DNA from: Planctomycetota bacterium
GTDB taxonomy: Bacteria > Planctomycetota > GCA-002687715 > DRQF01
NCBI GenBank assembly: GCA_027001995.1
Contig: JALTLO010000197.1
Coordinates: 14,781-78,780, forward strand
Direction: 5' to 3'
Length of the DNA: 64,000 nt
The notes under the pieces are model-generated. The model saw only the letters and a program-made list of their open reading frames with translations, was not told the DNA's origin and searched no databases. The number at the start of each line of letters is the position of its first letter. The stretch's first letter is position 1. Shown here piece by piece: positions 1 to 64,000 of the stretch. The position numbers were made by a program, and so were the translations under genes.

Positions 1-876
1 GCCCATCGGTAATCGACTTCTTGGTTGAGGGCTCTGCTTTATTTTGTATGTGATTTTGCCGTCCTCAAGGGAGAGGTTGTGCTCATGGCCGGCGCGCAAG
101 TAGGCTAGTGATCTTTCCAATTCCTTGTGGTCAAACCAAAGGCCGTGTTTTCCACAGACATCGACAATGACACGACTCTTCGCTCCTAGAGAGCGAGGGA
201 CCATTTTGTCGTCACAAACTAGACAGCTCAGATACTTGAACTCCGGCGTTTCTGATGCAAAAGGGGAGTTTTCTTGCTGGGCCGAAAAGTCTTGTAAGGC
301 AATTTTGCTCTCCTCAGCATTCTTCACCATTTTCGAAAAACTATTGGGACTAAGCCAAATGCCCCGGCAATGGCTGCATTCGATAAAACTTGTGTTCTTG
401 CAATGACGGGTTCGCAATGCTGAATCACAACGAGGACAGGTTTTCCCGTCTGGCACGGCGACAATCGATTGAGGGTCGATATTGACGCCGCACTCCATGC
501 AGAATTGTGCGGTGGCTGACATTCTGGCCAAGCAACAGGGGCAAACTGTGCTCAAGGTTCGTTCTTCTATCGAGAATCCTTGCAGGCAATAACGACAGTT
601 CTTGCGATTTTCATCCAAGGGCCCGCCGCAACTTGGGCATCGCAGAGGGGTTGGTTCGTGAGCAAGGTGTTCCGTGACGGTGAGCTTTTGGCCGCAAAGA
701 CAGAGTAGTTTGTCGCCTATTTCATGGCTTGTCACGTCATATTGGCGATTGCAGTCTGCACAGGCGATGAGTCTCACTGATAATTCTCCTGACCACGATT
801 CTATCACAATAACGACATATTTTGTCCGCCACACCGCTGAATTGCCTGTCTTCAAACATCTCGATCGATCCCACAT
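1..876 (-). CDS. Multi zinc-ribbon protein (zf-TFIIB/DZR-like CxxC...CxxC repeats), 3'-truncated by window edge
   Basis: Manual translation of the minus strand: open frame from ATG at 876..874 to beyond position 1 (>290 aa), with no stops. It has at least five CxxC-(10-20 aa)-CxxC units (CADCNRQY..CLCGQK, CPSCGGPL..CRYC, CPCCLARM..CMECG, CPRCDSAL..CSHCRGIW, CLVCDDKM..CGKHGLWFDHKELERSL). The last two resemble the bacterial zf-TFIIB-type ribbon. The ORF track does not list it because it runs off the edge. Confidence 0.5.
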   Translation of the reverse strand, partial: MWDRSRCLKTGNSAVWRTKYVVIVIESWSGELSVRLIACADCNRQYDVTSHEIGDKLLCLCGQKLTVTEHLAHEPTPLRCPSCGGPLDENRKNCRYCLQGFSIEERTLSTVCPCCLARMSATAQFCMECGVNIDPQSIVAVPDGKTCPRCDSALRTRHCKNTSFIECSHCRGIWLSPNSFSKMVKNAEESKIALQDFSAQQENSPFASETPEFKYLSCLVCDDKMVPRSLGAKSRVIVDVCGKHGLWFDHKELERSLAYLRAGHEHNLSLEDGKITYKIKQSPQPRSRLPMG

Positions 877-1135
877 TTCTTTCGTCAAACCTTCGAGGGG
901 GCAGTGTCTCAAACAAATCAAGAAAATTGAAAGAAAGTTCGCAACGTTTTGCCAAGGTTCTCGCCTATAGAGGTGGAGGTGCTGCTTGCGGCACTTCTCC
1001 TTGCTAAGGGTTCACCATTGAACTTGAGAGTTTGCTTTTGGCGCGAAGTCTCGTTCCGGACGGAGAAATCCGTTCCGTGGTGCATCATTGGTTTGGCATT
1101 CCTTCAGGCGTACGGCAATGGTGAGGGTCGGGTTC

Positions 1136-2638
1136 CTAACAGGACTCGGCCTTTTTTAACGCTAAGTGATCGCCCGAGTGGTTTTCAAAGGTTTGTTCCC
1201 GTTCTCGGGGAAGAAGAGATCCTAAGAGTAGTAGCAGCCCAGGTGAGATTTGGAGCAATAGGCGTGGAGCTGCGGTTTGCAGATGCCAAACTTGTTTCGG
1301 AATAGCAACCATCACCAAGAATACGGCGCAGAATTGTCCCAGGGCCGTTAACAGCAAGAAAAGATTCCTGCGGGTGCGTACCGGTTGGCCCACCGCGGCT
1401 ACCAACATCAAAATCATAAGTCCCGGCCAGAAAAGGACCCAATTTTGTGCCGTTCGGTTGGCCGGAGGGTGTTGGTGCCAGAATCCGAAACCCGAGCGAT
1501 TTGTGAGCTCATCCCCAAAGAAGGTGGCGGCTATCCTCCAGCGCTCTCCGTCTTTAAGGGCATCGATGACCGGGGCTGCCCCTTCTTGCGTTAGGAGGTT
1601 TGGCGGCGCCCAGTTGTTCTTGAACAAATACCAGGCTGCGAATCCAGGCGCTGCTGCCAGAAGAATCTGCATCATCCTCAGCATGAAGCCTCGTCGTTGT
1701 GATTTTCCGAGGAGGGAGAGGAGGAGGAAAAGGGAAAGGGCTACAAGGGCGTACATCCAACCCTCGTTTTTGATCCAAGGAAGAAGGCCAAGAAAGAAGC
1801 CAGCAATCCAAGGGGAAGCACTTGTGGTGTTTGGGCCTTTGAGAAGCAAAGCCAACGAACCGAGGGTGATGGCGTTGAGGGCGGCTAAGATAACGTCCGC
1901 ATATTGATAGGCTGCGATGGTCACGAAATGAGGGGTGGCACAGGCGATAGCTGCGAGAACGAATCCGGCTGTGGCGCCACTGAGTCGTTGTCCCATACGC
2001 AACAAAACAAAGACGAAGGCCACGAACCCGAAGTAACCTACGACTTGAGAAATCACGTATGGCTCAGAGCCAGCGATTCTGAATGCCGACGCCAAAGTCC
2101 CGGGGAGCATGTGTGGATATTCTGGATGTCCTAGGGGCATGAGAGCTAACTTGTCATGCATGTTTCCATCAAAGCGTCCCATGAGTCGCCCAAGAGCGTT
2201 CCAAATGGCAAAGCCATCCCAACCGCCTGTCGGCATCACATGGCTACGTATCCAAAATAGTGTCGATGACCATAGAAACATGATGAGAGCCAAGATGCCA
2301 CAGGCGTGACGATAGGGGCTGGGCTTGTCAATGGACTTGTCAATGGACTTGACAATGGACTTGACAACGGCTTCTTCCTTGCGAAGCCAATAGAAGGCAC
2401 CTGCCCCCAGCAACAAGATTGCCCATGTCCCAGCGAGTGAGGGCGTCGAGGGGAAATGATCGGTGAACCATTTGACATAGAAAAAATGAAGGGATGTGAC
2501 AGCCATAGCGATCAGCGGGCCGAAGGCCAAGGAGTCAACAAGGCGTTCCCAAAGAGAACAACTAGAGCGTCTTGCCATGGACGCAGCAACCAAGAATCCT
2601 GGGAGGAAAATGAGGCAAAGGCTCCAAATGACGCTCAT
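1136..2638 (-). CDS. Integral membrane GT-C-type glycosyltransferase-like protein (ArnT/PMT-like), with in-frame SIDK tandem repeat
   Basis: 500 aa with many predicted TM helices. Overall resembles ArnT/PMT_2-type polyprenyl-phosphate-sugar transferases. Its start overlaps the stop of the upstream ORF at 2638. Confidence 0.5.
   Translation of the reverse strand: MSVIWSLCLIFLPGFLVAASMARRSSCSLWERLVDSLAFGPLIAMAVTSLHFFYVKWFTDHFPSTPSLAGTWAILLLGAGAFYWLRKEEAVVKSIVKSIDKSIDKPSPYRHACGILALIMFLWSSTLFWIRSHVMPTGGWDGFAIWNALGRLMGRFDGNMHDKLALMPLGHPEYPHMLPGTLASAFRIAGSEPYVISQVVGYFGFVAFVFVLLRMGQRLSGATAGFVLAAIACATPHFVTIAAYQYADVILAALNAITLGSLALLLKGPNTTSASPWIAGFFLGLLPWIKNEGWMYALVALSLFLLLSLLGKSQRRGFMLRMMQILLAAAPGFAAWYLFKNNWAPPNLLTQEGAAPVIDALKDGERWRIAATFFGDELTNRSGFGFWHQHPPANRTAQNWVLFWPGLMILMLVAAVGQPVRTRRNLFLLLTALGQFCAVFLVMVAIPKQVWHLQTAAPRLLLQISPGLLLLLGSLLPREREQTFENHSGDHLALKKAESC
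2327..2374. repeat. 12-nt tandem repeat (gtcaatggactt x ~4, last copies degenerate), in-frame inside CDS 1136..2638 (encodes SIDKSIDKSIDKP)
   Basis: Direct reading: gtcaatggactt gtcaatggactt gacaatggactt gacaacggcttc. Confidence 0.7.
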
Positions 2639-3132
2639 TATTTCTTCTCGTTCGGTTGCAATACTAAGAATCGATTCCCAAAAGCCTTGGCCTTGAATTC
2701 TACTTTCTTCCTTAATTCCGTTTGCAGGAATTGTTGGCGTTTTGGCGAAACTCGATCGAGCACAATGGGGACATCATGGCTGAGGAAAACAGCCAAGGCC
2801 GCCGGACTCGATTGTTCGGATCGGGGGACGACTGCGGCGGGGAAGAATTCAAACTGAGCTTCGTAGTACATCTTTTGTCGGTTGAAGGTTTGATCTTCGT
2901 TGTAGAGGACAATAAAGGAATGCCCTTCGAGCAATTGAGCGATGCGCCGATGATCCAGATCTGGCATCCCACTTGGTTTCGCTTTCGTCTCGACCCAGGC
3001 GATTTGTTTTTGTATCTGTATTCCGGCATATCCCAAATAGACCACCAACAATCCGAAAATCAAGCTCCAGCGCAGGGTGTTTGGGGGCCGCGTTTGGTGG
3101 CTGGGGGAGTGGGGTTCTTTCATAGGGATCAT
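2638..3132 (-). CDS. Hypothetical membrane-anchored protein (single N-terminal TM)
   Basis: 164-aa ORF lying between two GT-C genes, with overlapping start/stop that suggests an operon. No recognisable catalytic motif. Confidence 0.4.
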   Translation of the reverse strand: MIPMKEPHSPSHQTRPPNTLRWSLIFGLLVVYLGYAGIQIQKQIAWVETKAKPSGMPDLDHRRIAQLLEGHSFIVLYNEDQTFNRQKMYYEAQFEFFPAAVVPRSEQSSPAALAVFLSHDVPIVLDRVSPKRQQFLQTELRKKVEFKAKAFGNRFLVLQPNEKK

Positions 3133-3299
3133 GATCCACTGGTAAGGGATAGCTGTTCACGACTACGATCTATTGAACAAGTCGGGTTGTTAAGCGTACT
3201 CAAGCATTCCGTTGATCACCATCTTGGAAATGCGATTATTTTTGTTTTCGGAAGGAGATCTGATTTTCTTGATGCTATGGAATCTGTGACGATCGACCA

Positions 3300-5480
3300 C
3301 TACTTTTTGGTGCTCGTTTGAGAGAATTGTCGAAGTTGAACCATGGTTCCTGGGATCGTCGGGAAAGCTATGCTTGTATAGGTTGGAGTCTTCTTTCCAG
3401 TGGTGATCTCTGCCCTAAAACGACCATGGTCGTCAATCTTGATTTCTTGATGAAGGGGAGATGGAGCGCTTCCCAAGAAAGTGACACGTATGGATTTTCC
3501 TGGAACTTCCTTCGTGATTGTTCCTTCAATATGAAACACAGTTTTCTTGTTCTTGTTTTTGTTCGGGAAACGGGAGAAAAAAGTGACTCGAAGGCCAGGG
3601 GCAGTGGCGGTGAGGGTGAGGCCTTTTCGGGACGACTGCTCCGTTGAGGCATGGGAATAGGAAAGCATCCCTTTCATGCCATCATGTTCAAATTGCTGAA
3701 GCTCTGCCGTCGATAGCACCCTCTCGCTTGATTCGCCTTCTTGATTCCAGGTATTCACGCTTGCGATGATGATAAATGTTCCAAGCAAAACAAGAAGTGG
3801 AGAGATGACAGAAGGCGGCAAGATATTGCGCCGCCCCAAAGAAAGGGCAACCCAAGCATCGGCCCAAGATGAAACAACCCATGCCGGGAGTAAGAGGTAG
3901 GCGGGGAGAAGGTAATTTGGTCCAAAGGACGGGATGTAGTAAACGTCAATCATGGCTACTGCGGCGGCCCGCAGGATGAAAGCGAACCCCAAGACCATTG
4001 GCACGATCGTTGCCGGACGAAATCCCTTTCTAAAGCCACAAACAACAACAATGACGGAAGCCAACAGGGCTAAGATCGCGAATGAGAACTGATATTTTCT
4101 TGCGCCGTTGAGCATCCACAAGGCGACGTTTTTTCTGCGGAAGAAGTCTATATCAAGGTGGGAACTTGGTTCTCCAGTCACGCGGCGGGCAATGGCGATG
4201 TCTTCTGTGGTACCATAGTCCTTTGGGATGATCCCTCCCAGTGTCACGGGGCTTACATCAACATGGATGGCTCGGCCCATGTTGGTAAACGTCCTCAAAA
4301 CGGTGGGCCACCAGAAATCTTGCCTAAACCTTGGTACCAGAGAGTCTCGGCGCTCGTCCGCTGGTATCTTTCCAGAGTCGCAGGCATCGTTGATTTGCGT
4401 GGCTAACCGCAAATAGTAATCCCTTGCTAGTTTCGCGTTCTTATGGTGCCCCATACGGGATGCTGCGCGTCGAACCACCCATTTGAGGATATCGAGTGTT
4501 CGTTCATTGTTCTCCGTAGGAGGATGGCTGTTCCGATTTGTTGGTCCGCTTAAGATTGGCAGGATTTCTGCGAATGCCGGACTAACTTTGGCGATGTCCT
4601 CCATCGTTTCCCGGTCCACAGGTTCGTAAGGCAATCGGGATTTAGGCTTGACTCTCTGAATTGCTCCGATGGCTGCAACGAATTCAGGAGATTTCAATTC
4701 GGTTTCTATGGCAACGCCATAGTGCTTGCGGTTGAGTTCCATGATCCCGACTCTCCCGCCAAAAAGGAGGCCAATGGGGAGAATGGAGAGAAGTAGAATT
4801 GTGGCCGCTGATCGAACGCGGCTTTCATTTGGACCCGGATTGACCAGAATGCCTGCGACTGCCATCAAAACGAATGCCGGGATGATCCAGATGCCTTCTT
4901 CTCGGATTTGCCAATAGAGTGCCAATGAGAGGCCAAGCCCTATGGAGCAAATAAGACGTCTTTTGATTCCTCCCGGGATCACTGTGCCTAAGCCGGCGCA
5001 TAGGACAATGATAGTCAGGCTGGGATAGATAGATTCTCTCAGCACATAGGCCATGCTTCCAGCGCTCAGTGTAGCAGGAGAAAAGAGGATCGCTCCTAGG
5101 GCACACAGGCGGAAGAGGAGGCCAAATCTAACGAGGGACATGACCGCAAAAAGTGCTAACGATGCGGCCACAAGCAGGAGATCTTGTCCAAGTCGCGTGG
5201 AAATCCCGACTAGTTTGAAGCCAGCCAAGATGATGGGATATCCAGGCATCTTGGCGAGAGTTGTGTGGTCGTAGGGACCCAGCCACTGGCCTTCCGTCAT
5301 GAAATTGGCTGAGCTTGTATAGAACTCATCGTCGACCTGAAGGTGGGCTCGGATAGAGATGGGGGCGTTCGCTGTGAGCAGAAGCCTCAATGAAATCAAG
5401 ACAATGATGACCCACCAAGTGGCCCAGGGGTTTTTGTATCCTTGCTCATTCGAGTGGTCTTTGGATTTTTCCAGTGGCAT
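3300..5480 (-). CDS. Membrane GT-C glycosyltransferase (PMT_2/ArnT-like) with C-terminal periplasmic domain
   Basis: 726 aa. The N-terminal ~450 aa is polytopic with the loop pattern typical of dolichyl/undecaprenyl-phosphate-sugar-dependent transferases. C-terminal soluble domain. Confidence 0.5.
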   Translation of the reverse strand: MPLEKSKDHSNEQGYKNPWATWWVIIVLISLRLLLTANAPISIRAHLQVDDEFYTSSANFMTEGQWLGPYDHTTLAKMPGYPIILAGFKLVGISTRLGQDLLLVAASLALFAVMSLVRFGLLFRLCALGAILFSPATLSAGSMAYVLRESIYPSLTIIVLCAGLGTVIPGGIKRRLICSIGLGLSLALYWQIREEGIWIIPAFVLMAVAGILVNPGPNESRVRSAATILLLSILPIGLLFGGRVGIMELNRKHYGVAIETELKSPEFVAAIGAIQRVKPKSRLPYEPVDRETMEDIAKVSPAFAEILPILSGPTNRNSHPPTENNERTLDILKWVVRRAASRMGHHKNAKLARDYYLRLATQINDACDSGKIPADERRDSLVPRFRQDFWWPTVLRTFTNMGRAIHVDVSPVTLGGIIPKDYGTTEDIAIARRVTGEPSSHLDIDFFRRKNVALWMLNGARKYQFSFAILALLASVIVVVCGFRKGFRPATIVPMVLGFAFILRAAAVAMIDVYYIPSFGPNYLLPAYLLLPAWVVSSWADAWVALSLGRRNILPPSVISPLLVLLGTFIIIASVNTWNQEGESSERVLSTAELQQFEHDGMKGMLSYSHASTEQSSRKGLTLTATAPGLRVTFFSRFPNKNKNKKTVFHIEGTITKEVPGKSIRVTFLGSAPSPLHQEIKIDDHGRFRAEITTGKKTPTYTSIAFPTIPGTMVQLRQFSQTSTKK

Positions 5481-5570
5481 ACAGCTGGTGTTTCCTCAAC
5501 AGCGATAAACTGAGCGTCAAGAGTTCTTGAACGCCTTGGGTCGTTTCCTACTCAGGGCCTTGTTTATCTA

Positions 5571-6653
5571 TCACCCAGGAATCAAGGGTAGCTCAATTCT
5601 TTGAGGCTTTCCATTGCGCCAAAACTTGATTCTTATGGTTTGCCCGACCTGGCATCGGAGTCGGATCCATGCGTGGAAATGATCGGCGTCTCGGAAGTCT
5701 GATTTGCTGTTGATTGATAGGACGATGTCGCCTTTGCGGAGTCCAGCTTTCTTGACATTGGCGCCGAGAGATTTCCTTGGGCCCCAATCGACGATGTAGT
5801 CCACGCGCATAGCAAAAGGATATTCCTCTAAGCCGAGCTCCTTCTTTGTTTCTTGAGAGAGAATCTGGCCGCCGAATCCTGGGGCTGGCGACAATTCCCA
5901 TTTCATCGGGCGCCAAGAATATTCGAAGGGGCTGATTCGCTTCCAACCATCTTTGAGCTTCAGCTTGAACGTCTTCAAGCTGTCGCCCCGAGACCAATGA
6001 GTGGTGAGAGTGGTCCTTGCTTCTTTGGTTTTATGAAGAGCGTGTTGGAAATCAGCGATGCTAAAAACTCTCTTGTTTTCGATGCTGAGTAGTTTGTCGC
6101 CGGGCCTAAGACCAGCCACATGGGCGCTGCTTTTCGGGGTGACAGACATAAGGGTCGTTTGATGGATGGGGTCCATTTCTATGCCAATTTGTCGAGGAGC
6201 TGGGTAGACGAATTTCTTTTCGGGAGTCCAGGTCTTCTTGGCGATGGCTTCCCGTCGTAATGCTGGGAAAATGCTATGACAATGGACACATTCTAATTTC
6301 TTACCACGGACCCCTTTGGCAAAGGCAGGCACGTCAAAAATCGTCGTTCTGGTATTCGGGATGTCTGGTTTCTTCTTGGGGCGAGATTCTGTTTTTTTGT
6401 GGATTCGATGGTTGTCTCTTAGCTCCCTGAGCCATGCTGCAATTGCCCTTGGCTGTTGCCAAAGGTTCGCGCTGGATTTGTCGCGCCCCCCAAAGCGGCT
6501 GACAAGATTGCCGTCGGGGCTGTGAACTGTCATAGCGAAGGTGAGATCGTAGTCGAATTGGAACTTATTGAGGTCAACAGTACTCATGTCGGTGATGCGC
6601 AGACAAACGAAAGATCTGAGGAGTGCTGTCAATGTCTTGTTCGGTCGGAGCAA
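5571..6653 (-). CDS. Periplasmic thioredoxin-fold / CXXCH / double-PDZ protein; listed ORF is the part downstream of two in-frame TGA codons (selenoprotein candidate or pseudogene; see findings)
   Basis: Two PDZ-like segments (AGLRPGDKLLSIENKRV and AGLRKGDIVLSINSK). CVHCH heme-binding-type motif. N-terminal DYDLTFAMTVHSPDGNLVSRFGG is thioredoxin-fold-like. The same frame stays open upstream through TGA 6681..6683 and TGA 6690..6692 to at least 6821. Confidence 0.55.
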   Translation of the reverse strand: MLRPNKTLTALLRSFVCLRITDMSTVDLNKFQFDYDLTFAMTVHSPDGNLVSRFGGRDKSSANLWQQPRAIAAWLRELRDNHRIHKKTESRPKKKPDIPNTRTTIFDVPAFAKGVRGKKLECVHCHSIFPALRREAIAKKTWTPEKKFVYPAPRQIGIEMDPIHQTTLMSVTPKSSAHVAGLRPGDKLLSIENKRVFSIADFQHALHKTKEARTTLTTHWSRGDSLKTFKLKLKDGWKRISPFEYSWRPMKWELSPAPGFGGQILSQETKKELGLEEYPFAMRVDYIVDWGPRKSLGANVKKAGLRKGDIVLSINSKSDFRDADHFHAWIRLRCQVGQTIRIKFWRNGKPQRIELPLIPG

Positions 6654-7359
6654 CTGCTCGTCGGTGGATTTGCAATCCCTTCAGGGTACTCAGCGAAAGA
6701 CTGTGAGCATGGGTTTCTGTTGGGCTTGGGATTTCTCTTCCGCGGCCTGCAAGTTGGACATCCAAGAGAATCTTTGGGCGCAAACGGACATGTTCATGGC
6801 GAACAGGGCGAAACCGACCATAAGAACATGAGAAAGGAGCTTTTTCGGACCTGATTTGAACATGGAGTTTTTTCCTGGGGCTGGGCTTCGTCTCTAAGAA
6901 AGTACCTGGTCATGGGGGAGCCGCAAGGGATTCTTGAGCTGACTTCGTGGCTCTAATTCTTTTTTCGACACTTGGGCCGTCTCTCATTCATGATCTTCCC
7001 CGTCTGCAGAGCGCCCAAGCTCAACGTCCACCGCTGCTCGCTTTTGCCCGATGCTGGTCCAATCACTTTGATCTCATGAAAAAAATGGGCCCTGAGGTTA
7101 TGATTTCCCCATGAAGAAAATCACTGGAATTCTATTGTTGTCATTTTTGGCCCTTCATCCATCTCTCTACGCCCAGTGAAGTGGCTGAACCACAGGAGCG
7201 CCGTCGGTCGGACGGCCTACAAGTATTGAAACAGAAGCGGGTGGTTTTCGCGTTGCCGCTTGGGGAACGTTTGAGCGTCGAGATCGCCTTTATGTCGGCT
7301 CACAACGGACGAATGACCCTTCTGGAGAATCCGTAGAGATTGCCCGGGCGCTGCTGGAA

Positions 7360-8064
7360 TTGGAGTACGCCATCGATTCCAACCTGACGGTCTCGGCGAT
7401 CTTTTCTTACATTGACATCGAACGTCGTCTACCGGGGGCCAACTTGCGCGAGCGAGTTTCTGGCATTGGTGATACCCAGCTGATTTTTCGTTGGACCGCA
7501 ATCGATAGTGGATTGACGGAGGAAGAGCAAATCCCGTGGTTGGCTGATTCCCCTCGTTTTCGCTTGCGGGTGAGTTTTGGCGTCTCTCTTCCGACGGGCA
7601 AAACCAGGTCGCCGAATTTGAGCATTGGCGGCACGCCTACGTCACTTCTGCAAACGGGGTCCGGGACATTTCAGCCCCTTCTGGGTGTTGGGACGCGATG
7701 GGACTGGGGCGGTATTGCGCTTACCGCAGATGTGCAGTCGACTTTGCCGTTCTACGAAAATGACAATGACTTTCAGCAAGGTGTGTCTATCAACTCGAGT
7801 TTGGGATTCGAATTGAAACCCACAGACGGGTTGATTCTTCGCATCGCGATCGATGGAGACTATCGCAAACGTGATTTGCAATTTGGCGATCGCATTGAAC
7901 CTGGAGGAGGTTTGCGGGTGGCGGCCCATCCCGTCATTATTTGGTCGCCTATTGAAGAACTGCAGATTTTCGCTGGTGTGGTTTTACCGTTTTATCGGAA
8001 TGTCCCACAGCGTCTCCTGGACACCGCCGCCAAAGTTGAGTTTGGCGTGTCATTCGTCTTCTGA
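7360..8064 (+). CDS. Outer-membrane beta-barrel protein (MetA-pathway/transporter-like), N-terminal region disrupted by frameshift
   Basis: Alternating beta-strand pattern and a C-terminal aromatic residue (ends ...VSFVF). The same frame is open back to 7189. A signal-peptide-like ORF starts at ATG 7110 in another frame. Confidence 0.5.
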   Translation: MEYAIDSNLTVSAIFSYIDIERRLPGANLRERVSGIGDTQLIFRWTAIDSGLTEEEQIPWLADSPRFRLRVSFGVSLPTGKTRSPNLSIGGTPTSLLQTGSGTFQPLLGVGTRWDWGGIALTADVQSTLPFYENDNDFQQGVSINSSLGFELKPTDGLILRIAIDGDYRKRDLQFGDRIEPGGGLRVAAHPVIIWSPIEELQIFAGVVLPFYRNVPQRLLDTAAKVEFGVSFVF

Positions 8065-8336
8065 GACGGAGGTCTCATGATCTGAAGGTCATCGTTTGAG
8101 ATCACGGATGGGAGGCAGGGCAGTCTGAGCTGTCCGAGAAAACCCGACCTGGACTCAAAGTTCTTGGCCCACTGAGGTTGGCCCGAAGGTTGATTCGGGA
8201 ACTTGAAGAAGTCGCAGGCGGTGGTAACGTCCATGTGATTCTTGATGAATGTCCTCCAGGTTTGGCGAGCGTGATTCACGCAACAAAGCTCTGAAGTTCT
8301 TTCTCGGACATCTTGTCCGACCTTGAACTGCATGAA

Positions 8337-9170
8337 TTAGTTGGGCTGAGTGCTGGGGGTGGTCACATAGGGTGGTTGGTTTAGGCCAGCAGGGGAGGCG
8401 GTGAAAATCTCACAGCCGTCTTCAGTTACCGCCAGTGAGTGTTCGAATTGGGCACTCCACTTGTGGTCGATGGTGAGGGCGGTCCAGTTGTCGGCCAAAA
8501 TGTTTGACTTCCAATGGCCAAGATTGATCATCGGTTCGACGGTGAAGAACATACCCTTCTTGAGGGTGATGCCTGTTCCCTCCCGCCCGTAGTGATTGAT
8601 CTGAGGATCGGAGTGAAACTCCCGGCCTAGTCCGTGGCCACAAAATTCACGGACAACAGAATAGCCCTCTGATTCCGCGATGGTCTGGATGGCGAAGCCG
8701 ATGTCTCCAGTCTTGGCCCCTGGCTTGATGCGATCGATCCCGGCCATGAGGCAGCGGTAGGTGCAGTCCACCAATTTGCGCGCTTCTTCGCTGACATTTC
8801 CCACCAAGAACATACGGCTCGTATCGCCATGCCAGTTGTCCAAAATGGGGGTGACGTCGATATTGATGATGTCTCCATCCTGCAAAATTTGCTCTTCATT
8901 GGGAATGCCGTGACAGATGACCTCGTTCACTGAAGTGCAAATGGACTTGGGGAAGCCGTGATATCCCAGTGGGGCTGAGGTCGCTCCAGCTTTTTGGGTG
9001 TAAGCTTCGCAGAGGTCGTTTAATTTCTGAGTCGACACCCCTGGAATGACATAAGGTGTGATGTAGTCAAGGATTTCAGCGGCCAAACGGCCTGCTGCCC
9101 GCATACCTTCGAATTCACGTTTGCTGTGAATAATGATCTGTTTGCGATTTGCGAACATCTTCGACCCCAT
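8337..9170 (-). CDS. map: Type I methionine aminopeptidase
   Basis: Full-length match to the MetAP-I pattern, with the metal-ligand context (D..D..H..E..E) and a characteristic CHGIP motif. The start may be at MFANRK (9158). Confidence 0.9.
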   Translation of the reverse strand: MGSKMFANRKQIIIHSKREFEGMRAAGRLAAEILDYITPYVIPGVSTQKLNDLCEAYTQKAGATSAPLGYHGFPKSICTSVNEVICHGIPNEEQILQDGDIINIDVTPILDNWHGDTSRMFLVGNVSEEARKLVDCTYRCLMAGIDRIKPGAKTGDIGFAIQTIAESEGYSVVREFCGHGLGREFHSDPQINHYGREGTGITLKKGMFFTVEPMINLGHWKSNILADNWTALTIDHKWSAQFEHSLAVTEDGCEIFTASPAGLNQPPYVTTPSTQPN

Positions 9171-9312
9171 TTTCGTCCGTGATCAAGCAAAAAAACTTGC
9201 AATCCGTTACAGGGTAGACACAAACCGCCTCAATGCAAGGTTTGATCTACTCAGGGGGCAAGGAGTATAGTGTTGCGGACATCAGAACGTCGTTTTTGAA
9301 GAAAGATCTAAG

Positions 9313-10662
9313 ATGAAACAGGTCCTCGTCATCGGAGCTGGACAAAGCTCTCCCTATCTTATCCACCAGTTGCTTCAATACGCTGAGGTCGAAGATTGGC
9401 ATGTCACCGTCGCAGATCTTGATTGTGATTTGGCCCAAAGTCGAGTGGGGGATTCCAGTCGGGGGGATGCGATTCCTTTTGATGTCCATGACGCAGAGCT
9501 GCGGCGCAGCGAAATTCGCAAGTCTGACATCGTCGTTTCGATGTTGGCACCAGAATTTCATCGGATTGTCGCCCAGGACTGTGTTGAGCTTGGACGTAAC
9601 TTGGTTACTGCTTCTTATCGAGACGCAGAGACCCGCGCTCTCGACCCTTCTGCTCGCCGAAAAGGTGTCATCATTCTTTCGGAAATGGGCATGGATCCGG
9701 GCCTCGATCACATGTCCGCCATGAGCATCATCAAGAAGGTCCGGGCATCAGGCGCTGTGATCCACGGGTTTCGCTCTTATGGCAGCGGACTACCTGCTCC
9801 TGACACCGCCGACTCGAATCCCCTTGGCTACGTCATAACCTGGAATCCACGGAATGTCGCCATTGCTGGGGCCTACGGCGCTCAATACATGGAGGACGGG
9901 CAATTCAAAGTAATTCCCTATCACGAGATGTTTCATCACACATGGGATGCTCATGTTGAGGGAATTGGGCGTCTAGAAGCTTACCCGAACCGAGATTCTC
10001 TGGCCTACAAGAAGATCTTTGGCTTGGAAGACGTCGAAACCATGATCCGCGGAACGCTGCGCTATCCTGGATGGTGTGAGACATGGGACTACATTGTGAA
10101 ACTGGGTCTCACCAATGACACCATCGAGATCCCTAACCTCGAGACGAAACGATATCGTGATGTCGTTGAAATGTTCTTGCCTCTCACCACGACAGGGTCG
10201 TCGGTGGAGCAGCGGGTTGCCGTTTGGTTGCAAATCAACCCGACGGGCAGCATTATGGAGAAGCTACGTTGGCTTGGATTGTTCTCAGAGGACTTGGTTG
10301 TCTCTCGAGGGAACACCGGCGCCCAGGTTCTCACTTCACTCTTGGTGAAGATGTTGCCTCTGCCAGAAACGGGCCGAGATATGGCAATTTTGCAACACGA
10401 ATTGGAGATTTCCTATCCGGAGCAACAAGGGCGCCGGGAACGTGTTGTTTCTTGTTTGATCGCCTTTGGCGAGCCCGGGGGATTCACAGCCATGTCCAAG
10501 ACCGTTGGACTTCCTGCGGCCATCGGCGTGAAATTAATCTTACAGGGTAAGATACGCAAGAGTGGTTGCCACATTCCAACCTTGCCCTCGATCTATGAGC
10601 CGGCATTAGAAGAGCTGAAGAATCAAGGGCTGGAATTCGCCGAGCGATTTGAAGCGATGTAG
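9313..10662 (+). CDS. Saccharopine dehydrogenase (NADP-binding) family protein
   Basis: N-terminal Rossmann motif VLVIGAGQSS. Overall length and architecture match Sacchrp_dh_NADP / Sacchrp_dh_C. Confidence 0.75.
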   Translation: MKQVLVIGAGQSSPYLIHQLLQYAEVEDWHVTVADLDCDLAQSRVGDSSRGDAIPFDVHDAELRRSEIRKSDIVVSMLAPEFHRIVAQDCVELGRNLVTASYRDAETRALDPSARRKGVIILSEMGMDPGLDHMSAMSIIKKVRASGAVIHGFRSYGSGLPAPDTADSNPLGYVITWNPRNVAIAGAYGAQYMEDGQFKVIPYHEMFHHTWDAHVEGIGRLEAYPNRDSLAYKKIFGLEDVETMIRGTLRYPGWCETWDYIVKLGLTNDTIEIPNLETKRYRDVVEMFLPLTTTGSSVEQRVAVWLQINPTGSIMEKLRWLGLFSEDLVVSRGNTGAQVLTSLLVKMLPLPETGRDMAILQHELEISYPEQQGRRERVVSCLIAFGEPGGFTAMSKTVGLPAAIGVKLILQGKIRKSGCHIPTLPSIYEPALEELKNQGLEFAERFEAM

Positions 10663-10708
10663 TCAGGAAGACTCTGCGATTCTATCGAATTGAGTGCAGT
10701 AGACGAAA

Positions 10709-10738
10709 GAGAGCCGTTGGCAAAGGCCAACGGCTCTC
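10709..10738. terminator. Perfect 13-bp stem hairpin (GAGAGCCGTTGGC-aaag-GCCAACGGCTCTC) between convergent genes; candidate bidirectional terminator
   Basis: Direct reading. It lies between the stop of 9313..10662 (+) and the stop of 10802..13408 (-). No strong U-run. Confidence 0.4.
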
Positions 10739-10801
10739 GATGTGCTCAGACCACTGATCTATGGGTCAGGGTCTCAAGGTCGTGCATGTTTCTGGTGGAG
10801 C

Positions 10802-13408
10802 CTATTCCCGAGCCCCAGGAACAATAGTCAGTTCCACTTCTTTCTCGGAGCGAACCACGATCATTTTGACAGGGACTCCCACCTTCAGTTTGGCGAATGC
10901 TGCCATGAAGGTATGGATGTCACTGACTTCGTCGCCGGCGAGTTCCACGATGATGTCACCGGGTTCGACTCCAGCTTTGTCTGCTGGGCCGCCCTCAACA
11001 GCACCTTGAAGTGGAACACCTGGAATATCAGCTTCAGCATAGTCTGGGATTGTGCCCAAGGTTACACCTGAGCTTCTGCGGGATTTCACTTCAACCTCTT
11101 CGCTCACTTGAATGAAATCAGGGTTGGTTTCTCGCAAGGAAAGTCCCCGGGCCAAAAGAGCTAGGAAGCGGCCAATCTCTGCCATGCCGTCGTAATTTAT
11201 TTTGTCGACGGTGTCGGTGTATCGGTGGTAGTCCGTATGAGCACCCGTGAACAGGGCCAAAATTGGAACACCCCGTTGATAGAAGCTTGTGGTATCCGTT
11301 GGTAGCTTCACGTCATCGTTGAGGGCGATGTTGAGGCCCACGGGGGCGTTGCGTTTTTCGATCTCCCCTCGCCAAATTGAACTTGAACCCACACCTTGAA
11401 TGGTGAGTTTCTTGTCCAAACGTCCGACCATATCCATGTTGACGTAGGCAGCGAACTTGCCGTTAAGACTTGCTGGACGGCCAGCCATTTCCCACAAGAG
11501 CATGGTGAAGTATTTTGACCCTTGCAGGCCCAATTCTTCTCCCGACCAACAGCAGAAGATGATGTCTCGACGGCTCTTGAGCTTACCTCGGCTCTTCATG
11601 TCGCTGAGATACTCAGCAACCTCAAGAAGTGTCGCCACACCCGAGGCGTTGTCATCGGCTCCGTGGTGAATCTTGTTCTTGTGTTCCTTCTTGGAGCGAG
11701 AGAAGGAGCCCCCTTGGGTGCCCAAGTGGTCGATGTGTGCACCTAAGACGATAGCTGGAAGTTTGTCTTGAGCATCACTTCTGAGAACGGCGACAACGTT
11801 GTGTCCCGTTCCTGTGATTTTCGGATCTGTATCTATTTTGAACTTGAACTCTTGAATGTTGCCTTCGGTCCGCAACACCAAAGCCATGGTGGCACCTTGG
11901 GCATCCAATTCAATGCCATTGTCGGCGCGGGCTTGTGACAAGGGAGAAAGGCCCATGTCTTGGAAGCGGCGGGCAGCATAAATTGCCGCCAGTTCTTCGC
12001 CCATAGAACCAGTGAAGCGACCTTTTGTGGCGTTGGAAGCCAGAGTCTCCAAATGCAGCTTGAGGTCATCCACGGAAATCTTGGGGTCAGTCTCAATCCC
12101 CAACTTATTCATCACAAAGGCGATGCGCCGGTAGTCAGTCATGGCCACTTGGCTGGGTTGAGAGGTGGCCCGTGATGTTGTTGTTGGCTTAGAAGTGGGA
12201 CGACTCTTGGCTGGCATACGTTGGGATTTGATAAGTGCCAGTGCCTTGGCGTGATCCCACTTACCGATGAAGATTTGCGATTTGGCGTTGGGCGTTCTTT
12301 GGGAGGTCCAGGCCAATGATTTTCCATCAGGATGGAACATCGGAAGGCCATCGAACTTGTCGGTGAAGGAAACACGGATGGGTTTCCCTTCGCCATTCTT
12401 GTCAACCAAGTAGAGCTCGAAGTTGCCGAAGCCGTGCTTATTGGTGGAAAAAATCAGATATTCGCCACTGGGGTGAAAGCTGGGTGCCCAGGACATGGCA
12501 TTGATGTGAGTCAATTGCTTCTTGTCGCTGCCATCGACGTTCATGGTGAAAATCTCGGCGCGCATGCCGTCTTCTGAGAAACGACGCCAGCAAATACGGC
12601 TGCCGTCTGGACTGAAGAAGGGGCCACCGTCGTAGCCGCGGGCTTTGGTGAGGCGCTTCACTTGGGAGCCATCAGCCTTCATGATGTAGATATCCATGAA
12701 GAGAGAGCGATCTTTGTCAAATCGCTGCTGATCGGCTTTTGAAAGCTTTTCAGTGAATCCAGAGCGATTGGAAGCGAATGCTATCCATTTCCCATCAGGG
12801 GAGTAGCTGCCTTCCGCGTCGTAGCCCATTGTGTTGGTCAGATTTTTCCGCTCACCGGTTTTTGGATCATAAACGAACAATTCATAAGAATCGTCGTAGT
12901 CCCAGGCATAGCGGCGCTCTTGTCCAGAGGCACGAAAGTCAAGTTCGGCTTTCATCTTGACCAAGGCTTGGGGGTCTTCGTGAGTCGAGGCGAACAAGAC
13001 GCGTTTGCCGTCTGGGTGAATCCACGAACAGGTCGTCTTGCCGATGCCAGGCGAGATTCTTTCTGTATCACCGGTTTCCAGGTCCATACGGTAGATTTGG
13101 TAGAAGGGGTTCTTGGCCGATCGTTCGCTCTGAAAAATCATGGACGACCCATCGACACTGAAATAGCCTTCTCCAGCTCGCAGGCCTTCAAACGTCAATT
13201 GACGGGTTCCCGACAGGAAACGGGCTTCATTTTCCGGCGTTAGGGCTTCTTTTTCGCTTTGGGGCGAGAATTTTTTCGTCGTTTGGCAAATGGCCTGTGG
13301 CAAGATCGTTGCCAGGATCAGGCATAAAAGCAGGGCTCTCATCGAATTCTCCGGTGTTCCGTTGGAATCTCCTAAATGGATTCTAACGAGCCAAAGGCTC
13401 GAATACAC
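10802..13408 (-). CDS. Secreted TolB-like beta-propeller / M28 family peptidase / C-terminal PDZ protein
   Basis: Signal peptide. Repeated SPDG..IAF...DIY blades. M28 zinc-peptidase motifs (HxDH..G, GADDNASG). C-terminal PDZ-like segment. Confidence 0.7.
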   Translation of the reverse strand: MYSSLWLVRIHLGDSNGTPENSMRALLLCLILATILPQAICQTTKKFSPQSEKEALTPENEARFLSGTRQLTFEGLRAGEGYFSVDGSSMIFQSERSAKNPFYQIYRMDLETGDTERISPGIGKTTCSWIHPDGKRVLFASTHEDPQALVKMKAELDFRASGQERRYAWDYDDSYELFVYDPKTGERKNLTNTMGYDAEGSYSPDGKWIAFASNRSGFTEKLSKADQQRFDKDRSLFMDIYIMKADGSQVKRLTKARGYDGGPFFSPDGSRICWRRFSEDGMRAEIFTMNVDGSDKKQLTHINAMSWAPSFHPSGEYLIFSTNKHGFGNFELYLVDKNGEGKPIRVSFTDKFDGLPMFHPDGKSLAWTSQRTPNAKSQIFIGKWDHAKALALIKSQRMPAKSRPTSKPTTTSRATSQPSQVAMTDYRRIAFVMNKLGIETDPKISVDDLKLHLETLASNATKGRFTGSMGEELAAIYAARRFQDMGLSPLSQARADNGIELDAQGATMALVLRTEGNIQEFKFKIDTDPKITGTGHNVVAVLRSDAQDKLPAIVLGAHIDHLGTQGGSFSRSKKEHKNKIHHGADDNASGVATLLEVAEYLSDMKSRGKLKSRRDIIFCCWSGEELGLQGSKYFTMLLWEMAGRPASLNGKFAAYVNMDMVGRLDKKLTIQGVGSSSIWRGEIEKRNAPVGLNIALNDDVKLPTDTTSFYQRGVPILALFTGAHTDYHRYTDTVDKINYDGMAEIGRFLALLARGLSLRETNPDFIQVSEEVEVKSRRSSGVTLGTIPDYAEADIPGVPLQGAVEGGPADKAGVEPGDIIVELAGDEVSDIHTFMAAFAKLKVGVPVKMIVVRSEKEVELTIVPGARE

Positions 13409-13434
13409 CTCCTGAACAGGTAAGATCTTGCACT

Positions 13435-16248
13435 ATGAGCGAGTCATTCGAAGAAGAAGTCACCCGAATTGCCAAACGCCTTGAAACCATGCCTCAAGAG
13501 GCGATTGAGGCAGAATTGGACACGATTCACCTGGCAGACAGAGAGCTAGCTGCGGCTCTTCGGGTGCGATTGGATGCGACAACGATGGCAATGGGGGCAT
13601 TTCGAGCAGAAAAAACCGCTCATGGCGGACATGCCCCCACCCATTCCGAGAAAATTCGGCGCCAGACTGATGTGCCTTTAGTGGGAATGGAGATTGGGGG
13701 CTGCAAACTCGAAGGATTGATCGCTGAGGGCGGTATGGGGGCCGTATTTGAGGCTACCCAGCAGCCCATGGGGCGAAAAGTGGCTGTTAAGTTGATGAAG
13801 AATGGTTTGGTTTCTCGGGAAGCCCGGCAACGATTCGACTATGAAGCTAAACTTGTGGCCAATTTGGCTCATCCAGGTGTGGCGCAAGTGTTTGGCTCCG
13901 GCGTCTGCGAGTCGGAGAGGGGTGGCGTTGCCGTTCCTTATATAATCATGGAGCTGGTGGCGGATGCCCGGAGCCTTCGGGAGTTTGTGCGGGAAGAGCA
14001 CCTGGGAGTCAACGAAACCTGTGAACTGTTTGTCCAAGTTTGCGAAGCCGTGTTCTTTGCTCATCAACATGGAATCATCCACCGAGACCTGAAACCGGCG
14101 AATATTCTTGTGGGTGCAGATGGCCGACCGCGAGTGATCGATTTTGGCGTGGCCCATGTTGAAGACGATGCCAACTTAACCCGGTCTTTCGAAACGAACC
14201 CGGGCTCTATTGTTGGGACTTTGCCTTACATGAGTCCGGAGCAAGTTGGAGGGGATGAAGTCGTTGATGTTCGCAGTGACGAATATACGTTGGGTGTTAT
14301 TCTCTACGAACTTCTCTGTGGTTTCAGGCCATACAATTTTGACCAAAAGTCTTTACCCCAGGCCATCGAGGTGATTCGCGGGGTGGCACCACAGCGGCCG
14401 TCGAAATCTGTTCCCTCCCTGGCCGGAGACCTCGATACCATCATCCTGAAGTCCATGCGAAAAGATCGCAAGGATCGCTATCAAACGGTGGATGATTTCG
14501 CCGAAGATATTCGGCGATACTTAGGGGGCTTGCCCATAGAAGCACGCCCAACGACGATGGGCTACCAAGTCCGGTTGTTCACAAGGCGAAATCGTTTGCT
14601 CGTTACTTTGTCTCTCATCTTTGTCGTCGGCCTGATCGTCGCAACGGTTTTTTCGGTAAACCAAGCAATTTCGGCTCGGGAGTCAGAAAATAAGGCTGTA
14701 GCTGCGGCTCGCGAAGCGACTCAGAGTCGCGACATGGCCCGTGATTCCGAAAGCAAGGCCAAAGCCGCAGCACTTGAGGCAACGAGGAGCCGGGACCAAG
14801 CTCTTCGGCTTTTGGCCGAAACAAGGAGCTTAGCTGAGTGGTTGGTGATCGACCTTCTCAATGAAGTGGCGGCGCTACCGGGCAGTACGCCACTGGCAGA
14901 AAAACTCGCAATCAAAGTCGCTGATCATCTGGACACCATGGCTCCTGATGCGGCCTTGGACCCAGAGATGCAGCGAACGATCGCTTTGGCTTACATGGAA
15001 ATCGGGTCGGTCATGGGAACGCCGACTCGCCCGAATCTGGGGAAGCGTAAAGAGGCCCTCGTTCACTTGGCAAAGGCGGAATCTCGTTTTCTCAAACGCT
15101 GGGAGGAAGACCCATCTCCTCGACGAACCATCGATCTCTGTGTAGCCCAATCTCTGTCGGCGGAGATCTTGGATTCTATGGGGGATACGGATGAGGCCAG
15201 AAAGATCTATGAGGTTGGCATGGCTCGCTTACTGGCCATAGAACCCCAGGCAGATCTGAAGCTCAAGCGGGATTCTCTTTTGGCAAGTTTCAAACGAGAC
15301 ATGGCGATGGTATGGGCTAAGGAAGGGAAACCTCAGCAAGCCATCGACGCCCTTCGTGACGTTGTCAAGATGAGGTCAGCAGTCATAGCAGCAGGCAAGA
15401 ACGATGGAAGCCAGAAACGTCAGCTCATCATGGACAAGAACACGTTGGCCCAGCTTCTTGGGCTCAACGGGCAAGCCCAGGAAGCTGAAGCTCTGCTGCG
15501 CGCCACCATGCCGGAAGTTTTGGCTTCTGAAAAGGAGGGGAACATCGCCGCGGAAGATGGGGCTGTGATTCGCTTTCAGCTCGCGGATGCGTTGAGCGTT
15601 CAGAAAGGAAAGGAAAAGGAAGCTTTAGATCTCTTCTTGGAGGTTCTCGCAATCCGCCAGGCATTGTCGGTGGGAGACGAAACGAACATCAGCCGGATGG
15701 AGAGCTTGGCTACGGTGTTGGAACGCTGCAGTACAATGACCGCCATCGTCACGGGAGATAATAGCCGTGCATTCGAGTATGTTGATCGCACGGTCGCCAT
15801 AACGCGGCACATGTTAGAAATCTCTCCGGATTCTTTAGATCATGTCAGTCGCTTGCGGATTTCTCTCGGACGCAAAGCGGGTTTGGCTAACATTCTGAAG
15901 CGCAAGGAAATTGCCTTGGCAGCCTCGGAAGAGAGCTTCGCCATGGCGAAGAAACTCTTCAACGAAATGCCTGACTCTCTGGCTAGCCAACGAGCCATGG
16001 CCGAATCATGGACGCTGAAAGGGCACGTGTTCTTGAATAAACCGGGGCAGGCTGACTCCCTTGAGATGACAATTTCTTGTTATGAGCAGGCTCTTGTGGC
16101 CTTTCAGGAAGGCAATAAGTATCTATTGAAACTCAAAAACTTGGACCCGACGCCGTTTTGGGTGGCACGATCCTTCAAGGCACAGCAACTCTATATTTCT
16201 GCGACCAAAGATGGACTCGCCAATTTGAAGAAACTGATCAACAAATGA
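13435..16248 (+). CDS. Ser/Thr protein kinase with TM segment and C-terminal TPR-like repeat domain
   Basis: Hanks kinase motifs: GxGxxG-like, VAVK, HRDLKPANIL, DFG, SPEQ. A TM helix lies around residue 390. Long alpha-helical repeat tail. Confidence 0.85.
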   Translation: MSESFEEEVTRIAKRLETMPQEAIEAELDTIHLADRELAAALRVRLDATTMAMGAFRAEKTAHGGHAPTHSEKIRRQTDVPLVGMEIGGCKLEGLIAEGGMGAVFEATQQPMGRKVAVKLMKNGLVSREARQRFDYEAKLVANLAHPGVAQVFGSGVCESERGGVAVPYIIMELVADARSLREFVREEHLGVNETCELFVQVCEAVFFAHQHGIIHRDLKPANILVGADGRPRVIDFGVAHVEDDANLTRSFETNPGSIVGTLPYMSPEQVGGDEVVDVRSDEYTLGVILYELLCGFRPYNFDQKSLPQAIEVIRGVAPQRPSKSVPSLAGDLDTIILKSMRKDRKDRYQTVDDFAEDIRRYLGGLPIEARPTTMGYQVRLFTRRNRLLVTLSLIFVVGLIVATVFSVNQAISARESENKAVAAAREATQSRDMARDSESKAKAAALEATRSRDQALRLLAETRSLAEWLVIDLLNEVAALPGSTPLAEKLAIKVADHLDTMAPDAALDPEMQRTIALAYMEIGSVMGTPTRPNLGKRKEALVHLAKAESRFLKRWEEDPSPRRTIDLCVAQSLSAEILDSMGDTDEARKIYEVGMARLLAIEPQADLKLKRDSLLASFKRDMAMVWAKEGKPQQAIDALRDVVKMRSAVIAAGKNDGSQKRQLIMDKNTLAQLLGLNGQAQEAEALLRATMPEVLASEKEGNIAAEDGAVIRFQLADALSVQKGKEKEALDLFLEVLAIRQALSVGDETNISRMESLATVLERCSTMTAIVTGDNSRAFEYVDRTVAITRHMLEISPDSLDHVSRLRISLGRKAGLANILKRKEIALAASEESFAMAKKLFNEMPDSLASQRAMAESWTLKGHVFLNKPGQADSLEMTISCYEQALVAFQEGNKYLLKLKNLDPTPFWVARSFKAQQLYISATKDGLANLKKLINK

Positions 16249-16309
16249 TCGAGGACCATTTCATTTCGATCTTGAAGGGTGTGAGGGTTGTACGCTAAAC
16301 CCAGTCATC

Positions 16310-17242
16310 ATGAAGCGTTTCCAAACTATCACAACTGTCGTCAGCCTGCTGATTTTGGCAGCCATTGCCATCATCAAGGTTCAATCCGATCCCCTGAGCA
16401 CCAACAACAAATTTGTTGCCGGTGACTATCGCATCTTGCCAACGAGTTCGGATCAGGTTGATCTACTGGGGTTGTTTTTGACTCCTGATGCGATTGTTGG
16501 CATCCCTGAACAAGCCATGGAGTATTCTCGCATCGCCATGGTGGACCCACGATATCAAAAGATTCCGACCTATGAGCGTTTTGTAACTGAGACGGCATTG
16601 CAATGGGATCCCAACCTGGTTCTCATTAGCCCCTTCGTTGCTCCTGATACGCGATTTCAGTTGGAAAAGTATGGTATTTCTCTTTTGTCCTTAGGTAAAC
16701 GAGCCAATTGGAAAGACCTCAAGAGCTCGATTCAGAAATTAGGAAAGGTCTTGGGGAAACGTGGTTTGGCGGATTCTCTGATTGCCAAACATGAGGCTCG
16801 TTTGGAGTCATTGGACGCCATCGTTGAAGCCCAGGCAAGACCAACGGACGAGAACCGTGTCCTTTCTTACGCTAACTACGGAACGGGAGGTTGGGGTGCT
16901 GGTGTCGGGCTGTCGATCGATAGTGTGATCAAGAGAGCTGGATTGAAGAATGCTGCACTTGAATTGAATCGCCCAGGAGCGTTCGCCATGAGTTTTGAAG
17001 ATCTCATACAGCTCGATCCAGATTATATCATCGTGGTGGAAGGTAAGAATGGCAAGCCAAGTTCAACCGAGCAAACTCTCATAGACCATGAGCAAACGGC
17101 GTCTCTACGCGCTGTCAAGAATGGACGCCTGCTTCGTTTGCCTGCGAGTCTTCTTTCGGCGAGTTCTCAAGAGATGATCACGGCAGCTGAAGAGTTGCAT
17201 CGAATCTGGCGAGCTGCAGAAGCCAAACGAGCACAAAATTGA
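16310..17242 (+). CDS. ABC transporter periplasmic substrate-binding protein (FhuD/BtuF-like, iron-siderophore/cobalamin class)
   Basis: Signal/TM anchor and Peripla_BP_2-like organisation. First gene of a three-gene ABC operon with overlapping stops and starts. Confidence 0.7.
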   Translation: MKRFQTITTVVSLLILAAIAIIKVQSDPLSTNNKFVAGDYRILPTSSDQVDLLGLFLTPDAIVGIPEQAMEYSRIAMVDPRYQKIPTYERFVTETALQWDPNLVLISPFVAPDTRFQLEKYGISLLSLGKRANWKDLKSSIQKLGKVLGKRGLADSLIAKHEARLESLDAIVEAQARPTDENRVLSYANYGTGGWGAGVGLSIDSVIKRAGLKNAALELNRPGAFAMSFEDLIQLDPDYIIVVEGKNGKPSSTEQTLIDHEQTASLRAVKNGRLLRLPASLLSASSQEMITAAEELHRIWRAAEAKRAQN

Positions 17243-18315
17243 AGCGCCTTTCTCCTCCCTCGAACCCCATGGCTTTCTTGCCATTCTTTGGGGTCGCATT
17301 TGCTGGGCTTGTGGTGGCGTCTATGGCATGGGGGCGGACAGTGAACTATGAGCTTGGCACCGTTCTCTCTGGCATAATGACGACCTTCGGATTTGAACAA
17401 GACTTAGCTCGCAAGACTCAGTTTGTCCTCGAACTCCGTTTGTGGCGGGCTCTCACTACAGCGGGGGTGGGGGCGGCTCTGGCCTATTCTGGTGCTCTCT
17501 TGCAAGGTGTTTTTCGCAATGGACTGGCAGCTCCCTCTGTGATCGGCGTTACGGCTGGGGCGAGCCTTGGGGCTGCCTTGACGATCATGGCATTGGGGGG
17601 CTTTCTGCCTTCGATGGCTTTCGCTTCCGGGTTTGAGTTTTCGACCTTCGGAATCCTCATGGCGTCTTTCTTGGGCTCGTTCTTGAGTGTTTTGGCTGTG
17701 GTTTTGTTGGCAAGCGAAAGGGGGCGGGTGTCGATTTCATCCCTTCTCCTCACAGGCATCGCGGTCAATGCTTGTATTGCTGGATTGTTGTCTGCTGCCC
17801 AGGCGTATGCTTTGAAGGACTACGAAGTATCTAAAGCTATCTTCGCTTGGACCTTTGGCAACCTTGACGACAAGACAAGCATGCATGGGATCTTGATTTG
17901 GTTGGCTGTTGGTTGCGGGGTGATTGCGATTCCACGCTTAGCGATCGAGTTGGATCTCTTTGCTGGTGGTGAAGATGACGCCCGATCTTTAGGGGTGCCT
18001 ACCGGGAAGACGAAAATGTTGGCCATCTCCGTCGCTGCTCTTATGGCCGCGACTGCCGTTGCCGTAGCCGGGCAGATCGCCTTTGTTGGCTTGGTGGTTC
18101 CGCACCTAGTGCGTTCTGTTTTTGGAGCAAGCCATCGCCAACTCTTGCCTCTTTCTATTATGGGAGGGGCCTTGTTTTTGACTGGCGCCGAGTGCCTACA
18201 GATTGCGATTCTTAAGGACTCAGCTCTCCGACCAGGAGTTTTGATGTCACTTGTTGGGGGGCCATTCTTTCTCTTGCTGCTCAGCAGGCGGAAGGGAGCT
18301 ATTCAGTCATGGTAG
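17239..18315 (+). CDS. FecCD-family ABC transporter permease
   Basis: Polytopic membrane protein with the FecCD/BtuC pattern. Overlaps neighbouring genes by 4 and 7 nt. Confidence 0.8.
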   Translation: MKRLSPPSNPMAFLPFFGVAFAGLVVASMAWGRTVNYELGTVLSGIMTTFGFEQDLARKTQFVLELRLWRALTTAGVGAALAYSGALLQGVFRNGLAAPSVIGVTAGASLGAALTIMALGGFLPSMAFASGFEFSTFGILMASFLGSFLSVLAVVLLASERGRVSISSLLLTGIAVNACIAGLLSAAQAYALKDYEVSKAIFAWTFGNLDDKTSMHGILIWLAVGCGVIAIPRLAIELDLFAGGEDDARSLGVPTGKTKMLAISVAALMAATAVAVAGQIAFVGLVVPHLVRSVFGASHRQLLPLSIMGGALFLTGAECLQIAILKDSALRPGVLMSLVGGPFFLLLLSRRKGAIQSW

Positions 18316-19112
18316 TGCGTATTCAGGCAACTCATTCTTCCTTCGGATACGGGGAAGGACCCATCGTCCGAGGTGTTTCCTTGGAGGTTCGAGAGGCAGA
18401 GCTCCTGACCATCGTTGGACCAAACGGAGCTGGCAAAAGTACCCTCATCAAGGGGCTTGCTGGTTTGATTTCTCCCAGCGAAGGGAGGGTTGAGGCCGCA
18501 GGAGAATCTCTTTGTGCCATGGACTTAGGAAAGCGAGCCAAAATGGTTGCTGTTCTCCCTCAGTCTTTGCGACACCTCCAGGGGATTACCGTTGCTGAGT
18601 TTGTGGCGCAAGGTCGATATGTTCATCGACCTTCCTGGCAGCATATGGGAGCAATGGACGAGGAGGTCATTGGACGATCACTTCAGCGATGTGAACTTGG
18701 AGGGCTAAAGGACCGTCCGATGAATCAACTTTCAGGTGGTGAACGTCAACGAGCAGTTTTTGCCAGGGCATTGGCCCAGGAGTCGGATATTCTTTTGGTA
18801 GATGAACCCACTGCCGCTTTGGATGGTCGCCATCAGCTTTGGATTTTCGAACAGTTAGCGTCTTTGGCCGCCAGTTCTACTGCTGTTGTGGCTGTGACCC
18901 ATGATCTTAACTTAGCAAGCCAATTCTCCCATCGGGTGGTCTTGATGGAAGATGGTGCTGTCTCGAAGCAAGGCGACCCGAAAGACGTGCTCACACCTGG
19001 CTATCTCAAAGGGCTTCTGGGTGAGAATTTCTTGACAGGCCAAGAGACGTCTTCCATCTGCCAAGAAGAGAGACCCTGGTTTATCCCTTGGCTTCCTCCA
19101 CCTTCTTCATGA
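18309..19112 (+). CDS. ABC transporter ATP-binding protein (FecE/BtuD-like)
   Basis: Walker A GPNGAGKST, ABC signature LSGGERQR, Walker B LLVDEPTAALD. Confidence 0.85.
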   Translation: MVVRIQATHSSFGYGEGPIVRGVSLEVREAELLTIVGPNGAGKSTLIKGLAGLISPSEGRVEAAGESLCAMDLGKRAKMVAVLPQSLRHLQGITVAEFVAQGRYVHRPSWQHMGAMDEEVIGRSLQRCELGGLKDRPMNQLSGGERQRAVFARALAQESDILLVDEPTAALDGRHQLWIFEQLASLAASSTAVVAVTHDLNLASQFSHRVVLMEDGAVSKQGDPKDVLTPGYLKGLLGENFLTGQETSSICQEERPWFIPWLPPPSS

Positions 19113-20138
19113 TCTTGAGGCCGTTGAAGTTCGGTGAAGGTCGCGGGCCAAAAGCGCGGCGCCGAGAAGTCCAGAATTGGGACTGCGAATAAGCCAAACT
19201 GGGATTTTTTCTAAGAAATCGACAAACCGTCCTTTCGCTTCTAGATTCGAGCGAAACCGTTTGGGGTCAAACGCAGACAATAGGCGAGGGACAATTCCTC
19301 CGCCCACGTAAATACCCCCTGTGGCCATGAGAATCAAAGCCAAGTCACCGGCTACGGCGCCGAGGATGTCGAAAAACGTTGTGATCGACTTTTGGCATAT
19401 GGCATCGTCGCGGTTAAATGCACGATCGCTAATCACCCGCGCTGCATCTTGATGATCGCCATTGACGATAGCTTGGAGCTCTTCGTCAACGTCTGATTCT
19501 TCTAAGTAGGCGCGAACAGTGTAGGCGGTGATAGCGGTCAGCCCGGCCCCAGAAAGAAGCCTTTCGTTAGACACGCGTCCGAAGCGCTCTTGCATGAAGC
19601 TAAACAACCCCACTTCCCAATCAGATCGTGGGGCGAAGCTGGCATGGCCACCTTCTGAGTGTTGAATGCGGTAGCCCCCGGCACATCCTGGGTCGGGCAA
19701 GAGGTAGGCTACTCCCAAGCCGGTGCCAGGGCCCAAAAGCAAAACCGGTCCCCATTCTTTTGCCTTCCCATCCTGGATGGCTAATAGGTCATTGGTCTTG
19801 AGCGCTGGGACGGCCCTGGCCATGGCGGTGAAGTCGTTGACTAAACGAAGTTGCTCGATTCCGGTGACGGCCCGCAGTTCTTCTTCGTCAAGGTTCCACG
19901 GTAAGTTCGTCCCGCGACAAATACCGTCTTGGATTGGCCCTGCTACGCCGATGGCAGCCGCATGAGGGAAGGGGGTTCCGTCCACCTCTGCCTGACGTAG
20001 GAAACCGTGGATGGCGACGCCGCAGTCGGCGGTGTCTTGAGTCGAAAGGACGATCTCTCGGAGGCAGGAGCCGCCTTCGTCGTCGAAAATCGCTAACCGC
20101 AAGTTCGTTCCGCCAATGTCACCGGCCAAAATACTCAT
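19107..20138 (-). CDS. glk: Glucokinase
   Basis: The N-terminal GDIGGTNLRLA motif is typical of the Glk family. The preferred start, MSILAGD (ATG at 20138), overlaps the upstream stop in an ATGA arrangement. The track ORF extends to 20210. Confidence 0.8.
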   Translation of the reverse strand: MSILAGDIGGTNLRLAIFDDEGGSCLREIVLSTQDTADCGVAIHGFLRQAEVDGTPFPHAAAIGVAGPIQDGICRGTNLPWNLDEEELRAVTGIEQLRLVNDFTAMARAVPALKTNDLLAIQDGKAKEWGPVLLLGPGTGLGVAYLLPDPGCAGGYRIQHSEGGHASFAPRSDWEVGLFSFMQERFGRVSNERLLSGAGLTAITAYTVRAYLEESDVDEELQAIVNGDHQDAARVISDRAFNRDDAICQKSITTFFDILGAVAGDLALILMATGGIYVGGGIVPRLLSAFDPKRFRSNLEAKGRFVDFLEKIPVWLIRSPNSGLLGAALLARDLHRTSTASRS

Positions 20139-21271
20139 GACTGCTCCTGTCTGGAATCTCCCAATGGCAGACCACGGGTGGCCTGATCTGGGAGAGTCGG
20201 TTTGCCCCACAAGAAACCTTGGGCGAAGGATACCCCAAGTTCTTCTAGGATTGTTAATTCCTGCCGTTGCTCAACGCCTTCTGCGATCACCCATGCCCCC
20301 AAGGATTCTCCTAATTTGAGGGCGGACGAGACGATGTCTCGTCGAGATTGATGGCGCGCGATGTTGTTGACGACTCGGCGATCAATCTTAAGCACTTCTG
20401 GCTGGAGATCCCTCACTAATCCAAAACCTCGGGCCTGAAATCCGATGTCGTCGATGGCCAAGTTAATCCCTATTTTCTTCAAGTGCCTTCTTTCCTGGGT
20501 GAATTCCCGGTTTGCTGCCGACAAATTGGTTTCGCTGAGTTCAAGGCAGCAATGGTCAGGAAAAAGTTCAGCCATGCGATCTAAGCGTGGTCGAACTTCC
20601 TTTGTTGCCCAAGTTTCTGGAAAAAGGTTGAAATGCAAACACCCACAGCAAGAACTGTGCTGAGCCGCTTCCAAGGCAGCATCCAGACAAGCTAAGTCGA
20701 ATTCTACAAGGCGATCCTTTTCTTTACCCCAACGAAAGAAACGACTCGGTTGGTAAAGGGGGCCTTTGGGCCCGCGACTGAGGAACTCCCAGCCAAAAGT
20801 GGTCATGTCTTGCAATCTCAGGATGGGATGACAGACCGTCTGAAATGTTTCATCAGAGGCGAAAGACTTGAGGAGTTCGTCTATGTTGGGTTTGCCCCGA
20901 GATTTAAGGCGAAGCGTCTCTTTGGCCAGTTCGGGTATCAGCGCCAGATCGTCAGGGTCGTCATGGATGAAGTCAATGGCGCCACGGGCCACGGCTCCAA
21001 TACCTAAGTCTTCCGTTGACGAATCTACCACGGCGATGGCATCAGGACGGTCGACTTGGGACAGGAACTGGAGCATGCCAGCCAAGTCATCCGGTCGATC
21101 AGCAGAGAGCCGAAAGATAACGAGGTCGACTCCCATGAGATCTAAGTCACTCAGGGACTGGCACTGTTTGAGGGTGATTGGGGCCTCGGCTTTGGGTGCC
21201 ATGTGAGGCAGGACACGCTCTTGAAATGCTGGAGGCCCGACCAAGAGAACTGTTGGCAGGTTTTGGGGCAT
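20135..21271 (-). CDS. Degenerate receiver (REC-like) + EAL domain protein (c-di-GMP phosphodiesterase family)
   Basis: EAL-domain motifs: EFLSRG (the EAL position), DDIG, KIDRR, EGVE, QGFLWGKP. The N-terminal CheY-like fold lacks the phospho-acceptor Asp (FRL replaces the usual second Asp). The start is 2 nt after the helicase stop, and an RBS (GAGGTG) sits inside the helicase's 3' end. Confidence 0.7.
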   Translation of the reverse strand: MPQNLPTVLLVGPPAFQERVLPHMAPKAEAPITLKQCQSLSDLDLMGVDLVIFRLSADRPDDLAGMLQFLSQVDRPDAIAVVDSSTEDLGIGAVARGAIDFIHDDPDDLALIPELAKETLRLKSRGKPNIDELLKSFASDETFQTVCHPILRLQDMTTFGWEFLSRGPKGPLYQPSRFFRWGKEKDRLVEFDLACLDAALEAAQHSSCCGCLHFNLFPETWATKEVRPRLDRMAELFPDHCCLELSETNLSAANREFTQERRHLKKIGINLAIDDIGFQARGFGLVRDLQPEVLKIDRRVVNNIARHQSRRDIVSSALKLGESLGAWVIAEGVEQRQELTILEELGVSFAQGFLWGKPTLPDQATRGLPLGDSRQEQS

Positions 21272-21273
21272 TC

Positions 21274-24200
21274 TTACACCTCGTCCTGTTTTGGAGTTTG
21301 TCGGGGCAGGCGAACTTGTCCGTCGTCGAGGATTCCCCAGCCCTTGGTCAAGATTTCTTCGATGCCCTTGTCCATGGCGGCTTTCACCTTTGAGCCCAAA
21401 CGTGGAAAGCCTAACATTCTCGCGGTTTCTTTTGGTAGGTCAGTGAGGGGAAGGGCGATCTGTTCTTCCATGACCCGTTTGCAGGCGTTGGCAATTTCTA
21501 TGGGATGAATGTCATCGGCTTGCCGTGGGATCTCACCCAAGGCCGCAGTGCGAAATTTCCGGTAGTTGCTGGGTTCATCATCACCTAAGAAATAGACGCC
21601 GTCAAAGATCTTAGGTTTTTCTCCCTCCGGCAGTTCGGCGATTAAAGTTGTGACACGGTTGCGCACACGGCTGGTGAGTCGGTCAATACCCAAGGTTGTC
21701 ATCAACCGTCGACACACGAGATTCAGTGACACAGGCGACTCTTGCACAAGAATTGAAGTGATGACTTGCCGCACCGCGTCTTCTTGATTTTCGTCGTAGA
21801 GAGCTTCAGCGCCCAGGTTGCTCTTGGGGATCACTGTTGGCCGATATATCTCCACGGCCTCCACCAATTTGAGCTTGAGATGCTCTCCTTCCTCATCGTC
21901 TGTTATTGAGGCGCTGTTCTCTTCCGCTTCCAATTCGTTCGCAAGTTCTTGCTCTTCCGTAAGTGGCGGGGGAGAATCACTCTTCTCGACGAGTTTGGCT
22001 TCGATCGCTTCTAAGACGCGCTCTGGATCCTGCAACCAGTCACCGCTCCATACTCGGCAAAGCTCCCACCCCAGCCCTTTCAGAACATTGGGGCGAATAC
22101 GGTCGCGATCCCGGGCATTGGCGGAGTCGCTATAGTTGCTGCCGTCGCATTCAATCCCCAAGATGAAGGTATCGGCATTGTCTGGATCATGAATGGCCAA
22201 GTCGATGGGCTGGGAGGAAGAACCGACATGTAAGGATACCTTGTAACCTCGTTCCCGCAGGCGTTTGGCAATGGCTTCGTTGAGTGGAGATTCGGCTTCC
22301 CGCAAACCACGTTGGCCCAAATTCGAAGGCAGGGCGACGTGACCACGGTCGGCGTATTCCAAGAATGACTTCAGGTGCGCCACGCCTAAGGCCCGACTTC
22401 GCGAGAGATCAATTTGTTCGTGGCGTAAGGTAGAGAAAACTCGCAGTTCTTTTCTTGCCCTGGTGATCGCGACATTGAGACGACGTTCTCCCCCTTCCCG
22501 ATTCAGTGGCCCAAAGTTCATGGACACGCGACCGTCGGCATCAGGACCGTAGCAGATTGAGAACAGGATGATGTCTCTTTCGTCACCTTGGACATTTTCT
22601 AAGTTCTTAACGAAAACGGCTTCGGCGACATCTTCGCCGAAGAAAGACTCGATTTCTGGGTGCTCTCTGCGGGCTTCATCCAAGTAGTCTTCAATGCAGT
22701 TTTGTTGTGCTTGACTGAAAGCGACGATGCCGATGGTGTCCTGGCTCAACTGAGGATCGGTCAGGCGGCGAAGAACATCGCTGACAACAGCTTTGGCTTC
22801 ATTTTTGTTAGTTCTGGTCTTCGCTCGGTCGTAGTGGGCGTCTTCAACTTGGACGAAGTGGACGCCCATGTGGTTATTCGTATCTCCCGGGGAAGGGAAA
22901 GTCATGAGACGGTTATTGTAGTAGTGATGGTTGCTAAAGGAGATGAGGTCTTCGTGTCGAGATCGGTAGTGCCAAGAGAGGTTGAGGGAGGTGAATCCTC
23001 CGGCCTCGCATTCGTCTAAGATGCTCTCAACTTCTTCTACCATGTCGCTATCTGGGTCATCGTCTTCGTCATCTTGGGTGCGAAAGAAACTGGTCGGGGG
23101 AAGTTGTTTCGAGTCGCCCACAATGACGGCGGATTCCCCCCGGGCCAGGGCGCCGATTGCGTCCCATACCGGGATTTGCGAGGCTTCATCGAAGACTACG
23201 ATGTCAGCGCGAGGGTAGTCGGTGCTCAAGTATTGGGCGACGCTTAAGGGGCTCATGAGGAGACAGGGCTTTAGGCGAGGGAGTAGGTCCGGTAGGGATT
23301 CAAACAACCGACGAATCGGCATATGGCGGCGCTTGAGTTTGAGCTGCCGCTGGAGAATACCAACTTCTGACTTGGCCGATGCCTCTTTCGAGAAACCTGG
23401 AAGGTTGGCATTGATGCGTGACTTGATCACCTCTGAACTAAGGGAGATCATCTTTTGGTCCAAGGCAGCAAATGCTGCGATCTTACGCTCATGCTCTAAA
23501 CTGTTGAAGCGTCGCAAGAGGAGGGAGTCCTCCAATTGCTGATTGAGCCAGTCTTCCAAGAGGCTTTTCTTGAAGACCTTGAGAGCATTTTCTCCTGCCA
23601 ATGAACCATCGCCCAAACTTTTCCCTAGTTCTTCTAAGCCTTTCTCTTGAGCTCTTGCCATCAAGTGTGACCAATGGCACCAATCTCGCAGATCTCTTCT
23701 GCCGTCGAGGAGGTTGTCGAGAGTTTTCCCCAGACGGTCGAAATATCCCTCGTCGTTTTCTGACCCAAAGGCCGCAAGTTTGTCGAAATGGACAATGTTA
23801 TCGAGGGCCTCCAAGCGATGATCTAATTGGAGGAGATCGTTCAAGAAGGTGTCCATGTCTTGACGCAGAGAAGATGGACCAATAAGTTGGTCACTGTCTT
23901 CAACTGCAAGTCTGATTGCCCGTTCACGAAAACCGCCAGCGACCCAGTCAGCGTTGTGGCTGAGTTGAGCTAATTCCTGACGGAAGGATTCGGCCCAGGC
24001 AATGATCTCTTGTAGTTTCTGCCAGTCGCTCCTGGCCCCTCGCCAATGATGACCGAAGAATCGCTTTTCTTGGTCGCAAATCTCTGCCAGCTGGCGTTCT
24101 TCTTCTCTTAGTTTTTGGATGCGTCCTAAGTCGAGGACCAGGGTGTCCGTGTCCGCCAGAGAACCTCTTACGAAGGGTTTGAGTGCTCTTTTGGTGAGGA

Positions 24201-27200
24201 AGACTCGAATCCAGGAGAGGGGTGGGAATGAGGAACGGGCCTTCTGCAAAGAAGTGAGCCATGACGTGACATCTGTGGCCAGAAGCTCATCTAAGTATCG
24301 TCTCTCCAATTCCATTCGGAGATCGGCCAGTTGGCGACCTCGATCCAATGAAGGTTTTAGACTCTCTTTGATTCCTTCCCATCCAGGTTCGGTCAGTAGA
24401 TCGCGGCTACTGCCAGGGTTTTCTAAGAGCAAGGCGAAAAGACGCCTCAAGCCGTCAAGCTGGCCACGGGAGTCTGTTTCGACGTTCTCTGGTAATCCGA
24501 GCTCTTCGCCAATGGCAATGCGACTTCGGCTAAGATCCTTTTTTGACTTTTGTGCGGCTCGAACGGCTTGGTCAATATGGTCGGCTAGCTTGGGGCTCCA
24601 ATCGCTGACTTGAATCGAATGCAACAAATGGTCATTCACGGGGGCGACCATCTTGGCAGCTGTTCCTAATGAACCGGCTAACTCTCCTAATTCATCGACT
24701 TCGCTCCGGTGGATTTCATGAACGTGGGCGAGATTCAATTGGACGCGTGGCAAGTCGCCCATGTTGGCTAGTCTTGAGGTGGCTTGAAAGATGCTGAGGC
24801 CCGGGGGTCTTCGAGAATGAATCTCTTGGACATAGTCGTTGAGGTCTTTTCTACGGTCCGTGAGTTCTTCTGCTAACTCTTCCCATTCTCCTGTACTTTT
24901 GTGGGCTGTGGCGGTCATTGCTGTCTGAAGTTGATCTAAGACATGGCGTTTGCTGGTTTTCTTAGAGTGGAGCTCTAAACAACTGGACGCCAGGCCGATC
25001 TTGCTTAAGCGATCGTGAACCACGTTGAGGGCAGCCATTTTCTCTGCCACGAAAAGGACACGTTTTCCCCTCGATAGGCAATGAGCAATGAGGTTGGTGA
25101 TCGTTTGAGACTTTCCCGTTCCTGGGGGGCCTTGCAGTACGAAGGTATGACCTTGGGCCGCCGCTATAACGGCGCTCAGCTGGGATGAGTCAGCGTCCAT
25201 GGGGCAAAGATTTTCGCCAGCAGGCAGGATCTTGTCTAGTTCAGAAGCTTGAGGGTAAACAACGTTACCCTCGAATGCCGAGCCTGGGGTTTCGACCAAA
25301 TGACGTACGACTTTGCTATTGAGAAGAGAATCTTGATGGCTCTCCAAGTCTGCCCACATGAGAAACTTATTAAAGGAGAATAACCCCAGGGCACAGTTGT
25401 TGACCACGTCCCAGCGTGGCACATCCATGATGACCTTTCTGAAGTTCTTCAGAGCAAGGTCGATGTCGACGCCGTTTTCATCTTCGGGGAGCGTCTTCAG
25501 GTGATCGGTATCCAAGCCGAAGTCTTGCTTCAACTTCTCCAATAAGGTGGTATTGATGCGCGCATCCTCGTCGCCTCGCTGAAGGCGGAATCCCTCGCGG
25601 ATGCTCTTGCGCGTCAAGTGCATGGGCAAGAGAATAATGGGTGCCAATCGTTCCAGGTTGCTGCTTTCGTTTTCTTTCCAGGACAAGAATCCCAAAGCCA
25701 AGAAGAGCGTGTTGGAGCCCGTCTCTTCCAACTCGTTACGGCTGGCTCGATACAGATCCAGCAATTTGCCGTCGAGATTTTTTTCGTCGGTGTCAACATG
25801 GACGATGCGGTTGTTCAGGTCTTCAGCCAGAATCGATACTTTACTGTCTTCATGAAGGCGATCTTTCTGAATAGTCATGTCGCGGGGTGAATTGGCTATT
25901 TGCTCGCCAGGGCGCCCGCGGAGGGTGAAGGAGACGCCACCTTCCACGGCATCTTCGAACCCTCCCAAGTCGGGAATTAAGAGAGGAATATTCTTCTTGG
26001 TTGGGCGGAAATTGAGAAGACGGTTGCGGAGGGACAAGTCCAAGAGTTTTCTTTGCCATCGACGAATGCGGCTGTCTTCCTCAGGCGCTTGTTGTTCGAC
26101 AGTTGGGGCTTCGATTGCCTGAAGGGGCACGATGGTGGTGGCATCTTCGACTTCAGCTCCCAGGGTGGCCAAGTCTTCAGGAGATATCCTTGTTGTGGTG
26201 ACGCCGAAATATTCTCCCTCGCTTTCGAATTCTTGCGAGGCTTGGGGTAGTGGGCGAATCTTGAGCTTGCGGGCTCTGCGGATGTCAATGACAGCGCAAA
26301 AGTCGTCTCCGTTGTCCAGGTGTTTCCTGCCATCACTTCTGGCAACATGAAAGGGAACTAAAGGTCGATTGGCCAGTAAGGTGGACTCGAAGACAACAAT
26401 GTCTTCAACGTCGATTCGCTTGCGCAAAGAAGTCACGTCATCGATTGTTGGTTCTGGGAAACAGTGATCGCTGACCCAAGCTCCACAAAAGGCATGACCT
26501 TTGGTCAAGACGATAATGGGGTTGAGGCCGCATTGTTCCATGACACTGGCAGCGAGGAGGGAAAGGTCCAGGCAATTGCCAACTTTGTCTTGGAGAATCA
26601 CGTCCGGAAAACGGACCTTTTGGCCGTCATCTTCAAAGCTGGCTGGCACGCCCACATAACCCAAATCTTCTCGGGCCAGAGTTTCATAAATGGATCGAAT
26701 CTGTTCGATCACGCCGTTGGGGTCACCGCTTTGGTAGCCATCCAAGATCGGAATGGACTGACGCTCTTCGTGAGTGCGGACGGTCTTTCCGATGAGTGCA
26801 TTGACCCCTCGGCTGTTCGGAAGAACAAAGGCTGCTAAGACTTCCGGGAGAGTGCTAAGACCGGGCCATTCATTAAATGCCAAGACTTCAACGGGGAATC
26901 CCTTCACGGAAGGGCTCTTGCCACGAGCCGAAACAGTTACTTCTAATTCGGTTTCTTGACGTTCGGATTGCTCTTTCAGACGATCGACGTTGAGAGGCAA
27001 ACTGATGTGCTCGAGGTTGATTTCTTCTTCTGGGGCGATTCGATCCAGGCGAATGTGAAGTTCTTCTGAGAGGCCGCTACCCAATTGAATGGCGATCGTG
27101 ACATCGTCCAAGGCCTCTGAAGAGTTGACCAAGTTGAGGCGCTTCACCACCGGAACATCGTTTTGTTGCATGGCGAAATTGACCAAACGGTCGTAATCCA

Positions 27201-27354
27201 AATGGAGCTCAACAGTGGTAGGGGGCAATTCTGGGGTGGTTTCTTCCCTATTTTCCTCTAAGTCACTTGTTTGATCTGCTTGAATCGAGGAATTCACCCT
27301 ATCCCCATCTTCATTTGAGCTATTTTCGCCGATTTTGCTGTCCTGGTCTGCCAT
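21274..27354 (-). CDS. Hhe-like giant superfamily-1 (Upf1-like) helicase-nuclease: N-terminal transglutaminase-like domain, DUF4011, AAA_11/AAA_12 helicase, Vsr/DUF559-like endonuclease fold, DUF3320 tail
   Basis: Walker A GPPGTGKSQT. AAA_12 motifs SWHYRSRHEDLISFSN and VAITRARKEL. An REase-like block (ILGIECDGSNYSDSANARDRDRIRPNVLKGLGWELCRVW). N-terminal papain-like block GNCLDLSLLAASVMEQCGLNPIIVLTKGHAFCGAW. Confidence 0.75.
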   Translation of the reverse strand: MADQDSKIGENSSNEDGDRVNSSIQADQTSDLEENREETTPELPPTTVELHLDYDRLVNFAMQQNDVPVVKRLNLVNSSEALDDVTIAIQLGSGLSEELHIRLDRIAPEEEINLEHISLPLNVDRLKEQSERQETELEVTVSARGKSPSVKGFPVEVLAFNEWPGLSTLPEVLAAFVLPNSRGVNALIGKTVRTHEERQSIPILDGYQSGDPNGVIEQIRSIYETLAREDLGYVGVPASFEDDGQKVRFPDVILQDKVGNCLDLSLLAASVMEQCGLNPIIVLTKGHAFCGAWVSDHCFPEPTIDDVTSLRKRIDVEDIVVFESTLLANRPLVPFHVARSDGRKHLDNGDDFCAVIDIRRARKLKIRPLPQASQEFESEGEYFGVTTTRISPEDLATLGAEVEDATTIVPLQAIEAPTVEQQAPEEDSRIRRWQRKLLDLSLRNRLLNFRPTKKNIPLLIPDLGGFEDAVEGGVSFTLRGRPGEQIANSPRDMTIQKDRLHEDSKVSILAEDLNNRIVHVDTDEKNLDGKLLDLYRASRNELEETGSNTLFLALGFLSWKENESSNLERLAPIILLPMHLTRKSIREGFRLQRGDEDARINTTLLEKLKQDFGLDTDHLKTLPEDENGVDIDLALKNFRKVIMDVPRWDVVNNCALGLFSFNKFLMWADLESHQDSLLNSKVVRHLVETPGSAFEGNVVYPQASELDKILPAGENLCPMDADSSQLSAVIAAAQGHTFVLQGPPGTGKSQTITNLIAHCLSRGKRVLFVAEKMAALNVVHDRLSKIGLASSCLELHSKKTSKRHVLDQLQTAMTATAHKSTGEWEELAEELTDRRKDLNDYVQEIHSRRPPGLSIFQATSRLANMGDLPRVQLNLAHVHEIHRSEVDELGELAGSLGTAAKMVAPVNDHLLHSIQVSDWSPKLADHIDQAVRAAQKSKKDLSRSRIAIGEELGLPENVETDSRGQLDGLRRLFALLLENPGSSRDLLTEPGWEGIKESLKPSLDRGRQLADLRMELERRYLDELLATDVTSWLTSLQKARSSFPPLSWIRVFLTKRALKPFVRGSLADTDTLVLDLGRIQKLREEERQLAEICDQEKRFFGHHWRGARSDWQKLQEIIAWAESFRQELAQLSHNADWVAGGFRERAIRLAVEDSDQLIGPSSLRQDMDTFLNDLLQLDHRLEALDNIVHFDKLAAFGSENDEGYFDRLGKTLDNLLDGRRDLRDWCHWSHLMARAQEKGLEELGKSLGDGSLAGENALKVFKKSLLEDWLNQQLEDSLLLRRFNSLEHERKIAAFAALDQKMISLSSEVIKSRINANLPGFSKEASAKSEVGILQRQLKLKRRHMPIRRLFESLPDLLPRLKPCLLMSPLSVAQYLSTDYPRADIVVFDEASQIPVWDAIGALARGESAVIVGDSKQLPPTSFFRTQDDEDDDPDSDMVEEVESILDECEAGGFTSLNLSWHYRSRHEDLISFSNHHYYNNRLMTFPSPGDTNNHMGVHFVQVEDAHYDRAKTRTNKNEAKAVVSDVLRRLTDPQLSQDTIGIVAFSQAQQNCIEDYLDEARREHPEIESFFGEDVAEAVFVKNLENVQGDERDIILFSICYGPDADGRVSMNFGPLNREGGERRLNVAITRARKELRVFSTLRHEQIDLSRSRALGVAHLKSFLEYADRGHVALPSNLGQRGLREAESPLNEAIAKRLRERGYKVSLHVGSSSQPIDLAIHDPDNADTFILGIECDGSNYSDSANARDRDRIRPNVLKGLGWELCRVWSGDWLQDPERVLEAIEAKLVEKSDSPPPLTEEQELANELEAEENSASITDDEEGEHLKLKLVEAVEIYRPTVIPKSNLGAEALYDENQEDAVRQVITSILVQESPVSLNLVCRRLMTTLGIDRLTSRVRNRVTTLIAELPEGEKPKIFDGVYFLGDDEPSNYRKFRTAALGEIPRQADDIHPIEIANACKRVMEEQIALPLTDLPKETARMLGFPRLGSKVKAAMDKGIEEILTKGWGILDDGQVRLPRQTPKQDEV

Positions 27355-27602
27355 GAGTCAAAAAGCTCTCTCTTATCTCTCGTTTCGCTATGGTTCACGT
27401 ACCTTGGAGGCATGGATACGATTCGCAATTTCTCGCGCCTTTATACTATTTGTCCCCGAATAAGGCCTGGGGGGAGGCGCCCTCTCACTCTACCGTTCTA
27501 AAGCCTTTGGCCAAGATGCCTTAAAGCTTGAGAAAATACCCCGCAATTTCGGCCAGTTTTCTTAGTATAGAGTCCCGTCATCAAACTTTGGAAATACTTG
27601 CT

Positions 27603-30600
27603 ATGACCACAGATAAACCCAAGAAATCAGCACTCGGCCGCATCATGCGGGCTGTCTTGCTTCTCATTCTTCTCGTCGCCGTTCTCGTGGCCCTGGCTCC
27701 CACACTTTTCTCTGGTTTTATCCAAGGAAAGATCGTTGAAGCCATGGAGGAGAGTCTCGATGCCAAAGTCACCATGGAGGATTTTTCTTTCGGGTGGATG
27801 AGCGGCAGCCAAATCGAAGGATTTACGATGACCCGGCCGGGAGAATCGGAGCCTTGCTTGTCCGTTGGCAAGGTGACGACCGCCCCAAGTTTGAGTGATA
27901 TCTTGGCGTCCCGCTTTATCGTTGAGGACATCGTCGCAGAAAATGTGACTGTGAGAATCAAACGAAACGAAACAGGGGTCGATTGGCAAGACATTGCCAA
28001 GGGGCCGAAGAAGAAGGGAGAGAAGACCGGATCCGAATCTACTGAGATTCCAGATTTCTTGGTCAGAGCTCGCGTCAACAACCTTCGTATCGTCTATTCG
28101 GACATCAAATTGGATCGAGCCCTCGATTTCCCAGGAATGAACGTTTCTTTGGAGGCTTCTCGAGGTGCTGACCTGAAGGTAAAAGTCACGGGACCATCTG
28201 GTCTTGACTGTGACCTAAAGTGCCAGTTGTTTGATGGCGATCGCTTGCTTCCCAATGACAAAATAACAGCCACAGGAACTTTGTCCTGGAGCGATCTGCA
28301 ACTCTTCGATTACCAACCACATCTGGGTCAATACCTGAGTGGTCTTTCCGGCACAGTGAACACCCACTATAACCTGAACTACGGCCCTCAAGGTGCTACT
28401 CGGGTAAGCGGTAAGACACAGTGGCAAGGCCTCGTGGCAAAAACCTCTGCTGGCGGCGTGGCTTCGACTTCGGGAACGATTGACAACACTGTCCTCATGG
28501 CTGAGGGGCAGCCCCCGGTCGTCGAAGCTCTCATCAATCTCAGCGACGTTGAGATTGTCGGAATGCCCAATCAAAAGAAGGCAGTTCCATGCGGCACAGG
28601 GGTGGTGAATGTCAAGATGGCGGGGGACCTACTGACTTTGAGCCAATGTGAAGTTGCTGTCCCTGGTGGGAAATTCTCTCTCAGCGGTGACTATGCCATG
28701 GGAGATCAACCCAGTCGTGGCATGCGTTTGGACGCAAACACAGATTTGTCCATTTGGTCAACTTACTTCGAAGGCATCCCAGATTTGGGTGGCAAAGTCC
28801 AGGTTGGTGGGCTTATTCCTGGTGACATGACTCGAAACCCTATTGATCTCAAGGTTTTAGTCGATGCTCTCAAGTTGACCGGTGGCCCCCTGGGAGAGAA
28901 ATCCTACAATTGCGGCAAGACCACTTTCGACCTTCAATTGACACAGCCCCAAACCCCCGAAGGTTCTCAAGACATCATTGTCAAGAGTCGAAGCCGCATG
29001 TGGCAAGTTGATCTGAATTCATCTTTGCGAAGCAAAGCGAGTGCAGCATTCGGAATGCTCGGACAAGCAAAGATCAAGGGTAATTGTGACATGGAGCAAT
29101 TCTTGGCGCCGTTCACCGACTCTCGGGGGCAAGGTCGGGTGAGTTTCGATTTCTTGGCTGGTCTCGAGGAGGACAAAGTCCAAATCCAGAACGCCACGGT
29201 TCGAGGACCTGGGGCCACGGCTCAGTTCTCTGGGCAAGTTGGCCGTCGGGCTGATGGTTGGGGCTTCATGTTCGATGGCAAGGATGTCACCTACCAACGG
29301 GGAGATGGAATCGGGATCGTTATGCCCAAGCTCTTGGGGCGGGGCACCTGGAATGAGAAATCCCATGCTGTTCAAGGGCGGATCTCTATCGACGATGTTC
29401 GCACTGTTGGTGGACAAAGGGCGACCATGAAGGGCGGAGCAGTCCTGGTTGACTTTGACGGTTCTGTGGATCAGGAGAAGGGACGATACCAGATCAATTT
29501 TGGTCGCTTGAACTTGGCTGGTTTTCAGGGCAAAGGCGGTATTGACTATGCCAAGGACACGGGGCTGGGAAAGCTGAGTATCGTAGGAGAGGCTGACTAT
29601 GCTGAGCTGAGCTCTCGTTGGTTAAGGCTCTACGATCCCCAAGCCACAGGGCAGGGTAAAGGCCCGGTTGTTCTTGAAATCGACCCGAAAGGAGGCAACT
29701 GGAGCCAAGCTTCTGGGCGACTTGATCTCCAAGTTCCAGGTTTGAAATCCCAAGGTTTCGATTTGGCCGATCTCGTTATCAAGGGGACTATGAATAATGG
29801 CAAAGGCAAGATCACCCAGGGTGGGGGCCGACTTAATGACGGCACGGTGAAACTCACCGGTGATGTTGACTTCACTGGGGAAAACATGGTGTTCAATACG
29901 AATGCCGAAATGAAAGGCGTGAGGCTGGTGAAAGAGTGGCAACCTGCTATCGCCCGTGTGATTCCTCTTTTTGCAGGTATCGGCGTCACGGCGGAAGGAG
30001 TCATCAATATGAATCTGACGGCGGATGGTGTTGGCGATACCTGGGACTCAATCAAACCCCGATTGAATGGTGATGGCAGCTTGGGGCTTGGTAACGGCCG
30101 CATTGTTGGTTCGCCAATTCTCAGGACTTTTGGTTTGGCCTTGGGTTTCGACCCGAACATGTCGATTCGGGATATCAACAGTGCCTTCCAAATCAAGAAT
30201 GGTGGAGTTCACCAAGAAGGCTTGTTGGCTGACTTCGGCACATTCCAGATGAAGATGGGTGGAATTACTTACTTGGATGGAAGGTTGGATTATGACGTTG
30301 GTTTTAAGCCCGTGTCTCAGAACCCAAGCAATTGGCAGCGTTTCGCATCTTTGGTTGCCAACGATGGCTTCTTGCCCCTGAAGCTCCGGGGGACTGTTGA
30401 TTCCCCGAAGCCTGGTCTTCCGGATCCAGCCAAGCTGATAGAAGCTGGGGCGAGAAAGCTCCTCGGGGATGGCATTGGTAACCTACTTGGGGGTGATAAG
30501 AAGAAGAACGGGAAGAGCCAGGGGATTGGCGGTATTTTGAAAGGCCTCGGCGGTAATAAGAGTAAGTCAAAAGATGACCCCAAGAAAAAGAATGCTTCGG

Positions 30601-30842
30601 ACCCTCTTCAAGGGCTGCTGCAGGGATTGGGTGGCAATAAGAAGAAATCCAAGGACGATGCCAAGAAGAAAGCTTCCGACCCCCTTCAAGGACTGCTGCG
30701 AGGATTGGGCGGCAAGAAGAAACAGAAACCAAACGATAAGAAGAACAAGAAGAACAAAGAAAAGAAGCAACGTCCCAAGGGCTTAGGTGGCCTCCTGCAA
30801 GGTTTGGGCGGAAGCCGCAATCAGAACGACGGCCACCGTTGA
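27603..30842 (+). CDS. AsmA/TamB-like giant envelope protein with lysine-rich repetitive C-terminus
   Basis: N-terminal TM anchor (AVLLLILLVAVLVALAP), then ~1000 aa of beta-rich periplasmic sequence. The C-terminal 90 aa contain imperfect GLGGNKKKSKDD..KKK.ASDPLQGLL repeats. The track start is 27528; the internal Met at 27603 is preferred. Confidence 0.45.
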   Translation: MTTDKPKKSALGRIMRAVLLLILLVAVLVALAPTLFSGFIQGKIVEAMEESLDAKVTMEDFSFGWMSGSQIEGFTMTRPGESEPCLSVGKVTTAPSLSDILASRFIVEDIVAENVTVRIKRNETGVDWQDIAKGPKKKGEKTGSESTEIPDFLVRARVNNLRIVYSDIKLDRALDFPGMNVSLEASRGADLKVKVTGPSGLDCDLKCQLFDGDRLLPNDKITATGTLSWSDLQLFDYQPHLGQYLSGLSGTVNTHYNLNYGPQGATRVSGKTQWQGLVAKTSAGGVASTSGTIDNTVLMAEGQPPVVEALINLSDVEIVGMPNQKKAVPCGTGVVNVKMAGDLLTLSQCEVAVPGGKFSLSGDYAMGDQPSRGMRLDANTDLSIWSTYFEGIPDLGGKVQVGGLIPGDMTRNPIDLKVLVDALKLTGGPLGEKSYNCGKTTFDLQLTQPQTPEGSQDIIVKSRSRMWQVDLNSSLRSKASAAFGMLGQAKIKGNCDMEQFLAPFTDSRGQGRVSFDFLAGLEEDKVQIQNATVRGPGATAQFSGQVGRRADGWGFMFDGKDVTYQRGDGIGIVMPKLLGRGTWNEKSHAVQGRISIDDVRTVGGQRATMKGGAVLVDFDGSVDQEKGRYQINFGRLNLAGFQGKGGIDYAKDTGLGKLSIVGEADYAELSSRWLRLYDPQATGQGKGPVVLEIDPKGGNWSQASGRLDLQVPGLKSQGFDLADLVIKGTMNNGKGKITQGGGRLNDGTVKLTGDVDFTGENMVFNTNAEMKGVRLVKEWQPAIARVIPLFAGIGVTAEGVINMNLTADGVGDTWDSIKPRLNGDGSLGLGNGRIVGSPILRTFGLALGFDPNMSIRDINSAFQIKNGGVHQEGLLADFGTFQMKMGGITYLDGRLDYDVGFKPVSQNPSNWQRFASLVANDGFLPLKLRGTVDSPKPGLPDPAKLIEAGARKLLGDGIGNLLGGDKKKNGKSQGIGGILKGLGGNKSKSKDDPKKKNASDPLQGLLQGLGGNKKKSKDDAKKKASDPLQGLLRGLGGKKKQKPNDKKNKKNKEKKQRPKGLGGLLQGLGGSRNQNDGHR
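30541..30830. repeat. Imperfect ~80-nt tandem repeats (about 3 copies) encoding K-rich GLGGNK..DPLQGLL units at the C-terminus of CDS 27603..30842
   Basis: Direct reading of the DNA and of the translation. Confidence 0.6.
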
Positions 30843-30851
30843 GGTCCATTC

Positions 30852-31697
30852 TTGAGGCTCACAACCACAAATCATGATCGCGATTTCTCTGGTATGCGCT
30901 ATGTCTATCCAGTGATATCACGGCGCGCGCAAGGTGTGTCCATTGGCATCAACCTGAATCCCAACAAAGCCTGCAATTGGCGCTGTGTCTATTGCCAAGT
31001 CGCAGATCTAAAAAGGGGAGCAGGCCCCACCATCGACTTGGATCTTCTCCAAGACGAACTCTCAAGTCTTCTCGATGCCGTTGTTCGGGGCGATTTCATG
31101 GAAACCCATGTCCCAGAAGAAGCCCGCGTCTTGAAGGACATCGCTTTTTCTGGGGATGGCGAATCAACCAGTTCACCTCAGTTTCTTGAATCATTGGAAA
31201 AAGTGGCAAACTTGTTGGACCGTTTCGGCCTTAAAGGAAAAATCAATGTTGTGTTGATTACCAATGGCTCCCTGGTTCAGAAACCTGAGGTACAAAAAGG
31301 CCTTCGGGTGCTTTCTGATCTGGGAGGCGAGGTTTGGTTTAAGCTCGACCGGGGAAGCTCTGAGGCCATAAAGGAAGTCAACGGGGCAGTCATAGATATC
31401 GACCGTCACCTCGTCAATCTGGAAACCACAGCTCGCCGGGTACCCACCTGGATTCAAACCTGCATGTTTGCCAAAGACGGCCAACCTCCCACCGAAGAAG
31501 AGATCGATGACTATCTTTGTATCCTTGGCAACCTGATTCTTGCTGAGGTGTCGGTGCAAGGTGTTTTGCTCTATGGAATGGCCCGCCCACCTATGCTTCC
31601 AGAAGGGACAAGGCTCTCTCAGTTGGAGAGCAAATGGCTCGAGAATCTGGGAGGGCGCATTCGCGCCCTCGGCTTACAGGTTCGCGTTTCAGCCTGA
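30852..31697 (+). CDS. Radical SAM domain protein
   Basis: CNWRCVYC (CX3CX2C) cluster motif near the N-terminus, then a glycine-rich SAM-binding-like segment. The start is 10 nt after the AsmA-like stop. Confidence 0.6.
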   Translation: MRLTTTNHDRDFSGMRYVYPVISRRAQGVSIGINLNPNKACNWRCVYCQVADLKRGAGPTIDLDLLQDELSSLLDAVVRGDFMETHVPEEARVLKDIAFSGDGESTSSPQFLESLEKVANLLDRFGLKGKINVVLITNGSLVQKPEVQKGLRVLSDLGGEVWFKLDRGSSEAIKEVNGAVIDIDRHLVNLETTARRVPTWIQTCMFAKDGQPPTEEEIDDYLCILGNLILAEVSVQGVLLYGMARPPMLPEGTRLSQLESKWLENLGGRIRALGLQVRVSA

Positions 31698-31782
31698 TGG
31701 CAGGAGTGGGAGTACATAGGATACACAAGGGCAGCCGCCCCATGCTCTTCCTTCTCACTGAATGACGTTGATCCCAAGGTCT

Positions 31783-32655
31783 TCAGAGTTTGCCTAGTTT
31801 TCTCGCGATGATGGGGCTAAATTTCTTTGCGCCGAAAATGTTCAGGTGGTCAATGTTGAGAAACTCTTTGGAGTTGAGCCTAAGACCTCCGGCGGCAAGG
31901 ATGGGGACTCCCATTTGGGAAAGCTCTCCTCGCAGCCCTTTGAATTCCTTGAGGAAATTCTCAGGAATGGCGTTTAGATACCGTCTGCGAACCGGGCTGA
32001 CGACCAGGACGATCTTCACTTTTCTTGCCCGACAGAGCTCGATGATCTTGAATAAGTAGCGCCTCATGACGGCGGAGATCCCGGCGTTCTTGCCTCGGTA
32101 GAAGAAATGACCTTCAATGGCACGTTTAAGATCACTGGTATCACTTTGTCGAGAGTTGCTGTACTTTCCCATGTAGTGAACGTGGTCCTCTTTGGGTTGC
32201 AGACACATTTGGCGCACCACTGTGTCAACGTAGGTTCGCCAGTCCACCGCTATGGTCTCTACTGTGAGTGGATTGCCGATGGTGTAGCTTCGTTTGAACA
32301 TTTCCTCTGCCCACTGAGGATCAATGAACTTCTCATCGTTGTAGGCCGAGATGTTGTGATGTGCTAACCCAAGCAGCACGGTGGAAACATGGGGGTTTTT
32401 GGGCAGCAAGGTTTGTAGTTTCCAGTAGGTCAGAGCATAGGGCTCTGCCCCTTGACAAATGTTGCGACCGTGTTCGAAGAATTCTGGGTCTAAGGCCCGC
32501 ATTAAGTATGAGTCACCAACAATGAGTGTCTCACAATCACCAAGATCAATTTTTGGATCGGACTTGCTGACCGACAAATTGTAGGAGTAGAGGAACCCCA
32601 TATAAGTCAAAAGCAAGGAAGCGAAGAGGACTAACTTGATCAAGAAAGGTTTCAT
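31783..32655 (-). CDS. AlgJ/AlgX/DltD-like SGNH-fold O-acyltransferase accessory protein
   Basis: N-terminal anchor. Immediately downstream of, and co-oriented with, the MBOAT gene. Architecture is like DUF1574 / the AlgJ partners of AlgI. Confidence 0.5.
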   Translation of the reverse strand: MKPFLIKLVLFASLLLTYMGFLYSYNLSVSKSDPKIDLGDCETLIVGDSYLMRALDPEFFEHGRNICQGAEPYALTYWKLQTLLPKNPHVSTVLLGLAHHNISAYNDEKFIDPQWAEEMFKRSYTIGNPLTVETIAVDWRTYVDTVVRQMCLQPKEDHVHYMGKYSNSRQSDTSDLKRAIEGHFFYRGKNAGISAVMRRYLFKIIELCRARKVKIVLVVSPVRRRYLNAIPENFLKEFKGLRGELSQMGVPILAAGGLRLNSKEFLNIDHLNIFGAKKFSPIIARKLGKL

Positions 32656-32663
32656 GTCCTGCC

Positions 32664-34112
32664 TTAGAATTGAAAATAAACGAATTCATGTTGGCTTCCT
32701 CCACAGAGGAAGATTGCCATGATCAAGGCGAAGTAGGCTGGCCACCTGAGCAGGCGATATCGACTCTCATGTCCCCAGTGGAGCCCGTGTTCTCTTAGGC
32801 GTTGGCACCATTCAATAACAATCAAGACTACAATCGAAATAGTCAGGCTTTGCTCGATCGTTTTCGATGTTTCGAATAAGGAAGCAGAAAAGATCTGGCC
32901 CAAGTAGGAAAAGGCATGCCCGAGATTATCTGCTCTAAAGAAAACCCAGGCAATCAATGTCAAAGCGAACGTTGTCACTATTTGGGCGAGTTCTTTTGGT
33001 CTCGGGAATATCTTCCCTTCAGCGACAACGTTCAGGTTCTTGCGGTTTTTGCTTCTGAGCATCAGAGGTAAGAAGTAAAGGGCATGGAGGGTTCCCCAAA
33101 CGACGAAAGTCCAATTGGCCCCGTGCCAGAATCCGCTGACGATGAAGATGATGAAGATGTTTCTGATTGTCTTAGTCGTGCTTCCCCGGCTGCCTCCCAA
33201 TGGGATATAGACGTAATCCCGAAACCAGGTCGAAAGGGAAATGTGCCAGCGCCGCCAGAATTCTGCGATGTCTCGGGAGAAATAGGGGAAAGAGAAGTTC
33301 TTCATGAGATCGAAACCAAAGAGACGGGCGGTGCCAATGGCGATGTCGGAATACCCAGAAAAGTCTCCATAGATTTGCAAGGAGAAGAGGAAGACAGCAA
33401 GGAGAAGAGTGCTTCCCGTGTGGTCTGCATAGTGAGGAAAAATTTCGTCGACAAAGGTAGCACAGTTGTCGGCAATCACGATTTTCTTGAACAAACCCCA
33501 GAGAATCTGGCGCATACCGTCAACGGCCTTATGATGGTCGAAAACCCGAGGGCGGTGGAATTGAGGCAAGAGCGCTGATGCCCGTTCGATGGGGCCCGCC
33601 ACCAATTGGGGGAAGAAACTCACAAAGGCGAAGAATGACAGGACATCTTTTGTTGCCTTGATCTTCTGGCGATACACGTCAATTGAGTAACTCAGAGTTT
33701 GAAACGTGTAGAAACTGATGCCCACCGGCAAGACAATCTCTAAGTTGCGTGGACTCATGGAGAAGCCAAAGAAGCGGAAAGCCTCGACGAAGTTGTCGAG
33801 GAAGAAGTTGCAATACTTGAAGTAGGCCAGTAAGCCCAGATTGACCGTCAGACTTAGGAATAGGAGGAGTCGTCGGTGTCGCTTATTCTCAGTTCCTGCC
33901 AGGCCGAGACCTACCCCAAAGTCAACCATGGAACTCAAAGCGATTAACCACAGAAAGTGCCAATCCCACCAACCATAGAAAATGTAGCTGACTAGCAAGA
34001 GGAATGCGTTCTGAACTTTGAGATTCTTGGGAAAGACAAACCAATAAAGGGCAAAGACAATTGGCAGGAAGATGGCAAAGTCGATCGAATTGAACAGCAT
34101 TCGGAAAACCAA
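32664..34112 (-). CDS. MBOAT family O-acyltransferase (AlgI/DltB-like)
   Basis: Polytopic, with the conserved MBOAT histidine context (..WHISLS.W.RDY.Y..LGG) and typical length. Confidence 0.85.
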   Translation of the reverse strand: MVFRMLFNSIDFAIFLPIVFALYWFVFPKNLKVQNAFLLLVSYIFYGWWDWHFLWLIALSSMVDFGVGLGLAGTENKRHRRLLLFLSLTVNLGLLAYFKYCNFFLDNFVEAFRFFGFSMSPRNLEIVLPVGISFYTFQTLSYSIDVYRQKIKATKDVLSFFAFVSFFPQLVAGPIERASALLPQFHRPRVFDHHKAVDGMRQILWGLFKKIVIADNCATFVDEIFPHYADHTGSTLLLAVFLFSLQIYGDFSGYSDIAIGTARLFGFDLMKNFSFPYFSRDIAEFWRRWHISLSTWFRDYVYIPLGGSRGSTTKTIRNIFIIFIVSGFWHGANWTFVVWGTLHALYFLPLMLRSKNRKNLNVVAEGKIFPRPKELAQIVTTFALTLIAWVFFRADNLGHAFSYLGQIFSASLFETSKTIEQSLTISIVVLIVIEWCQRLREHGLHWGHESRYRLLRWPAYFALIMAIFLCGGSQHEFVYFQF

Positions 34113-34336
34113 CTCACACAGACAAGCGACTTAGTAGAGGCACATTCTACTGTGGAGTGGCGCTGATAGCAAAAGGAGACGTTTCCGTCCTGGAGCCGGA
34201 AATGGCAATCAGCATGGGCATAGTGAGTAGAGTGATCGCTGGTTTCTGGTCTGTGGGCAACGAAGCGATGGAAATGGAGTGACCATTCTTGGGTTCTTCA
34301 TGATGGTCTGGGCTTGGCCGGGGCCAGAAGACATCC

Positions 34337-37090
34337 CTATTTGTTTGTTCGAACCTCGACGTCAAGGACGATACGGATCTCCTCATTCCCCGCTTTCACT
34401 CCGTTGAGGGTTGTCCATGCCACGTATTCAGTCTTGCCTTCTCTTTCTTCACCGAATTGAGCTCTGAGTAGATCCTCGGAGATGGCCTTATTCCATTCTC
34501 GCTTTTTCGTTGTGTCGGTGGGCGAGGGTTTTAGCGTGTAAATGACGCGAACCAAGAACACCTGGCCCATGGTGGCATCTTTCAACTCGAAGAAGCCATT
34601 CGCATCCGCCAATGCCTCACTAACCTGTCGCCTGGGACGAAAGCTCACTTCATTCTTGGGCTGTCTTGAGAGGGAGAGCCGTGCTTGGAACAAGGGTTGA
34701 TTGGCTCGGTTAACCACAACACCACGAATCGTTCCTTTTTCTATCAGAGTGAAGTTCTTTTCAAAGGACTGGGTGTTTCTGATGGTGAATTCTTGTAATC
34801 GGCCCCCTTCGACGCCATAGTTCTTGCCTTGTCCGCTAATCTCGACACTCACGACTCCAGCGCGTAGCTCTTCAAATGAATAGAAACCATTGGCGTCGGT
34901 GAAAGTGCCTCTTTCATTGTCACCCATGGTCATGATGTCGTCGCGGGGGTTTTGGTCTGTGACAGCGATGGCAACGCCCTCGACTGGGCCGTTGGGGCCT
35001 GTGACCGTTCCGTACAATTTGATTCCCCGTTGCAGTTTGACGACTATATCTTTCTTGCCGACTTGATGAAGTTCCAAGGTCGTGAGGTTGCCCCCAGCGA
35101 ACTTCGGATGAAACGCTTCGATTTCGAGGCCTGAGTCTTGGCGAATTCCTTGAATCTTAAACTTTCCTTGGGCGTCGCTCACGATGGGTTTGCGTTCTTT
35201 GGCGTTGAATATCTGAGACATTCTGGATCTTGGGCTGTCTTGATTTTCGCTTAGGACGGTCCAGTAGAGGGCAACGCCAGGGAGCGGTTTGCCATCAGGG
35301 TCAACTGTGATGCCGGTTTGGGTCAAGCCCCGTCGGAGCCGGATATCATGGCCAGTGAGAACGCTGCCTTCTTCTACTAAGGGGAGGGACGCTATTGCGG
35401 TTTCTATTTTGCTCTTATTGTCGCTTCCTGGAATAAAGGTAGAAAAGATTGATCGCTGAACGATTCCTGGTTGTTCTGCATAGTAGCCGACGGCCTTCGC
35501 CTCGATCTGAATCCTGCCGATTCTTACCCCGCTTATCTGGTATTTGCCGTTGGCATCAGCCCTCCCTTGAGATGACAGGCTGTTGCCTAAGATAAATCCA
35601 TCTTCCTTGGATATGGGCACGATCTTCACTTGGGCAAATGGGATGGGCTCTCCGGTATCTGTATCCAAAACTTGTCCGCTGACAGTGCCCCCCAGAGACA
35701 TAGTGATGTCTTTGGTGATCACTGGGCCATCGCCCATCTTGATCTTGACGGCAATCCCGGGCATGAAACCTGGTGAGTCTTTCTGGGTGGGAGGCATCAG
35801 CAATTTGAACCTCTTGTGCTCGACGAGAAGGCTGACTTGGCCCTCTGGTGCTATTCCATCCAAGCTATAGAAGCCTTTCTCATCGCTGCTGCCTTCGATG
35901 GCGATGGGGGCTCTGTTGGAGAAGCAAATGACTTTTGCCCCTACGACTGGATCCTGAGATCCAGAAAGAGTGATCTGGCCTTCGATTTGAACGCCCTTCT
36001 TGAGGACGATTTTCAGGGTGTCGTTCTTCTTTTCTCTTTCTACTTTGACATCGTCACCCTTGGGTGCGTATCCCTTTGCTTTGACCATATAGTTGTATTT
36101 GGCTTTGCCCAATTGAGTGAATTGGAATTTTCCATTCGGATCGCTTCTGGTCTTGAGGGTTTTGAAGACTGTAGGGAAGCCATTGACATCTCTCAGCAAG
36201 GCAATGAGAGCGTTGGCTATGGGTTGACCATTCTCATTTTCGACGATTCCACTCAAGAGGTGTCCTGGGGCTAAATCGATTAAGATTTCTTCAATGGCTT
36301 GCCCTTCTTCCACCATAATCCTATCGGAGTGTTTGAATTCTTTAGCCTCAGCAGTGACGGCCACGGCGTATTCTCCCGGAGTGACGTTTTCGAACACGAA
36401 ATTGCCAGAATCATCAGTCGTTGTCATTCCCAGGGGATCATCGTCTCGGGTCAATCGCCGGAGGATGGTCACCAAGTCAAAGTTATTCATGTCTATGGAA
36501 ACATTGGGAAGCAGGGCGACATGGGCTCCTTTCAAGTTCTTTCTCTTGAATGTCACCTTGCCTCGAATCTCTGTCGCCGGGGACATCATAATAATACCCA
36601 AGTCAAGTTCTTGGTCCGCAGCTAAGAAGAGGGCTGGTATCGCTGTGGACGCAAATCCCTTGCCAACAATCTTGAGAGAGAGCTCGACGTCAACGGGTAA
36701 GCCTCGGACTTTGAAAGTTCCATCGTCATGAGTTTCGGCGTTGCGAATTGAGTCGCCTAAGATGGTTGTGACTTGCACCTCCATTTTGGCCATGGGGGAG
36801 AGATCCCGGGCCTTAATGGCTCGTCCTAAGAAAGTGCCTAAGCCTGCGACCATACTCTTAGCCTCGGAGGTGTCCTGGGCGTTTCCCTTTCCCGAAAGGT
36901 GGGTTGGGTTTCGTCCGGTTCTTTCAACCTTGGTGCGAAGGGTATTGGCATCGTCCTGAGGCATCCCAGAGCTTGCGTCTTGCTGGACAAGACCTCCGTC
37001 GTTCTCGCTTAAGAAGTTGAGGACAGCGATGCCGCATCCTAAGACGACAACCAAGACGCCAACGGCGAAGATCATTCTATTGCGATTCAT
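34337..37090 (-). CDS. Secreted protein with multiple carboxypeptidase-regulatory-like (CarbopepD_reg) beta-sandwich repeats
   Basis: Signal/TM anchor, then repeated GxV.D..G.P..gA.V.l motifs. Confidence 0.6.
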   Translation of the reverse strand: MNRNRMIFAVGVLVVVLGCGIAVLNFLSENDGGLVQQDASSGMPQDDANTLRTKVERTGRNPTHLSGKGNAQDTSEAKSMVAGLGTFLGRAIKARDLSPMAKMEVQVTTILGDSIRNAETHDDGTFKVRGLPVDVELSLKIVGKGFASTAIPALFLAADQELDLGIIMMSPATEIRGKVTFKRKNLKGAHVALLPNVSIDMNNFDLVTILRRLTRDDDPLGMTTTDDSGNFVFENVTPGEYAVAVTAEAKEFKHSDRIMVEEGQAIEEILIDLAPGHLLSGIVENENGQPIANALIALLRDVNGFPTVFKTLKTRSDPNGKFQFTQLGKAKYNYMVKAKGYAPKGDDVKVEREKKNDTLKIVLKKGVQIEGQITLSGSQDPVVGAKVICFSNRAPIAIEGSSDEKGFYSLDGIAPEGQVSLLVEHKRFKLLMPPTQKDSPGFMPGIAVKIKMGDGPVITKDITMSLGGTVSGQVLDTDTGEPIPFAQVKIVPISKEDGFILGNSLSSQGRADANGKYQISGVRIGRIQIEAKAVGYYAEQPGIVQRSIFSTFIPGSDNKSKIETAIASLPLVEEGSVLTGHDIRLRRGLTQTGITVDPDGKPLPGVALYWTVLSENQDSPRSRMSQIFNAKERKPIVSDAQGKFKIQGIRQDSGLEIEAFHPKFAGGNLTTLELHQVGKKDIVVKLQRGIKLYGTVTGPNGPVEGVAIAVTDQNPRDDIMTMGDNERGTFTDANGFYSFEELRAGVVSVEISGQGKNYGVEGGRLQEFTIRNTQSFEKNFTLIEKGTIRGVVVNRANQPLFQARLSLSRQPKNEVSFRPRRQVSEALADANGFFELKDATMGQVFLVRVIYTLKPSPTDTTKKREWNKAISEDLLRAQFGEEREGKTEYVAWTTLNGVKAGNEEIRIVLDVEVRTNK

Positions 37091-37466
37091 TCGAATTCCC
37101 TCTTCCCTGCAACAGCCAACGATGTTTCCTCATCATAACCAAATTGGAGAACACGATTTGAGCTCATCTATCCTTGAGCTCATCCTCCCCCAATGAAGCC
37201 CATTATCAAGTCTGACGAAGGCCAAAGGAGAATGTTCATGGTTTCCCCCGAGAAGACCCCTAAGAAGGGTGCTTAGACTTCCCCGTGCACCAACCCTTGG
37301 ATTCAGATTTTGGCCCGTTTCTCCGCTTTTGGTCGCCCAATTCAGGCAGGAAACCATCAAAAGAGTGATTTGGCCTTTGAAATAGCATTTGTTTACCTTT
37401 ATGTCTTATTTCGGAACATTTCCGGCCGAAGAGGGTTTTATCGACGGTCGCCACGGATAGGAATCT

Positions 37467-39611
37467 GTGGATTTCTCAGTGCAGATAGCGAGTAACTCGA
37501 TGACAGTACAGAAACGTCGCTTGCAAGTGATTCTTTTTTGTTCCCTGGCCCTCATGACTCTTGGGCTCACAATCGGTATGCAGACCATCGACCGTGCTCA
37601 GGCTGAGCCTCATTTGGCCACCAAGATTCAACTCTGGGAGCAAGGTGCCAGAGAGATCGATCGCTTGGTCCAAGTCAATCTGAAACAGAATAAACTGTCC
37701 CCCAACAAAATGGCCTCGGATGCCACTTTTCTGCGGCGGGTCTACTTGGATGTCATTGGCCGAATTCCCGATATCAAAGAAACACGGGCTTTTCTCAAGT
37801 CGAAAAATCCGAACAAACGCAAAGAGTTGGTGGTGACCCTGATGAATTCGCCGGGGTACGTGAGTCATAATTTCAATTTCTGGGCTGATATCCTGCGAAT
37901 CAAATCTCGTCCCATCCCACAGATCAGTGGTGAACCTTTCATCCATTGGATCAAGCAATCTTTGCAAGAGAACAAACCCTACGATGTCATGGTTCGAGAA
38001 ATGCTCACCACCAATGGCGCAGCTAACGAGAAGGGCAATGGGGCCACAGGTTTCTTGCTACGGGACCGGGGGATGCCTCTGGACAGCATGGCCAATACGG
38101 TTCGGGTCTTCCTGGGTACGCGCATTGAATGTGCTCAATGTCACAATCACCCCTTTGCCGATTGGACGCAGCGACAGTTTTTTGAAATGGCGGCATTCTT
38201 CGGTGGTTTGCAATATGTCAATGAGATGTTCACTAAGCCCGAAGGACGGAAACTCTTGCGCCAATCCAGAACGATCGGCAAGCAACAAGGAGAATTGGCT
38301 GCCCGCAATCTTCGGCGCCAAGTTCGTCGTGTTCTTCAGCCTGGGATCAACAATAGCGGGACCGGAGTAGCTCGATTGCCCAATGACTACGCTTACGACG
38401 ATGGCAAGCCCAATGACTTCGTTCTTGCAAAGACTCTTTTCGGCAAACCGGCTGCCATCAATCCGAAGGTTCCCAAGATTCCACGCCGATTCGCGGAGCG
38501 CATGAAGAAGGCCAAGAATAAGAAAAGGATGATGAGGCGCTCATTTGCCAAAGATATACGGTCGCGAGATGCCTTCGCGGACTGGTTGACTGATGATGAG
38601 AATCCACTCTTTACCACGGTGATCGTCAACCGCATGTGGGCGAAGTTGATGGGGCATCCCTTGGTGCCAGCTATAGACGATATGCGGGAAGATAGTGTCT
38701 CGGTTAATCCTGATTTATCCGCACACCTAAACAGGTTGATGAAGGACCTGAACTACGACTTGAAGGCCTTTCAAACTGTGATCCTGCTGAGCAAGACCTA
38801 CCAACGAGAATCGGAAACCAGTCTTCCTCAGGCACCAGAACGATTTCGTTTCCCCGGTCCTTTGTCCAGACGGATGAGCGCCGAGCAATTCTGGGATTCC
38901 ATGCTGACTTTGGTCGTTCCCAATATCGATAGCACCATCACCGAACCTATGTCCTTGCGAGCCAAGGCTGTTTACGACAACTACGAGCTATTGAGTGGCA
39001 AGTCCGCTCAAGAGATCATAGCTCAATTCAAAGGGCCGGAAGGTTCGATGATGTCTCAACAAGAGTTGCGCCGTCAGAAACGAATGGAGTTTCGTGAAAA
39101 GCTGCGTCCGTTGAGACGAGCGTTGGTTCAGGCTCGGCGGCGAAAAGACAAACAGGCTGAAGCGGAAGCGCTCGCCAGTCTCAAAGCCCTGGGGATCGAT
39201 GGCGATAATTTCTTGTCCCAGCAGCGCTATGGACGAGAATTACTCCGCGCTTCCGAGCTGCCGTCCCCAACCCCTCCAGGGCACTTCTTGCGAGAATTCG
39301 GCCAGTCCGATCGGGATCAGGCTAACGGTGCATCAACAGCACCCACTGTTCCCCAAGTGCTTAACCTGGTGAACGGTTTTGTTGAGAAGAACCTCTTGGC
39401 GAAGAGGCAAGGCATGATGCTTTCTGCATTGCGCCGCACGCAGAAAACAGATCAGAAAATTCGTTTGGTTTTTCTCTTTGTTTTGAACCGCCAGCCCAGC
39501 AGATCGGAGATCGCATCATGGCGAGGGGACGCGGCAAAAATCGGTGAGCCAGCGATCTTTGATTTGATTTGGACCTTAGTAAATAGCCATGAGTTTAGGC
39601 AGTTGAGCTGA
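37467..39611 (+). CDS. DUF1549/DUF1553 domain protein (planctomycete PSCyt2/PSD1 family)
   Basis: Conserved RIECAQCHNHPFADWTQRQF block (DUF1549) and a C-terminal DUF1553-like region. Signal anchor. Confidence 0.85.
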   Translation: MDFSVQIASNSMTVQKRRLQVILFCSLALMTLGLTIGMQTIDRAQAEPHLATKIQLWEQGAREIDRLVQVNLKQNKLSPNKMASDATFLRRVYLDVIGRIPDIKETRAFLKSKNPNKRKELVVTLMNSPGYVSHNFNFWADILRIKSRPIPQISGEPFIHWIKQSLQENKPYDVMVREMLTTNGAANEKGNGATGFLLRDRGMPLDSMANTVRVFLGTRIECAQCHNHPFADWTQRQFFEMAAFFGGLQYVNEMFTKPEGRKLLRQSRTIGKQQGELAARNLRRQVRRVLQPGINNSGTGVARLPNDYAYDDGKPNDFVLAKTLFGKPAAINPKVPKIPRRFAERMKKAKNKKRMMRRSFAKDIRSRDAFADWLTDDENPLFTTVIVNRMWAKLMGHPLVPAIDDMREDSVSVNPDLSAHLNRLMKDLNYDLKAFQTVILLSKTYQRESETSLPQAPERFRFPGPLSRRMSAEQFWDSMLTLVVPNIDSTITEPMSLRAKAVYDNYELLSGKSAQEIIAQFKGPEGSMMSQQELRRQKRMEFREKLRPLRRALVQARRRKDKQAEAEALASLKALGIDGDNFLSQQRYGRELLRASELPSPTPPGHFLREFGQSDRDQANGASTAPTVPQVLNLVNGFVEKNLLAKRQGMMLSALRRTQKTDQKIRLVFLFVLNRQPSRSEIASWRGDAAKIGEPAIFDLIWTLVNSHEFRQLS

Positions 39612-39624
39612 GAGGATTGCAGCC

Positions 39625-40938
39625 ATGAATATCAACGACGTTAAGAGTGAATCTGATCCTCGTAGCCGCCGAGACTTCTTAGGGGGGGCCGCAAGGGGAC
39701 TTTTGGGCGTTAGTCTTTTGCCTTCCTTGGGAGGCATGGGAGGGCTCTTTTCCAACTTAGAGGAGAAGAAGGTTGTTTTGGGCCCGGCGACGGCCAAGAA
39801 CGTTATTTACCTCTTCATGAGTGGGGGCATGTCTCACTTGGACACCTTTGATCTGAAGCCCGGATCTCCTTCTCAGGGACCGACGAAGTCGATCGCCAGT
39901 AATGTTGATGGCATCCTGCTTTCAGAGCACATGCCTTCCTTGGCTAAGCAGATGGATAAAGTAGCGGTCATTAACTCCATGTTCTCGAATCAAGGGGCAC
40001 ATGTGACCGGGCGTTACTTGATGCACACCAGCTACGTTGCACGGGGTACGATCAAGCATCCTAGCATGGGGGCTTGGTTGGGGCATATGGCTGGGCGGAC
40101 AAACAAAACCCTTCCTGGACATGTCACGATTGGTCCCGATAGCACTCTCGCTACCAACGGTTTCTTGTCTTCAGAATATGCGCCTTTACCAATTGGTGAT
40201 CCGTCGACTGGGCTGGCCAATGGTAAGCGGCATAAGAACGTGGACGCAGCAACATTGGAACGGCGTCTCACACGACTGCAACGAATGAATGAAGCATTCA
40301 ACCGCAAGCATAAATCGCGCAGTACGCAAGATTACGAAAAGATCTATCAAGAGGCCGTTAAGCTGATGAGTTCGAAAGACCTAGCGGCCTTTGATATCAG
40401 CCAAGAGGACGAACTGATTCGCAATGCCTATGGTTCAGATTCCTTTGCCCAAGGTTGCTTGCTGGCTCGGCGTTTGGTGGAGCACGATGTGCGCTACGTT
40501 GAAGTCGTTATGGGTGGATGGGATACTCACAACGAAAACTTTGATGCCATGGAGACGCAAGTGCCGAAGTTGGATCGGGCACTCGCCTGCCTTTTGGCCG
40601 ACTTAGAGATTCGCGGTTTGCTCGAAGAAACCCTGGTGGTTTTGGCCACTGAATTCGGTCGGTCACCAGAAATCAACCCAGACCGCAATGGCCGCGACCA
40701 TCATCCAAAGGCCTTTAGCTGCTTGCTTGCAGGGGGCGGCATCAAGGGTGGCGTTAAATGGGGGCAAACGGATGAGTTCGGGGCCCAAGTGGTGGAGAAC
40801 CAGGTTCACGTTCAAGACTTGAATGCCACGATTGCCCATGCCTTGGGTCTTCCTTTAGACCACCGCGTGTTCTCGCCTTCGGGTCGCCCTTTCCAAGTGG
40901 CGGACAAGGGAAAACCCGTCTTGCAGTTGTTTGCCTAA
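39625..40938 (+). CDS. DUF1501 domain protein (sulfatase-like) with Tat signal
   Basis: RRDFLGGAARGLLGVSLL twin-arginine signal. A DUF1501 pattern all along. The usual partner of DUF1549/DUF1553. Confidence 0.85.
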   Translation: MNINDVKSESDPRSRRDFLGGAARGLLGVSLLPSLGGMGGLFSNLEEKKVVLGPATAKNVIYLFMSGGMSHLDTFDLKPGSPSQGPTKSIASNVDGILLSEHMPSLAKQMDKVAVINSMFSNQGAHVTGRYLMHTSYVARGTIKHPSMGAWLGHMAGRTNKTLPGHVTIGPDSTLATNGFLSSEYAPLPIGDPSTGLANGKRHKNVDAATLERRLTRLQRMNEAFNRKHKSRSTQDYEKIYQEAVKLMSSKDLAAFDISQEDELIRNAYGSDSFAQGCLLARRLVEHDVRYVEVVMGGWDTHNENFDAMETQVPKLDRALACLLADLEIRGLLEETLVVLATEFGRSPEINPDRNGRDHHPKAFSCLLAGGGIKGGVKWGQTDEFGAQVVENQVHVQDLNATIAHALGLPLDHRVFSPSGRPFQVADKGKPVLQLFA

Positions 40939-41974
40939 AATGAGAAATGCAATGAAACGAAACAAACGATCATCGTTACTACTGGCAGTTGTGGCCCTCA
41001 TGTTGGGGACGGTCGGGCTGAATGCCCAGACCCCAGACTTCGAAAAAGACGTTCTGCCGATTCTGAAGAAACGTTGCTTTGAATGTCATGGGGCCCCCAG
41101 GAAAGACAAGCGTGGGCGGATGAAGTTCGCCAAGGCTGGCCTTCGCTTGGACGGCAAGGATCATATTATTGCTGGGTCTGTGATTGTTCCCAGGTCACCT
41201 CAGACGAGCATGTTAGTTGAGTACATCTCCCTACCCGCCGGTGATCCTGATATCATGCCTCCCAAGGGATCTCCTCTTACGGCCAAGGAAGTACAGACGA
41301 TCTACAGCTGGGTCAATGATGGCGCTTCCTATGGTTCTTGGGTGGGTGCGTCTCGCACCCAAGTGAAGAATACGACAGCGAAAAAAGTGTCGCCTGTTTC
41401 CAAGAGTATTCAAGTACTCAAACAACTGGGAGCCAACTTAAGCCCCTTGCAAGAATCGACCATGGCGGGGATTTTGCCAGGCTTGGCTCAAGTGGAGGCG
41501 GTCTATCCGGGTAGCGGCCTTTTGCGCGTGTCCTTTGCCCGTACGTCAAAGGTGGTTGATGATGATGTCCTGCGGAAGCTAGCAGCCTTTGCTCCTCGGA
41601 TTGCTCGTTTGAACTTGTCAGGAACGAAAGTGACAGACAAGGGATTGTTGTATCTGACGAAGATGAAACGTTTGGTTCATTTGGATCTCCATAAGACAGG
41701 GGTTACAGACGCTGGCTTGGCATATCTCAAGGGGCTGAAGGAGTTACGCTCTCTGAACCTCTATGGCACCCAAGTGACGGATCAGGGTTTGCCGCAGATC
41801 TCGATGCTGAAGAGACTCAACTCTCTCTATCTGTGGCGCAGTCAAGTCACCGCCGCTGGAGCTAAGCGTCTACGGCAGGTTCTGCCCGCGGCCAAAATTA
41901 GCTTTGAGTTGGTTCTCCCAGATCCGGCTCCCCCAGAGGAAACCCCCCGGCGTCGACGCAGAGGGAAGAAGTAA
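40931..41974 (+). CDS. PSCyt1-like cytochrome-c-type domain + leucine-rich-repeat protein
   Basis: An N-terminal FEKDVLPILKKRCFECHG motif. Then repeated L..L.L..T.VTD.GL units. Confidence 0.6.
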   Translation: MPKMRNAMKRNKRSSLLLAVVALMLGTVGLNAQTPDFEKDVLPILKKRCFECHGAPRKDKRGRMKFAKAGLRLDGKDHIIAGSVIVPRSPQTSMLVEYISLPAGDPDIMPPKGSPLTAKEVQTIYSWVNDGASYGSWVGASRTQVKNTTAKKVSPVSKSIQVLKQLGANLSPLQESTMAGILPGLAQVEAVYPGSGLLRVSFARTSKVVDDDVLRKLAAFAPRIARLNLSGTKVTDKGLLYLTKMKRLVHLDLHKTGVTDAGLAYLKGLKELRSLNLYGTQVTDQGLPQISMLKRLNSLYLWRSQVTAAGAKRLRQVLPAAKISFELVLPDPAPPEETPRRRRRGKK

Positions 41975-42056
41975 GACCCACTGGACAAATCGAATCCATT
42001 ACGCATGATAGGCCTGTCTACGGGACTCTTCCAGGGGCACTGGAGGTTTAAAGCCT

Positions 42057-42557
42057 GTGGGGGAGCGTTTCGAGGGACGGATGGAAGTTCGAATCGAGTG
42101 TATTGAGGGCGTCACCAAGGGCCATGTCTATCGTTCAAAGGAACGGCAGATCCTCATGGGCCGTAGTTCGTCCTGCGACTTGATCTTGGATGGTGACAAA
42201 GACTTGGGTGTCAGTGGTCGGCATTGTGTCATCAAGGTTCATGGCAATCGAGCCACCTTGGAAGACTGCGGCAGCACCAATGGAACTCTCTTGGCTGGTA
42301 AGCCAATCAAGAAGCCTATGACTCTCAAAGACGGCGCAACATTTCGCTTGGGGCGTCAAGGGCCCATCTTTCGCTTTTCCACAGTGAGAGAGAACCCGCC
42401 GACTGCGGCTGAGCCTATCCAAGAAATCTCTGGGAACAAGACGAGCTCAGCGAGCCCCACAAGCTCCGATAGAGCTTGGAAGTTCCTATTCTTTGTCGCT
42501 CTCTTAGTCGTTTTGCTGGGTTCAAGCGTTCTGGTCTACCGACACTACATCAGCTAG
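42057..42557 (+). CDS. FHA domain protein with C-terminal TM anchor
   Basis: FHA core (G..S.CDL.L.........SG.HC.I......TLED.GSTNGT). C-terminal hydrophobic helix. Possible start at MEVRIE (42081). Confidence 0.7.
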   Translation: MGERFEGRMEVRIECIEGVTKGHVYRSKERQILMGRSSSCDLILDGDKDLGVSGRHCVIKVHGNRATLEDCGSTNGTLLAGKPIKKPMTLKDGATFRLGRQGPIFRFSTVRENPPTAAEPIQEISGNKTSSASPTSSDRAWKFLFFVALLVVLLGSSVLVYRHYIS

Positions 42558-42593
42558 AGAAAACGGACTTTGTTGTTCTGTCCTATGTCCATC

Positions 42594-43862
42594 TCATTCC
42601 TTGATCTCTGCAACCAGAGCACTTGCCAACTTCTTGTAGTCATCTAAACAGTTATGAGCTTGGGCCGAAATTCGAAGGCACACGTTGGGTGCTTGGGGGA
42701 AGTGATGGAGAGGCACTTGAATTCCGTACTTGGCGAAAAGCGTTTCTTGGAGGGGGAGAGTGGCGAAGTGATCTTCCATTAGGTCTGAAGGGCCAGAGCC
42801 AAGGGGGATGGTGGCGATGGAGCCGATCATGGAATCGGGGCAGGGCGCTTTTCTTTGAATGGCATCGAGAATGATTTCTCGCCCCGCCAAGACCAAGTTG
42901 CGATTGTGAGTTCTCAGTTCATCCCATCCTCCTGGGAAAAGTCTCGCCATAAAACCGAGGGCCTCCGGAATGCAAAGCCAAGGGGTGGGGTCACAGGTTC
43001 CTTGCCAATCGAATTCCCAACGAAAGCGGCTGCGGTGGGCGGTGGGAGCATTGGCACCATGGCTTATGACTGCTGGTCGGATGACTTCTCGGTATTCTGC
43101 TGCCACCCAGAGAAAGGCGGCCCCCTTAGGTGTGCACAACCATTTGTGGGCATTGGAAGTGTAGAAATCAGCTCCGATGCGGCCCATGGAGATGTCAAGC
43201 ATGCCTAAGGCGTGGGCACCGTCCACCAACACCATGGAGCCCGCCTTCTTAAGGCGAGAAACGAGCTCTTCGATTGGCAGGACCAGAGCTGTTGCACTGG
43301 TGACATGATCCAGGAGTGTCAATTTGGTCTTTGGGCCCACTTCCTTCATGACGGCGTCGACCACTTCCTTAGGGTCGTTGAGCGGGAAGGGCACCTGAGC
43401 CACACGGACGATGGCCCCCGATCTCTCTGCCACATAGTTCAGGATGTTTCGGCAGGCATTGTATTCATGATTAGTACAGAGGAGCTCGTCCCCTGGTTCA
43501 AACTCCAGCGATCGCAAGACGGCGTTGACGCCAGTCGTGGCATTGGTCACGAAAGCCAAGCCTTCCACGTCGCCGTCGATAAATGAAGCAAGAGCCTCCA
43601 AGGCCGGGTTCCACAGGTCAGGTAGTTTTTGCACCATGAAGTGGACCGGTTCCGACTCCAGTTGGGCCCGGAGTTCAGTTTGCTTGGCCAAAATCTCGAT
43701 GGGACAAGCGCCAAAAGATCCATGGTTGAGAAAGGTAATTGAAGGATCAAGCTGCCAGAGGTGTTTGTGTGGACTTTGCATGGCAGGAGGGTACCTTATT
43801 CTTGAAGATTTCTGCCAGAGGTGTTCTTGGCTGGAAATGAGGAAAGGTGTTTTCTGGGGCAA
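42594..43862 (-). CDS. Aminotransferase class V (cysteine desulfurase / isopenicillin-N-epimerase-like)
   Basis: N-terminal ..FLNHGSFGACP and a PLP-lysine context (SNAHKWL). The start is probably the internal Met near 43781. Confidence 0.7.
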   Translation of the reverse strand: MPQKTPFLISSQEHLWQKSSRIRYPPAMQSPHKHLWQLDPSITFLNHGSFGACPIEILAKQTELRAQLESEPVHFMVQKLPDLWNPALEALASFIDGDVEGLAFVTNATTGVNAVLRSLEFEPGDELLCTNHEYNACRNILNYVAERSGAIVRVAQVPFPLNDPKEVVDAVMKEVGPKTKLTLLDHVTSATALVLPIEELVSRLKKAGSMVLVDGAHALGMLDISMGRIGADFYTSNAHKWLCTPKGAAFLWVAAEYREVIRPAVISHGANAPTAHRSRFRWEFDWQGTCDPTPWLCIPEALGFMARLFPGGWDELRTHNRNLVLAGREIILDAIQRKAPCPDSMIGSIATIPLGSGPSDLMEDHFATLPLQETLFAKYGIQVPLHHFPQAPNVCLRISAQAHNCLDDYKKLASALVAEIKE

Positions 43863-43923
43863 GGGACGTTATGATGAGAGTGAGCGCAAGATGGAAGTCT
43901 CTATGCAAGTCCAGGAAAACCCC

Positions 43924-46089
43924 ATGGCCCGTTTTCTCTCACTTATTCTCCTTTGTATCGTCTTTGTCGGTTGCAACCAAGAAGAAGCGCCTGCTCCCCA
44001 GGAAGAAACACAAGTCGTCAGTGCCTCTCCTCAGTCTTCCCAGCCTCCCCAAGTCAATGAGACGATTGGCCAGCAACCGTCACCATTGCCAAGACGGTCC
44101 CTTGCTATCCGCACTGAGGATGCTGACGGCAAGTCTCTTGGGGGCGTGAACATTTATTTGATCGAGGAGCTGGTGCAAACGGATGCTGAGGCTTTCTTGG
44201 GGGTTGGAGGTGTTCTCCGCTGGGTGAGTCGCCTTAATAGCGAAAGCCTGCGAGGGAAGAGCAATCAGGATGGGCATTTCGATTTGCCACTTCCGCGCCG
44301 GGGCGAAGTCTGGATTGTGGCTCAGCAGGGCGAGGCCTTGGCGGATGCTGTGGTTGATGTGTCCTGCACTGATGTGCTGTTGCTGGTGCCCAAGAACGAC
44401 AAACGACTCCGTTTTCAAGTGGTGGACTCACTGGGGAAGCCGAGATCCGGCGTCCATGTGGGTGTCTGCGCCACCAAGAAAGATCGTCGTCTACTTGGCG
44501 TTCGTCCCAGTGACGAAAATGGTTGGGTGACTTTTGATCATCCCAAACGCTGGCTCGAGCCAGCGAGTCGGTCGAGATTTGACAACATTGTTGTGGGCGT
44601 CGCTGAGGTGTTCGAAAATCCCATTCGTCACTTAGTCATCGGATTTGACCATCCTCAAGCAGTTCCTTTGCCTCCTTATTGCTCAGTTGCCGTTTCTCTC
44701 CAGAAATCTGACCAGCGGTCGATTCTTCATTTGGCCACGGTGAGCAAGGAGAAAAAGAAGCGCCTTCTGATCCCGAATCGACCAGACTTCCTGCGGCGGA
44801 GCCAGCGCGCCCTAGCGCCTGGGCAAACCACGGTGATCTTTCCCTATGTTGGCCTGGACTTGGATCTGGAATTGCAGCGGCAGGATGGTCCACAGGAATA
44901 CTGTCCATCGCAATTCTTACGGGGGGCTGGTTTGGCTCAAGGCCAGGTGTCCTTCAAGCTGAAGGCAGAGGGGCGATTCGCCCAGATCCCAGTGCGTCTC
45001 GTAGATGTGAGGGGTGAGCCTTTGGCCCACTGCAATTTTGCTGTGGAGGGGAAGGATCAGAGGTCTCAGCGATACGTCCTCAATGCTAAAACAGATGAAG
45101 AAGGCCGTTGCCGCCTAACCTTTCCTTTTCTCTTAGCCAAGGATACCCAGCCCGGGAAACCTTTGGCCTTACCTTTGGGATTGGTCATGTCCTTTGACGC
45201 TCCAGAAAGGACCTTGGACTTGGCGGCCAACTTGGCTCTTACTTGGCGGAAGAGTGAATACATCATCACCATGAAGGACATGGTGACTGCCGCCAGTGGT
45301 ATGGTGAAGGATGGTCAAGGCCAGCCCCTGGAATATGCCCATGTGACTTTGGAGTTGCTACGCAAGTCTGGCTATTGGCCTTTGCCCTCTAAGAGGCCAA
45401 CTCTCACCAATGCTCAAGGCCGATTTCGCCTGAGTGCGCTTCCTCTTCGGGGGATCTTTCGCTTGAAGGCCGAGCGTTTCGACCATGAAACCTCCTATAC
45501 TTCAAACATCCAGGTCGGCATGACGGGCATTCAAATCCGGCAAGAAAAAAAGAGTGAGGTTGTTGGTGATGTCTTGGTCGATGAGATCTTTCAATCGGAA
45601 CATTTGGTCGCTCTTTTTCGCGAACGGGGGAAATCTCAGGAGTTAGCATTTCCTCTGCACCGCAAAGAGGGTGGGAAGCGCGTGCTCGACAGTGGCTTCT
45701 TGATTCCCGGTATCTATGACCTTGTCATTATGCAGAACAACGTCGTTGGGCGCCTGCACCGCTTGGAGGCCGTGAGAATCCCCTTTCGAGGCCGTCAGAA
45801 GCCCCGAGAACTTGATCCTCTCGACCTGAAGGGCAAGTTTCGTTCTCTGACTCTCACCGTCCTTGACAAGTCAGGGAAGGCAATTCCTCATGTTCTGGTC
45901 GAGTTGTCGACCCCCGCTGGCGCTGATCTCTCCTATCGCCAAATAAAGGGAACTTCCGAAGCCGGTATCGTTCGTTTCCTTGCTCCTAGAGGGCCTCTTT
46001 CTGCCGAAGTAACCCTAAATTTGAAAAAGAGCTTCGCGGCCACAGTAGATTCAGAAGTCGCCAAATACACGATTCAAGCCACTGAATAA
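43924..46089 (+). CDS. Lipoprotein, beta-sandwich-rich, unknown function
   Basis: Lipobox signal MARFLSLILLCIVFVGC. The track ORF start at 43525 overlaps the divergent aminotransferase and was rejected. Confidence 0.5.
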   Translation: MARFLSLILLCIVFVGCNQEEAPAPQEETQVVSASPQSSQPPQVNETIGQQPSPLPRRSLAIRTEDADGKSLGGVNIYLIEELVQTDAEAFLGVGGVLRWVSRLNSESLRGKSNQDGHFDLPLPRRGEVWIVAQQGEALADAVVDVSCTDVLLLVPKNDKRLRFQVVDSLGKPRSGVHVGVCATKKDRRLLGVRPSDENGWVTFDHPKRWLEPASRSRFDNIVVGVAEVFENPIRHLVIGFDHPQAVPLPPYCSVAVSLQKSDQRSILHLATVSKEKKKRLLIPNRPDFLRRSQRALAPGQTTVIFPYVGLDLDLELQRQDGPQEYCPSQFLRGAGLAQGQVSFKLKAEGRFAQIPVRLVDVRGEPLAHCNFAVEGKDQRSQRYVLNAKTDEEGRCRLTFPFLLAKDTQPGKPLALPLGLVMSFDAPERTLDLAANLALTWRKSEYIITMKDMVTAASGMVKDGQGQPLEYAHVTLELLRKSGYWPLPSKRPTLTNAQGRFRLSALPLRGIFRLKAERFDHETSYTSNIQVGMTGIQIRQEKKSEVVGDVLVDEIFQSEHLVALFRERGKSQELAFPLHRKEGGKRVLDSGFLIPGIYDLVIMQNNVVGRLHRLEAVRIPFRGRQKPRELDPLDLKGKFRSLTLTVLDKSGKAIPHVLVELSTPAGADLSYRQIKGTSEAGIVRFLAPRGPLSAEVTLNLKKSFAATVDSEVAKYTIQATE

Positions 46090-46188
46090 GATGTTTCCCG
46101 GGTTCCCATAACATTCGCTTGTTGCTGACCCCCTTTGTCCATATTTTGAGGGCGTTGCCGATATTGGCCTCTGGGACAAAAGAAACCT

Positions 46189-47664
46189 ATGTGCGGATTC
46201 ATTGGTATTTACGGCCCCGACGGGGTGGACGTTGCTCCTGAGATTTATGAAGGGCTGCTGGCAGTTCAGCACCGGGGGCAGGACGCAGCCGGCATTATCA
46301 CCTTCACAGATGCTTTTCATCTGCGAAAAGATGAGGGGCTTGTCATTGAGGTCTTTGGCAAGAAACACATGCAAAGGCTTCGGGGCAACCTGGGACTGGG
46401 GCATGTGCGTTATCCGACGATCGGGGCTTCCGGTGGCGAAAACGCTCAGCCCTTTCATCATACTTACCCTTTGGGTGTTGCCATGGCTCACAATGGCAAT
46501 GTCACCAATGTCGATGAGTTGATGGCCGATTTTGTTGACCGCAAGCGCACCCGCCTTAACTCAACTTGCGATGTTGAGATTATCCTCTGGGTTTTTCAGG
46601 ATGTCTTGGCCAATAGGCTGCGGGCTAGTGGCGAGCTTGGTCCTGAAGATGTTTTCGCTGCGGTTGAAGCCGTGCACCAAAAGGTGAAAGGCGCTTACTC
46701 TGTGGTGGCGACGGTGGCAGACTTAGGCATGGTCGCCTTCCGTGATCCTTATGGCATCAAGCCAATCATCTTTGGCAAACGAGAAGACGAACTCGGAACA
46801 TCATTCGCTTGCGCTTCTGAAAGTGTCGTGCTGGATGTCAACGGCTACACGAAGACTCAGGATATCGGCCCAGGTGAAGCCCTTTTCATCGACGAAAACC
46901 GTGACATTCACCACAAGAAGTTGGGCAAGGAAGAGCACACACCTTGCATTTTCGAGTGGGTCTATTTCTCACGTCCAGATTCTTTCTTGGATGACGTCTC
47001 GGTTTACAAGACTCGACGACGCTTTGGCGAGGCTTTGGCAACACAATGGAAAAACAGTGGGGCACCCTGGCCAGATGTTGTCATTCCGATTCCTGATTCC
47101 TCCCGGGATGCAGCCTTGGCAATGGCTCATGATTTGGGAGTACCCTATCGGGAAGGTCTGGTGAAGAATCGTTACATCGGTCGTACATTCATCATGCCAG
47201 ATCAACAATCTCGCCAGAAGAGTGTGCGTCGCAAGCTGAATCCCATCCCTCTGGAATTCGAAGGCAAAAACGTTCTTCTCGTGGACGACTCTATCGTACG
47301 GGGCAATACCTCGAAAAGAATCGTCGAAACAGCAAGGGCTTCCGGCGCACAGAATGTTTATTTTGCAGTGACAAGTCCGCCCTTGGTTGCTCCGTGTCCT
47401 TATGGCATTGACATGGCTAGCAAGCGAGAATTTATCGCTGAAGGTAAGACGGTGGAGGAGATTACCACTTCCTTGGGGGTCGATCATCTGGTCTATCTCG
47501 ACCGCGGCGCCATGAACAAAGCCGCTCAGGTTGGCAATCCCAAGATTAAGTCGTTTTGCAATGCCTGCTTTACTGGGGTTTACCCCACAGGTGATATCAC
47601 CGTTGAGCGCCTTCGGGCCTTAGAATCCGAACGCGCTACCCGGCGAGATAACATTCCGACTTAA
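46189..47664 (+). CDS. purF: Amidophosphoribosyltransferase
   Basis: N-terminal MCGFIGIYG (Ntn Cys1), a PRTase motif, and a C-terminal Fe-S cysteine cluster. Confidence 0.9.
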   Translation: MCGFIGIYGPDGVDVAPEIYEGLLAVQHRGQDAAGIITFTDAFHLRKDEGLVIEVFGKKHMQRLRGNLGLGHVRYPTIGASGGENAQPFHHTYPLGVAMAHNGNVTNVDELMADFVDRKRTRLNSTCDVEIILWVFQDVLANRLRASGELGPEDVFAAVEAVHQKVKGAYSVVATVADLGMVAFRDPYGIKPIIFGKREDELGTSFACASESVVLDVNGYTKTQDIGPGEALFIDENRDIHHKKLGKEEHTPCIFEWVYFSRPDSFLDDVSVYKTRRRFGEALATQWKNSGAPWPDVVIPIPDSSRDAALAMAHDLGVPYREGLVKNRYIGRTFIMPDQQSRQKSVRRKLNPIPLEFEGKNVLLVDDSIVRGNTSKRIVETARASGAQNVYFAVTSPPLVAPCPYGIDMASKREFIAEGKTVEEITTSLGVDHLVYLDRGAMNKAAQVGNPKIKSFCNACFTGVYPTGDITVERLRALESERATRRDNIPT

Positions 47665-47689
47665 CTTGAGGGCTGCGGCCTCACTCCAG

Positions 47690-50407
47690 TTAGCGCTCCT
47701 CAATTATTTCCAATCGCACAGGACAAACCTTGAGTTCTGCAGTTTGGGTGATGGGATCGTAGCCGGAGCCCGTAAGGATATTGACGGGTGTTTCGTTAAA
47801 CGAGAATGAGCAGAAGACAGTCCCACGGGGTGAGCGCTTGTTGGCCTCCACCACGATCTCAACCGAGCCCCGAGCAGACGTCATGCGACAGAGCTTCCCA
47901 TCGGTAAGGCCCCATTTTTCGACGTCGTCAGGATGAATTTCTAAGGTCTCTTGGGGCAGTAAATAGTCGATGCCAAAGGAACGTCCCGTCTGGGTACGGG
48001 AATGATAAGACTCAAGTCTTCGTCCAGTGGTGAGCCATACGGGATAGGATTCGCTGATCACTTCTGCCGGGTCACGCAGATTGACAATCTTGAGTTTGCC
48101 CTTACCGCTGGGGAATTCATCGATATGCAGAATCGGCGTCCCTGTGTGTTCCTTATTGGGAACGGGCCATTGATATTCCCCTTGATCAATGCGATCCCAA
48201 TCCAAGCCAGCATAAATAGGGGAGAGTGAGCAGAGCTCATTGAAGACATCTTTGGCAGATTCATAGTCGAAACCCGAGAAACCAAGACGTTTCCCAAGCT
48301 CCGAGATGATCCACCAGTCAGGTTTCGCATCTCCTGGAGGTGGCACGGCCGCCCGAAGGCGCTGAACGCGACGCTCGGTGTTGGTACACACACCATCGGT
48401 CTCTCCCCAACTTGATGCTGGCAAGACCACATCGGCTAGGACGGCGGTCTCTGTCATGAAAAGATCGATGACGACCAAGTGGTCCAATGACTTGAGAGCA
48501 TGTTCGCAGTGGTCGCGGTCGGGATCCGTCACCACGGTGTTCTCGCCACCGATGATCATGGCTCTGATTCGGTCGCCACACTGATCTAATGCGGTGACTT
48601 TCGTGATGCCTCGTTCTAAGGACACAGGGGTGCCCCAAGCGGCTTCGAACTTGGCCTGGTTCTTGGGATCATCCACAGGTTGAAAACCAGGATAGTTGTT
48701 TGGAAGAGCTCCAACATCTCCAGCACCTTGAATATTGTTTTGGCCCCGCATGGGGTTGATGCCCGTTCCTTCTTTGCCGATATGCCCAGTGAGAAGGGCA
48801 AGATTGCTCAAGCTTTGGACGTTGTCAACACCACAAATGTGCTCGGTGATTCCCAAGGTGTAGTAGATGGCGGCCTTCTCAGCTTCACCGTACCAATGGG
48901 CGGCCTTCTCGATATCTTCCGCCGGCACTTGGCAAATGGCCGAAGCCCAACTGGGTGTGAATTCTTTGAGGTGCTGTCTGAGCTCCTGAATCCCTTCCGT
49001 TCTTTCGGCGACAAATTCTTCGTTGACTAAGCCGTCACGGTCGATGACATGGGCCATCGCTAAGAGTAGGGCAACATCGGTTCCGACTTTTAGCGGCAAG
49101 TAGAGATCGGCGATTTCGGCTAATTGAATTTTTCTCGGGTCGGCCACGATGAGGCGGCCGCCATTGGCCAGCCCACGCTTGATGCGAGTCGCCGCCACTG
49201 GATGGCATTCCGTCATGTTGGTGCCGATGCAAAAATAGACGTCGGGCTTTTCCATGTCTTCCAATGGGTTTGACATGGCTCCTCGTCCGATGGTAGCCGC
49301 CAGACCGGCGACAGTTGGAGCATGTCAGGCACGGCTGCAATTATCGATTTGATTGAGTCCCCAACCCGCTCTCATCAATTTTTGCAGGGCGTAAGAAGCT
49401 TCATGGGGGGCGCGGCCGGAGGCGATGGCATAGATGGCCTCGTTGCCATGATCGCGGGAGACCTTTTCGAAACCTTTGGCCGCTACGTCGATGGCTTCTG
49501 TCCAACTGACTGGTTCGAGTTTGCCATTCTTGCGGACGAGGGGAGTTGTGAGCCGATCATCGTGTTGAACAAAGTCGTATGCGAATTGCCCTTTGACGCA
49601 AAGAGCGCCCAAGTTGGCTGGTCCATCCATGGCCGGTTGGATGCCGACAATCTTGTCTTCTTTGGACATAATGTCGACGGAACAACCCACGCCGCAGTAG
49701 GTGCAAATGGTTCGTGTTTTCTTAATGTCGCCAACAGTCTTCCGGTCTCGAAGTGCCTTCTTGTCAGCCAAAGCACCGGTGGGACAGGTCTGGACGCATT
49801 GCCCACAGAAGGTACATTCTGATTCTCTGAGGTCACTGTTGAACTCGGTTGTGATCTGAGTGGCGAACCCTCGGTTCATCACATTGATGGCGTAGTCCCC
49901 TTCACGTTCTGCGCAGACGCGAACACAGCGGTAACAAGAGATGCACTGGTCGTAGTCTCGCAAAATGAAGGGATTGAGGTCTTCCGTTCGACTGGTTCCA
50001 GACTTGGCTCCAGCGAATCGCCCGGTGATCGCGTCATAGCGGTTGGCGAGTTGTGTGAGTTCCTGAGAAGCGAAACCGGAGAGCTCGGGGGTTTCAACTT
50101 GACGATTCTCAGAAACAACCAGCTCCAAGAGTGTCTTACGATCCTTCTCTAATTTGGCGGTGTGGGTATGCACAACCATACCCGGGCTGGCTTTTGTTGT
50201 GCAAGAGGCCACAGGGTTGCGAAATCCTTCGACTTCGACCATACACATGCGGCAACCTCCGAATGCGTCCAGTCGCTTGTCGTAGCAAAGTGTTGGCACT
50301 TCTTTCTTGTGGCGCTCGCTGATTTCGAAGAGAGATTCCCCATGGGAGAATGCGACGACTTCGCCATCGAGAGTCAGTTCATAAGTGTTCTTGGTCTTAT
50401 CAATCAT
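47690..50407 (-). CDS. fdhA: Selenocysteine-containing formate dehydrogenase alpha subunit (NuoG-like N-terminal Fe-S domain + molybdopterin domain); in-frame UGA (Sec) at 49327..49325
   Basis: Track ORFs 49325..50407 and 47690..49276 are in the same frame and are separated only by the TGA. The read-through gives ...IDNCSRA-U-HAPTVAGLAATIG..., which matches the FDH active-site SR(V/A)(C/U)H(G/A)P(S/T)VA motif. The N-terminal part has 2Fe-2S/4Fe-4S cysteine clusters. Confidence 0.8.
49294..49313 (-). promoter_or_regulatory. SECIS-like hairpin 11 nt downstream of the fdhA UGA (stem UGUCGCC/GGCGGCUA, loop GGUCU)
   Basis: mRNA reads UGA-CAUGCUCCAAC-UGUCGCC-GGUCU-GGCGGCUA. The spacing and the GGUC loop closely parallel the E. 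coli fdhF SECIS, which encodes the same VAGL peptide. Confidence 0.6.
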
Positions 50408-52080
50408 GAGTTTGCTTTCTTGATGGTTGAGGCCAAGTCGTCTGGGAACAGGCGTAATAGGCTTTCAGTGATAAGGGGAGCTGCCATCCCCAAGCCACAA
50501 GCGGAGGATGACTTCATCACTTGCCCCATATCTTCAACTTCTTCTCGCCAAGCGGCAAATGTATCAGGGCCTGCGCTGCCAGCTAATCGTTCGGTCAATC
50601 TTTGGGTCCCGATGCGGCAAGGGAAACACTTGCCGCAAGATTCATGGGCAAAGAACGCCATGGCCTGTCGTCCCAAATCGACCATGTCTCGTGTTTCGTC
50701 GAATATCATGATGCCCCCAGCACCTAAGAAGGAGCCCTTGGCTCGAACGCTCGGTTCGTCCAGGGTAACCGCGTAGGCATCTTCCGCCCCCAAGAACCCT
50801 CCCGACAGTCCCGCCATGGTGACTGCCTGAAGTTTCTTGCCCCCTGGGATGCCGCCGGCCCATTCTTCGATCAAAGTCTTCAGCGGTAGTCCTAAGGGCA
50901 CTTCGTAGTTTCCAGGCTTTTCAATGTCACCGGACAGACTGATGAGCTTCGTCCCTTTGTGATCTCCAAGTCCCAAGGCCGCATAGCGTGCAGCACCATT
51001 CATGACGATCCATGGGACGCTGGCCAATGTTTCAACATTGTTAACGGCAGTGGGCAGATCATTGAAGCCATGAGTCACCGGATATGGGGGACGATTGCGG
51101 GGGAAGGGGTGTTTTCCTTCTAAACTATTGAGCAAGGAAGTCTCTTCACCGCAAATGTAGGCACCAGCACCTCGGCGCAGGTGGATTTGGAATTCGTAGC
51201 CTGACCCCAGAATGTCTTTTCCTAAAAGGCCAGCGTCGCGAGCTTCCTGAAGAGCCTGCCCTAGTGTTTTCAATGTTTCTGGGTATTCGTAGCGTAAGTA
51301 AATGAAACCTTCGCTGGCCCCACAGCAAAAAGCGGCGAGGATCATACCCTCAATAACGAGGTGGGGGTCGTGGTCTAAAAGGGTGCGGTCCTTAAAACAT
51401 CCGGGTTCTCCCTCGTCAGCGTTGCAGACCACATACTTAGGAGACCCCTGGGCATCGGCAACGGCCTGCCACTTTTCTCCCGTAGGAAAACCTGCTCCCC
51501 CTCGGCCAGCCAAACCACTGGCCTTCACTTCTGCCAGAGTTCTCTCTCGCCCCAGATCGTTGAGGGCTTTTTCTGCTGCCAAATACCCCCCACTTGCCTG
51601 GTAACCAGCCAGTGATTTTCTGTCCGGATCGCGAATCTCGGCGAAAACACATTCTTCCAGACCACCAGGATTTGGGATGGGGCGTGGTGTTTCCGGGGTG
51701 GGAACGATGGCATCGGGAGCAATCTGGTAGGTGCGATTGCCTCGAAGTGCTGGGATTGGCACATCGCAGCGTCCACTGCAAGGCATCGATCTTGCCCCAT
51801 CACCTTGCATGGCCTTCAAGATTTCTTGAGATCCTTTGAGGCTACAAATCGGACCTGTGCAGATGCGCAAATCATCGTGGCTCCCGCTTTCCATACTCAG
51901 ATGGTCGTAGAAAGTCACGGTCCCGAATAGCTCCGCTTTTGGGATGCGGAGTGCCTTGGCTATGGCCAAGATGGCCTCTTCCGTAATCTTCAAGTCGCGT
52001 TCGTGAAATGCGTGCAACATACCCAACAAAGGAGCTGGTTGGGTCCGCCACTCTTCAATGATCTTCTCAGTGGATTCCAT
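50404..52080 (-). CDS. NAD(H)-binding formate dehydrogenase beta subunit (fused NuoE-like 2Fe-2S + NuoF-like FMN/NADH/4Fe-4S)
   Basis: The N-terminus has the NuoE cysteine pattern (C..C...C...C). NuoF motifs GGAGFPTG and ESCGKCFPCR. Overlaps the fdhA start by 4 nt. Confidence 0.8.
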   Translation of the reverse strand: MESTEKIIEEWRTQPAPLLGMLHAFHERDLKITEEAILAIAKALRIPKAELFGTVTFYDHLSMESGSHDDLRICTGPICSLKGSQEILKAMQGDGARSMPCSGRCDVPIPALRGNRTYQIAPDAIVPTPETPRPIPNPGGLEECVFAEIRDPDRKSLAGYQASGGYLAAEKALNDLGRERTLAEVKASGLAGRGGAGFPTGEKWQAVADAQGSPKYVVCNADEGEPGCFKDRTLLDHDPHLVIEGMILAAFCCGASEGFIYLRYEYPETLKTLGQALQEARDAGLLGKDILGSGYEFQIHLRRGAGAYICGEETSLLNSLEGKHPFPRNRPPYPVTHGFNDLPTAVNNVETLASVPWIVMNGAARYAALGLGDHKGTKLISLSGDIEKPGNYEVPLGLPLKTLIEEWAGGIPGGKKLQAVTMAGLSGGFLGAEDAYAVTLDEPSVRAKGSFLGAGGIMIFDETRDMVDLGRQAMAFFAHESCGKCFPCRIGTQRLTERLAGSAGPDTFAAWREEVEDMGQVMKSSSACGLGMAAPLITESLLRLFPDDLASTIKKANS

Positions 52081-52099
52081 GGGTCGTCTCTAGGGGAAC

Positions 52100-52879
52100 T
52101 TAGTAGTCGAGGCCCAACTTCTTGAGCTTGGGAGTGATAGTGTAGCGGCAATAGGGATTCGCGTTTTTCTTCCGTCGGTAGTAGTCCTGGTGTTCTGCCT
52201 TTGCCTTCCAGAAGTGGCTGGCCTCGGTGATCTCCGTTACGATGGGGTCTGCGAATGCCCCAGACTTTCCTACTTTCATCTTGGAGTCTTCAGCGATTTC
52301 TCTCTGCTCAGGGCTGTGATAGAAAATCACTGAGCGATATTGAGTCCCTACGTCGTTGCCTTGACGGTTGAGAGTTGTAGGGTCGTGGAGTTTCCAGAAC
52401 CATCCCAGGAGCTCACGGTATTTGATCTTGCTTGGATCGAAGTGCACTTGGACCACTTCCGCATGACCGGTGGTGCCCCGGCAAATGTCCTCGTAGCTTG
52501 GATCGTTCAGGTGCCCACCCATGAATCCGGATTCAATCTTGGTGACACCTTCTACTTGTTGCAAAACAGCTTCGATGCACCAATAGCATCCGGCACCAAG
52601 TGTGGCGATTTCGTCGTGGGAAGTTTGTGGACTCATTTTCTTGGTTTCCTTGGGCCGAGGATTGTTGTTGGTGGCAGTGTCTTCTGGCTTGGAGCCGCAA
52701 GCAAAGAGAAAGCAACTAACGAAGGTGAGGGTGACAACGAATATTCTGAACATAACATTCCTTACTGGGCGCGATGACTTGAAGCCTATGATAGCTGATA
52801 CACCCAAGATCGCCATATTGTTGCATGTTCGATGAGGATGGGAGGCGGTTTTTTTGACCGCAGAGGTTTCAGCCCTCAA
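52100..52879 (-). CDS. msrA: Peptide methionine sulfoxide reductase A (secreted/lipid-anchored)
   Basis: GAGCYWC active-site motif and the conserved C-terminal region. N-terminal hydrophobic/lipoprotein-like leader. The true start may be the internal Met near 52751. Confidence 0.85.
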
Positions 52880-55865
52880 GTGCTGCTAATGTCTGCCAGA
52901 AATTGAGCCAGCGTTGTCGCTCCTCAGAGGGCAAAAATACTGGGAAATTTGGCCCATGGCATTCGGTCAAACGGGGGTCGGCGAGCCAAAGGCTTCGCTC
53001 TCTTTGAATGACAAATGGGGTTGATCCGCTTAAGCCAGCTTCATTGGCATCCAAAAATCGAGAAGCGGCAGAAAGGGCTCGTTCCCAGAGTTTGGCCTGC
53101 ATGTCTGAATTGATGTTCTCTTGTCGTGCCAACCATAGAAGACTTGCTAACGCATCTCTTTCGATTCCTCTGGGTTGAGGCCCAAGGGTGCCACGGGGGG
53201 GAAGGCTGCCTTGACGTCCTGGGCCACGGCGTCGTCCCCGGGCAATGGCATCCAGCCAAGCGTTGCTCGCTTCGTTGGCCAGTTTGTTCCAGGTGAGAGT
53301 GCGGGCTCGGTCAATGGAGCCCCGCAGGGAAGGGGTGTCAAGAGGTCGGCCCATTTTCCTGAGAACTTGCAAATCTTGAATTCTTTTCCTGAGGCGGCTG
53401 AGCCTGATGGATTTCTTGTGGCCATCAATAACCTTCAAGGCGCCTTCTAAATTGCCTTGATCTGCTAAGGCTCTGGCCCATGTTGCCGGGAGTCCTTCAT
53501 GGAGTCCCCCTAAGTCGATTCCAGCTTTTGCCGCTTTGATGGAAGCTGCGAAATCCCCAGCCGCCAAGTTCGCCATGGCCAACCGTGGCCACAACTCGTC
53601 GTGTTCCGGATGAATCCGAGCTGCAGTTCGCAAGAACTCCAATTCGGTTTTTGCCGAAACCTGAAAGTAAATGTCGCTCAGGGTACGGTCTAAATTTTCT
53701 CTCTTGACGCGGTTCCCTCCGTACATCACTTCCACGGCGTTCTTGGTTTCCCCCGATCGCAAAAGAGCAATGACCAAGTGCTTTCTGGCGAAAACGCTTC
53801 CAGGTTGGAGTGAAAGGGCAATCCAGGCGTGTCTCGTCGCCATATCGATGTCCGCTTGTGATCGTTGATCGGCAAGGGGAACACCCAATGGGCGATTGCG
53901 GCTGGCTAACATGGCGATGTGGTGGTTGATCCAAAAGTCATCCGGGTGGGCCACGAAACCTAACCACAAAACATGGAGAGCTTCTTGACGTTCGTTTTCC
54001 CGAACCAAGCTGATGGCCAAAAGGAGGATGCTTTGGGTGTTTCGTTTCTCTAAACCTTTCTCCCTGGCCAATTCCAAGAGAGCTTTTCGATCGTTCTCCA
54101 AAGCCACAGAGCGCAGGCGACGGCGCCAAGGATCTGTGTCCAAGAGTTGGCTGGTGCTGACGAGCTTGGACCAGAGTGATTCAGGCCCTTGGGCTTTCAT
54201 GTTTCTCGTCGAGGCGGATCGCCCTCCGGCTTGCCGTTCTCGGGCGGCCCAGTCGTCTAAAGCTGCCAATATTTTTCTTCGCAAATAGGGCGGTTGGGGG
54301 TCAAGTCTTCGAAAAGCAGATTCTGGGGAGTGCTTTTCCATGTCGATCCCGAATGTGGTGAATGCGGCGGCGTACTCCTTGCGGCCAACATTCGGGTCGT
54401 CAATGGGTAACTGACGGATGTGGTCGATTTCCTTGGCGAAAGTTTCCTGAGCCAGGGATGCCTTTTCTTTGGCTAACGCCGCCTTCTTGTGGGAGGACAA
54501 TTGCTCGCGGGTGAGGGCAAGCTTGGTATGGAGGTCTTTCGGTCCATTGTCTCGCAGCAGAATAAGATCGGCCCGCCTGAGTGCTTCTTCCATGGCATCC
54601 CAGGATTTCTCCTGTGATCTCAAGTTCGCCGTTCGGAGAGCCCCTTCAAAATTCGTTCGCATTTCGATGAGGTCTTCGTTGCGGGCAGTGATCCAATTCC
54701 ACCATAAACCACCGCTCACCAGCAGAACCAAGATGACCAAGGCACCCAAAGCCATTGTGAGTCGCCTTGCTTTGCGCTCTTCGATGAGTTTGTGGTGGGC
54801 GGCTTGGGTTTCTATTTTCGCCCCTTGGAGGTCTTCTTCTAATTTGTCGATATAGCTGGCAACCACATCAGCGACGATAAAAGCGTTTCTTGGGCGCGAT
54901 GCAACCACCGGCTCCAAACACCAAATGGACAGTTCTTTGATTTCCCTTGGCCCGTCAGCCGCGGAAATCCGTGTCACGGCGTCTTTCATATCCCCTTTGG
55001 CCGCAATTGTCGCTGCATGTACGCCACTCTCTGGGAGGTGAGGTGGGGCTCCCGTGAGTATTTCGCAGAGGATGCCCCCTAAGGCGAAGACATCGCAGCG
55101 TTCGTCGATTTCATCGATTTCGCCCCGGGCTTGCTCCGGGGACATGTAGCCAGGAGTGCCCAAGACGGAACCACTCATGGATTCAGAGCTTCCACTGCTG
55201 CTGCGGATGGTCCTCAGTGAATTCTGGTTTCTTGGTTGTTTGTTGGGTGTGCTCTGATTCGGGTTCTTGATGAGCTTGGCAAAGCCCCAGTCCAAGACCT
55301 GCACTTCGCCGAATGCTCCGATCATGATGTTTGATGGTTTGAGGTCGCGATGAATGACACCACGGGCGTGAGCGAAGGAGATTGTCTGACACAAAGAACT
55401 GAATATTTGGATCAGATGGCCAAGATTCTCTTCGACGGTTCTTCGTCTTTTCAAAACATCGGTGAGGGTTTCGCCCTTGACCAGCTTCATGACAAAGAAA
55501 GGGCGGTCCCGTTCGTCTAAACCAGTTTCATAAATGGGCACGATGCCTGGGTGCTGGAGTTGGCCGGCAATCTGGGCTTCTTCAAGAAAACGAGCCATGG
55601 CCGAGTTTTCGTCGATCCGGTCGCGACGGATAACCTTGATGGCGACGTCTCTTTCTAAGCGATCATCTCGGGCGCGATAGACAATGCCCATACCACCTCG
55701 GGCAATCTCGTCCAGCAAACGAAATCGACCGCACCAACCGTTGTGCTCCGTCTCTTCTTCCTCATCGTCGTTTTGGGAAAAGACTTCCCCCAATCCCAAG
55801 TCCCAGACAGATTCCACGTCTTCTTCTTCGAAGGCTGACTCGTCTTTGTCTTCTTCGTGACTCAT
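52869..55865 (-). CDS. Ser/Thr protein kinase with TM segment and TPR-like C-terminal domain
   Basis: [31 protein letters not shown] and SPEQ kinase motifs. The start abuts the stop of the ECF sigma gene. Confidence 0.85.
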
Positions 55866-56546
55866 CTAGCGCAGGAGATCCAGAAGCTTCAGACATTCTT
55901 CGTCGACCGAAGCCAAGGATTGAGGATTGTGATATAGCACTTCTTCTCGCAGGGCTCGTTTGAATTCAGCTCTCGCCTTGCGGTATTCCACATGGGCAAC
56001 ATCGGCATCCATGCCAAGGTCGGCGGCAATCTTTCGAATTGGTAATCCTGAGCCAAATCGCAATTTGAGAATCTCCACCCGGCGCAGGCTATCTTCGCCT
56101 TCTAAGGCAGCTTGGGTTTGGTGCCTTTCACCGGCTCTGGACAACATGGTTTTTGCCCATGCTTTGTCGAATGCTGTGGCGATGCTCTCGTTCTCGGCTT
56201 CAACAACGTTGAGAACGGAATCACCCTGACTTTTTTCGGCAGGGGACTCTCGCCGCTCTTCATAACGTCGCGCGATGTTACGAACGACGGCGAAAAGAAA
56301 GCTGCGAAATCGCCCTTGGCCATTGGCTTCGACCCGAGCCAAGGGGCCTTCTGGTCGGAGGCATTCCAAGAAGACGTCTTGCACGGCGTCGTCATACCAT
56401 TTCCACATGGGGCCTTGTCGCCATCGAGCGCTCAAATAGGCGCGAACGATGGATAGGTACTGCCTGGCAAATTCTGAGCGTGCTTCTTCGTCGCCACCCG
56501 CGGCTTTCGCGACCATGGTCCAGCATGTGACATCGCTTTTTGGCAC
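55866..56546 (-). CDS. ECF-type RNA polymerase sigma factor
   Basis: Sigma-70 region 2-like N-terminus. Region 4 HTH (LRFGSGLPIRKIAADLGMDADVAHVEYRKARAEFKRAL). Directly upstream of the kinase gene. Confidence 0.7.
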   Translation of the reverse strand: MPKSDVTCWTMVAKAAGGDEEARSEFARQYLSIVRAYLSARWRQGPMWKWYDDAVQDVFLECLRPEGPLARVEANGQGRFRSFLFAVVRNIARRYEERRESPAEKSQGDSVLNVVEAENESIATAFDKAWAKTMLSRAGERHQTQAALEGEDSLRRVEILKLRFGSGLPIRKIAADLGMDADVAHVEYRKARAEFKRALREEVLYHNPQSLASVDEECLKLLDLLR

Positions 56547-56933
56547 CGGAGTCTCCGAAAGTTACGTTCTTTGTCTTTTGCCTCAACTCGGATGGGATCT
56601 GTGAACCTCATGGGACCGGAAATCCGCCCTGAATTCGGCAACTCTCATAAGTTTAGCTTGCCATGCGGACGACAGCGAGCCATGGGAAAGAACTTTTTCT
56701 TTCGGTCTTTTCTCCGTGAGATCGAGCCCAATTCAAGAAAAATTAGAATTCCATTTCGAAAACGCAATCAGAGCGGATGAGTCTTTGTTGTTGGAGTTTG
56801 CACCATTCTTCGGCCCTCCAGCCGACTTTTGGCCTTTGCCAGGGTGGAAACAGCCCGTTTGTCGTCGATAAGCCGAGACCTCCCAGGCACGGGGTGGTCA
56901 AGGGCGCACTTATCTGGGAAATGGGCATAGGAG

Positions 56934-56973
56934 CCCAGTGATACCTCGATGGAGGTTTCACTGGGCTTTTTTT
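56934..56973 (+). terminator. Strong intrinsic terminator (CCCAGTGA-t-ACCTC-gatg-GAGGT-t-TCACTGGG + CTTTTTTT) with no annotated upstream plus-strand gene
   Basis: Direct reading: a 13-bp interrupted stem followed by a 7-T run, on the plus strand only. Confidence 0.55.
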
Positions 56974-57184
56974 CGCTCTTTCCCACTGCAAAAACCCCCC
57001 AATGACCCAGAATGGATTAGGTCAGGGCTTGTTCCTGAGATGGTGGCATTCCAAAGATATTTCTTGACAGGGCATGGAGTCAAAGATGGGGAAGACGGCC
57101 CCGGCGGGGGCGAGAAAGTGAATAATTCGTTTCGGTGGGATTCTTCTATGGACATGGGCGTGGTGGGTCCTCGATAATTGGGCC

Positions 57185-60055
57185 ATGAATGAGGAATCAC
57201 AACACGAGAATCTGGTGCGCCAGACAGTCCGTCAGTTGAGAAATCTCTCTCTTAGAGCTGAAAGACGGGAGGTTTTGGACGTACTCCGCTTGGCAGACGA
57301 GGCGGCCTATTCTGAGGTTATGGAACTCATGCGTTTGGACCCCACTCTTCAGTTGGGCTCAGCCCACTCCCATGCTGACAATCTGAGTGATTTGACCTTT
57401 GTTGGCGAAAAGGTAGAGGATGATGGGGGCGTCGGGGTCCTTCCTGCAGCGATGCCTCAGACTCAGGTGGGGGAGTTTCGCATCATCAGGCAGATTGGTA
57501 CCGGTGGCATGGGGCTGGTCTATGAAGCAGAGCAAGAAAATCCGAATCGCCGGGTTGCCCTGAAAGTGATGCGTGCGGATTTGATGAGCGAGGGTCTCCG
57601 AGAGCGATTTCAGTTCGAGGCGGAGATCTTGGGGCGCTTAGATCATCCAAATATTGCCAGAATCTTCGCCAGTGGATGGCAGGAAACAGCCGTCGGTAAG
57701 CAGCCTTGGTTCGCTATGGAATTAGTCGCAGGTTTGAGCATTCTGGCCTATGTCCAGGAAGAGAATCTGAGCTTGGAAGAGAAGGTTGCCCTATTTTTGG
57801 GGGTGATTGAAGGGGTTCATGGGGCTCATCAAAGAGGCGTTATACATCGAGATTTGAAACCAGCGAATGTGATGGTCAATGACGAAGGCCGGGTAAAGGT
57901 CTTGGATTTCGGACTTGCCAAGCTGGCAGATTCCACGATGGATGCCATGAAGACCCAGACCGGGCAATTGGTGGGCACTCTCAACTATATGAGCCCAGAG
58001 CAGGCCGGAGGGGATTCTGATGAACTCGATGTTCGAACCGATGTCTACTCTCTCGGTTGTGTACTCTATGAACTTCTGAGTGGTGAAGTCCCGGTGGACA
58101 CCCGGGGCCAAAACCTGACCAGGTCGATTGTCGAGATTCAAGAGAAGACTCCAGTTGAACTCGGTATCATCAACCCGGCATGTCGCGGCGATCTGGCACT
58201 CATTGTGAGCAAGGCCATCGCTAAGGACAAAGAAATGCGCTACGGATCGGCCGCCGCCTTGGGAGATGATCTCCGTCGATTCTTGGCCAATGAAGCGATC
58301 GTCGCTAGGCCTCCTTCCGCGTGGTATCAGCTCAGGAAACTGGGGCAAAGAAATCGCGTGGCGTTTCTTGCGGTTGCGGGCGTGTTAGTTGCGATCATTG
58401 TTGGGGGTGTCGTATCGTTGAAGTTTGCTGTGGAGGCGGAAGAACACGCCCGGATCGCCGAGAGCGAAAAACAGCGGGCGGAGATGGAGTCAAGGAAGCG
58501 ACTCCGCTTGGCAGAAGAGGCGAGGCGAGAATCAGAAAGAGCGGAGGCTGAGGCGAAGGCTCGACTTAAGGCAACAGAAAGATCGAATCGATACTCCCAA
58601 TTCATCATCGAGACGTTTGCCAATATCGATCCCAATATTGCCAGGGGAAAGGAGATTTCTCTGCGTCAGGCCATGCAGGAAGTGGAGGCAAAATTCGAAA
58701 AGAGTCTGGGCGATGATCCTGAGAGTCTAGCGCGCTTACATGGTTTTTTTGCCACTATGAGTGAAAGTCTTGGTGATCCAGAGGGGGCTCTTGATCACGC
58801 GAAGAAAGCGGCCGGCCTTCTGGAGCGTTTTCCCCAAGAGACAAGAATTCTTGCCCAAGTGGAGAAAATCTGGGCTTTGAGTTTGGCGAGGCTGGGGCAT
58901 GTTGAAGAGGCGGAGTTTCATTTGAATCGGGTTGAAGAAATCCTGAAGGCTGATGGCCTGGAAGAGGGGACGATGGCAGCTACCCTCTTGGCGGACAAGG
59001 CGGAACTCTATGAGCGAATGGGGCGCTACAAAGACGGCCTTTCTCTTGCGGATAGAGCCCTTGCTCTCCGCTTGAAGATTTTCGGGCCCGATCATGAAGA
59101 TGTCATCATGAGTCGATTTATCCGAGCGTCGATCTTAACGGCTATGGAGAACTTCGACTTGGCTAAGGAAGAGGCGACTCGTTGTCTTGAATATCGTGCA
59201 GCAAACTTGCCGAGGAATCATCCCTTGGTGGCCGAGGCGCACAATCTCATGGCCCGTATTGCGGTGGGGCGGGGAGAAATTCAGTCTTCGATTGAGCACA
59301 CTCAAGCAGCCATTGCCATCCAGAAGATTGTCTTTCCTGAAGGTGGCAGACCACTCCGAGCGAATCTCATGAACTTGGGGTTTCTTTATATGCAAGAGGG
59401 GAAGCTCGAGCTCGCCAGGGAAACTTTGAAAGCGGCATTGCACGCTTACGAGACCTCTGATGGTCAACAAGATCCAGTGGGGTTTTCCGTCTGTTACATC
59501 ACTCTCTCGGATATCTATGACCAGCAAGGGGAATTGGGATTGGCTTTGGATGCCATTTCTCAGGCGGTGGCCTTGCTTCAGTCTCACCCTGGAGTGGCCC
59601 CCATCAATTTGGCTCACGCGCTTAGTCGCAAAGGATCATACTTGTCCGCTAAGGAGTCGGAACCGCTCTACCGACAGGCTCGGGACTTGTTCAGGAAGTC
59701 GGAATCGAGGACATCGCCCAATGCCTTGACAGCGTCTCGTCACCTCACGGCTGCTCTCATGAAGCAGGAGAAGTTCATAGAATGCCGCGACCTCTTAGAG
59801 GAGTTGCGAACTGAAATTGACAGTGCCAAGAACATCCCATTTCGGGAACGCATGGCAATTCATGTCAATCTTGGACTTACCTATGACAAACTGAAAATGT
59901 TTGCCAAGGCCGAAGAGTCTCTCCTCTATATTTACCGGCTTTGCCAAGAAGCTGGCCCACCCGCAGCCAGATCTTTGGCCGCGGTGAAGAAGAACCTCTT
60001 CGATTTCTACAGACGCTTGGGCAAGAAAGAAAAAGCAGCCAATTTCAAACCCTGA
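57185..60055 (+). CDS. Ser/Thr protein kinase with TM segment and TPR repeat C-terminal domain
   Basis: GTGGMGLVYEA, ALKVM, HRDLKPANVMV, DFGLAK and SPEQ. Long TPR-like tail. Confidence 0.85.
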   Translation: MNEESQHENLVRQTVRQLRNLSLRAERREVLDVLRLADEAAYSEVMELMRLDPTLQLGSAHSHADNLSDLTFVGEKVEDDGGVGVLPAAMPQTQVGEFRIIRQIGTGGMGLVYEAEQENPNRRVALKVMRADLMSEGLRERFQFEAEILGRLDHPNIARIFASGWQETAVGKQPWFAMELVAGLSILAYVQEENLSLEEKVALFLGVIEGVHGAHQRGVIHRDLKPANVMVNDEGRVKVLDFGLAKLADSTMDAMKTQTGQLVGTLNYMSPEQAGGDSDELDVRTDVYSLGCVLYELLSGEVPVDTRGQNLTRSIVEIQEKTPVELGIINPACRGDLALIVSKAIAKDKEMRYGSAAALGDDLRRFLANEAIVARPPSAWYQLRKLGQRNRVAFLAVAGVLVAIIVGGVVSLKFAVEAEEHARIAESEKQRAEMESRKRLRLAEEARRESERAEAEAKARLKATERSNRYSQFIIETFANIDPNIARGKEISLRQAMQEVEAKFEKSLGDDPESLARLHGFFATMSESLGDPEGALDHAKKAAGLLERFPQETRILAQVEKIWALSLARLGHVEEAEFHLNRVEEILKADGLEEGTMAATLLADKAELYERMGRYKDGLSLADRALALRLKIFGPDHEDVIMSRFIRASILTAMENFDLAKEEATRCLEYRAANLPRNHPLVAEAHNLMARIAVGRGEIQSSIEHTQAAIAIQKIVFPEGGRPLRANLMNLGFLYMQEGKLELARETLKAALHAYETSDGQQDPVGFSVCYITLSDIYDQQGELGLALDAISQAVALLQSHPGVAPINLAHALSRKGSYLSAKESEPLYRQARDLFRKSESRTSPNALTASRHLTAALMKQEKFIECRDLLEELRTEIDSAKNIPFRERMAIHVNLGLTYDKLKMFAKAEESLLYIYRLCQEAGPPAARSLAAVKKNLFDFYRRLGKKEKAANFKP

Positions 60056-60115
60056 TCCGACGGCTTCATAAGGTTGCGGTTCCCAGTTAGCGAATTTTCT
60101 GGGCAAGATCACAGC

Positions 60116-62542
60116 TCATATCGTTTTTTCCCGTTGGGGCAAGGTGCGGATCATGAGGAAGGGAATGATGAGGATGACTGCGCCTACCACATAGGGGCTT
60201 GCATAGCTGAATCGCCAATAGAGGAGTCCCCCCAGGACAGGACCAACAGTTCGCCCCAAAGCACCGATAGAGCGATAGACACCGATGATCCGACCTTGCT
60301 CGTGTTCCGGAGCATAGAAGGAAACCAAGGACGTGAGACAAGGGATGACCATGGCAGAACCGGTGGCCATGAGGCTAAGCCCGACATAGAGCAAAAAGAC
60401 GCTTCCCAAGTTGCCGGCCATGGCAATCAAAATGAGCCCAGGGATGAGAATCTTGAGCCCCTTTTGGGTGACGACTGATTCACCGATCAATGCTGCCTTT
60501 CGTCTGACGTAACCTCCTTGTACCATCGATAGGACGACACCAATGAACACGAAAAGCATGCCGTTTTCTGCCGCGCTGTAGTCCAGCTTTTCGAACGTCA
60601 AGAAGGTCAGCATGTTTTCGGCGGCACCAAAAGCCGAAAGGAAAATGAAATTGACCCAAACGACGGCAGATACCCCAGGATAGCTTTCCATGTGGAAGAG
60701 CTTGATGGGGTTGATGGTGCGATAGAGTTTACCTTTGCCTCGTTTCTCGGGAGGAAGAGTCTCTGGGAATTTTCTCAGGACGAAAACAAAGTTCCAGACG
60801 CAAAGGAGAAAAGCGATCAGAGCCGGAGCAGAGAAGGGGTTGATACCCCAATCGGAGCCTCCACTGAGCCACTGGTGAAGAGGAATAAATGCGGCGCTAA
60901 GTCCGCCAATTGCCGGCCCCAAGATGAATCCGAGACCAAAGGCAATGCCAATGATGGCCATACCTTTGGAGCGAGTTTGCTCGGTGGTGGTATCAGAAAC
61001 CGCTGCAGTGGCTGTTGTGATATTGCTGCCCATGAGACCGGAGAGCAAACGTGAAATGACGAGCAGCAAGAAGCTGCCAGAAAACACCCAAATCAAATAG
61101 GCCACAGCATTGCCGAGAATCGAGAAGAGCAAGATGGGGCGGCGACCGACGCGGTCGGACACAGCTCCAAAGACTGGAGCCATGGCGAATTGAAGAAAGG
61201 AGTAGAGGAAGACTAAGAGTCCGCCGAATAGGGCCATAGTGGCTTTTGGGTTGTCTGAACCTCCGGTGATGCCCCGAATTCCTTCCATGAGGGCACCGAA
61301 CAGACCGGTCTCACCTTCTATGGCATTGTAGTAGTTGAGCATCTCTGGGAAGAGGGGAAACATGATGGAGAAACCGATGAGATCGATGAACAAAGTCAGG
61401 AACATCGTTTTCAGAACACTTCGGTCTTTGGGTGAAAGGGCTCCGTCAGGATACTTGTCTAACCCAAGGTAGGGGCATGTCTCGCATTGCTTGGGGGCGT
61501 GGCAACACCCCTGTTCGGGAACTTCAATGGGACAAGCACGGGGAATCGGGAGTTCTGGGGAAGTAGGTGTTGCTGAAGTAGACTCATCCTGAGGTAACAT
61601 GACATCTTTGGCAAAGTCCTGTGCCCAATCCTCATCGTCATTGAGGCATCTCACCACATGGAACTCGCTCCCACCATGTCTCAAGAATATCTCTCTCAGG
61701 CCGATACCTACCTCTTCTTGGGTTTCTAAATTGTCGACCACGAATGCTGGGCAAACCACGGTGATTTTCTTGACCCCATTTTGGGCCATCTGGATGATTG
61801 TCTCTTCCGTACTTGGTGCTAACCAAGGTTCCCGACCGAATCTTGACTGGAAGGTGAGGTGAGTGTGTTTCGGATTGTGCTTGGTTCCCTGTGCTAAGAG
61901 GGTGGCGGTTTCGACGCATTGATCGAAGTAGGGGTCGCCTCCTCGGATGCGGCGGATGGGATAGCCATGAAAAGAGAAGAGCAATTCTTCAGGAGGATCC
62001 GCTTCGAGGCTCTCGTTGATCTTCTGGACTGTGTTGTTGATATAGGCCGGACTCTTGTGGAAGTTCTCGACAAAGGTGATCTCCATTGGCCCTATTTCTC
62101 TCAGCGCCTTGTCGAGGGCATCTCTGCAAGAAAGTGTGGTGGCTTCGCAAAACTGAGGAAACATGGGAATCACCCGGACATGCTCGCAACCCCTGTCCTT
62201 TAGTTCTCTCAGTTGTGAGGTGACGGAAGGGGGGCTGAGAATGTAGGAGAAGGCTAGTTCTATTTGCGTTCCATCAATGTGGGTTTGAAGCTTCTCAACA
62301 AATGATTCCGTAAACTGAAACAGCGGAAAGGTGGAGCCAGTCCAAATGCTTCTGTAGGCCGCGGCCGATTTGGGGGAGCGAGAAGGGAGGATGAAGAGGT
62401 TCAGCACCAGTTTCCACACCAAATCTTGTTTGTCGACCACACGGGGGTCGCCAAGAAATTCTCGGAGGTATTCCTTCACATCGCTGACTTGGGGGCTTTT
62501 GGGAGAGCCCAATTGAATCAAGAGAATACCGAGTTTCTTCAT
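60116..62542 (-). CDS. hemH: Ferrochelatase (N-terminal ~330 aa, with Cys-rich C-terminal extension) fused to an MFS transporter (C-terminal ~430 aa)
   Basis: The N-terminus matches ferrochelatase (LLIQLGSP..., conserved His/Glu regions). The linker CPIEVPEQGCCHAPKQCETCPY resembles the 2Fe-2S ligand cluster of some ferrochelatases. The C-terminal half has 12 TM helices and MFS motif A GAVSDRVGRRP. Confidence 0.7.
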   Translation of the reverse strand: MKKLGILLIQLGSPKSPQVSDVKEYLREFLGDPRVVDKQDLVWKLVLNLFILPSRSPKSAAAYRSIWTGSTFPLFQFTESFVEKLQTHIDGTQIELAFSYILSPPSVTSQLRELKDRGCEHVRVIPMFPQFCEATTLSCRDALDKALREIGPMEITFVENFHKSPAYINNTVQKINESLEADPPEELLFSFHGYPIRRIRGGDPYFDQCVETATLLAQGTKHNPKHTHLTFQSRFGREPWLAPSTEETIIQMAQNGVKKITVVCPAFVVDNLETQEEVGIGLREIFLRHGGSEFHVVRCLNDDEDWAQDFAKDVMLPQDESTSATPTSPELPIPRACPIEVPEQGCCHAPKQCETCPYLGLDKYPDGALSPKDRSVLKTMFLTLFIDLIGFSIMFPLFPEMLNYYNAIEGETGLFGALMEGIRGITGGSDNPKATMALFGGLLVFLYSFLQFAMAPVFGAVSDRVGRRPILLFSILGNAVAYLIWVFSGSFLLLVISRLLSGLMGSNITTATAAVSDTTTEQTRSKGMAIIGIAFGLGFILGPAIGGLSAAFIPLHQWLSGGSDWGINPFSAPALIAFLLCVWNFVFVLRKFPETLPPEKRGKGKLYRTINPIKLFHMESYPGVSAVVWVNFIFLSAFGAAENMLTFLTFEKLDYSAAENGMLFVFIGVVLSMVQGGYVRRKAALIGESVVTQKGLKILIPGLILIAMAGNLGSVFLLYVGLSLMATGSAMVIPCLTSLVSFYAPEHEQGRIIGVYRSIGALGRTVGPVLGGLLYWRFSYASPYVVGAVILIIPFLMIRTLPQREKTI

Positions 62543-62623
62543 GTCGCACTCTTATGGTTGTATCTAGTCGCGGGATCTCTTGAAAGGAATCGCTTCCCAG
62601 GAATTGAAGAGACATGGGCACTA

Positions 62624-63043
62624 TCACTTAGAATCACAGGACTTGTTGGTGAGTCCATCCAAGCGCGCATTTGTTAAATGGCCTTTTATCAACTCTTGAA
62701 GTTGAACGAAGACCTGTGTCACCGCACAACCCCCACTGGCAGGACAATTGCCTTCGACTTGAGTCTCACAGACGTTCATGGCCAGAGGACCTTCGAGAGC
62801 TTCAAGAATTTGGAGGAGGTCAATTTCCTTGGCTGGACGTCCCAGAGAATAACCACGCTTGGCTCCTCGATGGGCTTGAACAATACCAAAGCGGGTCAGG
62901 GACTGAAGGATGTTTGATAAGTAGTTGGCTGGGGCCCCAATTCCTTCAGCGATATCCACCAGAACGACGGGGCAATGCTCACTTTGCTCCGCTAAGAAGA
63001 CAGTGGCACGAATGGCGTATTCCGTGCCGCGATTGATCTGCAT
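62624..63043 (-). CDS. Rrf2-family transcriptional regulator (NsrR/IscR-like, three Cys ligands)
   Basis: N-terminal wHTH (GTEYAIRATVFLA...). A C-x7-C-x5-C cluster (CETQVEGNCPASGGC). Divergent from a nitric oxide reductase gene. Confidence 0.8.
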   Translation of the reverse strand: MQINRGTEYAIRATVFLAEQSEHCPVVLVDIAEGIGAPANYLSNILQSLTRFGIVQAHRGAKRGYSLGRPAKEIDLLQILEALEGPLAMNVCETQVEGNCPASGGCAVTQVFVQLQELIKGHLTNARLDGLTNKSCDSK

Positions 63044-63122
63044 GGGTAATTCCTTTCAGTCCCAACCTGACCCTGAGGTCTTCTCATTCATTTTGTTGGC
63101 AAATCTCTGACTTTCAAGATAT

Positions 63123-63151
63123 AGTCACTCAACTCACTCACTTGAGTGACT
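63123..63151. promoter_or_regulatory. Perfect 10-bp inverted repeat AGTCACTCAA-n9-TTGAGTGACT in the Rrf2/qNOR divergent intergenic region; candidate Rrf2 (NsrR-like) operator
   Basis: Direct reading. It lies 39 bp upstream of the qNOR ATG. Confidence 0.5.
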
Positions 63152-63189
63152 TTGACAACTTGATCCTTCCTAAACCCTCGGAGTTAGCT

Positions 63190-64000
63190 CATGAACCTCA
63201 TGTCGTGGATAGACAAACGTCAGCAATGGTGGAAGGTCTTTGTCATCATCTTCACCATCAGCATCAGTGTCGTGGGATATATTGGTTATCAGACTTACGA
63301 ATATGCTCCCCCTCTCGCTGATTTCCGCTCCGACACCGGTGAGCTTGTTTTTTCTGGCAAAGCCATCACGGATGGTCAACAAATCTTTCTGCGTTATGGG
63401 CTTATGGACTATGGAACTTTCTTAGGCGACGGAGCACTTCGGGGCCCAGATTTCACGGCGGAGGCTCTTAATCGCGCAGCCAAGGCGATGAACAAGTTTC
63501 ATGAGGCTGAGTGGTTGGAGAAGATGCCTGACGAGGAGAATCGAAAGGTCATTGTTCAATCACTTGTGCAGGCTGAGATCAAAGAAAACCGCTACGACGA
63601 AGTCAGCAACACAGTGACTCTGACGAAGGCTCAGGTTGCGGCCTGGGAGGACTTGCTTCAATTTAATACTGAGAGGTTTGCCGAGGGCGGTCCTTTGGCG
63701 GGCAAGGAAGCCTTTAAGCCGGAAAACTACATCACTGACCCACAAGAAATCGCGGATCTCACGGCTTTCTTCTTTTGGGGTGGGTGGCTCTGCGGGGCGG
63801 AGCGGCCAGGCTTTGACTACAGCTATACCCAGAATTGGCCTTTTGATCCTCTTGCTGGCAACGCTCCCGCTGCGGGGGTGATGTTCTGGAGCGTGATTGG
63901 CGGGTTGGTATTGATTCTATCCATGGGGCTTGTGTTCTACTTGTACGGCAAGCTCGATCGGGAATCTGTTTTTGAAGCTCAAGAATCCAAGACGCCACCG
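63190..64000 (+). CDS. norZ: Quinol-dependent nitric oxide reductase (qNOR, NorZ/NorB-like), N-terminal part; 3'-truncated by window edge
   Basis: An N-terminal TM helix, then the qNOR-specific periplasmic domain. The block FFFWGGWLCGAERPGFDYSYTQNWPFDPLAGNAP parallels Neisseria NorB FFFWTSWSASTNRPDETFTYTNNWPHEPLINNVP. Not in the ORF track because it runs off the end. Confidence 0.75.

What the first reader, a model, noticed from the sequence alone, without database searches (positions are those of the whole stretch)
60116..62542. Single ORF fusing ferrochelatase (with Cys-rich linker) to a 12-TM MFS transporter
The N-terminal ~330 aa is ferrochelatase. A cysteine-rich segment (C-x8-CC-x5-C-x2-C) reminiscent of the 2Fe-2S motif of some ferrochelatases leads directly into a full MFS transporter carrying motif A (GAVSDRVGRRP). 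I do not know of such a fusion being a standard architecture. It could couple the last step of heme synthesis to export or import of heme or porphyrin. It lies next to an NsrR-like regulator and a heme-copper NO reductase, which would be heme consumers. A missed stop codon from an assembly error, merging two adjacent genes, is the alternative explanation.
Basis: partly seen in the sequence, partly recalled or inferred. Interest (0 to 1): 0.5.

Follow-up and report, generated by a model that had tools for sequence, protein, structure and literature searches.

The report
Ferrochelatase fused to MFSD10-like transporter
This is a real, evolutionarily conserved gene that joins the last enzyme of heme synthesis to a complete membrane transporter closely related to the poorly understood human transporter MFSD10, which suggests, without proving, that this transporter family handles heme or porphyrin.

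Summary
The 808-aa ORF at 60116-62542 (-) is confirmed. It has a ferrochelatase domain (residues 3-311, Pfam E 1e-87; hemH equivalog above cutoff), a 55-aa linker, and a 12-TM MFS (370-808). It is not an assembly artefact: 118 of the 120 best database homologues, 43-74% identical, have the same ~800-aa two-domain architecture. They include isolate genomes (Lentisphaera profundi, Halobacteriovorax) and MAGs labelled Bacteriovoracaceae, Oligoflexia and Planctomycetota. One Lentisphaerales MAG carries the two halves as adjacent separate genes.

The MFS half is not a generic pump. It matches human MFSD10/TETRAN end to end (E 1e-57, 31% identity, TM 0.81) and has DHA1 efflux motifs A and C. AlphaFold gives confident rigid packing of the two domains (pTM 0.79 and 0.73).

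The Cys-rich segment is a clade-specific 18-aa insert (CC-x5-C-x2-C, invariant where present). It fits the published [2Fe-2S] ferrochelatase motif and co-varies with core Cys132, which lies next to the human ligand position C196.

The Rrf2/qNOR neighbourhood is not conserved elsewhere. Coupling of heme synthesis to outward tetrapyrrole transport is the best mechanistic guess but is untested. No paper describing the fusion was found; databases call it simply "ferrochelatase".

The parts
60116..62542 (-). Complete 808-aa ORF (stop codon included): ferrochelatase - linker - MFS transporter
61598..62542 (-). Ferrochelatase (HemH/PpfC-type) domain, residues 1-315. Catalytic His192 (61967-61969) and the Glu273 helix N-L-E-T-x-x-E are invariant in the family.
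   Evidence: Pfam PF00762 E 9.7e-88; TIGR00109 above cutoff; invariant columns; Foldseek human FECH TM 0.76
62147..62149 (-). Cys132 (FPQFCEATT), a core cysteine one residue from the position aligned to human [2Fe-2S] ligand C196; candidate additional cluster ligand
   Evidence: alignment; co-occurrence with the Cys insert in 18/19 versus 4/99 sequences
61436..61597 (-). Inter-domain linker, residues 316-369. Coil, but modelled with pLDDT 83-93 from residue 331.
61457..61510 (-). Clade-specific 18-aa insert G-CC-x5-C-x2-C-P-Y-x-G (residues 345-362; Cys346, 347, 353, 356), a putative [2Fe-2S] site. A variable fifth Cys337 lies at 61532-61534.
   Evidence: motif definition in PMC8529089
60119..61435 (-). 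12-TM MFS transporter domain (residues 370-808), MFSD10/TETRAN-like and DHA1-type, with a helical hairpin in the periplasmic TM1-TM2 loop
   Evidence: PF07690 E 2.6e-47; PDB 6s4m E 1.4e-57; Foldseek top hit; helices
61136..61168 (-). MFS motif A, GAVSDRVGRRP (residues 459-469), in the cytoplasmic TM2-TM3 loop; G459, D463, G466 and R467 are invariant
60902..60931 (-). MFS motif C ('antiporter motif') G-x3-GP-x2-GG in TM5 (residues 538-547); G538, G542, P543 and G546 are invariant
   Evidence: the interpretation as an antiporter signature rests on established MFS literature (own knowledge)
62624..63043 (-). Rrf2-family regulator (139 aa, C92-x7-C100-x5-C106), 81 bp upstream on the same strand; probably co-transcribed with the fusion in this genome only
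   Evidence: PF02082 E 2.2e-28; below the NsrR and IscR cutoffs; no terminator-like or promoter-like site in the gap
63123..63151 (.). Perfect 10-bp inverted repeat AGTCACTCAA-N9-TTGAGTGACT in the divergent Rrf2/qNOR intergenic region; candidate operator
   Evidence: adjacent promoter-like hexamers
63191..64000 (+). 5' part of a divergent 795-aa qNOR-type nitric oxide reductase (runs off the window)
   Evidence: gene call and Pfam PF22085 + PF00115 on the identical contig L001

Best explanation
The gene encodes a single inner-membrane protein. A catalytically intact, proteobacterial-type protoporphyrin ferrochelatase sits on the cytoplasmic face and is held rigidly against the N-terminus of a fully functional 12-TM MFS transporter. 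That transporter belongs to the DHA1 branch and specifically to the MFSD10/TETRAN subfamily. This much is shown.

In the Lentisphaera-type clade, which includes this window, the linker has acquired an 18-residue CC-x5-C-x2-C insert. Together with core Cys132, this most likely binds a [2Fe-2S] cluster at the place where animal, actinobacterial and Caulobacter ferrochelatases carry theirs. This is inferred from the motif, its position and covariation.

The most likely working mechanism is inferred, not shown. The enzyme makes protoheme at the membrane surface and hands a tetrapyrrole directly to the attached proton-antiport-type exporter. That tetrapyrrole could be the product heme, or surplus protoporphyrin IX when iron is short. 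The exporter moves it into or across the inner membrane, which would avoid free cytoplasmic heme or porphyrin. The Rrf2/qNOR neighbourhood is a local feature of this genome and not part of the system.
For: Fusion real and conserved:
- 118 of the 120 best hits are 782-835 aa with PF00762 + PF07690, at 43-74% identity, in several phyla and in isolate genomes.
- There are about 10 clusters at 50% identity in 1.84 billion representatives.
- The identical protein is found in two assemblies.

Enzyme intact:
- The hemH equivalog scores above its cutoff.
- H192, E273 and E277 are invariant.

Transporter functional, not a decayed anchor:
- The MFS half is more conserved than the enzyme half (median 50.5% versus 43.9% identity to distant fused members).
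- Motifs A and C, D387 and R498 are invariant.
- 48 core residues are shared with 68 standalone relatives, and 45 of the 48 are identical in human MFSD10.

MFSD10 relationship:
- PDB 6s4m scores E 1.4e-57 and 199 bits over the full length, against 52 bits for the next transporter.
- It is the Foldseek top hit, with 31% identity and TM 0.81.
- MFSD10 is classed as DHA1 and reported to move organic anions (PMC8154325 and PMC5627054).

Topology: positive-inside loops and 12 helices place the enzyme in the cytoplasm.

Rigid coupling: pTM 0.79 and 0.73 for two proteins 45% identical, one with and one without the insert, with linker pLDDT 83-93. By my arithmetic this requires an inter-domain error of about 7 A.

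Split form keeps adjacency.

Cluster:
- The motif fits C-X(1,11)-C-X(1,11)-C with an XCCX grouping in the C-terminal tail.
- The four Cys are invariant wherever the insert exists.
- C132 co-occurs with the insert.
Against: - No direct evidence exists for the transported substrate or for the direction of transport.
- Standalone members of the same MFS subfamily are not next to heme genes. L010 has GGDEF and MetH neighbours, and L013 has coaD, pgsA and pgpA neighbours.
- The transporter core shows no fusion-specific specialisation, so its substrate may be something general and unrelated to heme.
- No heme-pathway gene is adjacent in any of eight loci.
- Gram-negative bacteria already have dedicated heme delivery to the periplasm for cytochrome c (own knowledge), so a further exporter is not obviously needed.
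- The Cys132/insert covariation largely reflects one clade, so it is not many independent events.
- Whether these genomes have a second, ordinary hemH was not tested.
Confidence: 0.4

Rival explanations
1. Membrane anchoring or co-expression only. The MFS half carries out its own housekeeping transport, the same as its standalone relatives and unrelated to tetrapyrroles. The fusion merely fixes ferrochelatase at the membrane, where protoporphyrin IX is produced and heme consumed, or is a neutral gene-fusion accident that became fixed.
For: - The transporter core is indistinguishable from standalone relatives, with only 4 conservative fused-specific positions.
- Standalone relatives have no heme-related neighbours.
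- Ferrochelatases are commonly membrane-associated, and cyanobacterial and plant enzymes carry a C-terminal CAB membrane segment (PMC8529089; PMC3563542 listed).
- The genes can be separated, as in the L005 split.
Against: - A single helix would be enough for anchoring.
- The fusion has been kept for a long time in at least two phyla, with a well-packed, confidently modelled interface (pTM 0.79 and 0.73).
- The split form retains immediate adjacency.
- Another ferrochelatase fusion found here is to a heme-related partner (HemN/HemW-like, P0206), as is the published HemH-ChdC fusion.
Confidence: 0.27
2. Substrate supply. The MFS half imports something that ferrochelatase needs, either exogenous protoporphyrin or heme salvaged from prey or the environment, or an iron chelate, and delivers it directly to the enzyme. 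This would be analogous to the mitochondrial iron-importer/ferrochelatase complex.
For: - Many carriers are obligate predators (Halobacteriovorax, Bacteriovoracaceae).
- In Halobacteriovorax DA5 the next genes are bacterioferritin and Bfd.
- The broader clade is suggested to include SLC46 (PMC5627054), and PCFT/SLC46A1 is a weak PDB hit at 34 bits.
- The mitochondrial precedent is from my own knowledge.
Against: - Antiporter motif C is invariant.
- All scored relatives are efflux pumps: TetA family; MFSD10 classed as DHA1, plus NorA and MdfA.
- There is no similarity to ferroportin-type or known siderophore-import MFS families in the scans.
- The bacterioferritin neighbour is convergent and is seen in one locus only.
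Confidence: 0.15
3. Assembly or annotation artefact: two adjacent genes merged by a missed stop codon or a frameshift.
For: One related MAG (L005) has the two halves as separate genes.
Against: - 118 independent full-length fused homologues down to 43% identity, including a complete isolate chromosome (L. profundi CP117811).
- The identical ORF occurs in two assemblies.
- The linker is conserved in frame and is modelled with high confidence.
Confidence: 0.01
4. The Cys-rich insert is not an Fe-S site. It could instead be a structural zinc knuckle, a disulfide pair, or a transient iron or heme hand-over site at the enzyme-transporter junction.
For: - All four Cys lie within 11 residues in a C-x2-C-P context that is also typical of zinc ribbons (sequence).
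- The insert is dispensable for ~84% of the family.
- The published motif is permissive, and 18 motif hits in that survey were discounted.
Against: - The position (a C-terminal tail just after the core), the XCCX grouping and the co-varying core Cys next to the human C196 position all match known cluster-bearing ferrochelatases.
Confidence: 0.3

Closest known systems
Protoporphyrin ferrochelatase HemH/PpfC of Gram-negative bacteria (PF00762, TIGR00109)
   Same: Full-length domain above the curated cutoffs. The catalytic His and the Glu helix are conserved. It has the proteobacterial-type sequence features, and the closest standalone relatives are gamma- and betaproteobacterial enzymes at ~38-43% identity.
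   Different: It carries ~490 extra C-terminal residues forming a complete transporter. A 2021 survey of 482 ferrochelatases found lengths of only 270-683 aa and a single fusion, to ChdC.
Human MFSD10 / TETRAN (PDB 6s4m; TC 2.A.1.2.73, DHA1)
   Same: End-to-end similarity (E 1.4e-57, 31% identity, TM 0.81), including the helical TM1-TM2 loop. 45 of the 48 family-conserved core residues are identical.
   Different: It is bacterial and covalently fused to an enzyme. MFSD10 is a standalone eukaryotic protein reported to move organic anions and NSAIDs, with no recorded heme link. Orthology was not tested reciprocally.
[2Fe-2S] motif-containing ferrochelatases (human, S. pombe, M. tuberculosis, C. 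crescentus: C-terminal type)
   Same: A cysteine triplet or quartet in a tail directly after the core, fitting C-X(1,11)-C-X(1,11)-C, plus a core Cys at the human C196 region.
   Different: The spacing CC-x5-C-x2-C is its own variant. The tail is not a free C-terminus but a linker leading into TM1. The cluster itself is unverified.
Other ferrochelatase fusions and extensions: C. acnes HemH-ChdC; cyanobacterial/plant ferrochelatase with a C-terminal CAB helix; the HemH-radical SAM/HemN_C fusion (P0206)
   Same: A C-terminal addition to ferrochelatase of a partner from heme handling or of a membrane segment.
   Different: Here the partner is a 12-TM secondary transporter, not a pathway enzyme or a single pigment-binding helix.
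Tet(A)-family tetracycline/H+ antiporters
   Same: The best NCBIfam transporter hit. Shared features are the TM1 L-D-x-x-G...P...P motif, motif A and motif C, and the 12-TM DHA1 layout (sequence).
   Different: It scores 151 bits against a family cutoff of 475, so it is not a Tet protein.

Membership tests
Ferrochelatase (HemH; PF00762 / TIGR00109) | Profile match above the curated cutoff over the whole domain | tested here: met
   PF00762 294.6 bits (cutoff 27), profile positions 1-310 of 317. TIGR00109 251.9 bits (cutoff 124.6).
Ferrochelatase (HemH; PF00762 / TIGR00109) | Catalytic His (human H263 / B. subtilis H183) and the conserved acidic helix (human E343) | tested here: met
   H192 in FSFHG aligns with human H263, and E273 in NLETQEE aligns with human E343. 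Both are invariant in 62 and 118 sequences.
Ferrochelatase (HemH; PF00762 / TIGR00109) | Class II chelatase fold | tested here: met
   The AlphaFold model matches human FECH (TM 0.76-0.77) and B. subtilis CpfC (TM 0.82), normalised to the target.
Ferrochelatase (HemH; PF00762 / TIGR00109) | Fe2+ insertion into protoporphyrin IX (versus coproporphyrin III) | not testable with these tools
   Only indirect evidence: weak scores to the Firmicute-type models NF009095 and NF000689 (52-54 bits, cutoffs 408-455), and the nearest standalone relatives are proteobacterial.
[2Fe-2S] motif-containing ferrochelatases (Weerth, Medlock & Dailey 2021) | C-X(1,11)-C-X(1,11)-C located in the C-terminal tail or the internal insertion | tested here: met
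   C347-x5-C353-x2-C356, with C346 forming an XCCX grouping, 30-45 residues after the core. Criterion.
[2Fe-2S] motif-containing ferrochelatases (Weerth, Medlock & Dailey 2021) | A fourth cysteine ligand (distal core Cys such as human C196 / Mtb C158, or the second Cys of XCCX) | tested here: met
   Both options are available: the CC pair, and Cys132 one residue from the column of human C196. Cys132 co-occurs with the insert in 18/19 versus 4/99 sequences.
[2Fe-2S] motif-containing ferrochelatases (Weerth, Medlock & Dailey 2021) | Physical presence of a [2Fe-2S] cluster | not testable with these tools
   Needs spectroscopy. Cys-Cys distances could not be read because model coordinates are not exposed.
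Major facilitator superfamily, DHA1-type (12 TM) | 12-TM two-bundle fold with cytoplasmic N- and C-termini | tested here: met
   12 TM helices in the model. K+R counts in the cytoplasmic loops are 3, 2, 8 and 3, against 2, 0 and 1 in the periplasmic loops. Foldseek hits to MFSD10, NorA and MdfA.
Major facilitator superfamily, DHA1-type (12 TM) | Motif A (G-x3-D-R/K-x-G-R-R/K) between TM2 and TM3, and motif C (G-x3-GP-x2-GG) in TM5 | tested here: met
   GAVSDRVGRRP at 459-469 and GFILGPAIGG at 538-547. The key residues are invariant.
MFSD10/TETRAN subfamily (TC 2.A.1.2.73) | Full-length similarity clearly above that to other MFS families | tested here: met
   199 bits to 6s4m against 52 (3wdo), 37 (NorA) and 34 (PCFT). 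Top Foldseek hit at 31% identity.
MFSD10/TETRAN subfamily (TC 2.A.1.2.73) | Reciprocal-best or phylogenetic orthology with eukaryotic MFSD10 (versus MFSD9 / MFSD14) | not tested
   Only PDB sequences were available as eukaryotic comparators. The NJ tree used MFSD10 as outgroup.
MFSD10/TETRAN subfamily (TC 2.A.1.2.73) | Organic-anion efflux activity | not testable with these tools
   Biochemical assay required.
Tet(A)/(B)/(C)/(D) tetracycline efflux MFS (NF012174) | Score at or above the curated family cutoff | tested here: not met
   151.1 bits against a cutoff of 475.
Known heme/porphyrin MFS carriers (FLVCR/SLC49; HCP1-PCFT/SLC46A1) | Significant specific sequence similarity | tested here: not met
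   No FLVCR chain at E<=0.01. PCFT (7bc6) gives only 34 bits, E 1.2e-7, a generic MFS-level match.
Ferrochelatase with C-terminal CAB (chlorophyll a/b-binding) helix | A single C-terminal CAB helix with the E-x2-N-x-R motif | tested here: not met
   The C-terminal part is a 12-TM MFS, and the Pfam scan gave no chlorophyll-binding domain. Motif definition.
NsrR (NO-sensing Rrf2 repressor) - the upstream neighbour | Equivalog score above cutoff; three-Cys Fe-S site | tested here: inconclusive
   The Rrf2 superfamily is met (94.8 bits, cutoff 73.3). NsrR scores 47.6 against 182 and IscR 69.9 against 207.55, both not met. C92, C100 and C106 are present (sequence). Adjacency to qNOR is suggestive only.

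The most novel reading that the evidence does not exclude
The fusion acts as a 'Rosetta stone' showing that the whole MFSD10/TETRAN transporter family, from bacteria to humans, moves heme or protoporphyrin. The fused protein would then be a heme synthase-exporter machine that passes nascent heme straight from the ferrochelatase active site through an MFS channel into or across the membrane. That would be the missing first step of heme trafficking after synthesis. In the Lentisphaera clade an Fe-S cluster at the junction might gate the step in response to iron, redox state or NO.
Probability: 0.22. Interest if true: 0.8.

Novelty: new variant of a known kind. Interest (0 to 1): 0.55.

Why it matters
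How heme leaves ferrochelatase and reaches its client proteins without poisoning the cell is a long-standing open question in bacteria and in mitochondria. A covalent and apparently rigid union of ferrochelatase with a complete efflux-type transporter, conserved across at least two bacterial phyla, gives a concrete candidate for that hand-over. It can be expressed and assayed as a single polypeptide.

The transporter half is a close relative of human MFSD10, an atypical SLC whose physiological substrate is unclear. The fusion therefore also gives a specific, testable hypothesis (tetrapyrrole transport) for an orphan human carrier family.

The clade-specific Cys insert adds a new C-terminal variant to the unexplained [2Fe-2S] sites of ferrochelatases.

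On the practical side, hundreds of database entries named only "ferrochelatase" hide a transporter domain.

Tried and rejected
- Assembly artefact: rejected.
- Conserved functional link to NsrR/qNOR: rejected as general. Seven other loci (L003-L007, L088, L089) lack it.
- Heme-pathway neighbours: none in any locus, nor among the 20 window ORFs of 220 aa or more that were scanned.
- L087 (Gammaproteobacteria MAG) looked like a long fusion in the genome scan. It is a standalone hemH with an unrelated weak MFS hit upstream.
- The afdb50 fold library was unavailable. Model coordinates are not exposed, so the domain interface and Cys geometry could not be measured.
- The main review of prokaryotic heme synthesis is not held, and one literature query was malformed.
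- Literature searches for the fusion or for an MFSD10-heme/porphyrin link found nothing relevant. This is absence in the held library only.
- Conserved cysteines C209, C264 and C299, and the common Cys at position 271, were considered as cluster ligands and rejected. They are conserved across the family regardless of the insert, and, from memory, resemble typical proteobacterial HemH residues.
- The NJ tree is unsupported by resampling. I use it only to say that the fused sequences sit within a larger standalone family.
Full report
**1. Observation**

The window has one uninterrupted ORF at 60116-62542 on the minus strand (808 aa, ATG start).
- Pfam places a complete ferrochelatase domain at residues 3-311 (E 9.7e-88) and an MFS_1 domain at 380-763 (E 2.6e-47).
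- NCBIfam's hemH equivalog TIGR00109 scores 251.9 bits against a cutoff of 124.6.
- The cysteine pattern is exactly as described (C337-x8-C346 C347-x5-C353-x2-C356; DNA), and motif A GAVSDRVGRRP is at 459-469.
- The upstream neighbour is an Rrf2 regulator (62624-63043, -). Beyond it lies a divergent 795-aa qNOR that runs off the window.

**2. Not an artefact**

- A search of 5.8 billion clustered proteins returned 579 hits at E<=1e-10.
- Of the best 120, 118 are 782-835 aa and carry both PF00762 and PF07690, at 43-74% identity and ~100% coverage.
- Named sources include Lentisphaera profundi (a complete chromosome), Halobacteriovorax spp., and MAGs labelled Bacteriovoracaceae, Oligoflexia, Planctomycetota and 'Deltaproteobacteria'.
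- The identical protein is encoded on contigs from two assemblies.
- An exhaustive HMMER pass over 1.84 billion 50%-identity representatives found about ten fused clusters. Below them come many standalone MFS proteins (420-465 aa, up to 51% identical) and standalone ferrochelatases.

The fusion is therefore the normal form of this gene in these lineages.

**3. A natural split**

In one Lentisphaerales MAG (L005) the two halves are adjacent separate genes: a 325-aa ferrochelatase, 99 bp, then a 449-aa MFS, in the same frame.
- The gap holds three stop codons (TAG, TAG, TAA), so this is not a one-base error.
- The Cys-motif codons are still intact between the last stop and the first canonical start, which suggests a recent fission.
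- The halves can exist apart, but they stay together.

**4. The ferrochelatase half**

- The catalytic His192 (FSFHG, aligned with human H263) and the N-L-E273-T-x-x-E277 helix (aligned with human E343) are invariant in 62- and 118-sequence alignments.
- The model superposes on human and B. subtilis ferrochelatases (TM 0.76-0.82, normalised to the target).
- The nearest standalone enzymes are gamma- and betaproteobacterial, at 38-43% identity. Firmicute-type models score far below their cutoffs.

I read this as a protoporphyrin-type HemH. Substrate specificity itself was not testable.

**5. The transporter half**

- The best NCBIfam hits are Tet(A)-family pumps, but far below cutoff (151 versus 475 bits).
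- Against all PDB sequences the top hit is human MFSD10/TETRAN (6s4m): E 1.4e-57 and 199 bits over residues 19-443 of 451. The next transporter (3wdo) scores 52 bits, NorA 37 and PCFT 34. No FLVCR chain appears.
- Foldseek agrees, with 6s4m first at 31% identity and TM 0.81.
- MFSD10 is listed as TC 2.A.1.2.73 and classed as DHA1. It is reported to transport organic anions and to confer NSAID resistance, and its structure was listed as unpublished in the review consulted (PMC8154325 and PMC5627054).
- The fused MFS keeps motif A, the TM5 motif C G-x3-GP-x2-GG, Asp387 in TM1 and Arg498 in TM4, all invariant. In the MFS literature motif C marks H+ antiporters/exporters (own knowledge).
- The MFS half is more conserved than the enzyme half: median 50.5% versus 43.9% identity to the distant fused members.
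- Of the residues that are at least 95% conserved in fused proteins, 48 are also at least 80% conserved in 68 standalone bacterial relatives, and 45 of those 48 are identical in human MFSD10. Only four positions are fusion-specific, and those are conservative changes.

The transporter is therefore functional and not specialised by the fusion. This argues against a decayed anchor. It also means the substrate is whatever the whole family carries.

**6. Topology and packing**

- The model shows 12 TM helices plus a helical hairpin in the TM1-TM2 loop.
- Loop K+R counts follow the positive-inside rule, with the N-terminus of TM1 in the cytoplasm, so the enzyme is cytoplasmic.
- AlphaFold2 gives mean pLDDT 90.6 and pTM 0.79 for the window protein. 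For the 45%-identical Halobacteriovorax protein, which lacks the Cys insert, it gives pLDDT 88.0 and pTM 0.73. Linker pLDDT is 83-93 in both.
- By my arithmetic (d0 about 9.7 A at this length), two well-folded but freely hinged domains would give a pTM near 0.55. The observed values imply an inter-domain error near 7 A, that is, a defined interface.

**7. The Cys-rich segment**

- It is an 18-residue insert (G-CC-x5-C-x2-C-P-[YF]-x-G) found in P0001-P0018 and P0021 only, about 16% of the family. All four Cys are invariant wherever the insert exists.
- All the other sequences have a shorter linker of about 35-46 aa with at most one cysteine.
- The 2021 survey by Weerth, Medlock and Dailey defines the ferrochelatase [2Fe-2S] motif as C-X(1,11)-C-X(1,11)-C in a C-terminal tail or internal insertion, and notes that both Cys of an XCCX grouping act as ligands (PMC8529089). 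The window's motif meets this definition in the tail position.
- Known enzymes add a distal core ligand: human C196, M. tuberculosis C158 (PMC3205055).
- In the HMMER alignment the window's Cys132 (PQFCEATT) is one residue from human C196 (PQYSCSTT).
- Cys132 is present in 18 of 19 insert-bearing sequences and in only 4 of 99 others. This is mostly one clade, so it is not many independent events.

A [2Fe-2S] site is the most likely reading. A zinc or disulfide role is not excluded.

**8. Context**

- In this genome the order is qNOR (divergent), then Rrf2, an 81-bp gap, then the fusion. There is no terminator-like site in the gap. A perfect 10-bp inverted repeat lies in the divergent promoter region.
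- None of this recurs elsewhere. L. profundi, two other Lentisphaera-type contigs, the split locus and three Bdellovibrionota loci all have unrelated neighbours. The Bdellovibrionota loci share QueF/TatA upstream, and one has bacterioferritin and Bfd downstream.
- The regulator is an Rrf2-family protein but scores below the NsrR and IscR cutoffs.
- No heme-pathway gene was found near any copy, or among the 20 scanned ORFs of the window.
- Standalone MFS relatives in Acidobacteria and Opitutales also have no heme neighbours.

**9. Mechanism**

- Shown: a cytoplasmic, catalytically intact ferrochelatase is covalently and apparently rigidly joined to a functional DHA1/MFSD10-type transporter.
- Inferred: the transporter is an exporter (motif C; all scored relatives are efflux pumps). 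Its passenger would be a tetrapyrrole made or used by the enzyme, either heme or excess protoporphyrin IX. Both are amphipathic organic anions, like the reported MFSD10 substrates.
- I put about 0.4 on this reading. The main rivals are anchoring or co-expression with an unrelated transport function (about 0.27) and substrate import or supply (about 0.15). An artefact is effectively excluded.

**10. Novelty**

- The sequences are public but labelled only 'ferrochelatase'.
- The 2021 family survey recorded lengths of 270-683 aa and a single fusion, HemH-ChdC.
- Five literature searches found no description of this architecture and no MFSD10-heme link. The held library is incomplete, and the main review could not be read.
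- I class this as a new variant of a known kind: ferrochelatase with a C-terminal partner. It has moderate-to-good interest because it offers a tractable handle on post-synthesis heme trafficking and on an orphan human carrier family.

Noticed in passing
L005 3095-3210 (Lentisphaerales MAG GCA_022446985.1): Three in-frame stops (TAG, TAG, TAA) split ferrochelatase from the MFS. The C-x8-CC-x5-C-x2-C codons remain perfectly intact downstream of the last stop but upstream of the first canonical start codon (ATG 3203). This could be a recent fission, non-canonical initiation, or a problem in the MAG.
   Followed up: partly
P0206 (809 aa): A different ferrochelatase fusion: Ferrochelatase + Radical_SAM + HemN_C (a HemN/HemW-like module). 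This is a second example of ferrochelatase fused at its C-terminus to a heme-related partner.
   Followed up: partly
window 63123-63151: Perfect 10-bp inverted repeat AGTCACTCAA-N9-TTGAGTGACT in the divergent intergenic region between the Rrf2 gene and qNOR, next to promoter-like hexamers on both strands. It is a candidate Rrf2 operator.
   Followed up: partly
window 16310-19112 (+): Three-gene ABC uptake system (Peripla_BP_2, FecCD permease, ATPase) of the iron-chelate/heme/B12 import type. The substrate is unknown.
   Followed up: no
L004, L007, L089 (Bdellovibrionota-type loci): QueF and TatA lie divergently upstream of the fusion in all three loci, which indicates stable vertical inheritance. 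In Halobacteriovorax DA5 (L004) bacterioferritin and a Bfd-type ferredoxin lie immediately downstream, convergent.
   Followed up: no
L005 184-2044 and L006 6031-7922: In two Lentisphaera-type loci a ~510-aa Ser/Thr protein kinase and a ~100-aa ORF directly precede the ferrochelatase gene on the same strand. The window itself is rich in large Ser/Thr kinases: 13435-16248 and 57185-60055 have TPR regions, and 52869-55865 is a third.
   Followed up: no
L013 5600-7440 (Opitutales): A standalone MFSD10-like MFS gene overlaps the stop of coaD and sits beside pgsA and pgpA (gene names from my own reading of the translations). This hints that the standalone family may be tied to lipid or cofactor metabolism and not to heme.
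   Followed up: no
Precomputed Pfam column; P0129: Several family members also hit PF03209 (PucC); P0129 scores 30.3 bits against a cutoff of 21. From my own knowledge, PucC is an MFS family implicated in delivering bacteriochlorophyll, another tetrapyrrole. This is probably clan cross-talk, but it bears on the substrate question.
   Followed up: no
window 21274-27354 (-), 1136-2638 (-) and 3300-5480 (-): A 2026-aa ORF was not analysed. Two ORFs of 500 and 726 aa have no Pfam match at E<=1e-5.
   Followed up: no
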